Below are positions 1-64,000 of a DNA stretch of 64,000 nucleotides, in pieces. The stretch spans positions 448,001 through 512,000 of the forward strand of contig CAWHBU010000003.1 in assembly GCA_963827685.1 (NCBI GenBank), in the 5' to 3' direction. This stretch comes from an uncultured delta proteobacterium (GTDB lineage Bacteria > Desulfobacterota > BSN033 > UBA1163). The notes under the pieces are model-generated. The model did no database searches. It saw only the letters and a list, made by a program, of their open reading frames with translations, and was not told where the DNA came from. Both the position numbers and the translations under genes were made by a program. Within the stretch, counting starts at the first letter, position 1. The number at the start of each line of letters is the position of its first letter.

Positions 1-2446
1 CCATTTTCGCTTCGAAGCAGGCCTTGTTATACCACCCCGTCGCATTATTTCTGTTAATCTGGACAATACTATCCCAGCAACTGATCGCTTCTTCGTACCG
101 ACTTAATTTAGAGAGTGCCAGTCCTTTAAAAATTAAGGCATCGATGTTCGTCCATTCCTTACCCAGAACGGCATCCAAACAATTCAAGGCTTCTCCATAC
201 TGTCCTAAGTTCAATAAAACCTGTCCCTTGGCTAATAATGTGGCGGTGTACTCCGGGTTCATTTTTAACGCCTCATTCAAACAAGATAACGCCTCATCAT
301 ATCTGCCAAGGTTGAGAAGGGCGAGCCCCTTCGTGCCAAATAATTGATGATTTGCAGGATTTATCTTCAATGATTTATCCGCACACGCGATGGCCTCTGG
401 GTACCTCCCAAGATTGGATAGCGCCCTTGCCTGATGATCCCATGTGCTGAAATCTTCCGGATCTATTTCCGATGCCTTTTCCAAATATTCTAAGGCCTCC
501 TCGTTTCTTCCCAGGTTGATCATAATCATGCCCTTCAGCTTTAAGGCGTCTTCCCAGTTGCGATGCAGCACTAATGCCTTATTGGCGTATTCCAGGGCCT
601 CATCATATTTTTGGGCATCTAAAAATATTTTTGTTTTACTGGCCCATGGCAGTTCAAATGACGGATTGATTCCTATGGCTTTGTCAAAACACTCTACCGC
701 TTCCCTTGTATTGCCTTGTTTCAAAAATTCTGTTCCTTTGTTGTGCCACGTGATCTCGTCTTCAGGAAGAATGTTGTATCCCAAGAGATTCAATCCACCG
801 GTCAATGCCTTCAGACGGTTTTGAAACCTTCCCCGATCTTCCTCTTTTTTAAACTTGACTTGGGTGACAAATCCCTCTCTCATCCATTTGACATTTACCC
901 TGAATCGGACCGAGTGGGGTGCTCCCAGATAGAATTCATTTCTTGACTCAGGAGATATTTCCAGAAGGGTGTGCGTTCCGGGGGGGTAACTTGGAACTCT
1001 TGCCCCGATGATAAATTTTTCAGCTTTTTTCCTTTTGACCTTGTCCATCTTGTCGAATCTTGTCTGAATGTAGTATTCTGAGAAACCTCTAAGAAGAATG
1101 TTTTCGATGAGCTTGTGGTATAAATTGAAAATGGGATTTTCTGAAAAGCCGACAAAGAACTCTTTGGTATCCACCACACCTTTTGAAGCGCATAAATATT
1201 TCAAATACAGCAGGTCAAACGGGCCCCCTTTGAAGCGAAGCTTTGCATCCTCTTCGGATAGGACATGATCTTTTTTAAGCCGCTTGATAAAATCCATGGT
1301 CAGGGATTTCCTGGTGTGAATATCTTTGGGTTGCAACGTATCCATTTCCTCGAGTAACATAAATTCAGCAAGCCATTTCTTTGAAGCATTTGGAAATTCA
1401 AGCAAAGATATTAAGACCTTTAAAAGGTCTGTCCCATAACCTTTCACCTTGTTCGCTATGTCGTAGCGCCCTCCTTTCCTGAATCGCTCGATTTCTTTCA
1501 AAACATCGTCCAATACCGCAGGGGTGAGCGCTATCTTAGGATTCTTTCCATCTTTCCATCTACGATACATATAATGAGCGATCAGGTTTATCTCGTAAGG
1601 AGTGCCATGGGTAATCGCATGGATTTCCCCGATACAGGCATGATCAAAAGCTCTTTTTCCCTCACTGGTCAGCGGCTTAAGCAGGCATTCTTCGGTCTCC
1701 TTGACATTTTTGAAGTTCTCAACACTGATTCTTCTAAAAAACCTGGGGAGAGGCGAAAAAACGTTGCTAATAGAGGGGAGCATGTTTTCCGTCCCGGAAA
1801 ATACCACGACATAGCCTTCCACCTCCATCAAGGCATTTCTTATTTTCTGCAAAAGAACTTTGTTCTGTGCCAATAAATCGCACTCGTCAAAAAGCAAGAC
1901 AATGGTTGGAATATGCTTCTTTCGGGCCTCTTGATGGATGCCGTTTAAATCGTGGAGCAAAACCTTTTGAGGGATTCCTCTGTTCCTTTTTTTCTTAAAT
2001 CCGATATAAGCGCTTCCGTATAGAAAAGGGATCTTTGCTTCTGCCTGGATATCGAGTCTGTCAACCACTTTTCGGTAGGCTCTGTAAACGGTGCCGGTGA
2101 TCCCTCCGTACAGTCCCTTTTCTGCACCTTTTGTAATGATTCCGTCAAAGACTTCTTTGAAAAACAAAACATCATTCTGCACCGTTTCTTTATTGAGCGG
2201 GATTTTGACTGTAAGGCACCCTAAATCCTTTGCGGTGCATTCGATGATGTTGAGAAAGCTTGTTTTGCCCGCAAAGCTTGGGCCTACAAGGGCAAAGTGA
2301 AAATAGGTGGGTTTTTCACTTTTGGAGAGCTTCAAATAGTATTCTATTTCTTCGAGCTCACCATGCCTTCCGGCAAAAAGCTTCGGGTCTCTAATCGGGT
2401 TGATGAAGTCGTATGGGTTATGATGCTTTTTTTGTTTTGGAGCCAT
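1..2446 (-). CDS. P-loop NTPase (STAND/AAA-like) with C-terminal TPR repeats; runs off the left edge (>815 aa)
   Basis: Not in the ORF track. ATG at 2446 follows an AGGAG RBS. Manual translation gives NPY..F.GR..E, Walker A GPSFAGKTS, Walker B IVLLFDECD and in-frame TPR units (e.g. DEALSCLNEALKMNPEY). Confidence 0.8.
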   Translation of the reverse strand, partial: MAPKQKKHHNPYDFINPIRDPKLFAGRHGELEEIEYYLKLSKSEKPTYFHFALVGPSFAGKTSFLNIIECTAKDLGCLTVKIPLNKETVQNDVLFFKEVFDGIITKGAEKGLYGGITGTVYRAYRKVVDRLDIQAEAKIPFLYGSAYIGFKKKRNRGIPQKVLLHDLNGIHQEARKKHIPTIVLLFDECDLLAQNKVLLQKIRNALMEVEGYVVVFSGTENMLPSISNVFSPLPRFFRRISVENFKNVKETEECLLKPLTSEGKRAFDHACIGEIHAITHGTPYEINLIAHYMYRRWKDGKNPKIALTPAVLDDVLKEIERFRKGGRYDIANKVKGYGTDLLKVLISLLEFPNASKKWLAEFMLLEEMDTLQPKDIHTRKSLTMDFIKRLKKDHVLSEEDAKLRFKGGPFDLLYLKYLCASKGVVDTKEFFVGFSENPIFNLYHKLIENILLRGFSEYYIQTRFDKMDKVKRKKAEKFIIGARVPSYPPGTHTLLEISPESRNEFYLGAPHSVRFRVNVKWMREGFVTQVKFKKEEDRGRFQNRLKALTGGLNLLGYNILPEDEITWHNKGTEFLKQGNTREAVECFDKAIGINPSFELPWASKTKIFLDAQKYDEALEYANKALVLHRNWEDALKLKGMIMINLGRNEEALEYLEKASEIDPEDFSTWDHQARALSNLGRYPEAIACADKSLKINPANHQLFGTKGLALLNLGRYDEALSCLNEALKMNPEYTATLLAKGQVLLNLGQYGEALNCLDAVLGKEWTNIDALIFKGLALSKLSRYEEAISCWDSIVQINRNNATGWYNKACFEAKM

Positions 2447-2465
2447 ACTCTTTTCTCCTGGCCGG

Positions 2466-2590
2466 AACGTGCCCCGCAATCCCCGCCTCGTAGGCGGGGT
2501 CAAGGGGCGTAATATAGAACGAAACTACCTTACCGGGAAGCCCCGGCGTGCCTGTCCCGTCTTGACGGGATGGCCGGGGAGCTTCACTTC
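2466..2590. repeat. GC-rich palindromic element resembling an IS200/IS605-type end remnant
   Basis: Hairpins CCCCGCCTCGTAGGCGGGG and GAAGCCCCGGC...GCCGGGGAGCTTCAC. Confidence 0.4.
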
Positions 2591-2732
2591 ATAGGATTAA
2601 ATGTTTGTTTATCATCACTATGGGCTAAGCGTTTTCGGGTGCTCATTATATCAGCTTCGTTTTGCTTTGTAAACTTTTTGTTTGATTTTTCAATTGTCGG
2701 ATCTATACAATTCTGATATAAATGAATTCATT

Positions 2733-4265
2733 ATGTTGGCAAGGGTCTTGAGCAGTGCAGTTTTTGGAATTGATGCCTACGTCGTAGAGGTGGAGGTAGA
2801 CATCGCTCAGGGTCTACCTACCTTTGCAACCGTTGGGCTTCCTGAGGGGGCAGTGAAGGAATCCAAGGACAGGGTCAAGGCAGCGGTCAAGAACTGCGGC
2901 TATGACTTTCCCGCTCGAAGGATTACTGTCAATCTGGCTCCAGCCGATATCAAGAAGGAAGGCACCGCCTTCGACCTCCCCATGGCCATTGGCATCCTGG
3001 CCGCGACGGAGGTCGTTCAAAAGGGAAAACTCTCTCAATATTTCATTTTGGGGGAGCTCTCCCTCGACGGACAGGTCAAGCCGATCAAAGGGACGCTTCC
3101 GATTGCGGTGGCGGCAAGAGATGCCGACCTCAAAGGGATCCTTCTGCCCAGGGAGAACTCTAAAGAAGCAGCCGTGGTGAAAGGGATTGATATCCTTCCT
3201 CTGGATACTCTTTCGGATTGTGTTCAATTCTTAAACGGAAGCCTTCCTATCGATCCGGTTGCAGTGGATCTCGATGATATCTTCAAGACAGAAATGAATT
3301 ATCCGGTTGATTTTAACGATGTGAAGGGTCAGGAGCATGTGAAGCGTTGTCTGGAAGTGGCCGCCGCGGGGGGTCACAATGTCATTATGATCGGTCCACC
3401 TGGTTCTGGCAAAACCATGCTGGCCAAGAGATTCCCAACGATACTACCCGATATGAATTTTGAAGAAAGTCTTGAAACCACAAAGATCCATAGCGTTATG
3501 GGGTTGATCCCTCCGGACAATGCCCTGATTGTCACCCGACCGTTCCGTAGTCCTCACCACACGATCTCGGATGCAGGCCTCATTGGAGGAGGACAGATCC
3601 CGAAACCCGGAGAGGTGAGTCTTTCTCATAATGGGGTTCTTTTCTTGGACGAACTGCCCGAATTCAAGAAGAATGTTCTGGAGGTCATGCGCCAACCCTT
3701 GGAAGAGGAGAGGGTGACGATCTCTCGGGCAGCCACCTCCCTCACCTACCCTGCCCGCTTTATGCTGGTCGGTGCTATGAACCCCTGCCCGTGCGGTTAT
3801 TATAGTGACCCCAACAATGAATGCACTTGCACCATTCCGCAGATCCAGCGTTACCGATCCAAGATCTCCGGTCCGTTGATGGATCGAATCGATATTCATA
3901 TTGAAGTCCCCGCAGTGAAGTATCGCGACCTGGCGAGTCGTGAACCAGGAGAGTCTTCCAGGGAAATGAAGAAACGGATCGATGCGGCCAGAAAGACCCA
4001 GCTCAATCGTTTCAAAGGGCTGAAGATCTACTGCAATGCGCAGATGACGAACCGCCATATCAAGAAGTTTTGCCAGATCGATGAGGCGAGCCAGAAATTA
4101 TTAGAATTGGCCATTGATAAGTTTGGATTAAGTGCCAGGGCTTATACACGCATCCTAAAGGTGGCCCGGACCATTGCCGATTTGGAAGGCCAGGAGAATA
4201 TCCAGCCCGCCCACCTCTCCGAAGCGATTCAATACAGAAGTCTGGATAGGAATTTGATTTCGTAA
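2733..4265 (+). CDS. comM: YifB/ComM Mg-chelatase-like AAA+ ATPase
   Basis: Typical motifs: [63 protein letters not shown]. Confidence 0.95.
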
Positions 4266-4596
4266 GAATACCTCCGCTTGCTTCTCCAATCACAACATTC
4301 CTATTTAGAGACGGCTTCTACTCTTTCGGGAAATGACAAACAAAAGAAAGATAAGTTATAATCCATTAAATTTAAAGGATCCCTCAATCAATAAACTAAT
4401 AACAATACAGACCATTTACTAAGGAATACATAATTAAGAAGACATATTTTTCTGAAAATCCCCCCTAACCCCTCTTTGCCTGTATAATGACAGGAAAAGG
4501 ATTACCAAAGAGGGAAATTCCTCTCTTTCATAAAAAGCGGGGAAGGAGGGATTTAGTCTCCAGTGTCTGCATAATTATCGACTGACTAATAAGATA

Positions 4597-6159
4597 ATGA
4601 CCGAATCTCTTGATCTCCTTTTCATTCATGTACCCAAATTCTCCAATTTCTACCGTCCCTTCGGCGAGTATATGACCGTCAATCTCCTTCCCATGGGAAC
4701 CCTGTCCCTTGCTGATCTTGGCGCACAAAAAGGATATAAGACCAGAATCTTACATTTGGGTCTGGAGTGGATCGAAAAGAAAGTCTCCTCGCCCCTCGTC
4801 TATTTGAAGGATAAGGAGATCGGGGTGGTTGCAATCCCGCTCCACTTTCACCCGCAGTCCTATGAGGTAATGAGAATCGCCAAAGAGATAAAAGAGAAGA
4901 GACCGGATATTACCATCCTATCGGGTGGGTACACTGCCAGTCTCTTTCATCAAGAGATTATGACTTCTTCTCCTCAGATCGATGCCGTCATCCGCGGCGA
5001 TGCTGAAACCCCTCTCATCGAGTTGATGAATGCTGTGAAAGAAGGAAGGGAATGGGAAAACATTCCCAATCTCACCTGGAGAAAGGATGGAGAGATCAGG
5101 GAAAATCCTCTCTCCTATGTGGCCTCAGAAGACGATTTGGGTCGATCCTCCTATACCAATCTTTCTCTGCTCCATGACAAGGAGACTTATATTCACTATA
5201 TCGGAATGCCTTTTATCTGGGCCAAAGGGCTTTCCAAAGAAAGGAACAGACGATACTTTCATCTTGGCCCTCCTCTCTTCCCTCTCAATATCGGCAGAGG
5301 ATGTTTTGGAAACTGTACCTGGTGCGGAGGCGGTGCAGAGGCCCAGCAAAGAGTCAATCGCAGAAAGGGAGTGGTTTTCCGCTCACCGGAAGCTGTCGCC
5401 AACACGGTGGCCGAAGCGCTCGAATTAGGTTACGAGATGTTCAATATGGCCTTTGATCCTGGGAAAGAAGGAGAAAGATATTATCTAGAATTATTTCCCC
5501 TATTGAGAAGAAAGAAGCTTCGAGCAAAAGTTTACTTTGAATCTTTCTCTCTCCCTTCGGAGCGCTTCTTCCGGGAATTCGCTGACACCTTCACTCTCGA
5601 TGGCTCGATGATCGCCCTCTCTCCTGAGTCCGGAGATGAAAGCGTGAGGCATCGAAACAAGACATTCACTTACTCCAACGAGGAATTGATGAAAGCCATT
5701 TCCTTGGCAGAAAGGTTTAGGATCAGAACAGATCTCTTCTTTGCCATGGGAATACCCGGGGAAAGATATTCTGATTTATTTAAGACCTCTGCATTGAGAA
5801 GAGAGATCAAGAGAAGGTTTAAAAATATAGGAAGGATCTGGTCTGCTCCAATATCCCTGGAACCTGCCTCTCCCTGGCACCTCCACCCGGAGGAGTTCGG
5901 CATCGTTTCGACGAAGCAGACCTTTGCTGACTTCTACCAGAGCAATTCTCCCGGACGTGGAGGATTGGGCTACTCCATCCCTGACTATATGGGAGATGGA
6001 AAGGAATTGAGCCCACAGGATTTTGAGAAGATCTTAAGGGAGACCAAGTGTCGGGACTTCTGTTCCTTTCATCCCAATCCGGTGAAAGCCAGCGATCCCT
6101 TTTGGGGGAGACTCTTCTGTCGGTACATGAGCTGGCGTTCGAGAGGTGGCCGTGGCTAA
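4597..6159 (+). CDS. Cobalamin-binding radical SAM protein
   Basis: N-terminal B12-binding-like region (GGYTAS, DAVIRGDAE) and CxxxCxxC motif GRGCFGNCTWC. Confidence 0.85.
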   Translation: MTESLDLLFIHVPKFSNFYRPFGEYMTVNLLPMGTLSLADLGAQKGYKTRILHLGLEWIEKKVSSPLVYLKDKEIGVVAIPLHFHPQSYEVMRIAKEIKEKRPDITILSGGYTASLFHQEIMTSSPQIDAVIRGDAETPLIELMNAVKEGREWENIPNLTWRKDGEIRENPLSYVASEDDLGRSSYTNLSLLHDKETYIHYIGMPFIWAKGLSKERNRRYFHLGPPLFPLNIGRGCFGNCTWCGGGAEAQQRVNRRKGVVFRSPEAVANTVAEALELGYEMFNMAFDPGKEGERYYLELFPLLRRKKLRAKVYFESFSLPSERFFREFADTFTLDGSMIALSPESGDESVRHRNKTFTYSNEELMKAISLAERFRIRTDLFFAMGIPGERYSDLFKTSALRREIKRRFKNIGRIWSAPISLEPASPWHLHPEEFGIVSTKQTFADFYQSNSPGRGGLGYSIPDYMGDGKELSPQDFEKILRETKCRDFCSFHPNPVKASDPFWGRLFCRYMSWRSRGGRG

Positions 6160-7399
6160 AGTCAACCCTTCAACTCCCCAACCTGAAGGTCAGGCCTCTC
6201 TCAGGGTTAACCCTGAACGGGTTAATTTTGTAGATGGAACCTTGAGAGAGGGTGAGCAGTCTCCTGGCGTATACTTCACCAAGGAGGAGAAGATTCAAAT
6301 TGCCCAGGAATTGAACCGAATCGGTGTGCCCATTCTCGACGTGGGAATGCCGTCGATATCTGCCGAGGAGCGGGAAGCCATCTCTGCCGTCGCCCACCAG
6401 GGGCTCAAGGCATCCATCGGAGTATCCATCCGGCTTAAAAGGGATGAGGTGGACCAGGCTTTTGAATGCGGTGTTAAGGAAGTCTTCCTGATCTGCCCTG
6501 TGAGCTCCCTCCATATACGTTCAAAGCTCGGATTGGATGAAGAGGGAGTGAAGAGGCTATCTGAGGATACGGTTCGATATGCCTGCCAGAAAGGACTTCT
6601 GGTCAATCTGGTGGCCGAAGATGCCTCACGGGCTGAAATTTCATTTCTCTGCGAAATCCTTCTTCATACCTATCACTGGGGAGCTCAAAGGGCTTTTATT
6701 TGCGACACCGTGGGAGTGATGGAACCTTTTAAAATGAAGGACCTGGTCAAAAAAGTGAGAGATCAAATTCCACAGGAAATGGAGTTGGGTGTCCACTGTC
6801 ACAACGATCTCGGTCTTGCCGCAGCCAATACCTTAGCGGGCATAGAGGCTGGGGTAAATTATCCGTCGGTCACTGTCAATGGGATTGGCGAACGGGCAGG
6901 GAATGCCTCCCTTCATGAGATCGTCATGGCTCTGGAGAAGATCTTCCATCGGAAACATGGGATTGATATGCAAAGGCTTTATGACATCTCCCAGCTCGTG
7001 GAGCAGTGCTCGGGGATCTTCATCCCTCCTCATGCCCCGATCATCGGACTCAATGCCTTTCGCCACGAATCGGGTATCCATGTGGATGGCCTTCTTAAAA
7101 ACAACGAAACATATGCAGTGGTCGATCCAAAAGAGGTGGGAAGGGCTTCCTCTTTCGTCCTGGGAAAACACACAGGCACGCAGGCCATCCTGCACCTTTT
7201 ACAACAGAGGGGGTATGAAGCAAACGGGGAGGAATTGAGGGAGATTCTGTGGAGGGTTAAAGAGAAAAAGATAGCAAAAGGAAAGGTGGAGATCGATCGA
7301 ATGGTGAAAGAGATAGGGAAGTATTATGAACAGTCTCTCAATTTTCCGTTGGAAGCCTTCTGGGGGATTGTAAAAGAGGTTTTAAAGAAAGATGAGTAA
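6146..7399 (+). CDS. Homocitrate/2-isopropylmalate synthase family (DRE-TIM), without the LeuA regulatory domain
   Basis: DGTLREGEQ, HCHNDLG, NGIGERAGNA, HESGIH, LGKHTG; 417 aa. Confidence 0.9.
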   Translation: MAVAKVNPSTPQPEGQASLRVNPERVNFVDGTLREGEQSPGVYFTKEEKIQIAQELNRIGVPILDVGMPSISAEEREAISAVAHQGLKASIGVSIRLKRDEVDQAFECGVKEVFLICPVSSLHIRSKLGLDEEGVKRLSEDTVRYACQKGLLVNLVAEDASRAEISFLCEILLHTYHWGAQRAFICDTVGVMEPFKMKDLVKKVRDQIPQEMELGVHCHNDLGLAAANTLAGIEAGVNYPSVTVNGIGERAGNASLHEIVMALEKIFHRKHGIDMQRLYDISQLVEQCSGIFIPPHAPIIGLNAFRHESGIHVDGLLKNNETYAVVDPKEVGRASSFVLGKHTGTQAILHLLQQRGYEANGEELREILWRVKEKKIAKGKVEIDRMVKEIGKYYEQSLNFPLEAFWGIVKEVLKKDE

Positions 7400-8639
7400 G
7401 GGATATACTGGTCAAATCATTCAGAGACATGCGGATGGGAAAAGGGAGGGCGAATACCTTTCCGTCAATGTCGATTTCGTTCTTTTGCCCGACCCAACCT
7501 TTGCTCTTCTCCTCTCGGAAATGAAAACACTGGGAAGCAAGATCTGGGATAAGAAGAGGGTCTTCGTTACAGTCGATCACTTTGCACCTCCCTCAACAAT
7601 CGAACGAGCCAATATAGCCAAGGCAGTCATCTCCTTTGCCATGGAGGAAGAGATGCCCAACCATTCCATCTACCAGGGAATCTGCCACCAGCTCCTGGTG
7701 GAGGGCGCTTGGTTAAAGCCGGGGATGTTAGTCCTTGGGGCCGACTCACACACAACAACTGCCGGAGCTCTTGGCTGTTTGGCAACGGGTATGGGTTCTA
7801 CGGATATTCTCTATACACTCGTTACAGGAAAGACGTGGCTCAGGCCTCCTGACGCAGTACGAATCAATCTCAAGGGAAAACTTCCTCCTTATATCATGGG
7901 AAAGGACATTATCCTGGAACTTCTTGGAAGATATGGAGAAGGGGGATTTCTCTATCAAGCTCTCGAGTTTTATGACATGGATGGAGTCATCTCAATGGAT
8001 GACAGGTTTGCCATCTGTAATATGGTGGTTGAGGGAGGAGCGAAGAACGGGCTCTTTAACCCTGACAGGGTGACCCGGAGATATTTAGAGAAGAGGGATG
8101 GCCATTTCGACGATTGGAGAGATAGCTTCGATGGAGAACCTCCCTACACAATAAGGATGGAGATTGATCTCTCCACACTTCATCCGAAGGTAGCGCTTCC
8201 TCATAGCCCTGCTCAAGGAGTGGATGTTGATGACATCAAAGACGAGGTCATCCAGCAGGTTTTCATCGGCTCGTGCACAGGCGGAAGGCTCAGGGATCTG
8301 GAATGGACAGCTCGCCTCCTTCGGAAAAAGAAGATCGCTCCAGGGATGAAACTCCTCATCTCGCCGGCCTCACAGAAGATCTACCAGGAGGCTATCCAAA
8401 AAAGGTACATTCAAACGATCCTGGAAGCAGGCGGAGTGATTCTCAACCCGAGCTGTGGTCTATGCGGAGGCATCGATAAAGGGATTCTTGGAGCCGGGGA
8501 AAAATGTCTGAGCACTTCCAATAGAAACTTTCAGGGCAGGATGGGAGATCCCTCTTCCAGAATCTACCTCGCTTCTCCTCTCACTGCGGCAGCCTCTGCT
8601 CTGGCAGGGAGGATCATGGATCCAAGAGAGGTGATGTAA
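7392..8639 (+). CDS. 3-isopropylmalate dehydratase/homoaconitase large subunit-like
   Basis: GICHQ, GADSHT, IGSCTGGR, CGLC, STSNRNFQGRMG, YLASP. Confidence 0.9.
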   Translation: MSKGYTGQIIQRHADGKREGEYLSVNVDFVLLPDPTFALLLSEMKTLGSKIWDKKRVFVTVDHFAPPSTIERANIAKAVISFAMEEEMPNHSIYQGICHQLLVEGAWLKPGMLVLGADSHTTTAGALGCLATGMGSTDILYTLVTGKTWLRPPDAVRINLKGKLPPYIMGKDIILELLGRYGEGGFLYQALEFYDMDGVISMDDRFAICNMVVEGGAKNGLFNPDRVTRRYLEKRDGHFDDWRDSFDGEPPYTIRMEIDLSTLHPKVALPHSPAQGVDVDDIKDEVIQQVFIGSCTGGRLRDLEWTARLLRKKKIAPGMKLLISPASQKIYQEAIQKRYIQTILEAGGVILNPSCGLCGGIDKGILGAGEKCLSTSNRNFQGRMGDPSSRIYLASPLTAAASALAGRIMDPREVM

Positions 8640-9154
8640 TGGGTCTTCCCAAAAGGATCACAGGTCGGGTCTGGAAATTGGGGGACCATATCAATACAGA
8701 CATCCTCCACCCTTCACCCTACTTCAGCCTGAACGAGGCGAGAGTGAATGAGGGTTTGGTTGAAGGGATGGAGAGACTGGGCAGGAATGCAAAAAAGGAT
8801 TCACCTGATGAAGAAATCATCATCGTTGCCGGGGAGAACTTCGGTTGTGGTTCGAGCCGTGAGACTTCGGTGAGAGGATTGAGAAGCGTTGGTGTCAGAG
8901 GAGTGGTAGCCAAATGTTTTGCCAGAATCTTTTTCCGGAGTCTGGCCAACCTCGGCCTCCCAGCCCTTGAGTGCCGAGACATCCAGGAAAGGGTGATGGA
9001 TGGAGATTCAGTCCTCCTTTCCATTGAAGAAGGATGGGTTGAACTGATGGATAAGAGACGTTTTCCTTTTTCTCCCATCGACACCCACATCAAAAAGATC
9101 TTAGAGGCCGGGGGGCTTATCCCCTACCTTCGGAGGGAGAGGGATGAGAGATGA
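8639..9154 (+). CDS. 3-isopropylmalate dehydratase/homoaconitase small subunit-like
   Basis: GDHINTD, AGENFGCGSSRE, FARIFFR, GGLIPY. Confidence 0.9.
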   Translation: MGLPKRITGRVWKLGDHINTDILHPSPYFSLNEARVNEGLVEGMERLGRNAKKDSPDEEIIIVAGENFGCGSSRETSVRGLRSVGVRGVVAKCFARIFFRSLANLGLPALECRDIQERVMDGDSVLLSIEEGWVELMDKRRFPFSPIDTHIKKILEAGGLIPYLRRERDER

Positions 9155-10373
9155 GATATGACCGGGATGTGATTGTGGTGGGAGGAGGGCCCGCAGGCTC
9201 AATGCCGCCATCAGAGCCCGATGGGTCAAGAGATACAAGGTCATCCCTTGTAGCACCCTTCTGGTTGAAAACTCCTACCTCGGTGGCTTGGCGAGCTGGC
9301 AGGGATGTCTCTTTACTGGCCCCTCATGGAAGATAAAGGGAAAAGATATTGTCCATCGCCTCCTGAAGGATATAAAGAGTCTGGAGATAGGAGTCCATCA
9401 GGGAAGAGTAAACCGGATCAACCTCCAGGGCGAAATAAAGGAGGTCTTCACCTCCGATGGAAAGGTCTTCCGCTCATTAGCAGTGATCATTGCCACCGGG
9501 ATTAAGGTCCTTGTCAACGAGAGAGACTATCTTGGCCGCGGTCTTGAAGTGACCAGTATGGGTTATGAATTTATCGTCTCTCATCTCAGGAAACTTCTCA
9601 GCAAAAGGTGGAAACCGAGACTGGTCATCGTGGGAAGTTCCAAGCTACGAAATCTTATCCCCTTGATTAAAGATCTAAACACCGGTCGATTTCCCCTCCT
9701 ATTCGTCATAGAAGGAAATGGGGAAGGACAGGGAGAAGAAAACGGAGACATCGTTCGAGGCTGGGTGGAAAGATATTGGGGGAATGAACAGCTTCAGGGA
9801 TTAACCCTTCAAACACCCAATGGGACTCGTAAAATAACATGCGGGAAAGTCCTCTTAGATTTTAACTCCTACGAACTTACACCTATCTGGCGGTTAGGGA
9901 TAGCGACTGAGGATACGAGTTCCCCTTTTATCAAAGTGGATCAGGATATGCAGACAACCATTCCAGGTTTATTCGCTGCTGGAGATGCGACTTCAGGTGG
10001 TTACAACTCTTTCTCCAGGGCAGTCTCCCAGGGGATCGCTGCAGGTCTGAGCGCTTACCGTTATGTCTATCAAAAGAAATTCGGCGTCTCTCCACCACTC
10101 TTTGCCTATCGGCCGACAGATTTTCTTATTTCATCCCACTTCCAGGAGCTTCCTTCTCTGGATGAAAAGCTTCTTCCAATGTCCTTGGTTTCCAAAAAAG
10201 AGATTAAGGCTGCCTTAGGGAAAGGCTGGTCATGGTTAGAAGAGAATCTTCGAGGGAGGTCCTCTATTCAGAAAATGGCTGAAGAGAGAAAAATCCCTTT
10301 AGAAGATTTCAAGAGGGTGTTAGTCCATTTAGTTGAAAAGAAGATGATCACCTTCCATATTGATCGAATGTGA
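9151..10373 (+). CDS. FAD-dependent pyridine nucleotide-disulfide oxidoreductase-like protein with a frameshift near 9198-9200
   Basis: VIVVGGGPAG (ORF 9151) continues after one missing base as (L)NAAIRARW...YLGGLASW into ORF 9288, which has IIATG and TTIPGLFAAGD. Confidence 0.75.
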
Positions 10374-10394
10374 ATCCTCCCTGGGGTTAATGTT

Positions 10395-10500
10395 TTTTGT
10401 AGCGTCGGCATTTAATGCCGACGGGATTTCGCCCCCAATAAATGGGGGCGCTACTACGAATTTTCTCCCCTTTAGAAGAGGAGGGGATGGGGGATATGGA
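10395..10500. repeat. REP-like palindromic intergenic element
   Basis: CGTCGGCATTTAATGCCGACG and GCCCCCAATAAATGGGGGC hairpins. Confidence 0.55.
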
Positions 10501-10509
10501 GATAGAAGA

Positions 10510-11628
10510 ATGAAGGAGTTGCCCAAAGAGATACTGGATCTTGACGAAATGATCCTGTCCTATATCCGGAGGGGTGCGGATCATCGGGACTCAGAAGAGT
10601 TCAATCGCCTTGCCCTCCGGGTCTTCGATCTCCAGTTTAAATATATCTCTATCTACAGACGTTACTGCGAGAAGCGTGGGAAAAACCCGGAGAATATTTC
10701 TTCTTGGGACCAGATTCCCGCTCTCCCCACAGATGCCTTCAAAGTAATGGAGCTCGCCATGCTTCCCTCCCATACGGTGCGGACTTTTATGACCAGCGGG
10801 ACGACAAATCCCGAGGAAAGGGGAAAAGTCAATTATGATGAAGGAGGACTCAGGCTCATGGACGCCACCATTTATGAAGCCGCCTCTGTCTTCCTCTTTC
10901 CCGACCGAATTAAGACAACCATTCTGATCATCGCTCCCTCCCCTGATATCGTCCCCTATATGATTATGGCCTATGGGATGAATCGATTGAAGAACAATTT
11001 TGGATCCCCCCAGAGTCGTTTTCTTATAGGCAAGGAAGGCTTCGACATTAGCGTACTGATTGATGAGCTACGCCGTTCTGAAACAGAGGGTTTTCCAATA
11101 ACGATCTGCGGGGCCTCTTTCGGCTTTGTCAATGTCTTCGATACCTGCCGTGAGAGGAATGTAAAGTTCAGACTTCCCCCAGGTTCTCGCACGCTCGACG
11201 CCGGAGGATTTAAAGGAAAAAGCAGAGAAGTGAAACGAGATGAGTTCGTCAACGATTGTGAGGAATTCCTCGGGATCGCAAAGGACTATTGTATTAATCT
11301 TCTGGGAATGACAGAAATCAGCTCTCAGTTTTATGACAATACCTTGAGGAATGCCCATAAGGGAATGAATATCCCAAAAGCCAAGATCAACCCTCCCTGG
11401 ACAAGAACCCTGGTGGTCGATCCGGATACCCTGGAACCTCTTCCCCCAGGAAAGATCGGTCTGCTCCGACACTTTGACCTTGCTAATAGAGGGCATATCC
11501 TGGCCGTTCAGACCGATGACCTGGGAAGAATAACTTCAGAAGGGTTTGAGATCTATGGTAGGACCAAAGAAGGTGAGGCAAGAGGCTGTTCTTTGACGAT
11601 CGATGAGATGACCCAAATAAGAACTTGA
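10510..11628 (+). CDS. LuxE-like acyl-protein synthetase
   Basis: IPALPTDAFK, FMTSGTT, GGFKG, GMTE, QTDDLG, GR...EARGCS; the start is probably ATG 10510. Confidence 0.85.
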   Translation: MKELPKEILDLDEMILSYIRRGADHRDSEEFNRLALRVFDLQFKYISIYRRYCEKRGKNPENISSWDQIPALPTDAFKVMELAMLPSHTVRTFMTSGTTNPEERGKVNYDEGGLRLMDATIYEAASVFLFPDRIKTTILIIAPSPDIVPYMIMAYGMNRLKNNFGSPQSRFLIGKEGFDISVLIDELRRSETEGFPITICGASFGFVNVFDTCRERNVKFRLPPGSRTLDAGGFKGKSREVKRDEFVNDCEEFLGIAKDYCINLLGMTEISSQFYDNTLRNAHKGMNIPKAKINPPWTRTLVVDPDTLEPLPPGKIGLLRHFDLANRGHILAVQTDDLGRITSEGFEIYGRTKEGEARGCSLTIDEMTQIRT

Positions 11629-11697
11629 AGGTAGAACGTGGAATGTAGAGTGTAGTCTTAACAATCAGTCTATAATTGTATAGACACTCGCCCCTGT

Positions 11698-11812
11698 TTT
11701 GTCATTCCTGGCTTGACCAGGAATCCAGTCTTTTCTCTGGATTCCCGCTCCCCGATCAGAGCCTGCCCCGGACTTGATCTGAGGTCGAGTACAAGCTTCG
11801 CGGGAATGAGAC
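11698..11812. repeat. REP-like palindromic element (GTCATTCC...GGAATCCAG...CTGGATTCCCGC...GCGGGAATGA)
   Basis: Nested inverted repeats in the luxE-luxC intergenic space. Confidence 0.6.
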
Positions 11813-11894
11813 TATGTCTTGCCAATTATGGACCCCTTAGTAACTACTTTCCACTCTCTACTGGCTACTCTCGAATTTATCAAAAGGAGATTTG

Positions 11895-13352
11895 ATGGAG
11901 ATCATCGAAGTAGATGCATACTACCTTCCTCCAGGTTTTAGGTCCCAGGTGAAAGACTTCAGAACCGAGGTCTATCAGGACGAAAACATCACGATTCATC
12001 TAAAAATCCCTCTGATCAGCAGATCTTTAGTCGAAACCCTGACCCATCAACTTAAGAAGAATAGAGAAGCATACCTCGCCAGCCTTCCTATTAAGCGTAT
12101 CATCGATGTCCTTGATGAGGCATCTAGGAAGTGGCTGGAAAGAGATTATCTGCTTCGGAATCTCGCGCTCAAGACCATACCTGCCATCACCCATTTCTCT
12201 CGTGAGGTGGTGGAGGCAAGTATCGATGTGGAGATGGAGAGTTCCTTGCGGGAGGACATCTGGCGTGCCCTCTGCTCTGAAATCAAAAATCCTCTCTTTC
12301 TTGATGATTTTCAATACTCCCCGGAGCTGGCGGGTTATAGCCGGGCTTTTGGCCCGAAGCTCATCATCTCCGTCTTCTCTGAGAATATTCCTGCCCTACC
12401 CCATCTCCTCTTCATGAGGGCGGCCCTTCTGAAGGCCGCTTGTCTGGGAAAAGTGGCCGCAGGAGAGCCGACCTTTGCTCCACTCTATCTCAAGACGATC
12501 GAAGAGATCGATCCGGATATGGCTGAATCCATGTCTGTCCTTTACTGGCGGGGAGGAGAAGAAGAGATTGAACAGGCAGCCTTTCATCAAGCCGATGCCG
12601 TCATCATGTTCGGCGGCGTAGAGGCTTGTGAATCCCTCAGAGAGAAGATCCCCCGGGGGGTGAAGGCTCTTCTCCATGGCCACAAGCTGGGCTTTGGAAT
12701 CATCGGCCGGAAGAGATTGTGTCGTCAAGGATTGGAGGAGCTGGCAGCCTCTGTTGCATACGATTGCTCTATGTTCGACCAACAGGCATGCCTCGCTCCC
12801 CATATCTATTATCTGGAAGCAGGGGGTGAGGTCTCTCCAAAAGAATTCTGCCAAACCCTGGCGGAAGCCATGGAGCGTTTAAATCTAAAGATGCCCAGAG
12901 GGAAGATTTCCCCCGGGGAGGCGTCGGCCATCCATCAGCTCAGAGCCAAGTATGAGTTCAGGGAGTTAAATGGCGAGGAAGTTCTGTTGATCGCCTCTCC
13001 CCATGGAACAGATTGGACGGTCATCTATGAAAAGGACCCAGGAATCTTCTCTCCCTCTTTGTTGAATCGTTTCATCCGGATCTGCGGGGTGGAAGATATC
13101 TTCCAGATACTGCCTCCCCTAAAGTCTATCGCTCCTTATTTGCAGAATGCAGCCGTGGCTATCAGGGATGAGCGTGAAAAGGACTTTATCAGGAGATTGG
13201 GGGAGTTGGGGTTGGCTCGAATTACTTCTCCTGGAAAGATGCCCGTCCCCTCCATGATGTGGCATCATGATGGAATTTCTCCTTTGGCCTCTTTGCTTCG
13301 ATGGTGTGATGTGGAGAAGAAGGATCGGGAAGGTGACACGGAAAAGAAATAA
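11895..13352 (+). CDS. LuxC-like acyl-CoA reductase
   Basis: ENIP, VLYWRGG, MFGG, HGHKLGF, FDQQACLAP, WHHDG. Confidence 0.85.
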   Translation: MEIIEVDAYYLPPGFRSQVKDFRTEVYQDENITIHLKIPLISRSLVETLTHQLKKNREAYLASLPIKRIIDVLDEASRKWLERDYLLRNLALKTIPAITHFSREVVEASIDVEMESSLREDIWRALCSEIKNPLFLDDFQYSPELAGYSRAFGPKLIISVFSENIPALPHLLFMRAALLKAACLGKVAAGEPTFAPLYLKTIEEIDPDMAESMSVLYWRGGEEEIEQAAFHQADAVIMFGGVEACESLREKIPRGVKALLHGHKLGFGIIGRKRLCRQGLEELAASVAYDCSMFDQQACLAPHIYYLEAGGEVSPKEFCQTLAEAMERLNLKMPRGKISPGEASAIHQLRAKYEFRELNGEEVLLIASPHGTDWTVIYEKDPGIFSPSLLNRFIRICGVEDIFQILPPLKSIAPYLQNAAVAIRDEREKDFIRRLGELGLARITSPGKMPVPSMMWHHDGISPLASLLRWCDVEKKDREGDTEKK

Positions 13353-13374
13353 TCGAGAAGGAGAGAGAACAACC

Positions 13375-14550
13375 ATGCGTTATTCCATAGCAACCAATTG
13401 GGATTTCGGTTTACTGGAGAGGCTGGAGGGAACTTCTGTTCAAAGCCTCTACGGACAGATGTGGAACGACCCTCTGGGGGGCGGGCGGATGGCCCTCTTC
13501 ATTCCCAAAGTGGGAAAGAAAGAAGTGGCCTCCTTTATCGCCGAGGGGCGAAAGAGAGGTCTCAGTTTCAATTACCTCGTCAACGCCACCTGTTTTGATA
13601 ATCTGGAGTTCACCAAGAAGGGATATAAGAAGATCGTAGAGCACATCGAATGGATCTCCTCGACTGGGGCCAACATGGTCACGGTTACCCTGCCCTTCCT
13701 TCTCCAGATGGTAAAGAGGGATTTCCCGCACCTAAAGGTCTGCGTCTCCTCTTTTGCCCGTATCCAGAATATTCACCTCGCTCATTACTGGGAAGATTTG
13801 GGAGCGGATAAGATCATCCTTCCCGAACTGATTGGCCGTGATTTTCGGGCCCTGCGCTCCATCCGGGAGGCCGTCGATTGCGAGCTTGAGCTGATCGCCA
13901 ATCACTGCTGCCTCTTTCAATGTCCTCTCGATCTCCACCATCGGAATATGGTTTCCCATGGCTCGCAGGAGGGTCATCCATGCGGAGGTTTCGCACCGGA
14001 CTACTGCAAGCTTGCCTGCCAGCGCCTGAAGCTGTTTCGGCCTGCTGAATTGATCAAGTCCCGCTGGATACGGCCTGAGGATGTGTCCGATTACGAGGTC
14101 ATGGGAATAGACTGTTTGAAGCTCATAGAGAGATTCAGGGGAACGGAAAGCTTAGTTCAGATTCTCAATGCCTATGAGCGAAAAAGCTATAAAGGAAATC
14201 TGGTGGAGCTCTTGTCACTCCCCCAGCAAGGAGCCTTCCTATCACCCAATATGGAAGTCCTCCAACGAACCGACCTCATCGAGCCTGAGGTTATGGAAGA
14301 AGCGATGGAAGTCCTCAAGGAGCCTTTTCCCGGAAAAGTCTTTATCGACAACTCGAAGCTGAACGGCTTTCTCGACTATTTCAAAAAAACCGACTGCTTT
14401 CACACAGATTGCAACCGCTGCGGTTATTGTGAACAGATGGCTTCCAAGGCTGTCTCCATTGATGAAGAATGGAGAAAAGAGATGATTTCCAGATTTGAGA
14501 AGGCCATAGATATCTTAATCACAGGAGAGATCGCTGGTTTCGGACAATAA
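13375..14550 (+). CDS. U32 'peptidase' family Fe-S protein
   Basis: GGGR, FNYLVNATC, LELIANHCCLFQCP, YCKLAC, WIRPEDV, LKLIER; C-terminal C..C..C..C cluster. Confidence 0.8.
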   Translation: MRYSIATNWDFGLLERLEGTSVQSLYGQMWNDPLGGGRMALFIPKVGKKEVASFIAEGRKRGLSFNYLVNATCFDNLEFTKKGYKKIVEHIEWISSTGANMVTVTLPFLLQMVKRDFPHLKVCVSSFARIQNIHLAHYWEDLGADKIILPELIGRDFRALRSIREAVDCELELIANHCCLFQCPLDLHHRNMVSHGSQEGHPCGGFAPDYCKLACQRLKLFRPAELIKSRWIRPEDVSDYEVMGIDCLKLIERFRGTESLVQILNAYERKSYKGNLVELLSLPQQGAFLSPNMEVLQRTDLIEPEVMEEAMEVLKEPFPGKVFIDNSKLNGFLDYFKKTDCFHTDCNRCGYCEQMASKAVSIDEEWRKEMISRFEKAIDILITGEIAGFGQ

Positions 14551-14679
14551 ACCCCGTTAGAAACTCCAGTCGTTGCGACTCGAAACCGAGCGGGGCATTA
14601 AACCCTGCCGGAATTATTCTAAAATCTAACCCCGCTACAGCGGGACTGCAGAGCAGCGGAGCATTATTTCTAACGGGGT
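14551..14679. mobile_element. MITE-like element with ACCCCGTTAGAAA...TTTCTAACGGGGT ends (copy 1 of 4)
   Basis: 13-bp terminal inverted repeats; related copies at 20237, 45367 and 45646. Confidence 0.75.
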
Positions 14680-14754
14680 AAACGGACATAAACCATCAGC
14701 CTCGGTAGGACGCCAGGAACCCTTCATTGATAAGAAGGTCAGAAAAACTTTTTA

Positions 14755-14814
14755 CCCGCCCACCTCTCCGAGGCGATTCAATACCGCAGCTTAGATAGGA
14801 ACCTTATTGCCTGA
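14755..14814 (+). repeat. Direct repeat of the comM 3' end (att-like copy 1)
   Basis: Encodes [19 protein letters not shown], matching 4206-4265. Confidence 0.9.
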
Positions 14815-14889
14815 CGATAGAAAATTCGATTCTATTTACAAATCGATAAAAAATCTCTATATTATAGGTAAATACAGGAGGAACGAACG

Positions 14890-15120
14890 GTGAGAACAGA
14901 AAATCTCAAGACAAGGGCAAAGAGATTGCTTGATCATTTGTCGGAGGATAAGGCAAAAGCAGCTGTTTCCTTTTTGGAATTTTTGGAAGAGAAAGAGTGT
15001 TGGGAAGCCACCAAAGAAATTCTTAAGGATAGAATATTGATGACAAGCATCCAAAAGGGAAAAGAAGACATTGCTAAAGGGAGAGTGAAGCCTTGGAGAG
15101 AGGTCAAAAAAAATGTTTGA
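14890..15120 (+). CDS. Putative antitoxin
   Basis: 76 aa, overlaps the RelE-like gene; ends in EDIAKGRVKPWREVK, typical of RelE-associated antitoxins. Confidence 0.7.
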   Translation: MRTENLKTRAKRLLDHLSEDKAKAAVSFLEFLEEKECWEATKEILKDRILMTSIQKGKEDIAKGRVKPWREVKKNV

Positions 15121-15373
15121 GGTTTATCTCTCCCACGAAGCAGAGAAAATCTACCTCAAGGCCAATCCGAAGACAACCCGATTGCTTGATCATTGTTTTA
15201 AAAATCTCGAAGACTCACCTTTGTTTGGGCCGAATATCAAGCGTCTAAAAGGTGGACTTGAAGGGAGTTTCCGTTACCAAATGGGAGGACTGCGAGTCAT
15301 CTATAGCGTGGATATAGAATTAAAGAAAATTTTTATCGAAACCATTGGCCCCAGAGGGGATGTATATAAATAA
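15113..15373 (+). CDS. RelE/ParE family toxin
   Basis: IKRLKG.L.G.FRY..G.LRVIY, IGPRGDVYK. Confidence 0.85.
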   Translation: MFEVYLSHEAEKIYLKANPKTTRLLDHCFKNLEDSPLFGPNIKRLKGGLEGSFRYQMGGLRVIYSVDIELKKIFIETIGPRGDVYK

Positions 15374-15392
15374 AAATGATGATTAAAGAGTC

Positions 15393-15457
15393 TCCAACCC
15401 GCCCACCTCTCCGAGGCGATTCAATACCGGACTTTAGATCGAAACCTCATTTCCTGA
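15393..15457 (+). repeat. Direct repeat of the comM 3' end (att-like copy 2)
   Basis: Encodes [20 protein letters not shown]. Confidence 0.9.
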
Positions 15458-15466
15458 CCGCCCCCC

Positions 15467-15928
15467 TCATACCATTTCCGGTTTCAGAAGCCAGTCCACT
15501 GCCCATCTTCCGGGCTCCTTCTTTTCCAGACATAAGATGGCGCTGTATCGAAACAGGACGGCCTTTGAACCCTCGTCCCCGCAAACAAGAAAGGAGGCAA
15601 GCTTCTCCAAGAACGGCAGGTGGCCGACAACCATCAGGTCCTCCGCCTCTCTGGATATCCGTTCGACCCACGGACGGACGTCATCGTTCGGATTGAGCCC
15701 CTGGCCAACCTGAGCAGACAGACCTAAAGCCTTCGCAACGATCCCAGCGGTCTGCTCGGCCCTCCTCTTCCCGCTGTGATAGATTCTTGAAGGACGAATG
15801 CCCAGCCTTTTTGCGGCGCTAGAGATTTCGCTCGTCTCCTCTTCTCCTCTAACTGTCAGTGAGCGTTCCGGATCTTCAGCTTCGGACCTGGCCTCTCCGT
15901 GCTGCATGAGATAGAGTCTCACAGACAT
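15467..15928 (-). CDS. sixA: Phosphohistidine phosphatase SixA
   Basis: LYLMQHGEA, R.LT..G, HSGKRRAEQTA, VVGHLPFL. Confidence 0.9.
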   Translation of the reverse strand: MSVRLYLMQHGEARSEAEDPERSLTVRGEEETSEISSAAKRLGIRPSRIYHSGKRRAEQTAGIVAKALGLSAQVGQGLNPNDDVRPWVERISREAEDLMVVGHLPFLEKLASFLVCGDEGSKAVLFRYSAILCLEKKEPGRWAVDWLLKPEMV

Positions 15929-16331
15929 CACCTCCCTGCAAAACAGTATACCACGTGCCCTTAGAAATCTTAACCTTTTAAGTATCCTGCTCTAATTGCA
16001 AACAGAGACTAATTAGAATCACGCACGCGGCGATTTACTCAATCCAGTCCCGTTCCTGCACGGCCAGACTTAAAGTTCCTAACCATACCCATTTTAACAC
16101 GTCATGCTTTCGTTCCATTGATCAAATAGTTGACAAAATTTGTAATCCTTCAGGAGAATTTCAATTTTCGGTTCACATTAAGAATTACCAAAAACCTTTA
16201 TAGCTCAAATAGTTGCAGAGCGAGATTTCGGAAATTCTCTTTTGGCATATATCTTGCGAAGAATAAAAACGAGAAAAACTAAAGCAAACTCTTTGAAATC
16301 AAATTAACTCCGCAGCTCGAGGAACAAAACG

Positions 16332-16505
16332 ATGAAAGATGATGAAGTTTTAACCACCGATGAGGCAATCCGTTATCTAAAAATCTCTAGACCCACGTTT
16401 CTGAAATACATTCGTCTTGGAATAATCAACGCCATCAAAGCAGGAAATGGTTTTAGAGTTCTCCATTCAGAATTATATCGATTCTTAAAGGGAGAGGAGA
16501 AATAA
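16332..16505 (+). CDS. Excisionase-like HTH_17 DNA-binding protein (57 aa)
   Basis: Not in the ORF track. MKDDEVLTTDEAIRYLKISRPTFLKYIRLGIINAIKAGNGFRV..., with GAGG RBS. Confidence 0.8.
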   Translation: MKDDEVLTTDEAIRYLKISRPTFLKYIRLGIINAIKAGNGFRVLHSELYRFLKGEEK

Positions 16506-16542
16506 GAGGACTAAATACTACCTGTTTTATGGGCTTAACAAG

Positions 16543-19488
16543 ATGAAAGATCAAAATAAGTCGAAGAAGCAACTTATCAATGAATTAATGGAATTGCGCC
16601 AACGAATTGGTGAACTGGAAAAATCGGAAAAGGAGCATCTGTCTGTCTATCGCGCTCTTTTCGAGGGGTCTAGAGATGCAATCTATATTACCGCTCGAGA
16701 GGGAGAGTTCCTTGATGTCAACCAATCTATGTTAGATCTGTTCGGATATTCCAGGGAAGAAATGATCGGCCTCAACGCCCGAAAGACATATGTCTATCCC
16801 GAGGATCGAACAAAGTTTCAGCAGGAGATAGAGCGAAGGGGGTTTGTTAGAGACTATGAGATAAAGTTACGCAAGAAAAACGGAATAGAGATGGAGTGTC
16901 TGTTTACTGCGACTGTGAGGTGGGCCGATGATGGGAATATTCTAGGATACCAAGGCATCATTCGTGACATCACCGAGCACAAGCAAGTTTTAGAAGTACT
17001 ACGTACCGAAAAGCAAAGGTTTCAAACGCTATCGGAGAATGCTCCGTTCGGTATAGTGATGATCAATAAAGATGGTGCTTTTGAATACATCAACCCTAAA
17101 TTTAGAGAATTGTTCGGCTATGATCTAAATGACGTTCCTGATGGAAGAACCTGGTTTAGAAAAGCATACCCTGACCCAACCTACAGACATAATGTTATCT
17201 CCACCTGGGTTAATGATTTAGACAGCTCCACCCCAGGAGAAAAAAGGCTCAGGACTTTTTCAGTGACCTGCAAAGACGGAACGGAAAAGATCATCAATTT
17301 TGCTACTGTCCAATTGGAGACAAGCGAAAATTTGATGGCTTGTGAGGATATCACTGAGCGAAAGCGAGCGGAGGAGACACTCCGAGAAAGCGAAGAGAGA
17401 TATAGAAGTATTCTTGAAAACATCCAGGACGGTTATTTTGAGGTTGACCTTACTGGTAATTTTACCTTCGTTAATGGCGTGATCTGCAAACGTCTCGGAT
17501 ATTCCAGAGAGGAATTGATTGGAATGAACAACCGGCAGTACACAGATGAAACCACCGCTCAAAAAACGTATCAGCTCTACAACAGAGTCTACAGAACAGG
17601 GGAACCGGTTAGGAGCTTTGAGGAGGAAATTATCAGAAAGGACGGGACTAGGGAGATTTACGAACTTTCGGTATCTCTTATAAGGGACTCAGAAGGGAAA
17701 CCGATTGGATTCCGGGGTATTTCTCGAGACATTACCGAGCGCAAGCGCGCGGAGGAGGCATTGAGGGAGAGCGAAGAGAAATATCGAACCATTCTTGAAA
17801 GCATCCAGGAAGGTTATTTTGAGGTTGACCTTGCTGGTAACTGTACTTTCGCTAATGACGCGCGGTGCCGAAGCCTCGGATATACCAAAGAGGAATTGAT
17901 CGGAATGAACAACCGGCAGTTTGAAGATAAAGAGAACGCAAAGAAAGTGTATCAAGCTTTTAATCGAGTCTACAGAACAGGGGAACCGGTTAGGAGCGTT
18001 GATGAGGAAGTTATCAGAAAAGACGGGACCAAAGCCTTTAGCGAACTTTCGGTATCTCTTATAAGGGACTCAGAAGGGAAACCGATTGGATTCCGGGGTA
18101 TTTCTCGAGACATTACCGAGCGCAAGCGTGCGGAGGAGGCATTGCGCCGAAGTGAGGAGAGGGCCACGCAACTCTCTCGAGAGAATGCGATCATGGCCGA
18201 AATTGGGCGAATCGTTAGCTCAACCTTAAAAATTGAAGAAGTGTATAAACGTTTCGCTGAAGAAGCCCGTGAACTTATCCCCTTCGACCGGATTTCAATC
18301 AACACCATCAATCCTGACCGCACTTCTATCACCATAGCGTATTTCTTTGGAGTTAAGATTGAAGAGAGCGAAGAAGGACTCGTTCTCCCTCTGGATCGCC
18401 CATTTTTCGAATATATCCTGAACAGGCAGTCAGGCTTCCTCATCCATCCCCAGGACGAAAGTGAGTTGACAGAACGTTTTCCCAACTTTGTAAGGCATTT
18501 TCGGGTCGGAATTCGGACGATGATAGCGGTTCCATTGATATCAAAGGATCAAGCGATAGGGATTCTTCACATTCAATCGCTGAAGCCAAACGCCTACACC
18601 GAATCGGATGTGAGACTGGCCGAAAGGGTAGGCAATCAGATTGCCGGTGCAATTGCCAACGCACAGCTCTTTACTGCTCGTCAGCGAGCGGAGGAAGAGC
18701 TTCGAAAAGCTCACGAAATGTTAGAAAAAAGGGTGGAGGAACGGACAGCCGAATTATCAAAAGCAAATGAGCTTTTGAAACAGGAGATTGCTGAGCGCGA
18801 GCAAATGCAGGAAAAGCTCCTTATCTCTGAGCGGCTGGCCACTCTCGGGCTTTTCTCTGGCAGCATTTCCCACGAGTTGAAGAATCCCCTGAGCACGATA
18901 GATAGTTCAGTATACTACCTTAAGACAAAGTTAAAAGACGCCGATGAAAAGGTGCGGACACACCTTGACCGTATCAAGTCCTCTGTAGGCAGTTCGTTAG
19001 CCATTATTGATAGCCTTCGTAACCTTACTCAAATAAAGGAACCACGGTTACAAAGAACTGACCTCAAATCCGTTACATTGGATGCAATCGCTAACGCTGA
19101 AGTACCGGAAACGGTCAATGTCATACGAAATATCACGGAGCAAGAGGTTTTGGTCAATGCAGACCCGGAACAGCTCAAAATGGCCTTTAAAAACATAGTG
19201 AAGAATGCAATCCAGGCAATGGATGGCAAGGGGACATTGGAGGTAACGGTCGGGAAGATTGACGATCAGGTTGAAGTATCCTTTACGGACACCGGCCCGG
19301 GCATTGCTTCGGAGAACCTAGATAAGATCTTTCAGCCGCTTTTTAGCACCAAGGCCAAGGGCCTCGGCTTTGGCCTCTCTATTTCCAAGATGATTATTGA
19401 CAAGCACAGTGGTACGATACAAGCCAAATCCGAACCAGGAAAGGGAGCCACGATCCTCATCCGTCTTTCTCTAAATACACAATCCTAA
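16543..19488 (+). CDS. Multi-PAS/GAF sensor histidine kinase
   Basis: Four PAS/PAC units (RDITERK), a GAF domain, H-box SHELKNPL, and N/G1/F/G2 boxes. Confidence 0.95.
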   Translation: MKDQNKSKKQLINELMELRQRIGELEKSEKEHLSVYRALFEGSRDAIYITAREGEFLDVNQSMLDLFGYSREEMIGLNARKTYVYPEDRTKFQQEIERRGFVRDYEIKLRKKNGIEMECLFTATVRWADDGNILGYQGIIRDITEHKQVLEVLRTEKQRFQTLSENAPFGIVMINKDGAFEYINPKFRELFGYDLNDVPDGRTWFRKAYPDPTYRHNVISTWVNDLDSSTPGEKRLRTFSVTCKDGTEKIINFATVQLETSENLMACEDITERKRAEETLRESEERYRSILENIQDGYFEVDLTGNFTFVNGVICKRLGYSREELIGMNNRQYTDETTAQKTYQLYNRVYRTGEPVRSFEEEIIRKDGTREIYELSVSLIRDSEGKPIGFRGISRDITERKRAEEALRESEEKYRTILESIQEGYFEVDLAGNCTFANDARCRSLGYTKEELIGMNNRQFEDKENAKKVYQAFNRVYRTGEPVRSVDEEVIRKDGTKAFSELSVSLIRDSEGKPIGFRGISRDITERKRAEEALRRSEERATQLSRENAIMAEIGRIVSSTLKIEEVYKRFAEEARELIPFDRISINTINPDRTSITIAYFFGVKIEESEEGLVLPLDRPFFEYILNRQSGFLIHPQDESELTERFPNFVRHFRVGIRTMIAVPLISKDQAIGILHIQSLKPNAYTESDVRLAERVGNQIAGAIANAQLFTARQRAEEELRKAHEMLEKRVEERTAELSKANELLKQEIAEREQMQEKLLISERLATLGLFSGSISHELKNPLSTIDSSVYYLKTKLKDADEKVRTHLDRIKSSVGSSLAIIDSLRNLTQIKEPRLQRTDLKSVTLDAIANAEVPETVNVIRNITEQEVLVNADPEQLKMAFKNIVKNAIQAMDGKGTLEVTVGKIDDQVEVSFTDTGPGIASENLDKIFQPLFSTKAKGLGFGLSISKMIIDKHSGTIQAKSEPGKGATILIRLSLNTQS

Positions 19489-19501
19489 GGAGGAATAGGC
19501 A

Positions 19502-20265
19502 ATGTCAAAAAAGTTAAGGATACTCGTTGTTGATGACAATCCTGAGTTCTGCCAGAACTTGGCCGATATATTGGAAACGGAGGGTTGCGAAGCGGCCACT
19601 GCCTATGATGGATTCAAAGCCCTTGAGGCAGTCAAACAGAAGGGCTTTGACTTAGTATTCATAGATATCAAGATGCCGGTGATGAACGGGGTGGAGACCT
19701 TCAAGAAGATGAAGGAAATAGCACCAGGAACCTCGGTCATTATGATGAGTGCGTATGCTGTGGAAGATCTCATCAAAGAGGCGCTCCAGGAACAAGCTTT
19801 TGGCTTCCTTAAGAAACCTGTGGACTTTGAAAAACTCTATAAACTTATTGAACAAGCTACTGCGAAGGGGGGCTCATCCTTGTGGTGGATGACGATCAGG
19901 AGTTCTGTGCCAATATAAACAATATTCTCACGGATAAAGGGTACCGAGTGAGTACCGCCCACGATGGCAACATGGCGATAGAGAAAGTATGGGAGAATAA
20001 TTTTGACATCATCCTTCTTGACATGAAGTTGCCTCCGCTGAATGGATTGGAGACCTACCTGGCCATCCGGGAGATTCGTTCGAAGGTGGCAGTCATTGTC
20101 ATTACCGGGTATCTACAGGAGATGGGCGATTTAGTACAAAAGGCTTTGCAAGAGTCTGCCTATGTCTGCATGGAGAAGCCCGTAGATATGGACAAACTGA
20201 TTTCACTCCTTGATAAAATTAAGGAACAGAAAGTAAACCCCGTTAGAAAGTCTTCTGCTTTCTAA
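19502..20265 (+). CDS. Tandem two-receiver response regulator with a frameshift in the G6 run near 19866-19872
   Basis: The first receiver is ILVVDDN...DIKMP...KKP. The second, LILVVDDD...DMKLP...EKP, lies in a shifted frame. The C-terminus is replaced by a MITE. Confidence 0.8.
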
Positions 20266-20358
20266 CGGGAAGGCTCACAGGAGGCATTAAACCTCGCATT
20301 CGCTGAAAAAGGAATAGTTTTCATCCCCGCTGCAAGGAGCAGGGCTTTCTAACGGGGT
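20237..20358. mobile_element. MITE-like element (ACCCCGTTAGAAA family, copy 2)
   Basis: Same terminal inverted repeats; GTAAAC is present at both junctions. Confidence 0.7.
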
Positions 20359-20395
20359 AAACGGCGCTCTCCCAAGACCTTAAAGATAGGACTCT

Positions 20396-21469
20396 ATGGA
20401 ACGAAAGTTTGAGATACTCATTGTGGATGATGATGTAGGACTGTCCTTGAATCTACGGGATATACTGGAGGAGCAAGGGTACAGTGTTGCAGTGGCCCAC
20501 GATGGTCAAACTGCACTCACTCTCTCTCGTGAAAAGAAATTCGATCTTGCCATTATCGACATTAGGCTGCCCGATATGCTGGGGGATTTGGTAATCAATG
20601 AGTTATCCGGCGTATCCCCACGAACAGAATATATCCTTATGACTGGCTATGCTTCGCTTGAAAGTGCTGTCGAAGCGGTAAGATGGAAGAACATCATATC
20701 CTACGAAATCAAACCATTCGATATCGATCGTCTTAAATTGCTCATTGACCAGGTCGCACAGCGCAAGCGCGCAGAGGAGGATGTCTTAAGACAAAAAACA
20801 ATTGTGGAAGAGAGGACCGCAAAGCTCCAAGAAGCTTATCTGACTTTGAAGAAGACCCATCTGGAATCTGTGAAGGTTTTGGCCGAGGCGATCGATGCCA
20901 AAGACCCTTACACCCGAGGCCATTCCGATCGAGTCAAAAAGATGAGCTTGAGACTCGCTCTTTCATTAGGGCTCACAGAAGATAAGCTGGAGATTCTTGA
21001 ATATGGAGCGCTCCTCCATGACATCGGGAAGATCGGCATCAACGACGGGATACTCCAGAAACCAGGACCCCTCACTCCAGAAGAGTTTCAGTTAATTCAG
21101 GAGCACCCATTGATTGGTGTAAAGATTGTGGAGGGAATCGAATTTTTTGAAGAAATGATTCCGATGATTCGTAACCATCACGAACGTTTTGACGGCAACG
21201 GGTATCCAGATGGGTTGATGGGAGAAGCCATACCCCTGGGGGCAAGGATTATTGCTATATCGGATGCCTTCGATGCTATGACAAGCCTGAGGCCTCATCG
21301 GCCACTCATGCCTCTTGAGGATGTTCTGGTGGAAATGGAGAGGGGTAAGGGGAGACAATTCGATCCAAAGATTTTGGAAATTTTCTTGCGAGAAGAGATT
21401 TACAGATCGAGGGGGAAAATAGTGCAACCGCTGAGCTATAAGCGGTCTGTTGAGAGTGCAAGTTATTAA
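20396..21469 (+). CDS. Response regulator with HD-GYP phosphodiesterase domain
   Basis: Receiver domain plus YTRGHS, LLHDIGKIG, HHERFDGNGYP. Confidence 0.92.
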   Translation: MERKFEILIVDDDVGLSLNLRDILEEQGYSVAVAHDGQTALTLSREKKFDLAIIDIRLPDMLGDLVINELSGVSPRTEYILMTGYASLESAVEAVRWKNIISYEIKPFDIDRLKLLIDQVAQRKRAEEDVLRQKTIVEERTAKLQEAYLTLKKTHLESVKVLAEAIDAKDPYTRGHSDRVKKMSLRLALSLGLTEDKLEILEYGALLHDIGKIGINDGILQKPGPLTPEEFQLIQEHPLIGVKIVEGIEFFEEMIPMIRNHHERFDGNGYPDGLMGEAIPLGARIIAISDAFDAMTSLRPHRPLMPLEDVLVEMERGKGRQFDPKILEIFLREEIYRSRGKIVQPLSYKRSVESASY

Positions 21470-21929
21470 TCAGTCCCACTGCAGTCCAAGAACGGCTGAA
21501 TTGGGTATAACGGCAGCTGATTTCATTCGACATTTTGGTTAGTTGTAAAAGTCAGAATTTAACCTTGCAGACAGTGTCAAACTTGGTGACTTCTTCCTGA
21601 AGTCGTTAGTCTTAAGTTTCCTCCCACCATACCACATTTCAACTGGAAATCAGTAAGTCGAGCCTGAGAAAAGGGAGAGCCCAATGGCAAATGGTTGTTT
21701 CAGTTATAAATGGCGTAATGCTTCCCTTTATCCTGATATTTATGTTATTATGAAAAAAATCTGATGGGGAATTATACAAACCTAAAAATATTTAACTGGA
21801 TAGCTTGGGCAACGACAATAATAATGAATATCCTGACAATAATGTCTCTGGTTTGGTTATTTTTCTAATTACTAATGCGTTCCATTTTGAATGAAAAAGG
21901 AAGAAGGACGACAGTAAAGGAGGAGAAAG

Positions 21930-22124
21930 ATGGGAAGTGTTGGAATGCCGGAGTTGATGGTCATCTTGGTTATTGCCTTGATCGTTTTCGGTGCAGGCAA
22001 GCTCCCTCAGATTGGTGAAAACCTGGGGAAAGCGATCCGAAACTTCAAAGGTGCAACCGAGAGAGAAAAGATCGATGTGCCCCCCAAAAAACCTGAGGAG
22101 ATTTCAGGAGAGGGTAAACAGTAG
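21930..22124 (+). CDS. tatA: Twin-arginine translocase TatA/E
   Basis: [36 protein letters not shown]. Confidence 0.9.
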
Positions 22125-22185
22125 AAGGTTTCTTCTATCCTTTTGAAGAATTGTTTCTTTTGGAGTTTTCCAAAAAGGACGTTTT

Positions 22186-22596
22186 ATGCTTGCAGGGCCT
22201 GATTTGTTGGTTATCTTGGTTATTGCCTTGATCGTTTTTGGGCCTAAAAAACTCCCAGAATTAGCCAAGACTATTGGAAGGGCACTGGGAGAGTTTAAGA
22301 AAACGACTGAGGAGATAAAGGAAAGTATTGGAATTAAAGATTTAGAAGAGATGAGAAGCAACCTTACTGGGATTGATCTTTTTACCGATTTAGCTGAAAA
22401 GGTATCTGCTTCCATGACCAATAAAGAAGCGACAGGAGATGTATCTATTCCGGTAGAGGATTCCATCCCGGAGAGGAATTCCTCTCCCGTAGAGGCATCA
22501 ATCCCTATTGGAGATGGAAAAGGGTTAGAAAAAGGAAAGAATGCAAAATCGGAAGGGTCAAAAGGCGAGGTACCAAGAGAAGGCATCCCATCCTAA
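22186..22596 (+). CDS. tatB: TatA/TatB family subunit
   Basis: [33 protein letters not shown] followed by a long acidic tail. Confidence 0.75.
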   Translation: MLAGPDLLVILVIALIVFGPKKLPELAKTIGRALGEFKKTTEEIKESIGIKDLEEMRSNLTGIDLFTDLAEKVSASMTNKEATGDVSIPVEDSIPERNSSPVEASIPIGDGKGLEKGKNAKSEGSKGEVPREGIPS

Positions 22597-22598
22597 GG

Positions 22599-23345
22599 AT
22601 GAAATCTCAACTTATGAAATTACCACTCCAATTAAGATCGAAGTGGGTTTGGATCACTTGTCTTTTAGTAGGACTCATTATACTTCTCATTTATCTATAC
22701 AACTCGCAACTGTGGATTCAAGCCGTTAAACTTTGGAATCTCTTCCAGGATCGTCACCAATTAAAAGTAGTTCTCAGATCCTACGGGCCATATTCTCCTC
22801 TGGTTTTTATCCTTCTCCAAATTATACAAGTGGTTATTGCTCCCATTCCGGGAGAAGCCATTGAGTTTTTGGGAGGTTACATTTTTGGGGTTTGGGGTGG
22901 GATGGTTTATTCCATGATCGGGCTGATATTGGGTTCTTGGTTTGCCTTCAGTATAGCAAGGATCTTTGAAAAGCGGGCTGTCGAGAAGTTTGTTTCGCCA
23001 AAGCTGAGAAAAAAATTTGATTATTTAATTGGACATGAGGGGGTTATCCTCAGTTTTCTTCTTTTTTTGATCCCAGGCTTTCCAAAGGATGCCTTGTGCT
23101 ACATCTTAGGTTTGACGCCGATGCATTGGGGAATTTTTCTCATCATCTCGACCATTGGGAGGATACCCGGAACATTGATGGCAACACTTCAGGGCGCAAA
23201 GGCCTTTGATCAACAATACGTAACCCTATTAATCCTGTTGGGGATATCTGCTCTGATCATTTTGGTCTTTTATATCTACCACGAGAACATTCATCAATGG
23301 ATTAAAAAAAGGAGTAAAGCAGGCATTCAGAAGAAAAGTGTATAG
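22599..23345 (+). CDS. TVP38/TMEM64 (DedA-like) membrane protein
   Basis: QVVIAPIPG, GGYIFG, FLIPGFPKD, GRIPG. Confidence 0.9.
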   Translation: MKSQLMKLPLQLRSKWVWITCLLVGLIILLIYLYNSQLWIQAVKLWNLFQDRHQLKVVLRSYGPYSPLVFILLQIIQVVIAPIPGEAIEFLGGYIFGVWGGMVYSMIGLILGSWFAFSIARIFEKRAVEKFVSPKLRKKFDYLIGHEGVILSFLLFLIPGFPKDALCYILGLTPMHWGIFLIISTIGRIPGTLMATLQGAKAFDQQYVTLLILLGISALIILVFYIYHENIHQWIKKRSKAGIQKKSV

Positions 23346-23368
23346 TAATTCCTTTTTCAAAGATCAAG

Positions 23369-23402
23369 GGCAGGGTCAGAAATGGCTCTGCCTTTTTTGT
23401 TT
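23369..23402 (+). terminator. Probable intrinsic terminator
   Basis: GGCAGGGTCA-GAAA-TGGCTCTGCC followed by a T-run. Confidence 0.6.
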
Positions 23403-23627
23403 CTTTCTTCCTGAACTCATCAAGCCATGAATCCATATCGCTATACCAGATTTCAACTGATAATCTCTAAAAGATAATTTCCACAAGACTGTTTTTCTCT
23501 AAGTTCTTATTGACACCCTAATTGATTATTTATTAAATTAAGAAGAGTTTTGGGAGACGCTGAAGGTGGTGACTTCAACTCGCGTAGGGAGGGGTAAGAT
23601 ATTAAGCAAACGAGGAGGTAAGGAAAT

Positions 23628-24065
23628 ATGAAACGCTCATGTAAGGTATTTATATTACTCCCAATCGTACCGTTATTGATTGCAGGTTGTGTAGGAGTCA
23701 CCCCTTATCAGGAAGCGGACAGCAAGGGATACGGGGTCAAAACCTATAAGATGAGCGATAACAGATATAAAGTGATTGTTAAGGCGAGTCGGGTAACCGA
23801 CAAAGGCACCGCGGAAGGTTACTTTTGGAGACGTGCACAAGACCTCTGTGATTGCCCGGGCGCAGCACATGGCGACTTACCCTACTTCGACCATATTGAG
23901 GGCTGCCTAAGGGTAAGCCACACAATAAGGAGCGAAGGCCACGCAGGGAAGGTAACTACTAAGCGAAGTGGTGGTGCTCTCTCAAGCGTTGAAACGACAA
24001 CGGTATACGAAGCGGAAGACACCGAGGTGTCCGGAGAAGTGGAATGTCTGAAAGAGAGTAAGTAG
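23628..24065 (+). CDS. Hypothetical lipoprotein
   Basis: Lipobox LIAGC after a hydrophobic signal; GGAGG RBS. Confidence 0.65.
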   Translation: MKRSCKVFILLPIVPLLIAGCVGVTPYQEADSKGYGVKTYKMSDNRYKVIVKASRVTDKGTAEGYFWRRAQDLCDCPGAAHGDLPYFDHIEGCLRVSHTIRSEGHAGKVTTKRSGGALSSVETTTVYEAEDTEVSGEVECLKESK

Positions 24066-24264
24066 CCTTCCTATATATTGGTTCACGAAGGTCTTCTCAG
24101 AGGTGATACACCTTAGCCATTTATGCCACGGCCTCACGTACAATCCAAGGTGGACCGCACGTGCAACAAACCGCTCAATAGTCTCTGTAGCCACTCCAAG
24201 TCCTTCTGAACTAAAGCGACTGATGATTTCAATCTGACCTTCCCCTGAAAAAGTGGACATATAG

Positions 24265-25122
24265 TTAAGTTTCATTAAGGAGCTTTTCATACTGCTCTGG
24301 GCTCCTGTACCCTAATGCCGAATGACTCCTCTGACGATTATAAAACACTTCCACGTACTCAAAAATACTAAGCCTCGCCTCCAGCCTTGAACGGTACCGC
24401 TCACCATGGACCAACTCCGTCTTGAGCGTGCCAAAGAAAGACTCCACATAGGCATTATCATAACAATTGCCACTTCTGCTCATACTAGGAGTCATGCCGT
24501 ATTCTCTTAAAAGCTCCTGATAGGCATAGCTTGCATACTGCCTGCCTCGATCAGAATGGTGGATCAACCCTTCAGAGGGGCTTTGCCTGCCCACCGCGTC
24601 CCTGAGCGCAGCAGAAGCTAGCTCCTGAGAGAGCTTATCGCTCATGGACAGCCCAATGATCTTTCTGCTTTTCACATTCATCACTGCTGCCACATAGAGC
24701 CATCCCTCAGAAGTGGGCACAAACGTAATATCAGATGCCCATACCCCCTCTGTCTGCCTCTGGTCAATCAGTAAGTTTGCAGCCAAGGCATAATGATGCC
24801 GTGAATCGGTAGTCCGCCTGAATCTCTTTTTCTTCACTTCTGCCCATATGGAGTGCTCTTTCATGATCCTGGCTACCCGGTTCTTCCCACATCTAAGACC
24901 CTGCTTATTGAGCTCCGCTGCGATCCGCGGACTCCCATAGAGCCTTCTGCTTTGAGTGTGGATCTCCCGTATGTGCCCCAGCAACTCCTCATCGTCTTTC
25001 TGACGTGTGCTCGGTTGACGCGTCTTCCACGCATAATAACCACTTCTGGATACCTTCAACACTTCACTCATACTCCTTATCTTGTAGGTCTCTCTGTGCT
25101 CTTCTATCAACCGATACTTCAT
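24265..25122 (-). CDS. IS3 transposase OrfB (DDE)
   Basis: WASDIT, HHSDRG.QY, GNCYDNA.VESFF. Confidence 0.95.
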   Translation of the reverse strand: MKYRLIEEHRETYKIRSMSEVLKVSRSGYYAWKTRQPSTRQKDDEELLGHIREIHTQSRRLYGSPRIAAELNKQGLRCGKNRVARIMKEHSIWAEVKKKRFRRTTDSRHHYALAANLLIDQRQTEGVWASDITFVPTSEGWLYVAAVMNVKSRKIIGLSMSDKLSQELASAALRDAVGRQSPSEGLIHHSDRGRQYASYAYQELLREYGMTPSMSRSGNCYDNAYVESFFGTLKTELVHGERYRSRLEARLSIFEYVEVFYNRQRSHSALGYRSPEQYEKLLNET

Positions 25123-25421
25123 CTGTTTCGTTTGGAGAATACGGCCAAGGCTTTTTTTAAAATGTCCCTCTCTTCCTTCACCTTTTCTAATTCCTTCCGG
25201 AGCCCCTTTATTTCCGCTTCCTCTGGCGTTACACGGCCCTTCCCTACGAAGGCTTTATCCCCTTTAGCTAAGAACCTCCTCCTCCATAGATGAAGAAGAT
25301 TGGGATGGATATCAAGCTCTCGGGCCACCTTGCCTACCGGCATCCCTTTCTCTGTGACCAACTGCACTGCATCTCGTTTGAACTCACGGCTGAAATGACG
25401 ATTCTTTTCCCCCATACGCAC
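25119..25421 (-). CDS. IS3 transposase OrfA (HTH)
   Basis: FSREFKRDAV...VARELDI...LKKA; ATGA overlap with orfB. Confidence 0.95.
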   Translation of the reverse strand: MRMGEKNRHFSREFKRDAVQLVTEKGMPVGKVARELDIHPNLLHLWRRRFLAKGDKAFVGKGRVTPEEAEIKGLRKELEKVKEERDILKKALAVFSKRNR

Positions 25422-25874
25422 CTCCTGTCCAATGATACAAATTCTCAGGTGTGTCCATCAACTCGGGGGAAGGTCAATCCATAATCATTCATCTCTCACC
25501 CTTGTCAAGAGTAAAGACTCGTAGGTGAAGTCCTCATCTCCTTTTCTGAAGATAACTTCCTGAAAGAGTGATTCTTGGACGTTCCTTTAAGTTAGAAGAT
25601 TTCAGTCTTGAATCAATAAAGAGCGGGAAACGTTTTTCACATTTTTTAGGGAAGTAATTCAAGACTTTTGTGTAAATCTCTTCCCTTTTGACTTTCATTA
25701 AAATATTGAAGTTTGCAAAAGATAGAGTGGTTATGGAAGCTTATGATAATAGCCGAGACACGGCATCCAAAATGCAACTAAAAAACTTGTTACGGGATTG
25801 ATACGAAGGAACTGGGTCTACCTGCTAAAGCGATCACCAGGAGGAAAATATAGTCAACTAAGAAAGAAGCATCC

Positions 25875-26240
25875 ATGAGCATAAAACCCAGAGGACTAAT
25901 AGCTTTGGCTGTTATTTTCGTTCTCTCATGTTGGACTTGTTTTTTCTATTTCACCACAGGCTTTTTCGTGATTCAGCCCATTGGAGCCCTCCCTGAAGGT
26001 GCAACGGTATGGTATTGGCGCTACAACACTGGACTCCCCTTTATCTCCTCCGCAGATAGCTTGCTTCTCGATAAGCAGGAGGGCATTTCCCTATTAGGCC
26101 GAGGATTCGTTCTCGCTACTCTCGTAGAGCCGATAACCGAGGTAAAGATCGCCTCCCTCCCGTATAGCAAAACGCTCTATCTTATTTCCACAGGAGGTCG
26201 GGAGTTTCACCTGAGTTTCCCCTCTGGTATCGAAACCTAA
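25875..26240 (+). CDS. Hypothetical membrane-anchored protein
   Basis: N-terminal TM segment; FVIQPIGALPEG.T...R...LPFISSAD. Confidence 0.6.
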   Translation: MSIKPRGLIALAVIFVLSCWTCFFYFTTGFFVIQPIGALPEGATVWYWRYNTGLPFISSADSLLLDKQEGISLLGRGFVLATLVEPITEVKIASLPYSKTLYLISTGGREFHLSFPSGIET

Positions 26241-26478
26241 ATGATTTAACTCCGCAGTCCGGCATGCCCTCCACGACGTATTTTACCTTTGAATTACAGA
26301 ATGACGGAACGCTGAAAGGAACCTTTGATACACGGGGCAGTTTGGGTATCTCAAGGAAGGCAACAATGAGGAGAGTTGATTGATATGAACGCCTTTGCCC
26401 CAATCTGATTAGCATGCACGCTTTCTACTTGTAATTGTTACCTTGTGATGTGCCAGAATCCTCAACCTTTGTAGTCAA

Positions 26479-27672
26479 CTATACTTCGACCACCTCCTTC
26501 TGAAAGTAAGATTTAGTTGTTAGCATGGCAAAAAGGACCCTCAGCAATTTATGAGCCGTGGCAAGAATTGCTTTTTTAGGCGGTAATCCTTCTGCCTTCC
26601 TTTTAAGAAAATATTGCCTGAAAATATTATTGCTCCTTACCACACAAGTGGTCATAAGGAAAATCACTCGTCTTAGGTGACGATTTCCTCTCTTGGATAT
26701 TCTGCTGATTCCCTCATATTGACCTGACTGGTGAACGGAGGGATCAAGCCCTGCAAAAGCAATCACATGCTTGTGGGATTTGAAATGGTTCATCTCTCCC
26801 AACTCCGCTAAAAAAGTAGAACCGTTAATCTGCTTGATCCCATCGATGGAGGTGATAATCTCGAGATCCTCCACTCTCATCGACTGGCAGGTCTTCACCA
26901 ATACCCCTGTGATCTTTTTCCTCTTCTCTTCGAGATAAAGAAGGGTGGAAATCTTCTCTGAGAGGATTAGTTCCTTGGCTGCACTGTCAGTGGCCACAGA
27001 GGCCTTGGCCATTTGAATAATCTCTTCGGCACTGATCAATACTCGTTTCCTTTTCCCTTCGACATGGATCAGGGCCTTGGCAATCTCTTTGGGCTTTGCC
27101 GCTGTTAGGGTCCTGGCCGAAGGAAACTTGATCAGAACGTGGAGCATCGTCTCCGTAAAGATCTTACACCGATGCTCCAGCTCCGGAAAAGTCATCTTGA
27201 GGAGCCTCCGGATGTCATTCTTTAACCCCGAGATCATCACCGTCAGAGATTCTCGCTCTCTGGCCAGGTCCTTGAGATCCTGACTATTCTGTGAAAACGC
27301 GACCTTGGAAAGGGAATCTTTGTGAGCCAAAAGGAACTGAGCAATGGTAAGAGCATCCTTCTTATCCGTCTTGGTCTTCCTTAAAGATAACCTGGCAAAA
27401 TTGCTAATCAGCAGAGGGTTGATCACCACACAGGGAATCCCTTCCGAAGAAAGAAAGGAAAATAGATTGATGTGGTAACAACCCGTGGATTCCATCGCCA
27501 CGGTAACCTCTGAAAGATTCCCACAATGGGCCTTCACCCTGTCCAGAAACCGAGAAAATCCCTCTCCATCCATTGAAAACTCAAGATAAAAGAGTTTCTT
27601 CCCTTCACGATCTAACCCTTGAGCTGAAGCATAATCCTTAGAAACGTCAATCCCAACGAAAAGTGTCGACAC
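26479..27672 (-). CDS. IS110-family transposase/recombinase
   Basis: VGIDVSK, MESTG.Y, KTDKKDA (DEDD RuvC-like), FAGLDP.VHQSG, ISKRGNRHLR. Confidence 0.95.
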   Translation of the reverse strand: MSTLFVGIDVSKDYASAQGLDREGKKLFYLEFSMDGEGFSRFLDRVKAHCGNLSEVTVAMESTGCYHINLFSFLSSEGIPCVVINPLLISNFARLSLRKTKTDKKDALTIAQFLLAHKDSLSKVAFSQNSQDLKDLARERESLTVMISGLKNDIRRLLKMTFPELEHRCKIFTETMLHVLIKFPSARTLTAAKPKEIAKALIHVEGKRKRVLISAEEIIQMAKASVATDSAAKELILSEKISTLLYLEEKRKKITGVLVKTCQSMRVEDLEIITSIDGIKQINGSTFLAELGEMNHFKSHKHVIAFAGLDPSVHQSGQYEGISRISKRGNRHLRRVIFLMTTCVVRSNNIFRQYFLKRKAEGLPPKKAILATAHKLLRVLFAMLTTKSYFQKEVVEV

Positions 27673-28157
27673 TGTTACACCTCCTTTTTAAATTGTTAGA
27701 GAATAGGCAGGATGAGCCTCCCCACCAAACCTCCATCATAACAAGGGTTCTTTAGACCCAACCAACCTATCAGGGTTTGGGGAGGCAGGGGACACACTAC
27801 AAAAAGGATTCAATGACCCAGGTGAAAATCAAGTCCTCCTGCCCCTTCCTCTTGAATGGCTTTACCCATTCATTATGTCATGCCCTTATAACATACTTGA
27901 TGAGTAGGAGGTGTATTCCTCCCAAAAAAGAAAATCCATATTCAATTGTCAAAGAGCAAGACAGGTAAAAATAACTCTGCCTTTTTTTGTTTCTTTCTTC
28001 CTGAAATCCGGAACTCTTAACTTTACCTGATAATGCAACCTTTCAATCAGTAATCGACGACCTGGAGAGTAGAAGCAATAGCTGAAGGACAGGGCGATTT
28101 CATGCCCTGCTTTTATGGTTTGTTAGCCTATAAAGAACTGAAGAGTGGATGGGCAGT

Positions 28158-30269
28158 CTATTTAATCTTTTGATACAAGGCATTTGCCAAACCAGGATTC
28201 ATCGTTTTGAGGATTTCATATTCTTTCAGGGCAAAGCCATGATTACCAATCATAAGATATGCATTTCCAAGGTTGTAATGTGCCTCCGCATAGTCTGGCT
28301 TGATTCTTAGGGCCTCGGCGAAATGGGCAACGGCCTCCTGGGTCTTTCCTTGCCCAGCAAGAGCAATTCCAAGGTTGTAGTGGGCCACCGCAAAGTCTGG
28401 CTTGATTCTCAGGGCCTCGGCATAATGGGCAACGGCCTCCTGGGTCTTTCCTTGCCCGGCAAGAGCAACTCCCAGGTTGTTGTGTGCATCCGCATAGTCT
28501 GGCTTGATTCTCAGGGCCTCGGCATAATGGGCAATGGCCTCCTGGGTCTTTCCCTGCCCGGCAAGAGCAATTCCAAGGTTGTAGTGGGCCCGCGCATAGT
28601 CTGGCTTGATTCTTAGGGCCTCGGCGAAGTGGGCAATGGCCTCCTGGGTCTTTCCCTGCCCAGCAAGAGCAATTCCAAGGTTGTTGTGTGCATCCGCATA
28701 GTCTGGCTTGATTCTCAGGGCCTCGGCATAATGGGCAATGGCCTCCTGGGTCTTTCCCTGCCCGGCAAGAACAAGTCCAAGGTTGTTGTGTGCCTCCTCA
28801 TAGTCTGGCTTGATTCTCAGGGCCTCGGCATAATGGGCAATGGCCTCCTGGGTCTTTCCCTGCCCGGCAAGAATACCTCCAAGGTTGTTGTGTATTATAA
28901 AGTTGTTAGAAGTCGCAGCAAGGGTATGTTCAAAGAGCGTAATGTCATTTTGCCAATGCTTTAATTGCAAATTTGTAACGATCATCAAAAGTGAAAGCAG
29001 TAGGCCAGTTGATACGGAAAGGACCACTTTACGGAAACGCCACCCCGCCAATATATCCGGAACACCCCAGGCCATCATGATGAACAGACCGATCAGCGGT
29101 ACATACGTAAACCGGTCAGCCAAGGCCTGTGGTCCAGCCTGCACTATTCCAATTACAGGAATAAGAGTTCCAAGGTACCAGAACCACCCTACTACAAGAT
29201 AGGGAAGTTTACGGGCGGCACGAATCACCAGAAGAGATATACAGACTAACAACAAACCGGACCCCAATACCTTCCATATGGGCAGCATCTCTTGGTATGG
29301 ATATAAGACTGTCAGGTGTCGGGGCCAGACCATCTTCTCAATGTAACGAACATAGGATACTAGAGCGTTAGCAATCCGGCTCCCCAATGCGTAACTCTCC
29401 AAAGATACTAGGGCTCCCGCTTTCTGCGTTGCGAAGATGGTCAAAATGCTGGATATCGCGCAAAGGACAAAAAACGGAGCCTTCTCACGAATTAGACGAA
29501 GAACAATAGACTTTTGATCACCTGTATCCGATGATTTGGAAGTGTGTGATTTACGATCACCGCTCAATCGCCCAAAGTGAAAACGGCCAAGGGGCCAATA
29601 GTCAAGCAAAAGAAGTACAAATGGCAGGGTTACGAGCATCGGCTTCGACAAAAGGCCCAGGGTAAAGAATAAGAGCGCCAGCAGATATCTATTGAGCCTC
29701 GGCCGCTCGATATAACGGATATATGTCCACATCGTCAGCATCCAAAAAAAAGTGCTCAGAACATCTTTGCGCTCTGCCGCCCATGCCACCGATTCCACGT
29801 GGAGGGGATGCAATGCAAACAAGGCTGCAACAAAGGCGCTCCTCCAGAGTGCCCCTGTCATCCGTTCAAGAACTAAGAACAGCAAGAGAGCACTGGCAAT
29901 GTGAAAAACCAAGTTGGTCAAATGATGCCCGCTCGGGTTCAAACCATAGAGTTGGCAGTCAAGCATGTGGGATAACCATGTCAATGGAATCCAATGGCCT
30001 GCATGTATGGTCGTGAAAGCCCAGGCCACACCCTCGAGAGTCAATCCGGACTGTACGTGTCGGTTTTCCGTTATGTATGCATTGTCATCTAAGCTTATAA
30101 ATGGACAGGTTCTTACCTGCTCAAAGGTAGCAAAGGTTAGTATCATGAGAAACAGACCGAGCAAGAGTACCAAACCATGTTGATGGAACGACCATCCTTT
30201 TGTACGGAGTGGTTTGCCTTGACTCGGTTTTTCAGTGATGATTTTTTTCTTGACCTTACGCTTTGACAT
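28158..30269 (-). CDS. TMTC-like polytopic membrane protein (GT-C-like) with C-terminal TPR array
   Basis: DD.YI..N, W.PLT.LS, LHPLHVESVAW..ERKD, ADRF.Y; near-identical 34-aa TPRs. Confidence 0.88.
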   Translation of the reverse strand: MSKRKVKKKIITEKPSQGKPLRTKGWSFHQHGLVLLLGLFLMILTFATFEQVRTCPFISLDDNAYITENRHVQSGLTLEGVAWAFTTIHAGHWIPLTWLSHMLDCQLYGLNPSGHHLTNLVFHIASALLLFLVLERMTGALWRSAFVAALFALHPLHVESVAWAAERKDVLSTFFWMLTMWTYIRYIERPRLNRYLLALLFFTLGLLSKPMLVTLPFVLLLLDYWPLGRFHFGRLSGDRKSHTSKSSDTGDQKSIVLRLIREKAPFFVLCAISSILTIFATQKAGALVSLESYALGSRIANALVSYVRYIEKMVWPRHLTVLYPYQEMLPIWKVLGSGLLLVCISLLVIRAARKLPYLVVGWFWYLGTLIPVIGIVQAGPQALADRFTYVPLIGLFIMMAWGVPDILAGWRFRKVVLSVSTGLLLSLLMIVTNLQLKHWQNDITLFEHTLAATSNNFIIHNNLGGILAGQGKTQEAIAHYAEALRIKPDYEEAHNNLGLVLAGQGKTQEAIAHYAEALRIKPDYADAHNNLGIALAGQGKTQEAIAHFAEALRIKPDYARAHYNLGIALAGQGKTQEAIAHYAEALRIKPDYADAHNNLGVALAGQGKTQEAVAHYAEALRIKPDFAVAHYNLGIALAGQGKTQEAVAHFAEALRIKPDYAEAHYNLGNAYLMIGNHGFALKEYEILKTMNPGLANALYQKIK
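28270..28890 (-). repeat. About six near-identical 102-bp tandem repeats encoding TPRs
   Basis: The unit GCCTCCTGGGTCTTTCC..GCCC.GCAAGA recurs every 102 bp. Confidence 0.9.
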
Positions 30270-30488
30270 TTTACCAGAGAATTCCCTGTATGCCTTCGCC
30301 TGTGTCTATTTCCCCATTTTTTGCCAGGTAACAGAAGACTTTAAGTTATCTGAAGTTTATTAGATCGAACCAGAGGAGTCAATAGGATCTACAAGTGGTG
30401 AGTGGAAAGAGAAAATTGAGAGACCAGGTATAACACGGAGTCATTGATGATTTCTATCTGACCTTCCCCTGAAAAAGTGGACACATGA

Positions 30489-31346
30489 TTAAGTTTCATT
30501 AAGGAGCTTTTCATACTGCTCTGGGCTCCTGTACCCTAATGCCGAATGACTCCTCTGACGATTATAAAACACTTCCACGTACTCAAAAATACTAAGCCTC
30601 GCCTCCAGCCTTGAACGGTACCGCTCACCATGGACCAACTCCGTCTTGAGCGTGCCAAAGAAAGACTCCACATAGGCATTATCATAACAATTGCCACTTC
30701 TGCTCATACTAGGAGTCATGCCGTATTCTCTTAAAAGCTCCTGATAGGCATAGCTTGCATACTGCCTGCCTCGATCAGAATGGTGGATCAACCCTTCAGA
30801 GGGGCTTTGCCTGCCCACCGCGTCCCTGAGCGCAGCAGAAGCTAGCTCCTGAGAGAGCTTATCGCTCATGGACAGCCCAATGATCTTTCTGCTTTTCACA
30901 TTCATCACTGCTGCCACATAGAGCCATCCCTCAGAAGTGGGCACAAACGTAATATCAGATGCCCATACCCCCTCTGTCTGCCTCTGGTCAATCAGTAAGT
31001 TTGCAGCCAAGGCATAATGATGCCGTGAATCGGTAGTCCGCCTGAATCTCTTTTTCTTCACTTCTGCCCATATGGAGTGCTCTTTCATGATCCTGGCTAC
31101 CCGGTTCTTCCCACATCTAAGACCCTGCTTATTGAGCTCCGCTGCGATCCGCGGACTCCCATAGAGCCTTCTGCTTTGAGTGTGGATCTCCCGTATGTGC
31201 CCCAGCAACTCCTCATCGTCTTTCTGACGTGTGCTCGGTTGACGCGTCTTCCACGCATAATAACCACTTCTGGATACCTTCAACACTTCACTCATACTCC
31301 TTATCTTGTAGGTCTCTCTGTGCTCTTCTATCAACCGATACTTCAT
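30489..31346 (-). CDS. IS3 transposase OrfB
   Basis: Identical to 24265..25122. Confidence 0.95.
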   Translation of the reverse strand: MKYRLIEEHRETYKIRSMSEVLKVSRSGYYAWKTRQPSTRQKDDEELLGHIREIHTQSRRLYGSPRIAAELNKQGLRCGKNRVARIMKEHSIWAEVKKKRFRRTTDSRHHYALAANLLIDQRQTEGVWASDITFVPTSEGWLYVAAVMNVKSRKIIGLSMSDKLSQELASAALRDAVGRQSPSEGLIHHSDRGRQYASYAYQELLREYGMTPSMSRSGNCYDNAYVESFFGTLKTELVHGERYRSRLEARLSIFEYVEVFYNRQRSHSALGYRSPEQYEKLLNET

Positions 31347-31645
31347 CTGTTTCGTTTGGAGAATACGGCCAAGGCTTTTTTTAAAATGTCCCTCTCTTCC
31401 TTCACCTTTTCTAATTCCTTCCGGAGCCCCTTTATTTCCGCTTCCTCTGGCGTTACACGGCCCTTCCCTACGAAGGCTTTATCCCCTTTAGCTAAGAACC
31501 TCCTCCTCCATAGATGAAGAAGATTGGGATGGATATCAAGCTCTCGGGCCACCTTGCCTACCGGCATCCCTTTCTCTGTGACCAACTGCACTGCATCTCG
31601 TTTGAACTCACGGCTGAAATGACGATTCTTTTCCCCCATACGCAC
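31343..31645 (-). CDS. IS3 transposase OrfA
   Basis: Identical to 25119..25421. Confidence 0.95.
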   Translation of the reverse strand: MRMGEKNRHFSREFKRDAVQLVTEKGMPVGKVARELDIHPNLLHLWRRRFLAKGDKAFVGKGRVTPEEAEIKGLRKELEKVKEERDILKKALAVFSKRNR

Positions 31646-31807
31646 CTCCTGTCCAATGATACAAATTCTCAGGTGTGTCCATCAACTCGGGGGAAGGTCA
31701 ATCCATAATCATTTATCCCTCGCTCCTATCAAAGGCGAAGATTTGTAGGTGAACTAACCAACAGATGACTTGACAGTGTCTGTCAGATTAAGTATCGTTC
31801 AGGACAG

Positions 31808-31957
31808 GTTAGTGCTCCCGCTCTTTCAAAACCAGGTTTACCGCAGACCTTCCGCCTTAGACTTGGCCTCTCCGTGCTGCATGAGATAGAGTCTCATCGA
31901 CATCACCTCCCCTACAAGACAGTATACCACGTCCCCCTACAAATCTTAACCTTTTAA
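31808..31957 (-). pseudogene. sixA 5' fragment with its upstream region (duplicate)
   Basis: Matches 15880-15980 and 37135-37285; encodes MSMRLYLMQHGEAKS. Confidence 0.8.
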
Positions 31958-32117
31958 ACTCGAGAGTGGCAGATCAAAAATAGTCTATATTCCTCAGTTT
32001 TTGTTTACGAGTACGAGAACCGTCCACGAACCGACTTCCAGCTGTAAAGGTATCTACCCAGTTTGTATCCTCTGGGTCTTTCGCAAGATATAACCTCCTC
32101 TCTTCAAAATCTAGAAA

Positions 32118-32630
32118 TTACCTTTCGCATTGGCAGGCAAGGATTTCGCCAAAATAGACACGATGAAAATCACCTTTTTGATATAACGAAGGCATGATTG
32201 ATTTGTCCAATTCAGAAGGAATCAGATCGTTTTTATAGACGACCCGGCACTCAAAATGAAGAACACATTCTTTGATGATGGGTGCTTTTACCTTCTTGGA
32301 TGGGATAGCCGTTAGCTGTTTTTCTTTAAACTTGTTGTGGTCTCGACCGGACACGGTCCCACAATATTGCACCACCTCTTTCAATTGTGGCGGCACAATA
32401 TTGACGGTAAATTCTCCGGCCTCTTCGATCAGTTTGTAGGTATGACGGGAGGGACGTACCAACACCACAAACATGGGCTTTCGCCAAATGATTCCTATTG
32501 TTCCCCATCCTATCGCCATGGCATTAGGAATACCTTTTTCCCCGTGACTGACAAGAAGCACACGCCCCTCATCAAAGGCTTTTATCGTTTCCCTTACATA
32601 GTCCCTGTAATCAGCAATGATCTTTGCCAT
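32118..32630 (-). CDS. Flavin reductase-like (flavoredoxin) protein
   Basis: PNAMAIGWG, VRPSRHT, EFTVN, CGTVSGRD..K, H.V.FGEI. Confidence 0.88.
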   Translation of the reverse strand: MAKIIADYRDYVRETIKAFDEGRVLLVSHGEKGIPNAMAIGWGTIGIIWRKPMFVVLVRPSRHTYKLIEEAGEFTVNIVPPQLKEVVQYCGTVSGRDHNKFKEKQLTAIPSKKVKAPIIKECVLHFECRVVYKNDLIPSELDKSIMPSLYQKGDFHRVYFGEILACQCER

Positions 32631-32959
32631 AAAAGATCCTCCTCTTAAGAACAAATTTGGGCAAGAATACTAAACAGAAGTAAATCTTTTTTCAATTAAT
32701 TTCAACCAGGGTAGTTATCTTTCGGTCATTCACCAAATTTCATTGAACAGCGAGCTATTCAGTTAGTATACCCGAGTCCCCTGTGCCGGGTTCGTTACAC
32801 GGGCACAAAACGGGCAACTTCGAATATAACGATTCAGCATCAAAGGTCCTGGCCCGGGCTTTTTCTGATAAAGATAAGGAGAAGGTCACTTTGCCGAAGA
32901 GTAGATTTTGTTTTATAGTTTTTTGATTTAAATGAATAAACATCTTTAAGGTCTTAAGA

Positions 32960-34393
32960 ATGAAATACCAATGGGTTGTTCTTACAGTGACAACAGTTGG
33001 AATCTTGATGGCAGGAATTGACTCCAGGATTGTCATCATTGGTCTTCCCCAAGTAGCTTCAGCATTGGGAGCTGATGTAGAACAAGCAATTTGGTTCACC
33101 CAATCGTATGTGCTCGGAACGACAATAGCTCTACTGCTAATAGGAAGAATAACTGACATAATAGGAAGGATTAAGATTTACACTTTAGGTTTTACAATTT
33201 TCACTCTTGGCTCCGCATTAACTAGCCTTTCCCGAACTCCTCTTCAATTCATTCTCTTCCGGGCCATTCAAGGAATAGGAGCAGGCATGCTCTTTACGAA
33301 TAGCCTTGCGATCGTTGTAGATGCAACTCCAAAGAAAGAACTCGGTTTTGCCCTTGGTGTGAATCAGACTGCGTTTAGATTCGGCGCAATGGCCGGGCTG
33401 ACTGTCAGCGGCTTGATTCTATCCTTTCTGGACTGGCGGGCACTGTTCTACCTAAATGTCCCAATAGGTATATTCGGAACGATATGGGCTCATCGAAGAC
33501 TAAAGGAAATGGCAAAATTAGAAACAGGTGCAAGGATAGATTTGTTTGGTTTTATAGCATTTTCAATTTCATTACTCACCTTCCTGCTTGCTTTAACCTA
33601 TCAAGCTTACGGATTATCAGAAGAATTTACCGTTTATTGTTTCTTCACCATCAGTGTAATAACTGCTGTAGTGTTTATATTACATGAGAGAAAGCAATTG
33701 TATCCATTACTCGATTTTGGGTTGTTCAGAATAAGAGAGTTCACCGGTGGTATCATCGCGCTAATGCTGAATGCAGTCGCTTGGGGTGCCATGTTGCTAT
33801 TGATCAGCCTTTACTTCCAACTCATCCTTGATTTGAGTCCGCTTGATGCAGGAATAAGAATGATTCCGTTCGATGGTGCTTTCTTGATTTGTGGGCTTAT
33901 CAGTGGAAGACTTTCGGACAAATATGGACATCTCCCTTTCACAACATTAGGACTAGCTCTCATGAGCCTATCTCTTTATGCCTTATCGACTCTTACCGAA
34001 GCGACTTCATTTTTACATATAATCGTTTACTTGGTTGCATTAGGGATTGGTTGTGGAGGATTCGTCTCGCCAAACATGAGCTCGATCATGAGCTCTGTAC
34101 CCGCGGAAAGGAGAGGAATAGCATCAGCAGTGAGGGCGACTGCTTTCAACGTGGGTTTTGTCATAAGCCTGAATTTGGCAATCTCAATAATGACGTTTAC
34201 TGTCCCGTTCTCGATTGCAACGAAGATCCTATCATCAATTAATGGAATAGGGATATCCCGAGCGGACAAAATGCTCTTCATGAAAGGACTGAACAATACC
34301 TATCTGTGGCTCGCAATCATCAACTCTGCTGCAATTCCGCCCTCTGTCCTTAGAGGAAACGGGAGGAAAAGCAAATCAGGTAAAATTCAGTGA
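32960..34393 (+). CDS. MFS transporter (DHA2/EmrB-like)
   Basis: GRITDIIGR, RAIQGIG, WRALFYLNVPIG; about 14 TM segments. Confidence 0.92.
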   Translation: MKYQWVVLTVTTVGILMAGIDSRIVIIGLPQVASALGADVEQAIWFTQSYVLGTTIALLLIGRITDIIGRIKIYTLGFTIFTLGSALTSLSRTPLQFILFRAIQGIGAGMLFTNSLAIVVDATPKKELGFALGVNQTAFRFGAMAGLTVSGLILSFLDWRALFYLNVPIGIFGTIWAHRRLKEMAKLETGARIDLFGFIAFSISLLTFLLALTYQAYGLSEEFTVYCFFTISVITAVVFILHERKQLYPLLDFGLFRIREFTGGIIALMLNAVAWGAMLLLISLYFQLILDLSPLDAGIRMIPFDGAFLICGLISGRLSDKYGHLPFTTLGLALMSLSLYALSTLTEATSFLHIIVYLVALGIGCGGFVSPNMSSIMSSVPAERRGIASAVRATAFNVGFVISLNLAISIMTFTVPFSIATKILSSINGIGISRADKMLFMKGLNNTYLWLAIINSAAIPPSVLRGNGRKSKSGKIQ

Positions 34394-34626
34394 TACTTAT
34401 AAGCAATGCACATTTTTTTCGAGACAGGGGGAAGGAAAGATATCAAAGATAAAAAGAGTTTCAAAAAGGTATTGAAAGACCTTGTTTTTAAAATTGGGAA
34501 CTCCAGCAGGGATGGGAACCGGCTCTACATCTTTAATGTCAGATTCTTTCAAGATGAGGAGTAAGCATGGTCATAGGGTTTGCTCTTTAAGAAAAGCACA
34601 CCTGGGATAGCACAAGGGAGGATCAA

Positions 34627-34902
34627 ATGAATAAGGCCAATCTTATTAAACAGGTCTCAGAGAAAACCAATATTGAACTGAAAGCAGCCAAGGTCATTGT
34701 AGATACTTTTTTTGATGCCATGCGAGAGAGTTTGGAGAAAGGCGACAGAATTGAGATCAGAGGATTTGGAACCTTTGTGGTCAGGCATTACGGTGCTTAT
34801 AAGGGTCGAAACCCCAAAACTGGTGAGATTGTCCATGTCTTGCCTAAGAAACTCCCTTACTTCAAAGTTGGAAGGGAAATGAAAAAATTGGTTAACAAAT
34901 AG
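34627..34902 (+). CDS. HU/IHF-family DNA-binding protein (IHF beta-like)
   Basis: MNKANLI, IEIRGFGTF, GRNPKTGE, PYFKVG. Confidence 0.92.
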   Translation: MNKANLIKQVSEKTNIELKAAKVIVDTFFDAMRESLEKGDRIEIRGFGTFVVRHYGAYKGRNPKTGEIVHVLPKKLPYFKVGREMKKLVNK

Positions 34903-35025
34903 ATTGAGAAGTAGAGTAAGCTTTTATGAATGGAAACATGGTCATTGAACATCTGAAGGAACTAACTGAAAGATTTGGCGCACAAATCCGCTACCTTGGA
35001 TAATGCTTCATTCCCATTCTCGGCA

Positions 35026-35169
35026 TCAACCCCTTTGCCTGATTCGATTCTCTAAAATAACCTGATCAACGATCTCTCCGCAGGAAATGCATCTCCATCC
35101 AAAAAAATCCTCAACCGGACTGTAAAACTTCTCATAAGCCATAAGACCACCGCATCGATTGCAGTTCAT
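35026..35169 (-). CDS. Small Zn-ribbon protein (47 aa)
   Basis: Not in the ORF track. MNCNRCGGLM...WRCISCGEIVD, with AGGAGG RBS. Confidence 0.75.
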   Translation of the reverse strand: MNCNRCGGLMAYEKFYSPVEDFFGWRCISCGEIVDQVILENRIRQRG

Positions 35170-35489
35170 GGTATCCTCCTTACGTCATCATCTCTTCGAC
35201 GATTTTAGCCTACTATAAAGTTCCTGTTGTTTCGGGCTGATCTTTATTTTCTTTGGTTTCTCTGCTCTTCTCTGTGCCATGACTTTACTCCTCTCAAATC
35301 ACTTCAAAATTAAGATAATCATGGACTGAAAATATATCAACCAACATTGATGATTGGAATTACAAATAAACATAATCAGCTATTATATCAATAAGTTAGA
35401 AAGGGGATTACTTAGATGTTTAGAGGAGATAGGGGATTTTTCGACCATGGTTTTGGCTGAATGCCTGTTTACAAAAAGGCCAATAATTT

Positions 35490-35985
35490 CTTCGGCTCAT
35501 GGAATGTGGCGAAGGATCTGGCTGATAGAGTTTCCCAGGACTTTCTCGGAGGAGGAAATGGACCGGGACCCGGAATCGAAACTAATTGGTGAGCTTTCTG
35601 GTATCTTCAACTGGGCTCTCGAAGGATACAGAAGATTGAGGGAGAGAAAGTTCAGGCTAATGGAGTCTCAGTCGATGAAACTTACGAAGCAGGACTATAG
35701 GAAGGAATGGACAGTGTGCGTGCCTTGGCTAACGAATGCCTTATGAAGACAAAAGACTCTAACGACAAGGTGAAATTTGGGACCGCATATCAAGCCTATG
35801 TCACTTTCTGCAAAAACGATGGAAAGAAAGACCCTGAAAAGAAGACCGACTTCAGGAAAGTGCTCAAAGAGCTTGGATATAGAATTGATAATTCAAGGGT
35901 GGATGGAAATCAAGTCTACATCTTCAACACAAGAGTGGTGATAGACGCTGAATGGGTTATAGAAAAGGACAGATTCAGGATGTAG
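35490..35985 (+). pseudogene. C-terminal remnant of a P4/D5-family primase-helicase, frameshifted
   Basis: HGMWRRIWLIEFP..F...D..L..ELSGIFNWALEG, continuing in the next frame as Y..FC...G...F...L..LG. Confidence 0.7.
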
Positions 35986-36184
35986 TGGCGCTCCTTTCCT
36001 CCAAAAAGGAAGCATTGAAGTCTCTTTTGCTATAGGCTTTTTCCAGACCAAAAATATTGGTCAGGCGGACCTGCCTTCCATTTTCTGATTCAAGAACAAC
36101 CGCTGTATGATCAGCCCACTTTACCCTGCAAATCTGTCCGTCTGAATTGCGGATATAAGTATCTCCGACCTTTATTTCCATAAG
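35975..36184 (-). CDS. Hypothetical small protein
   Basis: MEIKVGDTYIR..., AGGAG RBS. Confidence 0.5.
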   Translation of the reverse strand, partial: LMEIKVGDTYIRNSDGQICRVKWADHTAVVLESENGRQVRLTNIFGLEKAYSKRDFNASFLEERSATTS

Positions 36185-36260
36185 AACATCTCCTCTATAT
36201 ATTTTCAAATGTATCTGTCAGGAAATCAAGCCGGAAGGAGCCAACCCATAACAGGTTCAT

Positions 36261-36476
36261 GTAGAAGAATCGGAGTTACGTTCAGGGACGCGAAAGAGAG
36301 AGGTGGTCAGAGCAAGGAAGATCTTTTGTCAGTTAGCGATCTGGAGGATGGGTTATCCTGGTGCCGAGGTTGCGCGTTTTCTTGGAGTGACGACTTCTTC
36401 GGTCAATCGATTGGCTGTTTCCAAAGACGTGGCCAATTTAAAGAAATATCTTAAATTGTTTTAGAACCAACGTCCC
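36261..36476 (+). pseudogene. C-terminal remnant of a REP-associated (Y1/RAYT-like) transposase with DnaA-C-like HTH, plus end motif
   Basis: Manual translation VEESELRSGTRKREVVRARKIFCQLA...GAEVARFLGVTTSSVNR, followed by AACGTCCC. Confidence 0.6.
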
Positions 36477-36487
36477 TATCAGATTAC

Positions 36488-37140
36488 GATCGATGCCAAA
36501 GACCCTTACACCCGAGGCCATTCCGATCGAGTCAAAACGATGAGCTTGAGACTCGCTCGTTCATTAAGGCTCACAGAAGATAAGCTGGAGATTCTTGAAT
36601 ATGGAGCGCTCCTCCATGACATCGGGAAGATCGGCATCAACGACGGGATACTCCAGAAGTCAGGACCCCTCACTGCCGAAGAGTTTCAGTTAATTCAGGA
36701 GCACCCATTAATTGGCGTAAAGATTGTGGAGGGAATCGAATTTTTTGAAGATATGATTCCGATGATTCGTAACCATCACGAACGTTTTGATGGCTGCGGG
36801 TACCCAGATGGGTTGATTGGAGAAGCCATTCCCCTGGGGGCAAGGATTATTGCTATATCGGATGCCTTCGATGCTATGACAAGCATGAGGCCTCATCGGC
36901 CACTCATGCCTTTTGAGGATGTTCTGGGGGAAATGGAGAGGGGTAAGGGCAGACAATTCGATCCAAAGATTTTGGAAATTTTCTTGCGAGAAGAGATTTA
37001 CAGACTTAGAGGAAAAATAGCGCAACCGCTAAGCTATAAGTGGTCTGTGGAAGGTGTAGATTATTAATCAGCCCCACTGCTGTCCAAGAACGGCTGAAAT
37101 TGGTATAACGGCAGCTGATTTCATTCGACATTTTGGTTAG
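36488..37140 (+). pseudogene. 5'-truncated duplicate of the HD-GYP gene and its downstream region
   Basis: Near-identical to 20889-21542; lacks the receiver domain and start. Confidence 0.9.
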
Positions 37141-37320
37141 TATTCCCGCTCTTTCAAAACCAGGTTTACCGCAGACCTTCCGCCTCCGACTTGGCCTCTC
37201 CGTACTGCATGAGATAGAGTCTCATAGACATCGCCTCCCATGCAAGACAGCAAACCACAGACCGTGACAGATCTTAACCTTTTAAGTACCTGCGCTGATT
37301 TCAAACGGATACCACCAGAA
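37135..37320 (-). pseudogene. sixA 5' fragment with upstream region (second duplicate)
   Basis: Matches 31808-31957 and 15880-16020. Confidence 0.8.
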
Positions 37321-37321
37321 T

Positions 37322-37373
37322 CACCTCCGAGGCGATTCAATACCGCAGCTTAGATAGAAACCTCATTTCCTGA
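37322..37373 (+). repeat. Direct repeat of the comM 3' end (att-like copy 3)
   Basis: Encodes [15 protein letters not shown]. Confidence 0.9.
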
Positions 37374-37518
37374 CGTTAGAAGATTTGTCTGTGCAGGATA
37401 GATAATAACTTTGAAATCCCCCCTTTTATTAAAGGGGGGCGACGGGGGATTAGGAATTTTCATGATTTGTGGGTGATTAAGCTCTCATAGCTAATCACAC
37501 TATAAAGGGAGTTTTGAA

Positions 37519-37626
37519 TTGGCAGAAAAAATTCTTAGATGCCCGTAAACCGAAGAGAGAGGGACCAAAAAATAGTCTGTACCTGGCAGTTATTATTAAT
37601 GAATACGAGAACCGTCCCCAAATCGT
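37519..37626 (+). repeat. Repeat ending in ACGAGAACCGTCCCC (also 48870-48978; partial at 31957-32025)
   Basis: Shared GCCCGTAAACCGAAGAG...CAAAAAA.AGTCTGTA...TTATTATTAATGAA.ACGAGAACCGTCCCCAAATCG; resembles a decayed RAYT 3' end. Confidence 0.7.
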
Positions 37627-37775
37627 TTTAACCTGGTTCCAACTTTTTTAAACCTAATACAACATTCCTTTGAAGACTAAACGAGATCGATGTTGAAAAG
37701 AAAAACGGAATTCTTTGCTTTACAAACCATTGAGGGGAGTGATATGTTAATCCACCTCAATGGAGGTGGGTTAAC

Positions 37776-38525
37776 GTGATTTCGCAAATTGTCTTTTCAA
37801 TTATAGGAGTTTTATTAATCATGATTCCTGTTCTCCTCGGTGAGAAAATGTTTGGTAAATGGAAACCGTTATTATGGATTATTTTTATCCTTTTAGGAAT
37901 CGGCTCTATCCTCGTTGCGGTACGCTTGGCAATAAATGAGAAAAATACGCAGGACCATTATACGAAAAAGATCAATTGTTTAGTAAGTAAAAGTGAAGAG
38001 AGCAAGAAGATACTGCAAGAGCTTAGAGGAGAGATTAAAGAAGTCAAAGAAGACTCCAGGCAAACCACGAATGTGGCAATTCAGATATTTCAAACGCTTC
38101 CATGGAATAAAGGAAAAGAGATTAAGATGGTTAAGGGAGTTGAAAAACAGGCCAGTATAACACTAACTGCTATTTCAGGTTTTACAGCTGAAGCTGAAGT
38201 CGTAAGGGGCTTAAAAGGTCGTGCTGTTTCTTTATCTTCTCAAATAGCTCATTTTCTGATTGATCGTTATCGCAGTGAGCCAGCATTACCAGCAAATATA
38301 TATACCTTTAAAGAAGATGCTAATAAATTTCTTTCTTACTTCAAAGATACAATGAATCAATATTCGTTAAAATTTGGATCTGAAGTTGTTAAGGTTCGGA
38401 ATGAATTTGCGGATAAAAAATTGAGAGATACGGAGTTAGACAACTATTATCAACACCCAACCACTCCGGTCGAAATTCGTATCATTGCCGAACGCCTACA
38501 AGTTTTAGCAGAGCAAATACCTTAA
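37776..38525 (+). CDS. Hypothetical protein with 2 N-terminal TM segments and a coiled coil
   Basis: GGAGG RBS with GTG start; AT-rich; 249 aa. Confidence 0.7.
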   Translation: MISQIVFSIIGVLLIMIPVLLGEKMFGKWKPLLWIIFILLGIGSILVAVRLAINEKNTQDHYTKKINCLVSKSEESKKILQELRGEIKEVKEDSRQTTNVAIQIFQTLPWNKGKEIKMVKGVEKQASITLTAISGFTAEAEVVRGLKGRAVSLSSQIAHFLIDRYRSEPALPANIYTFKEDANKFLSYFKDTMNQYSLKFGSEVVKVRNEFADKKLRDTELDNYYQHPTTPVEIRIIAERLQVLAEQIP

Positions 38526-38943
38526 CGGTTGGCATCATTACAAATAGTTTGTAAGCTATGGTTTGTAAAGTAAACAGTTCCCAAGAAAAATGAGGAAGGA
38601 TCGTGAAATCACTCTTTCTTCCTGAGATTTGGACTTTCAAAAAATTCAAGGAAAAGTGTATATTGCAACCCAAGACAAAGACAATTTAGTTAATATCCCT
38701 TTTGTTGTTCAGGGTACGTTATGGAGGATTTGACAGCGGAGGACGTGATTGGGCTTTGCAAGAAAATTTTTCTTGACACAACCATAGCCTTCCAATATTT
38801 TAAGATTAACTGTTGACAGGCTAAATTAGACCGACCAAATATAATCTATAATTTCCACTTCCATTGTTGCAATAACTTACCTAGCGTGCTGGGTTAGTCA
38901 ATGTATATAATTTCCTAAATATAAGTAAAGGAGGCATCAGGCG

Positions 38944-39267
38944 ATGGAAAGTAAAACTAAATTTTTGGTATTTTTTAACAAGATTTCTGACAAGGATAAA
39001 GGGTCAATAAGGATAGAGGTTAGGGATAAAGCCTCGGGGGAAGTCGTATGCCCGGAGATGCAAATTCAAAACTGCTCGTATGAGGAATTTGAAAAGCTCA
39101 CTAGAGGGGCGACTCCTCCTAATCGTGAGGAGAAGAACTATGTTATAGAAATGGAATGGGGGGAATTAAGGCACCGGCTTAGTGGACTTAACAGACCAGC
39201 GCTTGAAGATTGTTTTGAAAGAGTGGAAGAATGGATGAGGAAGAGGGGGCAAAGAAAAATAATTTGA
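38944..39267 (+). CDS. Hypothetical protein
   Basis: AGGAGG RBS; 107 aa. Confidence 0.6.
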   Translation: MESKTKFLVFFNKISDKDKGSIRIEVRDKASGEVVCPEMQIQNCSYEEFEKLTRGATPPNREEKNYVIEMEWGELRHRLSGLNRPALEDCFERVEEWMRKRGQRKII

Positions 39268-39479
39268 TTTTATCAGATTTGTTGGGGGGGGGACACCATA
39301 AGGCTATAAATAGTTTCATATTAATCATGGTAAACATCGAGAGGCCGGGTGACGAAAATCATCGGACCTTTTTATTTGGTCCTTTCAAAAATCGCACCCG
39401 CCAGCAGGGCAACCAGCCTGTATAGGAACAACCACCGTTATTCTGTGTCGGGTCGAGTGGCGTTGTTGGGCCTCGCATT

Positions 39480-40445
39480 CTATTTCGATTCGCCCTCACG
39501 TTCTTCTACCTGAATCGAAGCTAATATCTTCTTTATGATATTCTTATGTTCTTCCTCCTTGATCTTTCCCAACAATCCTCTAAGCTTCTCGGCCTGCTCA
39601 GGAAAGATGATCGTGCTTTTTGTTTCTTCTAAAATCTTTGGTAATCTAAATTTGAGATTCCAGGTTCGTTTTTCCAAGTCATATTCCAGCAATTCGATCT
39701 GAGCGATGATTGCGCCCATTTTTCCTTCTTTCGAGAATCTGTATGCCTCCATCTCCCTTACACGCACTTCAAGCTCCGGAAGCTTGTCCTCAATTCTCAT
39801 AACGGAAGAGGAAGTAGACTCCAATATCTTTGTAGAGTTCTCGATGAGTTTTGTGATTTCCGCCTTGTGAGTAAGAATTTCATTCTTGGCGACGTTTAGT
39901 ATATTCGCAGATGCTTTTTCGATTTCGCGTTGAGTGGCGGCATTGGTTTTTTCAATTAAGTTCGCTTCGGAAGTCTTGACCTCACTTGTTGTAAGGTTGG
40001 CGATCTCCTCCTTGACTCTTGCAATCTCCGTCTGAGTGACCGCATTGCTTTTTTCACTGATCTCTTGCTGGGCAGTCTGAATTAGACTTTTTGTAAGCGC
40101 TTCACTCTCTTCCCTAATTTTGTCAATCTCTCTTTTGTTGGCGCTGATATTGAAGTAAAGGTTTACGGAAATTAGACCTAAGAATATTGCCGCTATTGTC
40201 GCAAGCGTCCAATAGACCGTTTGCAGGATTCTCTCGTTTGTTTTTTGTAAGAGATCAACTTTCGCCTCCAAAACTTCAAGTTTGGTGGATGATGATGGTG
40301 GGGCAGCTGTTGATTGCAAGACCTCAGGTTTGGTGGATGATAAAGGTGTCGCAGCTGTTGATTGCAAAGGTGATCCGAAACATATGATTCCGAAGAAAAG
40401 AATTATTGAGCAGCAGTAATTAGTTCTTACTGTGGGTAGATTCAT
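39480..40445 (-). CDS. Hypothetical membrane-anchored coiled-coil protein
   Basis: Signal/TM segments, a duplicated QSTAA.P.SSTK.EVL unit and long heptad-rich region. Confidence 0.7.
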   Translation of the reverse strand: MNLPTVRTNYCCSIILFFGIICFGSPLQSTAATPLSSTKPEVLQSTAAPPSSSTKLEVLEAKVDLLQKTNERILQTVYWTLATIAAIFLGLISVNLYFNISANKREIDKIREESEALTKSLIQTAQQEISEKSNAVTQTEIARVKEEIANLTTSEVKTSEANLIEKTNAATQREIEKASANILNVAKNEILTHKAEITKLIENSTKILESTSSSVMRIEDKLPELEVRVREMEAYRFSKEGKMGAIIAQIELLEYDLEKRTWNLKFRLPKILEETKSTIIFPEQAEKLRGLLGKIKEEEHKNIIKKILASIQVEEREGESK

Positions 40446-40525
40446 AATTACTCCTATTAATGTCATAAATTTGGAAACACATGAGTGGTTCAGCTCCGAG
40501 CCATTCGGATGACAGTTGTTCTTAC

Positions 40526-40589
40526 GTCTGATATTGGAGCTCAGCGAGAGCCAGATTTATCGGCGATCCGGTAGAGCGCCTTGCTATGC
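40526..40589 (-). other. Degenerate attC-like site
   Basis: Minus strand GCATAGC-AAGGCGCTC...GCCGATAAATCTGGC...GAGCT...ATCAGAC; 64 bp, with eroded R''/R' boxes. Confidence 0.4.
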
Positions 40590-40642
40590 CGCCTTAATAC
40601 CTTTCCGACTCTTTAGGCCCGATGTCGTTTTAGAGACCTTTG

Positions 40643-41059
40643 TTAACCCTCTAAAATCTCTTTCAGGAATCCGTCTACCCCAGCAACTTGGTATTGAACA
40701 GCTTTGAACAGATCATTCAAAGCGTAATTCTGAGGAAAGGTCCATAAAGTCCATCCCTCTTCATCAATAAGCTCAAGAGCTATTGAAGATGACCAATAGG
40801 GGTATTTAGGGGGCTTGCCTGATAATAAGGATGAATAGGAATAGGCAGCAAATGGTCCAGGATCATCAACCAGATAACTATATTTGTAAAGTCTCAGGTT
40901 TCTATCTTTATGCTTAGTTAGAAAAACTGTCTCTATCCTAAGGTCTTCACGACCTTTAAGCCTATCAGCTTTATCAACAGACCATTTAAGCTCACCCGCT
41001 TGAGTCAGCTTAATAAGTTTAGTAATAGCTTCAACCCATTTATCTGGTTTATCAGTCAT
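40643..41059 (-). CDS. Hypothetical protein
   Basis: 138 aa, coupled to the upstream gene. Confidence 0.7.
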   Translation of the reverse strand: MTDKPDKWVEAITKLIKLTQAGELKWSVDKADRLKGREDLRIETVFLTKHKDRNLRLYKYSYLVDDPGPFAAYSYSSLLSGKPPKYPYWSSSIALELIDEEGWTLWTFPQNYALNDLFKAVQYQVAGVDGFLKEILEG

Positions 41060-41060
41060 A

Positions 41061-41495
41061 TCATTGTCTCCATTTAAGATCGGATTGCAATTCTTGAACT
41101 TCTGCTATCAACTTATGGATTTCCACGTACACTGCCCATAACTTATCCTGGTCTTTTTCGGTTCGATCATAATTCTTAACGGCTTTGAGAACTCTTTTTA
41201 TAGAGGATTTGGTTCGTCTGCTTACCTTACCTTTTAGCGATTTCAAAGTGATTTCAGCCCCAGCGAGTTCCAACTCTATTTCTTGGCCGGAATTAGAGAA
41301 GTCTTCTTGATAGGAAGAAATTTTGCCAGCATGTTGTCTCATCTTTTCTAATAATTCAGGCACACGAGCTGTAAAAATGTAAAACCGTTTAATATTTCTC
41401 AGGTTGATAAAGATCATAATTGTGAGGAGCAATCCAATGATTGAAGCGGCATTACCGAGGTCCGAGAGGGTTACTTTTTTGAGCAACTCCAACAT
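41061..41495 (-). CDS. Hypothetical protein with N-terminal TM segment
   Basis: 144 aa ORF. Confidence 0.7.
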   Translation of the reverse strand: MLELLKKVTLSDLGNAASIIGLLLTIMIFINLRNIKRFYIFTARVPELLEKMRQHAGKISSYQEDFSNSGQEIELELAGAEITLKSLKGKVSRRTKSSIKRVLKAVKNYDRTEKDQDKLWAVYVEIHKLIAEVQELQSDLKWRQ

Positions 41496-41706
41496 AGATA
41501 CCTTTGTTCATCAAACCTGAAATGGGTCTTTCACCTCAAGAAGTCTATACCTTTCTGGGGAAGCTGTCAAATTTTCCACATACGAGAGGAATCCGGGGGG
41601 CCACCGGAGGGACGGGGGGAGGAGAAATAAGATATTGACTTTTTTGACAAGGGGCGTATCTTATTCTCAAATGGTCACTAAAATCTGATTGGGATATAAT
41701 TGCCCT

Positions 41707-42627
41707 ATGTCAAATTGGCCCAGCATCCTGATCCCCATAGCTGCGGTAGTTTTAGGGTTTTTCTTGGGGGTATTGCGGCAAAAACTCTTTGAGAAAAAGG
41801 TAAACCTCTTCCATAAGCTGGACGCTCCGGCTGTGTTTTCGTTAATTCCTCCCAAGATTAGCTTTCAAAACTTAAAAATCTCCAACAAGGGTAAATTACC
41901 AGCCAAGAATCTAAGAATTAGCCTTAACGCTGATGTCATTAAGCAGCATGAGGCGGTTTATAAACCGATAACCGAAGAGGAATACAAAGAAGAAACAAGG
42001 GAAGGAATTCTTACACTAAAATTTGACACATTACTTCCGGAAGAAGAACTTGTTATTTCTTTTAAATCATCTGAGCCAGTTCCAGAGAATTTCCTGATAA
42101 ACATAAAAAGCGATGAAATGCTTTCCAAGAAAGAGCCTGATCAGAAGGGAAGATCTCCCGAGATTACGCAGGCGGTGTTCACGGTGATTGCTGGCGTCTC
42201 GGTCATCGTAGCGTTTATGTATGCTATACCCCCATTTTACAAACCCTCTTCAAAACCTTCGACGCAGCCAACTTTAGAACAGCCAATCTTAAAACAGCCA
42301 ACTTTATCCTTGAGCATAATGAAAGACAAATCAATTTACGGGAAGGGGGAAAAGGCCCAGATAACTTACCTGATAGCAAACCTTAGAAAAGATATATTAA
42401 GAGATATTTGGGGGAAGCTGACAATTCCTGGGTTCGACCTGAATGATGACCAGAGATATATGGAAAAGAAGTGGCTAGAAAGCGAGGGCCAGATTACACA
42501 TAGGGTTACCTTCAATATCCCCAAGGATGTACCTTCGGGCAAGCATAAGATTATCTTGAAGGTGAGTGCAAGTACTCTTGAAGAAAGATTTTCGGAAGAA
42601 ACCGAAACTTTTTTTGAAGTTCAGTAA
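41707..42627 (+). CDS. Hypothetical membrane protein (2 TM segments, Ig-like beta-rich domains)
   Basis: TM segments near the N-terminus and middle; beta-rich C-terminus (FNIPKDVPSGKHKI). Confidence 0.65.
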   Translation: MSNWPSILIPIAAVVLGFFLGVLRQKLFEKKVNLFHKLDAPAVFSLIPPKISFQNLKISNKGKLPAKNLRISLNADVIKQHEAVYKPITEEEYKEETREGILTLKFDTLLPEEELVISFKSSEPVPENFLINIKSDEMLSKKEPDQKGRSPEITQAVFTVIAGVSVIVAFMYAIPPFYKPSSKPSTQPTLEQPILKQPTLSLSIMKDKSIYGKGEKAQITYLIANLRKDILRDIWGKLTIPGFDLNDDQRYMEKKWLESEGQITHRVTFNIPKDVPSGKHKIILKVSASTLEERFSEETETFFEVQ

Positions 42628-42840
42628 TTAACTTAAGCCTCCAGGTCCATCCTGAAATTCACGAGCTGATTGTGAATGATCAGTAAGCTCTGAGTTCCGA
42701 TTCCACGAATTCCGCAACCTTTTTCCTTACTCATTCCTCATTGACCTCTGAATAAGTACCCGGGGTCAAAGCTACACTTTACACTTCACAAAGTGCAGCA
42801 GATGCGAGAAGAAAACGGATCATGTGAGTAAATTGGGTTA

Positions 42841-42964
42841 GTCCATGAATGCAGGAATTTTTTACAGAAGATGTATTAAGGGTTACGCAAGCAGCAGGTT
42901 GAGTAAATCGAAATGAAGATATCACCGTCGAAAGATTGGAGAAGTGTTTGGGAAGAATTTTATA
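42841..42964 (+). repeat. ~125-bp dispersed repeat (also 45311-45473 and 49705-49827)
   Basis: TCCATGAATGCAGGAATTTTTT.CAGAAGATGTATTAAGGGTTAC...GAAGTGTTTGG. Confidence 0.9.
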
Positions 42965-43009
42965 CGGTCCAGGACTGATTACCGTGTTTCATATCAGGAC
43001 TTGGTTCAT

Positions 43010-43777
43010 TTAGGATCCATTTTCAAAATTGATAAGGGAATGTCCGTACCGATAAAGGGAGAAATCCGCTCCGCTCTCGGCAAAATAACGAGTCCAGAAT
43101 GTTTGTATCTCTCGAAATTTATTGGAATCAGTCGCACTGGCGCCTGCCACATAGACCTTGACACCGGTAAGGTTGGGCATGAGTTTGTTCTTTTGGCGAT
43201 AGGTGATCACTTTGCTAATATACTCGTCTGTAATCTTGTCCTTATCAAATTTGTATTCCTTTGAATCCTGAATCATATCAGAAAGGATAACCAAAATCTT
43301 TTGGCGCTCCTTCTCGTCATGGAAAATGGTATCTGCAATATTCAGCGAATCTAAAATCTCCGTCAGCAGAGATCCCCCCCTGTGCGATAAGAGTTTATTT
43401 ACCTCCGTTCGAATTTTCTCCTTGGCATGGGTCAGGTTTCTCTCAAACTGTAAGCGGTTATCCCAGACAGTTTTCTTCGGAATTTCCTCATCCACTGTTG
43501 GCTTGAAATCGATATAGGAGTGACTGGCGATCGTCCCTACGACAACGCGATCCCCCTGCCGAAGATTTTTATAAATCTTCTCAAACGCTTCCTTACAGAC
43601 CGTACGCCGAGGTTGATCCGCACTTCCCGACATGTCCACAAGAATAATGATGAGCCGTGGAGGTTGGGGGGAGTCTTCGGGTTTGCCGACGGCTTCAGCA
43701 CTCCGCTTCAATGGGTGGCATAAGAGAAGTGCGCCAATAATGATAAGACCCAGTAATATCAGTCGCCGCTGTTTCAT
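43010..43777 (-). CDS. Exported VWA-like domain protein
   Basis: Signal/TM segment; MIDAS-like IILVDMSGS, T, VILSDM. Confidence 0.7.
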   Translation of the reverse strand: MKQRRLILLGLIIIGALLLCHPLKRSAEAVGKPEDSPQPPRLIIILVDMSGSADQPRRTVCKEAFEKIYKNLRQGDRVVVGTIASHSYIDFKPTVDEEIPKKTVWDNRLQFERNLTHAKEKIRTEVNKLLSHRGGSLLTEILDSLNIADTIFHDEKERQKILVILSDMIQDSKEYKFDKDKITDEYISKVITYRQKNKLMPNLTGVKVYVAGASATDSNKFREIQTFWTRYFAESGADFSLYRYGHSLINFENGS

Positions 43778-43798
43778 TTGGGTAGTCCACCTCAATCA

Positions 43799-44785
43799 TT
43801 ACGAATGGGTTTGTTTGGCTACCACCATTTTCAGAGGGGTGGTCTCGGGTTCCGATTTCGTGCCTTCGTCTTCATTTCCAAACTCTACGCCCAACTCGTG
43901 ATCCCGGTCAAAGGATTTGGGTTTTTCATGGTCTGGGCGCTTGCGCAGGTTGATTTTGCGGTAGTAATGGATGATTTCCTGGGTTCGTTGCTGAATCCGG
44001 TGTAGTTCTTGTTGTTGTTGGGTTAGGATTTTCCTATACTTTGCTTCAGCGGTTCGCGTGGCCTTATCGAGCTGGTTTGTCCTACGATGTAAATGCTCCA
44101 GCATGGAATCCGCATCATGTGCAAAATAAGAGCAGAGTGTCGCCGCAGCTAAAATGACCAGGTTCAGTCCAACAAAGGCGGCCCCGATCAGAGTACTATT
44201 GCCGAAGCTGCTAACTGCTCCCGCTTTGCTGAGGTCACCCAGGTACTGGACACGTACGTAGCCGATGGCAACCAGGCCGACAATGGTGAGGAAAAGGAGT
44301 GTCCCGATGCCAATGGCATTCTTCCACCATGGAACAGTCCAACGCTTGAAAAGAATCCCCATGGAGTGGGCAATCCATGGAATCGCTACGGCCACACCGA
44401 CCGCCATGATCCATGTGAAGATCTGGTTTTCTCCAAACACCGCGAAGGCAAGCGAATTCATGGGGATTTCACCCAGGACAAACAAACACATCAGCACATA
44501 ATACTTCATCCTGCTCAACTCTACACTTGGTTCGCTGCGACCGATCCTGGCAGCATGAGCATCATAGTCTTTAGAGATACGTTCATAATCCTGAAGCAAG
44601 GGTTTGTATTTTCCATTGAGGACCTCTAATTTCGGGCCATATGAAGAGGTTATTTGCCGGGCCTCATTCCTGGCCATTGCCATCAGCTCTTTCTCAAACG
44701 AAGAGAATTGCTGGTCACTCCTGCCGGGAAGATTGTTTTTTGCATCTCTTATGGCATTTTGTCGTGCACTCAGTCTACTATACAT
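43799..44785 (-). CDS. Hypothetical 4-TM protein with flanking coiled coils
   Basis: AGGAGG RBS before ATG 44785; co-oriented with the VWA gene. Confidence 0.7.
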   Translation of the reverse strand: MYSRLSARQNAIRDAKNNLPGRSDQQFSSFEKELMAMARNEARQITSSYGPKLEVLNGKYKPLLQDYERISKDYDAHAARIGRSEPSVELSRMKYYVLMCLFVLGEIPMNSLAFAVFGENQIFTWIMAVGVAVAIPWIAHSMGILFKRWTVPWWKNAIGIGTLLFLTIVGLVAIGYVRVQYLGDLSKAGAVSSFGNSTLIGAAFVGLNLVILAAATLCSYFAHDADSMLEHLHRRTNQLDKATRTAEAKYRKILTQQQQELHRIQQRTQEIIHYYRKINLRKRPDHEKPKSFDRDHELGVEFGNEDEGTKSEPETTPLKMVVAKQTHS

Positions 44786-45366
44786 TTTTCCTCCTATCTG
44801 TTTAAGAGTTAGTATAGTGAATCTCCTCCCGTAGAGCGGGAGGCATGCGGTAGCCCCCAAGAAGTTAGCTACCGCCATATTAGTAAAAAGCATACCTATT
44901 TTTATGAGTATGCTTATTGAGATCTGATCTGACAGTTTCGATTTTGGCTGCGATTTACGCTGAAAAAGCCCCAAAAATATAAAATTACGCAAAAACGTAA
45001 TGATAGCCGTTTCATTTTTCAAAACTTTCCGGACTGGTACTATTAGACAGCTATACGGGCCTACTTTATTTTGATTGCAAAATCTATTAGAAACGCAAGA
45101 AATATGCCAAGGGTTCGCTAATAATTAGTTGTTAGATAATAATTATTTTAAGAATATATTCAATAGATTATCTTATGAACCCATTGAAGAATTTATGGCA
45201 ATCCTCGGTTTTATTGATACAAAATTCCACATCGATTGACAAAAATGTCCCCGGTTCATTATTGCTCTTACAGCAGGAATCAGACCGGAGAGGGCTGTCG
45301 AGATGTGGGCAGTCCATGAATGCAGGAATTTTTTACAGAAGATGTATTAAGGGTTACTCAGGCAAG

Positions 45367-45428
45367 CCCCGTTAGAAATTCCAGTCGTTGCGACTCGAAA
45401 CCGAGCGGTCCATTATTTCTAACGGGGT
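45367..45428. mobile_element. MITE-like element (ACCCCGTTAGAAA family, short copy 3) inside the 125-bp repeat
   Basis: Same TIRs; interrupts the repeat copy at 45311-45473. Confidence 0.75.
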
Positions 45429-45645
45429 AAATCAAAATGAAAATATCACCCTCAAAAGATCGGAAGTGTTTGGTTGATGACCTCATCCTCCGTGACCCCA
45501 ATCTCCCTAACAAAATTCTTTATCAGAGCTTGAAACAAAGTTCTTCTTACATTATTATAGTGTTTTGAAAGACATGACCTTTACACGGATGAAATCGGTG
45601 GTATCCGTTTTCACCGGGATGAATGAAATTGCAGTCTACAGGTGA

Positions 45646-45764
45646 ACCCCGTTAGAAATTCCAGTCGTTGCGACTCGAAACCGAGCGGGGCATCAAACCC
45701 CCGCCGGAATTATTCTGGGACCTAACCACGCTGCAGAGCAGCGGGGCAACATTTCTAACGGGGT
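45646..45764. mobile_element. MITE-like element (ACCCCGTTAGAAA family, copy 4)
   Basis: Same TIRs; internal sequence similar to copy 1. Confidence 0.75.
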
Positions 45765-45779
45765 CAACAGGAGAAAAAG

Positions 45780-46373
45780 ATGAGAAAAGGATCGCTATTA
45801 CTGAAGTTGGTTCTGCCCGCTCTTATCCTTGTTGCACTCTCTGGCTGTGGCTACAACACGATGCAGAAAAATGAAGAGGCGGTCAAGGCCGCATGGGGAG
45901 ATGTTGAGGCGACCTATCAGAGAAGGAATGACCTCATTCCCAATCTCGTTGAGGTGGTCAAGGCCTATGCCAAACATGAACGGGAAACCCTCACCGCTGT
46001 GACGGAGGCAAGGGCAAAGGTTGGTTCGATACAGGTTTCCAAAGACATTATCAATGATCCAAAGGCCTTCTCACAATTTCAGGAAGCCCAGGCTGGAATG
46101 AGCAGTGCCCTTGCACGACTGATGGTCGTTGTCGAGCGCTATCCCGATCTTAAAGCAAACCAGAACTTTCAGGACCTCCAGCATCAGCTGGAAGGAACAG
46201 AGAACAGGATCAATGTCGCACGGACCCGCTATAACAAGGCGGTCGAAGTCTTCAATACCTCCATCCGGATATTCCCGAACAGTTTGACCAATAGCCTTTT
46301 GCTCCATCTGACACTGAAAGAGCCTTTCAAGGCCGAGCCCGGGGCTTCAAAAGCTCCCCAGGTTAAATTTTAG
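45780..46373 (+). CDS. lemA: LemA family protein
   Basis: [38 protein letters not shown]. Confidence 0.93.
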
Positions 46374-46515
46374 GGATAGAAGGATAAGGCTGAGGCCCAG
46401 GTTAAGAATGAAAGTGGAAACGATAAACAATGATCAATAAAGTTCATAGTCCATCGTCCATCGTTCATTGTCCGCATGAGGGAATTGGGAAGGAACTTAA
46501 GGGTGAAACTCTGAA

Positions 46516-47424
46516 ATGAAAAAATGCTTATTCCTGTTGATCTTTTTTGTCTGGTGTCTGCCTTTCCCTGCTTACGGCCTCGATGTTCCAAGGCTTCAGG
46601 GCTATGTCAACGATTATGCGGGGATGATCAGTCCCTCCGTGAGGTCGAAGATTGAAGAGGGGCTAAGGGCCTTTGAGCAGTCGGATTCAACCCAGATCGT
46701 TATCCTGACCATCCCCTCTCTCGAAGGAGAAAACCTTGAGGAGTTTGGTATCAAAGTGGCCGAAACATGGAAAATCGGGCAACAGGTAAAGGACAACGGG
46801 GTTCTTTTCATCGTCTCCAAACAGGAAAGAAAAATCAGGATCGAGGTCGGCCGCGGCCTTGAAGGAAAGTTAACGGATTTGATGGCGGGAAGAATTATCG
46901 ATCAAGTCATCAAGCCAAGATTTAAACAGGCAGATTTTGACGGAGGATTTATTGCCGGCGTTTCTTCATTGATCGATGCCACACGGGGTGAGTTCAGTGC
47001 CGAGCGAAGGCCGGTTCACCAAAGGCAAAGAGGCGTTCCCCCTTTCCTGACCATCTTTCTGTTTTTTGGTATCTTTACACTTATCTTAGGCAGTCTCTCC
47101 CGTGTTCTCGGTGGAGTCATTGCAGCCATTGGGCTTCCTGCATTTGTCTATCTTGCCGTTCTCCCCGTCGGAATCCCACTTATGATTCTCTTGGCCGTAG
47201 TTGGTTTTGGTGGAGGCTTCTTTCTGCCACGTCTCTTTTCTTCAGGAGGTTCTCGAAGGGATGGCAGCAGTCGTCATCATGGCGGTGGGTTTTTCTATGG
47301 ATCAGGGATGGGTGGTTTCTTCTCCGGGGGCGGCGGCTTTGGCGGTGGGGGCGGTTTCGGTGGTGGTGGTTTCAGCGGTGGAGGCGGCTCATTCGGTGGA
47401 GGAGGGGCTTCGGGAGGCTGGTGA
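46516..47424 (+). CDS. TPM domain (YgcG-like) protein with Gly-rich tail
   Basis: VNDYA, W.IG...DNGVL, RIEVG.GLEG, GGGSFGGGGASGGW. Confidence 0.92.
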   Translation: MKKCLFLLIFFVWCLPFPAYGLDVPRLQGYVNDYAGMISPSVRSKIEEGLRAFEQSDSTQIVILTIPSLEGENLEEFGIKVAETWKIGQQVKDNGVLFIVSKQERKIRIEVGRGLEGKLTDLMAGRIIDQVIKPRFKQADFDGGFIAGVSSLIDATRGEFSAERRPVHQRQRGVPPFLTIFLFFGIFTLILGSLSRVLGGVIAAIGLPAFVYLAVLPVGIPLMILLAVVGFGGGFFLPRLFSSGGSRRDGSSRHHGGGFFYGSGMGGFFSGGGGFGGGGGFGGGGFSGGGGSFGGGGASGGW

Positions 47425-48068
47425 TGAGAGGACATCCAAAATCGGAAAGATTTTTCACTGCAGAAGAAAAAGAGAGGCTGAAGGCAACCACCCACGAGGT
47501 CGAATCCAAGACGATTGGAGAAATCGTTATCATGGTCGTTGACCATAGTGATCACTACATTGAGGCAGAGGTTCTCGGCAGTGTCCTTCTCGGGAGTCTC
47601 TTGTCGTTGATTTTGACCGTTCTCTTTTTTCACTCGTCTATCTGGTCTTATATCCCCCTGAGCTTTTTGTTTTTCTTCCCATTTTGGTTCCTCTTTATAA
47701 AAGTGGAGGTCTTGAAAAAACGGTTTATCGGACACAGAAGAAAAGAGGAAGCGGTCAGTCTGAGAGCTGAGAGGGCTTTTTTTGAAAGAGGACTTTACAA
47801 GACAAAGAAGAATACAGGGGTTCTCTTCTTTCTCTCCCTCCTCGAGAAGAAAGTTTGGGTTCTTGCAGATAAAGGCATCCATGAAAAGATGGATCAGGAA
47901 ACCCTGAACCGCTTTGCGAATGAGGTTTCAAGAGGGATCAAAGAGGGCCGGGCCTGCGACGCCCTTTGTCAGGCTATCCAGGAAATAGGAATTTTACTTG
48001 CCCAGCATTTTCCCATCACACCTGATGATACCAACGAACTCCCCGATGACGTCATGACAGAAGAATAA
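47421..48068 (+). CDS. TPM domain membrane protein
   Basis: E.KT.GEI, TGVLFFLS..E, ADKGI, NELPD. Confidence 0.88.
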   Translation: MMRGHPKSERFFTAEEKERLKATTHEVESKTIGEIVIMVVDHSDHYIEAEVLGSVLLGSLLSLILTVLFFHSSIWSYIPLSFLFFFPFWFLFIKVEVLKKRFIGHRRKEEAVSLRAERAFFERGLYKTKKNTGVLFFLSLLEKKVWVLADKGIHEKMDQETLNRFANEVSRGIKEGRACDALCQAIQEIGILLAQHFPITPDDTNELPDDVMTEE

Positions 48069-48210
48069 TTGCTTGAAGAGTGATCCGACAATTATTATAG
48101 AGGGGCTGGGGCGGTTCTCGGATAACATTGTATAAACCGATAGCTACAATCCATTTTTTGTAAACCTTGGAGGAGAGGCTACGGTCACAAGATTCGAGCC
48201 AGTCCTTTCC

Positions 48211-48360
48211 AAAAAAAACCCAGCCTTTCGGCTGGGCTCTTTTTTTCGAAGTCCGCTTTTGCCAGTAAGCTTTCGCTCTCTGGTTTCTCTTATCATACCC
48301 CCTGAAAGGTTCTACCCTTTCAGGCTTCTCATAAGATTTACAGGTTCCGAAATCTTCATT
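48211..48360 (-). ncRNA. Candidate structured RNA with terminator, downstream of cspA
   Basis: Paralog of the cspA leader; ends in CCCAGCC-GAAA-GGCTGGG-T8. Confidence 0.4.
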
Positions 48361-48431
48361 CTTCAGTGTTTTTCTGATCTAAAAACACTTTTTTGTCGCC
48401 GAACATATCTTCTTCTAAAACTCTTAGAAGT

Positions 48432-48635
48432 CTAACCAACAATCTTTACGTTTGAGGCTTGAGGGCCTTTAGGACCCTGTGTGGTTTCGAATTCAACCTC
48501 ATCCCCCTCTTTAAGGGACTTGAATCCCTCCCCTGTGATTGCCGAGTGGTGAACAAATACGTCCTTGCCGCTCTCCGGTGTAATAAATCCGAATCCCTTC
48601 TGATCGTTAAACCACTTCACTTTTCCTGTTGACAT
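48432..48635 (-). CDS. cspA: Cold-shock protein
   Basis: [29 protein letters not shown]. Confidence 0.95.
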
Positions 48636-48670
48636 AGTAACCTCCAAATAAAATGTTAGGGTTAAAATAA

Positions 48671-48835
48671 AAAACCCGTCAAAGAGGGAAACTCACTCTT
48701 TGCGGGCTTCCTTTTTTCGAAGCCCGCTTTTCACCAGAGATTTTGTTCTCTGGCTCTCTTACCATTCCTTCCTTCCAGGTTTTACCCTTTCTGGTTTTCC
48801 TAATAAGACCTGCGGGTTCCGAAATCTCAATCTAT
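48671..48835 (-). promoter_or_regulatory. Structured cspA 5' leader with terminator/antiterminator-like arrangement
   Basis: GCGGGCTTC/GAAGCCCGC stem overlaps the hairpin CCCGCAAAGAG...CTCTTTGACGGG-T6. Confidence 0.55.
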
Positions 48836-49052
48836 TTTGTATATGTAACACAATAAAGGAGGCTTTGCAATGGCAGGAGAAATTATTAGGTGCCCGTAAA
48901 CCGAAGAGGGGGCAGATCAAAAAAAGTCTGTATCTGCTAATTATTATTAATGAACACGAGAACCGTCCCCAAATCGTTACTAAATTCCCGTACTGACCCT
49001 TTTTTTGACGGTGTGTCGACATTATGTCATAAATGACATATATTATGATTGA

Positions 49053-49346
49053 ATGAAAAGGAGAGAGAAGCCGTTAATCTGGCTACACGGCGAGATAAAG
49101 ACTCCACCGCTATCAAGCGCAGCAAGGATCGAAGCAGGCTATTTGCTGCGCAAACTTCAAATGGCGGACCTGCTCTCGCTACCTCATTCACGACCGATGC
49201 CATCGATTGGTTCGAGATGCCACGAACTCCGTATCGATGATCAAAACAAGACGTGGCGTGTTGTGTATCGAATTGATAATGATGCCATCCAACACCCCAA
49301 CGCAGGATTCGGCTTTATGATACCTAACGTAGGAGGAAGCATATGA
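49053..49346 (+). pseudogene. RelE/HigB (Gp49-like) toxin with C-terminal deletion
   Basis: L.WLHGEIKTPP.S..ARIEAG.LLR.LQ...SRPMPSIG.RCHELRI...WRVVYRID.DAI; the usual ..F.KKT segment is missing. Confidence 0.7.
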
Positions 49347-49675
49347 AGAGTGCAAAGAAGAAACGACTTGAATTAAAAGGGTGGAAGGTGGGTACTGCTG
49401 CAGAGTTCCTGCAGCTCTCACCTGAAGAATCCGCTTATATTGAGATGAAACTTGCATTGAGTAAGAATCTTCAGGAACACCGAAAGGACAAAGGCCTCAC
49501 TCAAGAGCAACTTGCTCGTCTCCTGAAGTCCAGTCAGTCGAGGGTAGCGAAGATGGAAGCAGGAGATCCTTCCGTTTCGCTTGATTTGCTTGTTCGTTCA
49601 TTGTTGATTCTGGGTGAATCACGCAAGGGTCTTGCTAAGATTTTGTCCCAGCCGCATTCTGCATTTGTGAGTTAG
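49343..49675 (+). CDS. XRE-family HTH antitoxin
   Basis: GWKVG...EFL.LS.EE, LTQEQLA..L.SSQSRVAKMEAGD. Confidence 0.88.
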   Translation: MKSAKKKRLELKGWKVGTAAEFLQLSPEESAYIEMKLALSKNLQEHRKDKGLTQEQLARLLKSSQSRVAKMEAGDPSVSLDLLVRSLLILGESRKGLAKILSQPHSAFVS

Positions 49676-49851
49676 ACCGACCTTTCAACTTTCAGTAAAT
49701 GAGATCCATGAATGCAGGAATTTTTTGCAGAAGATGTATTAAGGGTTACGCAAGCAGTAAGTTGAGAAAATCGAAATGAAGATATCGCCTTCGAAAGATT
49801 AGAGAAGTGTTTGGGAAAAATTTCATAAATTCCCGTACTGAACCTTTTTTT

Positions 49852-49961
49852 TAAAGGTGGCCCGGACCACTGCTGATCCGGAAGACCAGGAAAATATCCA
49901 ACCGGCCTACCTCTCCGAAGCGATTCAATACGGTAGCTTGAATCGAAATCTCATTTCCTTA
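49852..49961 (+). repeat. Direct repeat of the comM 3' end (att-like copy 4, longest and decayed)
   Basis: Encodes [35 protein letters not shown]. Confidence 0.9.
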
Positions 49962-50045
49962 CTATAGAAAATTCGATCCTATTTACAGATCAACAAAAAA
50001 TCTATGAATGATGGGCCAATACGGAGGGAACGAAACGGAAAAACG

Positions 50046-50369
50046 TTACGAAGGATATCGCCTGTCAAGGGCGGACCCCGAATCGACGCCGGGCAGCCTT
50101 CGGGTTTTTCTTCGATCGAGGACTTCAGCGAGAATAGGTAAAAGAAAGGAACCTCCGGGGAGAAAGAAGATAATCAGTGCTGGGATGATCTTCGCTATGT
50201 TTTTCAGATGCCTCTTTATCTCTTTTTTCTCTTCCCTTGTCCATTTCTCATCAGTGTTCCGGATTTTCATAAGAAGCTGCATCAGTCCCTTTATCGAAAG
50301 GACTTCCATGAGGATGGCTTCCTTATTTATAATGAACAGTCTTTTCAGATATCTCTTGATCATCGGCAA
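50046..50369 (-). CDS. Hypothetical protein
   Basis: GLMQLLMK.RNT..KWT.EE...IF.LPGG..LLP. Confidence 0.6.
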   Translation of the reverse strand: MPMIKRYLKRLFIINKEAILMEVLSIKGLMQLLMKIRNTDEKWTREEKKEIKRHLKNIAKIIPALIIFFLPGGSFLLPILAEVLDRRKTRRLPGVDSGSALDRRYPS

Positions 50370-50992
50370 ACCAGCTACAACGGCAGACGTCAGGTCGGGG
50401 TCAGACCTTGGTCTATTTTCTTAGCGTTTCCCTTTTCCACCAAATTCCGGGACGGTGTCAGAGCTACGCCGTCAATAGCTTCTCCACCTCTCCTTGAACG
50501 TCAGTCCGGTCCATTTACCCCCTGGTTTATCTCCACAAGCTTATGATGCAAAGAATTTATGGAAATTCTCCACAGAAGTCAACGATTATTTTTCGCAGTG
50601 CGTAAAATATTGAGGTTTAAGTATATCCTCTCAGCGTTCACCTTTTCCACTAAATCCTGCTAACATCGAAGACCTGATCCCTTTTTCACTCCACACATCA
50701 CTAAAATCTTCTGTCAAATTTCAAGGAATGGGACCATATACTTCTCTTCTGTCGAATAAATGTATGATTGCAAGACCTGATCCTTCTGTTCCAAGACCTG
50801 ATCCTCCCGTTCTCCCTGCTGGTAGTATTTTTAGAATAAATGTAGGAATCTTCTTTGAGATGTTGTATAAAAGTCCAGGGATACTAATAAAAAAACAACT
50901 TGTAACCTATCCAAACATAAGAAAAGCGCTCTGATAAATTAACTGAAATTTTATAGGCCATTTATGAAAAATGTTTTGGTACCCTGGTTTAT

Positions 50993-52147
50993 ATGACGGA
51001 GTTTGGAAATATGCCGTATAGACGATATGATTTGGACTGGTTGAAAGTTGGGGCGGTCTTGCTTCTGGTTCCCTACCATACTGCTATGATTTTTGTTTTA
51101 TGGCCATTCCACATCAAGAATCCAACCTTAAGCCCGGGGCTGACCGTTTTCAACGCATTTCTGCAGGCCTGGCATATGCCGCTGTTCTTTCTCCTTGCCG
51201 GGGCAGCTACCTGGTATGCTCTTGGCTACCGGAGCAGACGCACATACATCAGGGAAAGGCTTTTTCGGCTGGGGATCCCCCCTGGCTTTTGGGATACTGG
51301 CAATTATTCCGCCTCAAGTCTATGTGGAACGACTGTATCAACACCGCTTCAGCGGAACATATTTTCAATTCTACCCCAGCATTTTTACAACGGGCACTTA
51401 CCCGCATGGCAATTTAAGCTGGCATCATCTCTGGTTCATAGCATACCTTATCGTATTTTCCCTGCTGGCTCTTCCCCTTTTTCTGCGCCTGAAGGAGGGG
51501 ACCGGACAAGGAATAATGGTGCGCTGGACCTCTTACCTTGCGCAGGGGCGCCGCATATTTTTGCTCGCGCTCCCCCCCTAATGTTAATCCAAGCACTCTT
51601 AAGGATTCACTGGCCCCAGGGCAAAATGAACCTGACTAACGACTGGGCCAATTTTTTCTTTTATCTAACCTTGTTTGTCTATGGCTTCGTGCTCTGCTCC
51701 AATGATCGCCTCCGGGAGGCGGTTGTTCGTAACCGGTATATAGCACTTCCATTTGGTGTTATATGCTTTTTCTTTTTCCTGGCAACAAAGGACATCACCG
51801 GCAGTGAACCATGGTTGCGCTATAATGCCCGTGATATGGCGATTGTGGCTTTGCATGGTTTTAATACCTGGTGCTGGCTTCTCGTTATAATCGGATTGGG
51901 GATATCTTACCTTAATTTTACGAATAGGTTGCTGGCGTATTCCAACGAAGCCGCTTATCCTTTCTACGTACTGCATCAAACCATAATTTTAGTTCTGGGA
52001 TTCTATGTGGTGAACTTAGACTGGAGTATCTCCGCCAAATTCACCTTCATCATTGCGCTTTCTTTTTTGCTGACACTGCTTATCTATGAATCACTGGTGC
52101 GTAGAATCAAGCTGTTACGGTTTCTGCTCGGCATGAAGGCACGGTAA
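50993..52147 (+). CDS. Acyltransferase-3 (OpgC/MdoC-like) membrane protein with two compensating frameshifts
   Basis: RRYDLDWL, MPLFF, ER..RLGIP. The HHLWF segment is in the 51195 frame between C-runs at ~51277 and ~51572. YPFYVLHQ follows. Confidence 0.85.
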   Translation: MTEFGNMPYRRYDLDWLKVGAVLLLVPYHTAMIFVLWPFHIKNPTLSPGLTVFNAFLQAWHMPLFFLLAGAATWYALGYRSRRTYIRERLFRLGIPPGFWDTGNYSASSLCGTTVSTPLQRNIFSILPQHFYNGHLPAWQFKLASSLVHSIPYRIFPAGSSPFSAPEGGDRTRNNGALDLLPCAGAPHIFARAPPLMLIQALLRIHWPQGKMNLTNDWANFFFYLTLFVYGFVLCSNDRLREAVVRNRYIALPFGVICFFFFLATKDITGSEPWLRYNARDMAIVALHGFNTWCWLLVIIGLGISYLNFTNRLLAYSNEAAYPFYVLHQTIILVLGFYVVNLDWSISAKFTFIIALSFLLTLLIYESLVRRIKLLRFLLGMKAR

Positions 52148-52339
52148 ATAACCTTTAAGAGATTTCGGCTAATTCTTATTTCCAATTTTTTAAGAGAATG
52201 AAGATTATCTGGAGTAGAATTCCTGGAAGCGGTGACGGAAAGAGTTGAGGGGCTTTACGCGAAAAAGAGTTGGGATCTGATCTCAATTTTTAAAAGTACT
52301 TGTTGATTGTCGAGAGCCTGTTGGAAAACTCATTTTTTT

Positions 52340-52464
52340 CAGGCTGATCAAAAATGCCCAGATACAAGGCACCCGAAATCCTGAGGAATGAGGCGTACTT
52401 GAATGTACGCTGCAATGACGAAGGATGAGGGGAACGCGGCAGATGGGCGTTTTTCAACAGCCTG
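52340..52464. mobile_element. MITE-like element
   Basis: TIRs CAGGCTGATCAAAAATGCCCA / TGGGCGTTTTTCAACAGCCTG. Confidence 0.7.
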
Positions 52465-52545
52465 TTGAGAGCTGACCCTCAGTTCTCATTGCTAATTTTA
52501 GGTTTGACCTCGACCTTTCCAGAAGTTAAATCAGCAAGGGAACCG

Positions 52546-53268
52546 TCATGATAGCTGAATTTGGAAACTTTTCTCAAAGTCATCAAAGGATTTCGTAAGA
52601 ATCTCCTCCATATTGACGAGGAATTGTGTTACCAGCTGGGTGTTGACGAACGCATTCACGAAGGCATCGTTCTTACAAACCAAATTCAGCCGTTTTACTT
52701 GATTCGTGCTTGAGACTCTCAATTCTTCTCCAAATCTCTTAATCATCCCTTTAATCTCTTCGAGGTTCCCATTATGAAGCCAGTACATATTCAGGTAGAC
52801 TCTGGTGGCTACCTCTCTTCCGCCCATAATCGGGATAATACCATAATAATACTTCCAGTATTTTTGCAACACCAGGTTATACCGCAATAAACTTAGGATA
52901 GAAACGTATTTGAGGGCATCCTGCATCGTTGTTGCCCTGACATGCACCAATTTGTCTTCATTCCCTTTGTACACGGCTATGATCTTGTCATAAGAGACGT
53001 ACTGATCGACAATATCCAAGAATGGAAGCATGGGTCTTATCGAATCGCAAATGTCTTCTTCATTTTTGTGCGGGCAAAAGTAGCATTTTTGGAAATCAAT
53101 GGCTTTTCTCTTATCCTCGGGTATTTTTGTAAGGTCCTGCCAATAACTATCCGTGACCTTTTCGATATTCTCTTTCGTAAGTTCTAACCTTGTTGAATCC
53201 GGGAAAAGGAGATAAAGCCCTTCCTTTTCAAAATCGCTCAGCCTCAAATCTAATATTCTATCTTCCAT
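52546..53268 (-). CDS. Hypothetical protein with Cys cluster (C..CPH.....C)
   Basis: AGGAGG RBS before ATG 53268. Confidence 0.7.
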   Translation of the reverse strand: MEDRILDLRLSDFEKEGLYLLFPDSTRLELTKENIEKVTDSYWQDLTKIPEDKRKAIDFQKCYFCPHKNEEDICDSIRPMLPFLDIVDQYVSYDKIIAVYKGNEDKLVHVRATTMQDALKYVSILSLLRYNLVLQKYWKYYYGIIPIMGGREVATRVYLNMYWLHNGNLEEIKGMIKRFGEELRVSSTNQVKRLNLVCKNDAFVNAFVNTQLVTQFLVNMEEILTKSFDDFEKSFQIQLS

Positions 53269-53395
53269 GATTCCTCCTTGTCTCTTACCGGAAATAGGGG
53301 AACGCAGGTCCTGAAACATTTCCCCCCAACAAGGCTAATTTCGCAGCGTTCACCTTTTCCACCAAATTCCGCTAACATTGAAGACCTGATCCTGA

Positions 53396-53830
53396 TCAGA
53401 AATCATTATACATTTTTAGAAAATCGGATGCCTTGATGATTTTTGTAGATTTATATTGTTTCAAATCGAACAAATCCTTATCACCACTCACAATATAGTC
53501 TGCAGATCCTGAAATGGCACACGAAATGAACTTGTCATCTTCAGGATCTCTGCATATTCCCTTAACATCTTTAACCACCTCCACAATCTCGAAATATGGG
53601 AGAATCTCATATTTGATAATGGAGTCTGTCTCTTCTTGAGTGAGAGAGAACTTAGGGTATTCGAGAACGGTTACTAACTCACTAAATGTTTCTTTTGAAA
53701 TGACAGGGATAATCTTTCCCTTCTGCCACAGCCCGACGATCTTTGACAGTCCCCCTCTGAAGAGCAAAGCGGATACCAAGACATTCGTATCCAGCACAAC
53801 CCTTTTTACCTGTTTTTCCTTCTTGCCCAC
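53396..53830 (-). CDS. PIN-domain toxin
   Basis: VVLDTNVLVSA, CRDPEDDKF, IVSGDKDL. Confidence 0.92.
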   Translation of the reverse strand: MGKKEKQVKRVVLDTNVLVSALLFRGGLSKIVGLWQKGKIIPVISKETFSELVTVLEYPKFSLTQEETDSIIKYEILPYFEIVEVVKDVKGICRDPEDDKFISCAISGSADYIVSGDKDLFDLKQYKSTKIIKASDFLKMYNDF

Positions 53831-54045
53831 CGAATGGCCTCACCGACGTCTTTTTCATTAATCCCCAGCCTTCTCATTTTCTCTCTCACACTTTCAATAC
53901 CCGATCCCATAGGCGATATCTTGACCGGCATCAAAAGGATTTTGTCATCCTGGATGCGGACATCAAAATATTGAGCATCAGGAAAGGCGTTGACGACCGC
54001 CTTGGGTAACGTAATTTGATTCTTGGATGTTTTTTTGGCAAGCAT
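53806..54045 (-). CDS. AbrB/MazE-like antitoxin
   Basis: MLAKKTSKNQITLPK; overlaps the PIN gene. Confidence 0.88.
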   Translation of the reverse strand: MLAKKTSKNQITLPKAVVNAFPDAQYFDVRIQDDKILLMPVKISPMGSGIESVREKMRRLGINEKDVGEAIRWARRKNR

Positions 54046-54259
54046 ACTTCCTTACCTCCTTACAATAAGGATACCTTACTTATCTGAAATTTTCAACAAC
54101 TATTTTTCAGGCTCACCAAAGCCTAAAGAGAGGATAAACACCGGCCCGGCAGGCCACCTCCACCCTGTTCGGAAGAATCAGAGGCACTAACTCAAAAAAT
54201 GCGATGTCTCCCTGCTTTTAGAAACGAATAAAGAAGGTGAAATACGACTCCGTCCCCAA

Positions 54260-54655
54260 CTACTGAGATTTAACAATTATTTGGTCGGGGCCACGGACAA
54301 TAATTTCAGGCTTCCCACGGTAGCTTTCTATGACACCGGTGACGCAAATCCTTTTCGCCTTAAAAAATGTCTCTGGAGGATTCTTAAACTTATTCCTGTC
54401 AGATCCCCAAATGAGAACCGTAAAAATTTGGTTTGGGTATGGTTGATCAAGATTTAGAAAAGTAGGTCGTCCTTTGCTTCGAACTGCATAGGTGGTACTC
54501 GCTACCGTCCCACAAACTGTTTTCTCCATCCCAATATATTTGTGGGCATCTATTGGATTGACGTACTCTTGTTGAGCAATAGAGGTAGATGCACAAACTA
54601 AAAACGCAAGAATTAGGAGTATAAAATAGGCGAGGGATTTGATAGACTTCCTCAT
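54260..54655 (-). CDS. Exported OB-fold protein
   Basis: Signal peptide; TVCG.V, TFLNL..PYPNQ.F...IW, Y.GKPEI. Confidence 0.8.
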   Translation of the reverse strand: MRKSIKSLAYFILLILAFLVCASTSIAQQEYVNPIDAHKYIGMEKTVCGTVASTTYAVRSKGRPTFLNLDQPYPNQIFTVLIWGSDRNKFKNPPETFFKAKRICVTGVIESYRGKPEIIVRGPDQIIVKSQ

Positions 54656-54988
54656 CGGTATATCTCCAAATTCATAGCTCTCCGTGTAGGCTCAATGTGG
54701 GTCTCTCACCCCATCTCGCAAGATCCGCCGTAGTCCTTTAGCGGTCACCTTTTCCACCAAATTCCGCCAAGGATTTAATTACCGTGGGGCTTCACCCTTT
54801 GACAAGTAGTTGTTGATTGTTGGGGGACCTGACCCTTTCCCCTATTCGATGATTTCCTTTTTTCCATTGCTCCCTCCTTTCGGCCATTAACGTGCCCTAA
54901 GTAACGTCTGCTAATCCATTTACTCTGACCAGCCCTGTGTTAAGGGCTGACCCCAAGTCTTCCGGAAGGTCGCCTTCTTGATGAATGG

Positions 54989-56305
54989 CTACATTTCCGT
55001 AATCCACTTCTTTCCCTGTTTTTGAACTCCTCCTGCCATCGCTTTGAGAAATGAGGATCGGAGTATGTCACTCATAAGAATCGCCTTCACCGGTGGAAGT
55101 CTCAAGAATCCCCCTACAAAGCCTCGCATGAATTTCTGGGTGATACTTTGAGGATTATCGAATATCTGGTTCTGAAGTGTTCCCCTCTCCAGGCTTTGTA
55201 GAATGACCCGTTCAAACGTGGTTTCCGGATGGAGAACCCGTTTTTCCCGTTTTACCAGAGTGACCGCACCGGTACTGCAGCTTAAGGCACATACGCCGCA
55301 TCCGAGGCAAATAGAGGTATCGATAATAGCATCTTTTTTCTTCTTGGTTTGTGGGTGATCTATCGGAATCATCTGAATCGCATCGATCGGACAGGCCTTC
55401 GCACACTTTCCACAGCCGAGACAGGCGTCAGGATTGTTCTTGGCGAGAAAGTTGGAAGTGACCACCGTATTCGGGTAACCGAATTTGCTGATCCCCGCGA
55501 GAGCATTGCAGCAGTCCTTACAGCAGTGACAGATAAAGGTTACATTTCTTTTTATATTGTCTGCACAGAGCACGAGCTTCATCTCTACGGACTGTGCCAG
55601 GTTTTCCAGCATCTCGGATTTGGAAACCTCTTTTGCCAGTTTGTTCCTGATCAGGTAGTCTGCAGCGAAATTAAAAGAAGAACACTTTTCCAGAGGAATA
55701 TCACACTCCTTTTCACCTATGTGTAATTTTTCATGGCGGCATGAACATATCCCAATTGAAAACTTCTCAGAGGATTCAACAATGCCGGCAGCCTTTTCGT
55801 AATCCAGAACCTCTATATACTCCGACGCGTCAATAGCCTCCCAGTGAGGCAGCGCACGGATAACGGAGACCTTATCGCCTTTCTTCGCGTTCATTGCATA
55901 AAGTTCTCCATTGTTAGCGTTCAGATATTGGTGAAATAGATGCGCCAGTGCTTTGGAATCAACGCCCTCCCCTGTTCGCATCATACTAAACTCAAAAATA
56001 CCGATCATAATCGGCGAAGGCATGTAGTGATAGGCGTCATTGGCCCAAAAGTCGATCACGAGACCTTTTGAGCACAAACTCTCGAGGATCTTTTGAAGTT
56101 CTGAGCTTTCGTATTTTGTCACCTGCGCGATACGATTGAGGTCGGACATGCCGTACGGCATTTTCACAACCACATCCGCTTCCTTTTCGGAATAAAGACT
56201 TTTTAAGAGCTCGTAAAACGCCTCATTCCAGGGAGCCCTGAGAGGTAGATTATCGATCTTCGTTCCCAACCTTCGAAAAATCTCTTTACCGTCTGCATGT
56301 CCCAT
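54989..56305 (-). CDS. 4Fe-4S dicluster domain protein
   Basis: C.CRH, ICHCC.DCC, CLGCGKCAKACP, CLGCGVCALSC. Confidence 0.88.
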   Translation of the reverse strand: MGHADGKEIFRRLGTKIDNLPLRAPWNEAFYELLKSLYSEKEADVVVKMPYGMSDLNRIAQVTKYESSELQKILESLCSKGLVIDFWANDAYHYMPSPIMIGIFEFSMMRTGEGVDSKALAHLFHQYLNANNGELYAMNAKKGDKVSVIRALPHWEAIDASEYIEVLDYEKAAGIVESSEKFSIGICSCRHEKLHIGEKECDIPLEKCSSFNFAADYLIRNKLAKEVSKSEMLENLAQSVEMKLVLCADNIKRNVTFICHCCKDCCNALAGISKFGYPNTVVTSNFLAKNNPDACLGCGKCAKACPIDAIQMIPIDHPQTKKKKDAIIDTSICLGCGVCALSCSTGAVTLVKREKRVLHPETTFERVILQSLERGTLQNQIFDNPQSITQKFMRGFVGGFLRLPPVKAILMSDILRSSFLKAMAGGVQKQGKKWITEM

Positions 56306-56487
56306 ATCCAAGCTCCTTTCTCGCCGAGGTTCCTCTCATAATGCGGGCCAACTCTATTTTCTTAGCGTTCACCTTTTCCAGCAAATTCTGCTGACATTTA
56401 AGATCTGAGCCTGTGTTTTGGCACTTTAGATTTCAAAAAGTTATTTCAGGTTTCGAGGCCTAAGACTTTAACCCTTTTTCGAAAAAA

Positions 56488-57264
56488 TCAAACGGGGCTT
56501 TTCCATCTTTCGTAATTCCAATCAGACTTCATTTCATCTTGGTGGGACTTACAATACTCAATACCGGCATCGGTAAGAAAAATCTGCCCATTTTCAAGAT
56601 TAATATCTACCAACCCATGAAGCATCGCCAGTTTTGCACCTGAAGCATAGATTGGATAGTTAGGATTGAGAGATCCTACTGCAAAAGTCCATATTCTAGG
56701 GTAATATTGTTGCTGATGATTCCAAAGAGTTGATAAGACCTTTAATGCATCCTGTGTGATCTCCAGTTCCTTTTTGTTTTCTGGTTCCTTTTCCTCCATC
56801 GCCGTTATGATACCTTCCTCCCTCATGAAATCCTCTGTATTCACCTTTATTTTCTGCATGCGGGGAATCCCCAGATGCGTTTCAACTACCCTTTTCTCTT
56901 TATCAATGATTGGTTCCGGTTTTTGACCCACTCCCCAGAATACAAGATTTGTCTGTTGAGTAACTTGGTTCTTAATACTGATTGAAAGCATATCAGACCT
57001 CAAATTGATTATCTGCTCTTTCATTTCCGATTTGAGAGAATCGACTTCCTTTTTCAGTTTGATACCAAAAATGTCAATCTCCTGAAAGAGTGGCAGAAGA
57101 AGCAAACAAATCCAGATTACAAAGATAAAAACATCCACTGAAGTAGTTGATCCCAGTTTAAAAGCAGGGAAACCGAAAATTGCATAGATTAAACCAAGCG
57201 TAACTAATATTCCCCACCAAATATTTTTGAATTTAATATTTTTAAACTTATCCGATAATTTCAT
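56488..57264 (-). CDS. Hypothetical 2-TM protein; start codon separated from its RBS by IS630
   Basis: True start is probably MKLSDKF at 57264; the longer ORF extends into IS630. Confidence 0.7.
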   Translation of the reverse strand: MKLSDKFKNIKFKNIWWGILVTLGLIYAIFGFPAFKLGSTTSVDVFIFVIWICLLLLPLFQEIDIFGIKLKKEVDSLKSEMKEQIINLRSDMLSISIKNQVTQQTNLVFWGVGQKPEPIIDKEKRVVETHLGIPRMQKIKVNTEDFMREEGIITAMEEKEPENKKELEITQDALKVLSTLWNHQQQYYPRIWTFAVGSLNPNYPIYASGAKLAMLHGLVDINLENGQIFLTDAGIEYCKSHQDEMKSDWNYERWKSPV

Positions 57265-57269
57265 ATCTA

Positions 57270-58374
57270 ATACAAACGCATTAAGTAATGTTACATAGCC
57301 TACGAATCTTTTGACAAGACCATGAGCGAGTTGTTTTACAAACGACAGACCAAAGATTATCAAGGTTTTCAAACCAACGGTTGGTGGTGGATTCATAGCG
57401 AACACTGCGCCAAATCCGTTCTTGCACGTTTAATCCCGGTTGATACGGGGGTAAATATTCGATATGGAGCCTCGGATGTTTTTTAAGAAATTGTTCGATG
57501 GGATCGCCTCTGTGCCAGCGGGCCCTGTCGACATAAAGCCAAATGGTATATTCTTTAAACCTTCCATAGAGGTGGCGCAAAAGTTTGAGAAACCCTTCTC
57601 TATCCCCCCGTTTTGTCTGAATCATGCCATAGCGTCCAAGCAAAGGATTGACCCACCCAGAGATATTCAAACGGATACGATGCTGGCTGGTCGTGGGAAT
57701 CTTAAGACGCTTTCCTTTTTTCGCCCAGCCCCGGCTAAGCCTGGGGTGCATCGTAAAGCCTGTCTCATCCTGGAATACAATTGTCTCTTTTGGCCCCAGG
57801 GACTCAAGTTTTTTTTAAAGCCCGCTGGAACTTTCGGGCTTCTTGGCTTTGTGCTTGAAGATAAGAATAACTCGCTCTCTTTAACCGATAACCCAAATGA
57901 TGCATCCAGCGTTGGGCTTGCCGCACCTTCAGGTTTATCCCGAAAGACCGTTTCAGATGAATCGCAACCGTTGGCCCATCCCATTGAGTCCGGTTTAAAC
58001 CAAATTCCCGCGGAGACTTCTCTAAGTGTCCCTCCAGCACCCTTTGAATCTTTGTCTCTAACCGTGGAGGCCTTCCCGATCTTGGCTTGGATTTTAAGAA
58101 CTCTAAGCCGTCTTTGTTCACCCCGTGAATCCATCGGCTTAAACTCATCCGGGTCAACCCTAACACCTCGGTTATCCATCCCGGACGTTGCCCTTCAAGC
58201 ACCAGGAGTAAGGCGGCTATCTTTATGCCTATCCAAGCCCCTGATATTTGTTCGGCTAATGCTAATAAACGCTCTTTATTGGCCTCTTTATGCTCTAAGA
58301 TTAATGTGGGATTTTTCATGCCCACATATTAACATAAATAAACTGTTATGTCACTTTATTTAGGACGTTTGTAT
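57270..58374 (-). mobile_element. IS630-family insertion sequence
   Basis: TIRs ATACAAACG.../...CGTTTGTAT with TA flanks; HTH ORF and DDE ORF. Confidence 0.9.
57281..58325 (-). CDS. IS630 transposase, two ORFs joined by a -1 frameshift at TTAAAAAAAAC (~57808-57818)
   Basis: ORF1 has RSGRPP and a winged HTH; ORF2 has VDRARWH and LPPYQPGLNVQERIW. Confidence 0.88.
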
Positions 58375-58605
58375 TAATATCCTCTTAGATTAGAATAAGT
58401 ATACAAAAACACGGCGTCACGCCTTGAAATGTGAATTAATTTAATTCACAAGTCTCAAAATGACCTAATAGAGGTCAACTCCATTTTCTTGCCGTTCACC
58501 TTTCCCACCAAATTCTACTAACATTGAAGACCTGATCCTGCATTCGCTCCACAGTCCAATAAAAACTTCTGTCAAATTTCAAGACCAGGCACCAGTTACT
58601 TCCAG

Positions 58606-58665
58606 TTACTTTGAATGGCTATTTGTTTCAATGTCAATGGCGACAAACTCATTTGATTTTGTCAT
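58606..58665 (-). pseudogene. N-terminal stub of a DEDD 3'-5' exonuclease
   Basis: MTKSNEFVAIDIET (ExoI motif), ending next to the repeat at 58594. Confidence 0.55.
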
Positions 58666-58677
58666 ACTTTATGCGTT

Positions 58678-60102
58678 CTAGCTTCGCAAAATTTCTTTTA
58701 ACCCAGTCATTATCACATGCATCGCCATGACGTCATCTTCATTGTACTGGAGAATTTTAGTGAAAAGAGTTTTGTCCTTAGTTTTTAACCACTCGTCATA
58801 CCACGCTTCTGAATTAGAACCACTGGCATCCTCAGCCCGCCATTTAAACCCAAAGACGGGAGCTACTTCTTTTATGCTGAAGGTAGTGACAGGAAGGGCG
58901 AGGGCTTCTTTCACGACTTCTTTAAGATCGACAAATTGCTTCAACATGCGACTGATGGCCTTTTCATGTTTTGGATAACGCTCGGCCATGGAGCTTATCC
59001 AGCCGATTTCAAATGTGGTCCAGGTATAAATCACAGCATCAAGGTGATGGCTTAAAAAGGAAAGCAACTCGATCAGAACCTTTTCCTCATCCTCGATTGC
59101 TTGTGCTGCAAATTGCCTGACTTCGGTTTTTTTACCATTGTCTATGAAGAGACCGTGTAAATAAAGCGTTTGTCCATAGGTCTCGATGTCATAGTAAATG
59201 ATGGTCTGTCGTTCTGGGGGAAGCTTTACTTTAGCTTTCAGCAGTGGCTTATTAGTATGCCAGGCCCTGGCGTTGAGATGAATTTCATTGGCCAGATCTT
59301 GCTTAAGATCAAATTTGTTTGCTATCTGGTTTGGAGTGAGCTTAACCAAGCGATCATAAGTGGCAACACCGCCATCGATCAGCTTCCGCACGAGACGAGA
59401 GTTCATTCCAGACAAAACCGTTACCAACTTCTGGTCTTTGCGATCCGAGTCACAGTGGTCACTCCATGGGCAATTGCCACACTCAGAACAGCGTAGTGGC
59501 AGGGTTGAAACCTCCCTTTTTTCAACAGATAAAGCTTGTGCAAGTGCAGCTTTGATTTTGGTGATCTCAGAGTCAAGGTCAACACCAGCCCGGCTTTGAT
59601 CCTTTAAAATAATGGCCCCATCAAGAGGCATGAATCCTAACGCCTCTTGTAGCATGAAGGAATAAGCCGCAAGTTGAAGTTTGTCCTTAAACGTGACCTT
59701 TGCGTGTGATTTAATGTCAACGGGGCTATATGAAAATGACCCTAGCTTAGATTTCCTCTTTGTTTTCTCCAGTAAGTCTGGCAGACCGAATGTACGTCCG
59801 TTCTTCAGAACACCTTTATAAATTAGGGGCGCACACTTTCGCATGAGCTCCAGGGTAGGCTCGATGCCTTCCCACGGTTTGTCTTCGGGATACTCGGGTT
59901 GCACGACTTTGAGTTTTGCTATGACTTCGTCTTCGTGTACAATCCCCGCATCCATGCGAAGCTGTGCTCCGGCATCGGGCTCTGTTACTAAAGTGGCGTC
60001 GCCAAAACACTGCAAATGCCAAAAGTGAGCACAGGTATGAATGCGCGCGAGAGCGCTGGCACTAATAAGTGATTCACCTGGTTTTTTTACGGTTATTGAC
60101 AT
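58678..60102 (-). CDS. TM0106-family RecB-like nuclease with RNase H-like C-terminal domain
   Basis: G.PDLL, Y.PVDIK, QLAAY, C..CPW..HC, YYDIET, FVDL, SIK.VA...GF.WR, YNEDDV. Confidence 0.85.
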   Translation of the reverse strand: MSITVKKPGESLISASALARIHTCAHFWHLQCFGDATLVTEPDAGAQLRMDAGIVHEDEVIAKLKVVQPEYPEDKPWEGIEPTLELMRKCAPLIYKGVLKNGRTFGLPDLLEKTKRKSKLGSFSYSPVDIKSHAKVTFKDKLQLAAYSFMLQEALGFMPLDGAIILKDQSRAGVDLDSEITKIKAALAQALSVEKREVSTLPLRCSECGNCPWSDHCDSDRKDQKLVTVLSGMNSRLVRKLIDGGVATYDRLVKLTPNQIANKFDLKQDLANEIHLNARAWHTNKPLLKAKVKLPPERQTIIYYDIETYGQTLYLHGLFIDNGKKTEVRQFAAQAIEDEEKVLIELLSFLSHHLDAVIYTWTTFEIGWISSMAERYPKHEKAISRMLKQFVDLKEVVKEALALPVTTFSIKEVAPVFGFKWRAEDASGSNSEAWYDEWLKTKDKTLFTKILQYNEDDVMAMHVIMTGLKEILRS

Positions 60103-60376
60103 AACTTGCCCGTTTCGAATTTTACCTGAGCATATTCGAGCTGCATATACTCGGAGGATAGGTACCCATAACGGCATCTCAGGTCACTGATTTCAGGTTA
60201 AACAAGGGGGGCGGCCCTAATTACAAAGAGAGCCGCCTCCCTCAACCTTCATTGGGCGACATTCAAGTTTGCAATGTCGCCAGATGCATTTTCTTAGCGT
60301 TCAACTTCTCCATCAAATTCTGCTAGCATTGAAGACCTGCCCATAGATTCGCTCCACACTTCAATAAAATCTTCTG

Positions 60377-60589
60377 TCAATTTTCAAGGCCAGGCACCAT
60401 TTGGGATAGTACAATGCCTCTTGGAAAAAGCTTTTTTGCCAAATTGGTGACTTCATTTCCCTGGTCGAGGATGAACTTGGTTGCCTCATCCGCTTCTGGT
60501 ATTTCTCCCGGTTCGTTGAAAACAAACCATAACAATTTGGGGCACTGCAAACCATTCATATATTTGGATTTTGAGATTACTTTATGCAT
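60377..60589 (-). pseudogene. Truncated DUF2779-like nuclease N-terminus
   Basis: ISKSKYMNGLQCPKLLW...QGNEV..LA..LFP.G, then runs into the repeat, which supplies the stop. Confidence 0.7.
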
Positions 60590-60660
60590 TGTTTCACCCC
60601 TCGGTGAAAAGGTTCGATTCTTGATTGCCCCCAACGTTTTTGAAGCTTAAAGTTGTAAAT

Positions 60661-60876
60661 CTAACCAACTTTCTGATATGAAAAACCAACAGACTTGATG
60701 TTTTGATGAAAATAGGTCCCTTTGGATGATGCATTCATCAAACCATCATAGATGTCTTGAGAGACTCCAAAGTATTGGTAAATCCCGCCATGGTTGAACT
60801 CTATCTCCAATGTTAGACTTTCAGCATCATAACCAACAGAAGCCAAATTACTCGACTGGACTGGAATACGTTCCAT
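60661..60876 (-). CDS. KTSC domain protein
   Basis: V.SSNL.SVGYD....LEIEF..G.IYQY..V....Y..LM.A.SKG.YF. Confidence 0.92.
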   Translation of the reverse strand: MERIPVQSSNLASVGYDAESLTLEIEFNHGGIYQYFGVSQDIYDGLMNASSKGTYFHQNIKSVGFSYQKVG

Positions 60877-60881
60877 TTGCG

Positions 60882-62687
60882 TTATCCTCCTTTTTTCTCA
60901 AGGGATACCGTGCGCTGCCGTCGCCAGCCAGTAACAGCCTTGTCGTATGGAGGGATTTTGACACGTTTACCTTTCCACCGTTTGGCTGGTTCAGGATCGT
61001 CGCTCTTCGGTCGTGGTTCGACAAGAGGCAGCCTTATCCGGCTTGGGATCTGGACCGCTTCGCCCAATACAAGGGCTTCACCTGTGCGCAATGCTGGAAG
61101 AAGATCTATCAAACCAGCAAGTGCATCAGGCACTGTGGACCTAACCCGGCCTTGATCGTCCGGGTTAGAAAGGCGAAGGGCAAAAAAAGTACCGCACTGG
61201 GAAAGTATAGTTTCATCAAGTTCGGATGGACGCTGACTCACAACAATGGCACCAACCCCATATTTTCTGCCTTCTTTTAGGACCCGACGTACGGATTTCC
61301 CCGCATACCCAGAGACGAATTGGCCCGATCCACCTTTAGGTAAATAAGAATGGGCCTCCTCATAAATGATGAGAAGTGGACGTTGCCTGCCGATCGAGGG
61401 TAAATCCCGTCCCCAGAACATGCATTCGAAAAGTACTCGTGTCACAACGCCAACAACGAGATCTGTTACCTCAGGAGGGACACCGCCAAGATCAAGAACG
61501 GTGATGGGGTCCGCATGATTGATCCACTCTGAAAGTAAATCGTTGAGGTCTTTTTTCACTCCGTCAAATTGCCCTGGATTTAGCAAAAAATCAAATCTTC
61601 TGTCCCTCAAGCGCCCCAGGACTTTGTTCAAGTATGATGCTAGTCCAACAGCCTTCTGGGTTTTGAATGGCGACGAAGCACCAGCTCCGGGTGGTTCAAA
61701 CTGAGGTGGAATCGCATCTTGTGCGCTTCCCGTCAGTTCCCTGCCATTCTTGTCCTTCTTGAATGCTATAGTGGTCCAATCGTCTTTCAGTCTGAGAGTA
61801 GCATGCTCTGCGGTATAGAATTCGTACCACATTGCTCTAAGGTCGAATGGAACTGGTGAATCAACTGTTATATCGTTTGTATTAATCGAACACGCCTTTA
61901 AATTTGCACAGGATCCGCGTTTGAGCTCAAATATGCGGTCTCTGAGTATTATGTCTTGCTGGCTTTCCGATGCTGTGCGTCTATCCACCAGGAACCAGCC
62001 AAGCTCATCAAAGGATAGAGCCCAGAATGGTATGAGTAAAGGATCCTTTGCGTCACCTATCGAGAAAACGCGCGCCTGCCCCTTAAGTGCGGCACCATAT
62101 TCCCCATGAGGATCGATCACCACCACCTGCGCGCTCGGGAAAACACCGCTGGTTATCGCTTTCAAGAAAGCAGCTACTGTATTAGATTTGCCGCTTCCAG
62201 TAGAACCAAGGATTGCCATATGTCTAGTCACGACTTTGTCCAGATCTATGGTTGCAGGCAGGCTTTCTGATGCGGCATGAGTTCCTATTTGTATCATAGA
62301 GGGAGAGAGCGAACCATATATTAGTGCGATATCCTCTTCCGTAACGACATGAACTTCGTCGTCTAGAGTTGGAAACACGCTTATACCACGTTGGAACCCC
62401 TCCTGACCATACGCCTCACCAACAAGTTGAACCTCTATCCACCTTTGCCCGGGTGGCGGAACAAACTCAAGTTCATCTGGTGGTGATTCCGAAGCTCCGA
62501 CCATTGAGACAACTCCGTATAAATTTAAAAAACCCAAGGGTATTCTAACAAATGAACCGACCTGCCCTAGCCTATAGACTCTTCCATGAATAATGGGGGA
62601 AACCGACATCTCAGATGAGATTCCAACAAAAACTTTGGCCCCCACTACACGGCGAACCGAACCTAGAAAGGTAGGCTGTGTCTTCAT
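60882..62687 (-). CDS. herA: HerA-like ATPase (DUF87)
   Basis: HAS-barrel-like N-terminus, RHMAILGSTGSGKS, IDPHGEY, EEAH, KEGRKYG, VSQRPSE. Confidence 0.92.
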   Translation of the reverse strand: MKTQPTFLGSVRRVVGAKVFVGISSEMSVSPIIHGRVYRLGQVGSFVRIPLGFLNLYGVVSMVGASESPPDELEFVPPPGQRWIEVQLVGEAYGQEGFQRGISVFPTLDDEVHVVTEEDIALIYGSLSPSMIQIGTHAASESLPATIDLDKVVTRHMAILGSTGSGKSNTVAAFLKAITSGVFPSAQVVVIDPHGEYGAALKGQARVFSIGDAKDPLLIPFWALSFDELGWFLVDRRTASESQQDIILRDRIFELKRGSCANLKACSINTNDITVDSPVPFDLRAMWYEFYTAEHATLRLKDDWTTIAFKKDKNGRELTGSAQDAIPPQFEPPGAGASSPFKTQKAVGLASYLNKVLGRLRDRRFDFLLNPGQFDGVKKDLNDLLSEWINHADPITVLDLGGVPPEVTDLVVGVVTRVLFECMFWGRDLPSIGRQRPLLIIYEEAHSYLPKGGSGQFVSGYAGKSVRRVLKEGRKYGVGAIVVSQRPSELDETILSQCGTFFALRLSNPDDQGRVRSTVPDALAGLIDLLPALRTGEALVLGEAVQIPSRIRLPLVEPRPKSDDPEPAKRWKGKRVKIPPYDKAVTGWRRQRTVSLEKKGG

Positions 62688-63928
62688 GTTTTTGAACCCC
62701 TTTGAATAGTCTCGGCAGACTCCTTGCTTATAGTGGTGGGAGAGACAGCAGCTTCCAGAACTGGACGGAACCCGATGAATAGCTCAAGAAAAGACGCAAA
62801 ATTGTTAAAGTCACCGAGAGTAAATTGTTTTCGGCTATCATCCCAGAAGGGCCAAATTTCTTCTTCTTTCTTTGCTCTGCTGGGTCCACCCCATGAGCCT
62901 ACAAGACCACCGATGCATGCCCTATCCGTACCATACACAGCAAAGTTTCGAAGTTCTTGGCCTAGCCGTATAAGATTCTCTTGTGGAGCAGAATGGCAGA
63001 ACACTGTGACGGCCAAATCGGGGTTTGAGCGAAGACCCTGAAAAATAATTTCATTGAGGTGTTGGTCACCGAAGCTATAACCAATTACAACCATAAGACA
63101 TGAGCTATAGGAAACAAACCTCCGGAGACGGTCTTGAAATGTAAGAAAAGGTAGTTTACGTGACTGTGTGTACTTCTCGCGGGATGGAAATATTACGAGT
63201 TCGCTCCCAACCGGAGTATTAGAACCAGAACTTCGAGATATCCTTGTCGGATTCCCATTTTGAGAATCAGAGATGTACCAATTAATAGATCCATGGAGTT
63301 TCCACAGCCGAGTCCAAGTTTTCGGTGGGTAGACAGATTGGGAATGCTTGGATGGCTCGGCTTCAACTGACTCAGGTACGAAGAACGGAGTGACGGACCC
63401 TATAAAGCCATCGAAAAAAGGTACAGAGAAGTTTTCCATCGACTTCTCTAATAAGAGGTCATAGTTTGTTGTGAAAAGCTCCACTGGCCAGTCACGATGA
63501 CTTCGAAGCTGTTGCAACCACTGTGCAAAAATGGCATGTGGTATCGGCTCTTGTGGGGAGGTATCATCTACGATGCGACGCATAGCTTGACAAATCTGTT
63601 TGTCGAGCTCTCTGGCAGCTTTAGCCCCAATGAGGCATCCGTACTGTCTATCTTCATTGTTTCCAAAAAGTTCACGGCAAATGCGAATATGGTCAAGAAT
63701 ATTCTCAACATTGGGATTCTTTATTCCCAACTCGGCTTTGACTTTCGAGAATTGTGTTTTGAATGGGTCGACAAGATGTCCCTCAACCCGTTCCGTTAAT
63801 TTTGTAATTCCAGGCAACCCAACTGCCATAGACGTGCCGGCGCCGAGGAAAAATGCTAATCTCCTTTCAGCAGGCGCTAGTTGCTCTCGTAGCTCATAAG
63901 CTTCGCGTAGCGGGTCATGAGAAGCCAT
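62684..63928 (-). CDS. SIR2-like (SIR2_2) NADase, Sir2-HerA defence partner
   Basis: FFLGAGTS, FTTNYD, KLHGSINW, IGYSFGDQH; 4-bp overlap with herA. Confidence 0.92.
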   Translation of the reverse strand: MASHDPLREAYELREQLAPAERRLAFFLGAGTSMAVGLPGITKLTERVEGHLVDPFKTQFSKVKAELGIKNPNVENILDHIRICRELFGNNEDRQYGCLIGAKAARELDKQICQAMRRIVDDTSPQEPIPHAIFAQWLQQLRSHRDWPVELFTTNYDLLLEKSMENFSVPFFDGFIGSVTPFFVPESVEAEPSKHSQSVYPPKTWTRLWKLHGSINWYISDSQNGNPTRISRSSGSNTPVGSELVIFPSREKYTQSRKLPFLTFQDRLRRFVSYSSCLMVVIGYSFGDQHLNEIIFQGLRSNPDLAVTVFCHSAPQENLIRLGQELRNFAVYGTDRACIGGLVGSWGGPSRAKKEEEIWPFWDDSRKQFTLGDFNNFASFLELFIGFRPVLEAAVSPTTISKESAETIQRGSKT

Positions 63929-64000
63929 TAGACAAAGACCTCCTTTTTCTATTGTCAAAATTCAAACCGGATTTATATTCCCAAAGGGACGAGTCCGTAG

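Follow-up and report, generated by a model that had tools for sequence, protein, structure and literature searches.

The locus raises the question of what a repeated non-coding element is doing between unrelated genes, and whether gene blocks are exchanged at it. The window (the whole 64,000-nt stretch that was analysed; features in Table 1) belongs to the metagenome-assembled genome (MAG) of an uncultured syntrophic deltaproteobacterium; the MAG is 94.5% complete with 8% contamination. The original prediction described seven co-oriented copies of a hairpin repeat, and these copies are present both as a repeat family (D3, 84-100% identity, starts at 50423, 50633, 53345, 54740, 56364, 58491 and 60296) and in the alignment. 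The additional ~55 nt claimed for three of them appear as a second, 116-nt family (D2, copies at 50624, 58482 and 60287), and two of the three extended copies do end in CCAGGCACCA on the + strand. The description covered half of the array and oriented the unit against its genes: the functional orientation of the unit is the window's minus strand, which it shares with most of the cargo. The complete array consists of 13 co-oriented copies at C3:498,397-524,985 (~26.6 kb), of which seven lie inside the window, and it extends ~13 kb beyond the window end.

Table 1. Units, cargo and other features of the window
Feature	Position	Strand	Evidence or remark
107-aa gene	50046..50369	-	resembles LETM1 C-terminal domain; NF040639 positions 306-379
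Unit copy 1	50410..50449	-	partial core, right half only; nhmmer positions 98-137, E 5e-6
Promoter-like module TTGACT-17-TAAATT	50554..50582	-	between units 2 and 1; promoter scan
Unit copy 2	50604..50754	-	full length (ext + core); nhmmer positions 3-156, E 6e-39
Acyltransferase cargo	50993..52147	+	PF01757, E 6e-20; opposite strand
257-aa protein cargo	52546..53319	-	homologue G026:C9, 85% aa identity
Unit copy 3	53312..53394	-	core only; nhmmer positions 75-157, E 3e-16
PIN_3 toxin + small antitoxin-like gene	53396..54045	-	PF13470, E 9e-24; weak MazE match
131-aa protein cargo	54260..54655	-	no family match
Unit copy 4	54738..54771	-	partial core; nhmmer, alignment
440-aa Fe-S protein (2x4Fe-4S)	54989..56311	-	cassette also in G010, G015, G011, L101
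Unit copy 5	56343..56461	-	core + degenerate ext; nhmmer positions 28-145, E 2e-15
305-aa ORF cargo	56488..57405	-	no family match; 5' end overlaps IS insertion
IS-like insertion, 1.1 kb	57267..58378	+	13 genome copies, blastn 99-100% identity
Unit copy 6	58461..58610	-	full length; nhmmer positions 5-157, E 1e-41
19-codon gene start, putative DEDD-type exonuclease	58606..58665	-	truncated at unit 6 5' edge
TM0106-family RecB-like nuclease	58678..60177	-	TIGR03491, E 1e-79
Unit copy 7	60268..60416	-	full length; nhmmer positions 4-149, E 2e-40
63-codon N-terminal gene fragment	60401..60589	-	runs into unit 7 5' edge
KTSC, HerA, SIR2 defence-type block	60661..63958	-	PF13619, PF01935, PF13289

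The unit is restricted to this single locus. A profile of the seven copies gave 13 matches in the 5.23-Mb genome (E <= 4.4e-4), all on the + strand of C3 between 498,397 and 524,927, and the next best match had an E value of 1.6; this clustering is far from chance. A longer profile returned the same 13 copies and one weak match on C9 (E 0.01). Neither search found a credible copy outside the C3 array in the 5.2-Mb genome, in line with the claim that the repeat is not an ordinary REP or MITE.

The unit is modular and non-coding, ~165 nt long; a 56-nt extension (ext) with a sharp 5' edge precedes the 67-bp dyad-symmetric core. The core follows an 11-6-6-21-6-6-11 layout: GGATCAGGTCT / TCAATG / TTAGCG / 21 nt / CGCTAA / GAAAAT / AGACTTGACCC. 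Each unit carries GGRTCARGTCT-type motifs, two direct and one inverted. The two nested inverted-repeat pairs claimed earlier are a property of the consensus only, since both inner arms are perfect in none of the seven window copies. Among 43 units from many genomes, pairing was kept at 72.9% as against 72.3% in shuffles, no covariation supported a hairpin, and single-stranded DNA folds (n=8) gave z-scores from -2.1 to +1.6. What is conserved in the unit is sequence, not structure, and the hairpin as a selected structure was not upheld.

The element is conserved within the family. Of 54 further genomes of the family (Syntrophaceae-type MAGs), 25 carry the core 24-mer (<= 3 mismatches); they represent 9 of 21 genera, and the matches are clustered, and co-oriented on any single contig. 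The reversed-pattern control gave 0 everywhere. None of 13 genomes from two sister families contained the 24-mer, although such absences are weak evidence because all genomes compared are MAGs. When 185,579 species genomes were searched with an exact 23-mer, 22 stretches matched; apart from one in a Clostridia MAG, they belong to Thermodesulfobacteriota or Syntrophaceae-type MAGs. The Clostridia match is 24 nt long and chance-like. Dense arrays of small cassettes also occur, with 9 units in 7.3 kb at locus L099. Arrays lie beside kdsB, beside PHP/DUF4124, or between asd and secDF. Many contigs from wetland and sediment metagenomes join the unit to other sequences and diverge from the window at borders 54771, 56353 and 60399 (nine contigs at 54771 in unit 4, six behind 60399 in unit 7).

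The cargo is of the integron or defence-island type. Across arrays it includes toxin-antitoxin (TA) pairs, OLD/Gabija-like, Mrr, TIR, HerA-SIR2 and GNAT genes and many unknowns. In the window, the calls of Acyl_transf_3, PIN_3 with a weak MazE/AbrB partner, Fer4, TM0106 nuclease, KTSC, HerA and SIR2_2 held, while the supposed OB-fold protein matched no family. Homologues of the TM0106-family nuclease were found in 0 of 60 related genomes. The KTSC-HerA-SIR2 block occupies a unit-free 7.4-kb interval running past the window end. Two ORFs are indeed cut off exactly at a unit 5' edge, as had been noticed. One of them, the 63-codon fragment, had no Pfam match at E <= 0.1 that would support its DUF2779-like label, and gave weak Cas4/PD-(D/E)XK leads (scores 0.77-0.83). 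The other, the 19-codon start, we take to be DEDD-type solely from its ..FVAIDIETN.. motif; its junction with the unit 6 5' edge recurs at the metagenome locus L106. The presumed transposase remnants are really two intact IS insertions. The IS-like insertion listed in Table 1 has loose ends at both borders in metagenome contigs and is not part of the cassette system. The copies of the repeat were confirmed, whereas its inverted-repeat pairs and some cargo and fragment identities were not, or came out weaker than described. Unit copy 1, the array tail, lies immediately upstream of the 107-aa gene. This gene is conserved at the array tail, and homologues of ~100 aa are encoded by 18 of 55 genomes of the family.

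The suggestion that the repeat is a junction at which unrelated blocks are joined or exchanged was borne out by comparing relatives (G-numbers label genomes). The same cassettes, among them those of the Fe-S protein, a CAAX protease and an abhydrolase, occur in different orders among genomes with breakpoints at the unit, and homology between genomes ends there. The Fe-S gene (84-88% nt identity among the window's genome, G010 and G015; also in L101 and L067) has different neighbours in every context (the window's genome, G010, G015, G011 and L101). The CAAX protease cassette is shared by the window's genome, G010, G026, G034 and G004, and the abhydrolase cassette by L101 and L090. A 'type-B' core variant lies behind the CAAX gene in four of five genomes regardless of the next gene, a shared 3' tail and ext follow the abhydrolase gene in both of its contexts, and Fe-S-specific homology begins only past the unit 3' end (..CATTAT|GAGAGG) in five contexts. 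In these comparisons, the unit travels with its upstream gene, as attC does. The breakpoints fall at several sites, namely the ext 5' edge, the ext/core boundary, just before GGAATTTGG, after AATAGA and after CATTA. This scatter fits homologous recombination or decay equally well as a site-specific enzyme. Fusions without a unit also occur: the 131-aa gene lies directly behind the Fe-S gene in G010, which lacks the ~325-nt insert that contains unit copy 4 and separates the two genes in the window (alignment), and Fe-S is fused to abhydrolase in L101.

A native 30-nt spacer between DUF4124 and the 107-aa gene matches the right half of the unit at 22 of 29 positions. In G004, G005 and G010 this junction is empty, the DUF4124 stop codon being followed by GGGAAAGGGAAGCGGTAAGAAAACAGACCG and then by the ATG of the 107-aa gene. 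It is occupied by a unit or an array in the window's genome, G034, G015, G011, G003 and G069, and in degenerate form in G002. In G006 and G012 a ~105-nt insert without an ORF lies between two copies of the shared segment, of which the left is partial and the right full. With its match to the unit and its empty and occupied states, the spacer looks attB/attI-like. One entry site cannot explain all arrays because arrays occupy several chromosomal contexts.

We tentatively favor the reading that the locus is an IntI-independent, integron-like gene-cassette platform without integron parts, served by a putative enzyme. A cassette comprises one or a few genes with a short leader on the 5' side and a tail on the 3' side, followed by the ~165-nt unit. 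In this reading the unit has the role of attC: it marks the cassette 3' end, is co-oriented with the genes, and has the exchanges at or near its own 3' end. The native spacer would serve as the chromosomal entry site. A site-specific recombinase encoded elsewhere would bind the GGRTCARGTCT-type motifs and join circular cassettes to an existing site.

It is less probable, but to be taken seriously, that the unit is a conserved functional intergenic element, such as a signal for transcription, processivity or protein binding in a hypervariable island that has no dedicated recombinase, and that reshuffling is a by-product of homologous recombination between 40-165-nt copies, including after uptake of foreign DNA. 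Sequence kept without structure is expected of a double-stranded DNA protein-binding site, the unit 3' end typically lies 20-70 nt ahead of the next start codon, the breakpoints are spread along the unit, and a recombinase is linked to no array. Homology-based exchange also has precedent: PMC12614218 names natural transformation as the driver of cassette shuffling in chromosomal integrons. However, the units have no consistent sigma-70-type promoter (21 sites in the scan versus 18.4 +/- 4.2 in shuffles; 1 of 7 window units flagged) and no Rfam match, and the separate promoter-like module is inserted between unit and Fe-S gene in two genomes (G015 and G011). The cargo is functionally unrelated, and a sharp 5' edge with truncated ORFs and an attB-like spacer is unexpected of a simple regulator. 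Moreover, the longest identical stretch measures ~37 nt, which is short for RecA to recombine efficiently. A non-autonomous MITE-like transposable element with short imperfect terminal inverted repeats, inserting preferentially beside earlier copies, is improbable. Both ends are sharp (left often TAA-n-TGGTGCC, right ..CCCCCATTA), reading TAAnTGGKG as inverted copies with TA flanks, and a given gene pair may have a unit or part of one between its genes in one genome and none in another. Nevertheless, the copies are strictly clustered and co-oriented with none dispersed, neither an empty site with a clean target duplication nor a parent element with a transposase was found, and viral contigs and plasmids had no unit matches. 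The IS630-family element within unit 12 is an independent insertion with unrelated ends.

Against the favored cassette platform, no tyrosine or serine recombinase domain was found in ~360 ORFs in and around ~30 array loci; the window's genome has no serine recombinase, and its 19 tyrosine-recombinase matches all fall outside the 250 kb on either side of the array. One candidate family that was tested occurs in only 7 of 55 genomes. It is very improbable that the unit is a strongly diverged attC, with the arrays being CALINs served in trans by the family's integron integrases. In its favor, 21 of 55 genomes of the family have an IntI match above the curated cut-off and a C-terminal IntI remnant exists in the window's genome, the organisation and cargo are integron-like, and the unit's GTTAGCG shares 6 of 7 positions with GTTAGCC, the R' of the genuine attC sites in this family. 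However, 28 loci around IntI genes had no units (best match E 0.54), and the true attCs beside IntI are canonical (GCCTAAC...GTTAGCC), unlike the unit. Because the GTT...AAC order is reversed in the unit, there is by inspection no R''...R' arrangement on either strand, nor is there structural covariation. The view of the original prediction that the repeat is neither an integron attC nor CRISPR is supported. IntI occurs in 8 of 25 array-bearing versus 13 of 29 array-free genomes; in each of the eight genomes with both, the two sit on separate contigs. The first model, a hairpin junction nicked in trans by an HUH enzyme (Y1/RAYT) that joins arbitrary DNA segments to the repeat, is barely plausible. 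The two ORFs amputated at a unit 5' edge and the many IS200/IS605 TnpA copies in the genome would suit it. However, no hairpin is selected and the copies lack the dispersed distribution of REPs. The 25 Y1 matches all lie away from the array (nearest at C3:933,286) and are IS copies, 21 of them identical; no Y2 enzyme was found in the genome, and no single-copy RAYT-like gene stands beside the repeats. The GGGGTCAG motif, taken as a hint of HUH activity, occurs at about chance frequency (186 versus ~160 expected genome-wide). Of that interpretation, the cassette-like array is supported and the hairpin and HUH/RAYT parts are not.

The cassette platform that we favor resembles several known systems in part. 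Sedentary chromosomal integrons and CALINs are defined by IntI, attI and attC. Like them, the arrays are co-oriented, hold unrelated and mostly promoter-less accessory genes with one recombination-type element per cassette 3' end, show the same cassettes in different order in related genomes, and combine TA and defence cargo, ORF-less cassettes and a conserved chromosomal location. They differ in having no adjacent IntI and no statistical link to it. Their element is conserved in sequence rather than folded structure, lacks the R''/L''/L'/R' layout, is longer at ~165 nt, and is built of modules that repeat 11-nt motifs in direct and inverted orientation. Some of their cassettes span several genes and reach 7 kb. 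Composite SCC elements at rlmH and tRNA-linked island arrays represent tandem accretion at one att site. The likeness lies in a native chromosomal site that shares a segment with the repeated junction, is empty or occupied depending on the genome, and bears co-oriented direct repeats; here, however, the unit-bounded blocks carry no integrase and go down to 0.4-1.5 kb and a single gene, and the segment in common does not coincide with a tRNA or protein-gene 3' end. Xer-dependent modules include the pdif modules of Acinetobacter plasmids and IMEX elements at dif. These are likewise integrase-less gene modules with a short bounding site and a recombinase encoded elsewhere in the cell. The pdif sites alternate in orientation and measure 28 bp (11-6-11), whereas the sites described here all have one orientation and a 67-bp core with a 21-nt asymmetric centre; no dif-like XerD arm was seen by eye. 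REP/BIME and MITE sequences resemble the unit in being short, modular and extragenic, in having inverted-repeat motifs and in lying between genes. Copies of REP and MITE families are scattered over the whole genome in either orientation, whereas all 13 copies of the unit occupy one locus in one orientation.

A repeat search of the window recovered the seven co-oriented copies of the non-coding repeat at the places where the original prediction had put them, and the extension of about 55 nt was present in three of the seven, also as predicted. With a profile made from these seven copies, 13 copies were found in the whole genome (a 5.23-Mb MAG in 14 contigs, 94.5% complete with 8% contamination), and the next match had an E-value of 1.6; a longer profile returned the same 13 copies and one weak match (E 0.01). 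The array extends over about 26.6 kb, so half of it lies past the end of the window. The predicted array is real but was under-reported, being twice as long as described and conserved across a family. REP, BIME and MITE families have many dispersed copies in both orientations. In contrast, all 13 copies of the unit lie in the one 26.6-kb locus on one strand, and the same clustering and co-orientation were seen on any contig of the relatives with core matches. Start-to-start spacings range from 210 to 7,447 nt. From the first copy to the last there are 28 ORFs of 70 aa or more that do not overlap. Because 21 of these are on the minus strand, the unit is read on that strand; two of the seven plus-strand ORFs belong to IS insertions.

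The full unit consists of a first part (ext) and a second, symmetrical part (core), usually followed by CCATTA. Ext begins with a degenerate direct copy of the left half-site of the core (17/31 identical positions, by eye), and each unit therefore carries two direct and one inverted motif of the GGRTCARGTCT type. There are stops in all six reading frames. Of the 13 copies, five have the full length, and the remaining ones are truncated at the 5' side and retain the 3' part. Among 83 unit matches from our genome and its relatives, the profile start position was 30 or less in 28, 68-82 in 18 and 85-113 in 33, the profile end was 141 or more in 52, and seven 'ext-only' copies ended at position 86 or before. 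The 5' edge is sharp (consensus TAA/nTGGTGCC, the slash marking the edge), and the preceding sequence is unrelated between copies. Sigma-70-like sites are at chance level. Nothing in Rfam matched the array at E ≤ 1 or its continuation at E ≤ 0.1.

Several origins or roles of the unit were considered and rejected. A leader peptide (MLAEFGGKGER, minus strand) is contradicted by several copies that lack the ATG and by changes at second codon positions. The unit is not derived from the 3' end of the DUF4124 gene, since the C-terminus and flank of our own gene are unrelated to it. The 50 tRNA and tmRNA genes of the genome gave just chance matches of 8-11 nt to the CCAGGCACCA end, and no tRNA lies near the array. 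An IS630-family element, present in five copies, has different ends (TAGTATCTA...) and is an independent insertion.

Locations and sequences of the repeat unit, the array and associated features (C, contig; C3, CAWHBU010000003.1; L001-L003, loci of our own genome)
Feature	Location	Strand	Sequence or remark
ext, first part of full unit		-	56 nt; TGGTGCCTGGYCTTGAAAYTTGACAGAAGATTTTATTGAAGTGTGGAGCGAAT
core, second part of full unit		-	67 bp; exact dyad layout 11-6-6-21-6-6-11; in order GGATCAGGTCT, TCAATG, TTAGCG, GAATTTGGTGGAAAAGGTGAA, CGCTAA, GAAAAT, AGACTTGACCC
Window	C3:448,001-512,000	+	
Array, 13 copies	C3:498,397-524,927	+	
Own DUF4124 gene	C3:434,289-434,954		no spacer after stop codon
IntI remnant	C3:782,919-783,275 (L003:1492-1797)		141 aa, C-terminal
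~200-aa tyrosine recombinases	C4:172548-173156; C6:132834-133430; C2:692523-693119		catalytic domain only
IS-like element	window 57267-58378		1.1 kb
299-aa ORF of IS-like element	window 57464-58363	+	no Pfam/NCBIfam match
~150-nt element	window 52313-52466		inverted ends; no Rfam match
IS630-family (DDE_3) element	L001:12044-13170 (C3:522,044-523,170)		inserted in unit copy 12
Protealysin (M4 peptidase)-emfourin inhibitor pairs	L001:10515-11899; L001:13348-14780		tandem duplication
Two paralogous ORFs of 13-15 codons	L002:1230-1890 (C3:531,230-531,890)	-	MKRSYQKMPWQWLWL and MKRSFQKMLWQKL, each with stop, then hairpin
5' UTR like cspA thermoregulator	window 48381-48702	-	RF01766, 38 bits (gathering score 78)
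Cold-shock-domain gene	window 48432-48647		preceded by this 5' UTR
Two short repeats	window 45361-45440; 45640-45770		
Group II intron-type reverse transcriptase	L033:16269-17744 (relative G026, C9)		within array of unit
Loose ends of metagenome contigs	window 54771; 56353; 60399		

Comparison of our array with five arrays from relatives, at both nucleotide and protein level, showed that the common blocks stand in different orders. In the relative G010 the CAAX protease cassette comes next after the Fe-S gene, and 12 kb lie between the two in our genome; a 257-aa gene, a 131-aa gene, emfourin, the 107-aa gene and a 209-aa family are also common blocks. The CAAX cassette was compared in five genomes: its homology starts precisely with the 5' edge of the ext upstream of it, and the DNA before that ext differs in all five. 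A 'type-B' core variant lies downstream of CAAX in four of the five, whichever cassette comes next. The abhydrolase cassette has the same 3' tail and ext in both genomes that carry it, and Fe-S-specific homology begins only beyond the 3' end of the unit in five contexts, two of which have an extra 190-nt promoter-like module at this border. Given the CAAX, abhydrolase and Fe-S borders, the unit behaves as the 3' end of the cassette upstream, with exchange at or near the 3' end of the unit, which is the logic of attC. The cassette-like accretion at a junction other than attC, the core of the original prediction, held.

Genes are cut off at the repeat, as the original prediction stated: at two extended units an ORF stops at the 5' edge. 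The first, an N-terminal fragment of 63 codons, has no Pfam hit and only weak Cas4-type leads; the other has 19 codons and a putative DEDD-type ExoI motif. The junction of the 19-codon ORF recurs in a metagenome relative (L106) of 93% identity and was therefore inherited with its TM0106 nuclease cassette. The TM0106 nuclease gene was found in none of 60 related genomes. It occurs in seven metagenome loci, of which L106 has the same truncated ORF and unit junction and the six others have neither the unit nor an intact downstream exonuclease. The two junctions show that the 5' edge of the unit was joined to unrelated DNA by illegitimate events of some kind.

In many genomes the arrays share a common neighbourhood, with kdsB divergent upstream and PIN, PHP, DUF4124 and the 107-aa gene downstream, followed by an FrhB/POR operon and an aminotransferase; a second context is between asd and secDF. 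In the relatives G004, G005 and G010 the stop codon of DUF4124 is followed by a 30-nt spacer, GGGAAAGGGAAGCGGTAAGAAAACAGACCG, and then by the ATG of the 107-aa gene. This spacer is identical at 22 of 29 positions to the right half of the unit, GGAAAAGGTGAACGCTAAGAAAATAGACC. It is empty in these three genomes and occupied in at least seven others. The 107-aa gene is preceded by a unit or a whole array in our genome and in G034, G015, G011, G003 and G069, and by a degenerate one in G002. G006 and G012 have there an ORF-less insert of about 105 nt with a partial left and a full right copy of the common segment, and unrelated DNA lies upstream of the 107-aa gene in five further genomes. Since our own DUF4124 gene lacks the spacer, a rearrangement split it from the array at exactly the spacer point. 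The pattern suggests that the spacer is an attB/attI-like site with empty and occupied states, and that crossover would occur within the common segment of about 29 nt. In integrative islands, an att segment is likewise common to the native site and the repeated junction. However, each island has a tyrosine or serine integrase, whereas no block carries one here. The flanks of our own array were rejected as an insertion site, because nothing in five genomes of the genus corresponds to the 5-kb right flank, and because of rearrangement on the left.

The original prediction saw the repeat as a hairpin on which an HUH enzyme acts. The nested inverted repeats are present in the consensus, and among 43 units 72.9% of cells pair, against 28-46% with the partners slid. 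However, shuffling of the 3' letters gave 72.3 ± 0.7% pairing, with 113 of 500 shuffles reaching the observed value, and the covariation score was 0.209 against 0.203 in shuffles; no compensatory variation was detected in the inverted repeats of these units. Single-stranded DNA folds of four units on both strands (eight folds) had z-scores from -2.13 to +1.60, and both inner arms are perfect in none of the window copies. Because the variation in pairing is not compensatory and the folds are unremarkable, the symmetry looks like a double-stranded protein-binding layout, not a folded substrate of the attC, REP or IS200 kind, and the hairpin is not supported as a selected structure. In HUH systems (IS200/IS605, RAYT-REP) the ends of the element form a conserved hairpin and a Y1 gene is linked to it. 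Of 25 Y1 matches in the genome none is within 400 kb of the array, all Y1 genes are IS copies elsewhere, and no Y2 gene was found in the genome; an HUH mechanism is therefore very improbable. Descent of the unit from a diverged attC has hardly more to recommend it. An integron needs IntI (TIGR02249) by the array, and a CALIN at least bona fide attC sites, in which R'' (RYYYAAC) precedes R' (GTTRRRY) with paired L boxes and structure is conserved rather than sequence. The unit arrays resemble both in being co-oriented and in having the same cassettes in other orders in related genomes. In contrast, the motif order of the unit is reversed (GTTAGCG ... CGCTAAG), in a comparison by motif order, pairing and folds. 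IntI exceeds the curated cut-off in 21 of 55 family genomes (8/25 array-bearing and 13/29 array-free), and the attCs beside it are canonical (GCCTAAC...GTTAGCC). The 28 loci examined around IntI genes contain no unit, and IntI and the array are on different contigs in all eight genomes having both. The units are unrelated to the integrons of the family. In our own genome IntI is represented by a mere remnant 258 kb from the array (191 bits over model positions 197-315), adjoining Phd/ParE-type toxin-antitoxin genes; flanked by ligA and a rarA-like gene, this region has the look of a decayed integron.

Among about 360 ORFs in and around about 30 array loci, none has a tyrosine or serine recombinase domain; this also sets the arrays apart from integrons. 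Apart from IS transposases (DDE_3, DDE_Tnp_1_6, IS66) and a single reverse transcriptase of group II intron type, no mobile-element protein was found there. Our genome has no serine recombinase or Resolvase-family gene, and its tyrosine recombinase in three paralogous copies was rejected as the enzyme, being unlinked to arrays and present in only 7 of 55 genomes. Since no recombinase is linked to the arrays, the mechanism is inferred from anatomy and comparative behaviour only. We give slightly less than an even chance to an IntI-independent, site-specific cassette system with a putative trans-acting recombinase. A little more tentatively, Syntrophaceae-type bacteria may have, besides integrons, a second cassette-capture system that does not depend on IntI. 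Cassettes without an integrase would carry at their 3' end a sequence-defined site of about 165 bp with three putative recombinase-binding motifs, two conserved genes would flank a chromosomal entry site, and a recombinase encoded elsewhere in the genome would integrate, excise and reorder the cassettes. Xer/dif sites, of 28-31 bp, have two 11-bp arms around a centre of 6-8 bp; by eye, the arms of the core are inverted and 11 nt and 6 nt long, with 21 nt at the centre. The breakpoints are spread over more than one nucleotide of the unit, and two gene pairs are joined with no unit between. Homologous recombination might instead have reshuffled a conserved functional intergenic element, which we consider rather unlikely. 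A MITE-like element is a good deal less probable still. Elements of this kind have terminal inverted repeats with a target-site duplication, and a matching empty site; the unit ends resemble TAAnTGGKG inverted copies flanked by TA, and comparisons of empty and filled gene pairs gave no clean pair for the unit.

The 24-nt core (≤3 mismatches) was found in 25 of 54 other genomes of the family, in 9 of 21 genera, and in none of 13 genomes of two sister families; the reversed-pattern control gave none. An exact 23-mer scan of one genome per species (185,579 species) returned 22 stretches, with titles naming Thermodesulfobacteriota, 'delta proteobacterium', Syntrophaceae or Syntrophorhabdus MAGs and one Clostridia MAG, whose match spans just 24 nt. 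Viral contigs (two patterns) and plasmids had no unit match. The densest array (L099) has nine units in 7.3 kb with single small genes between them. Parts of the stretch occur in 20 public metagenome runs from 11 studies; for three DNA runs and one RNA run, the contigs were mapped onto it, parts without contig cover counting for nothing. Many short contigs join the unit to other sequence, and 'joints' between different unit copies were seen, so that the unit occurs in nature in many more contexts; at mostly <1.2 kb, the contigs are too short for strain-level gain or loss of whole cassettes.

To our knowledge, no other system for storing and reshuffling cassettes of single genes is as well understood as the integron, which depends on IntI and folded attC sites. 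In the parts of the literature available to us, only ordinary integron papers were found and such arrays are not described. This locus has the genome architecture of an integron on another site, sequence-defined and not structure-defined, without a linked enzyme, in a group of environmentally abundant strict anaerobes. A dedicated recombinase, if there is one, would provide a new tool-like site-specific system, and defence and accessory genes of anoxic sediments would have a new way to circulate. If there is no such enzyme, the locus would show how far conserved intergenic 'portable homology' alone can reach towards integron-like behaviour.

Other elements were noted in and near the array. The IS-like element has 13 near-identical genome copies and is very deep in wetland metagenome contigs; as its ORF has no family match, it may represent an undescribed transposase family. 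The ~150-nt element has three to four genome copies at 88% identity; its contigs in two wetland metagenomes sum to a depth above 3000 and have loose ends at each border. Unit copy 12 also carries an insertion of about 80 nt common to G015. Each protealysin-emfourin copy stands behind its own unit, with the IS630 element between the copies. Group IIC introns target integron attC sites, and the reverse transcriptase in the G026 array may recall this. Upstream of the paired small ORFs is a sigma-54-like TGGCAC-N5-TTGC, and G010 and G026 have this region too, in conserved form. The RF01766-like 5' UTR has a partial tandem duplication at a distance of 471 nt. Each of five genomes of the genus has dozens of copies of the two short repeats, which, unlike the array unit, may belong to a dispersed family of REP/MITE type.
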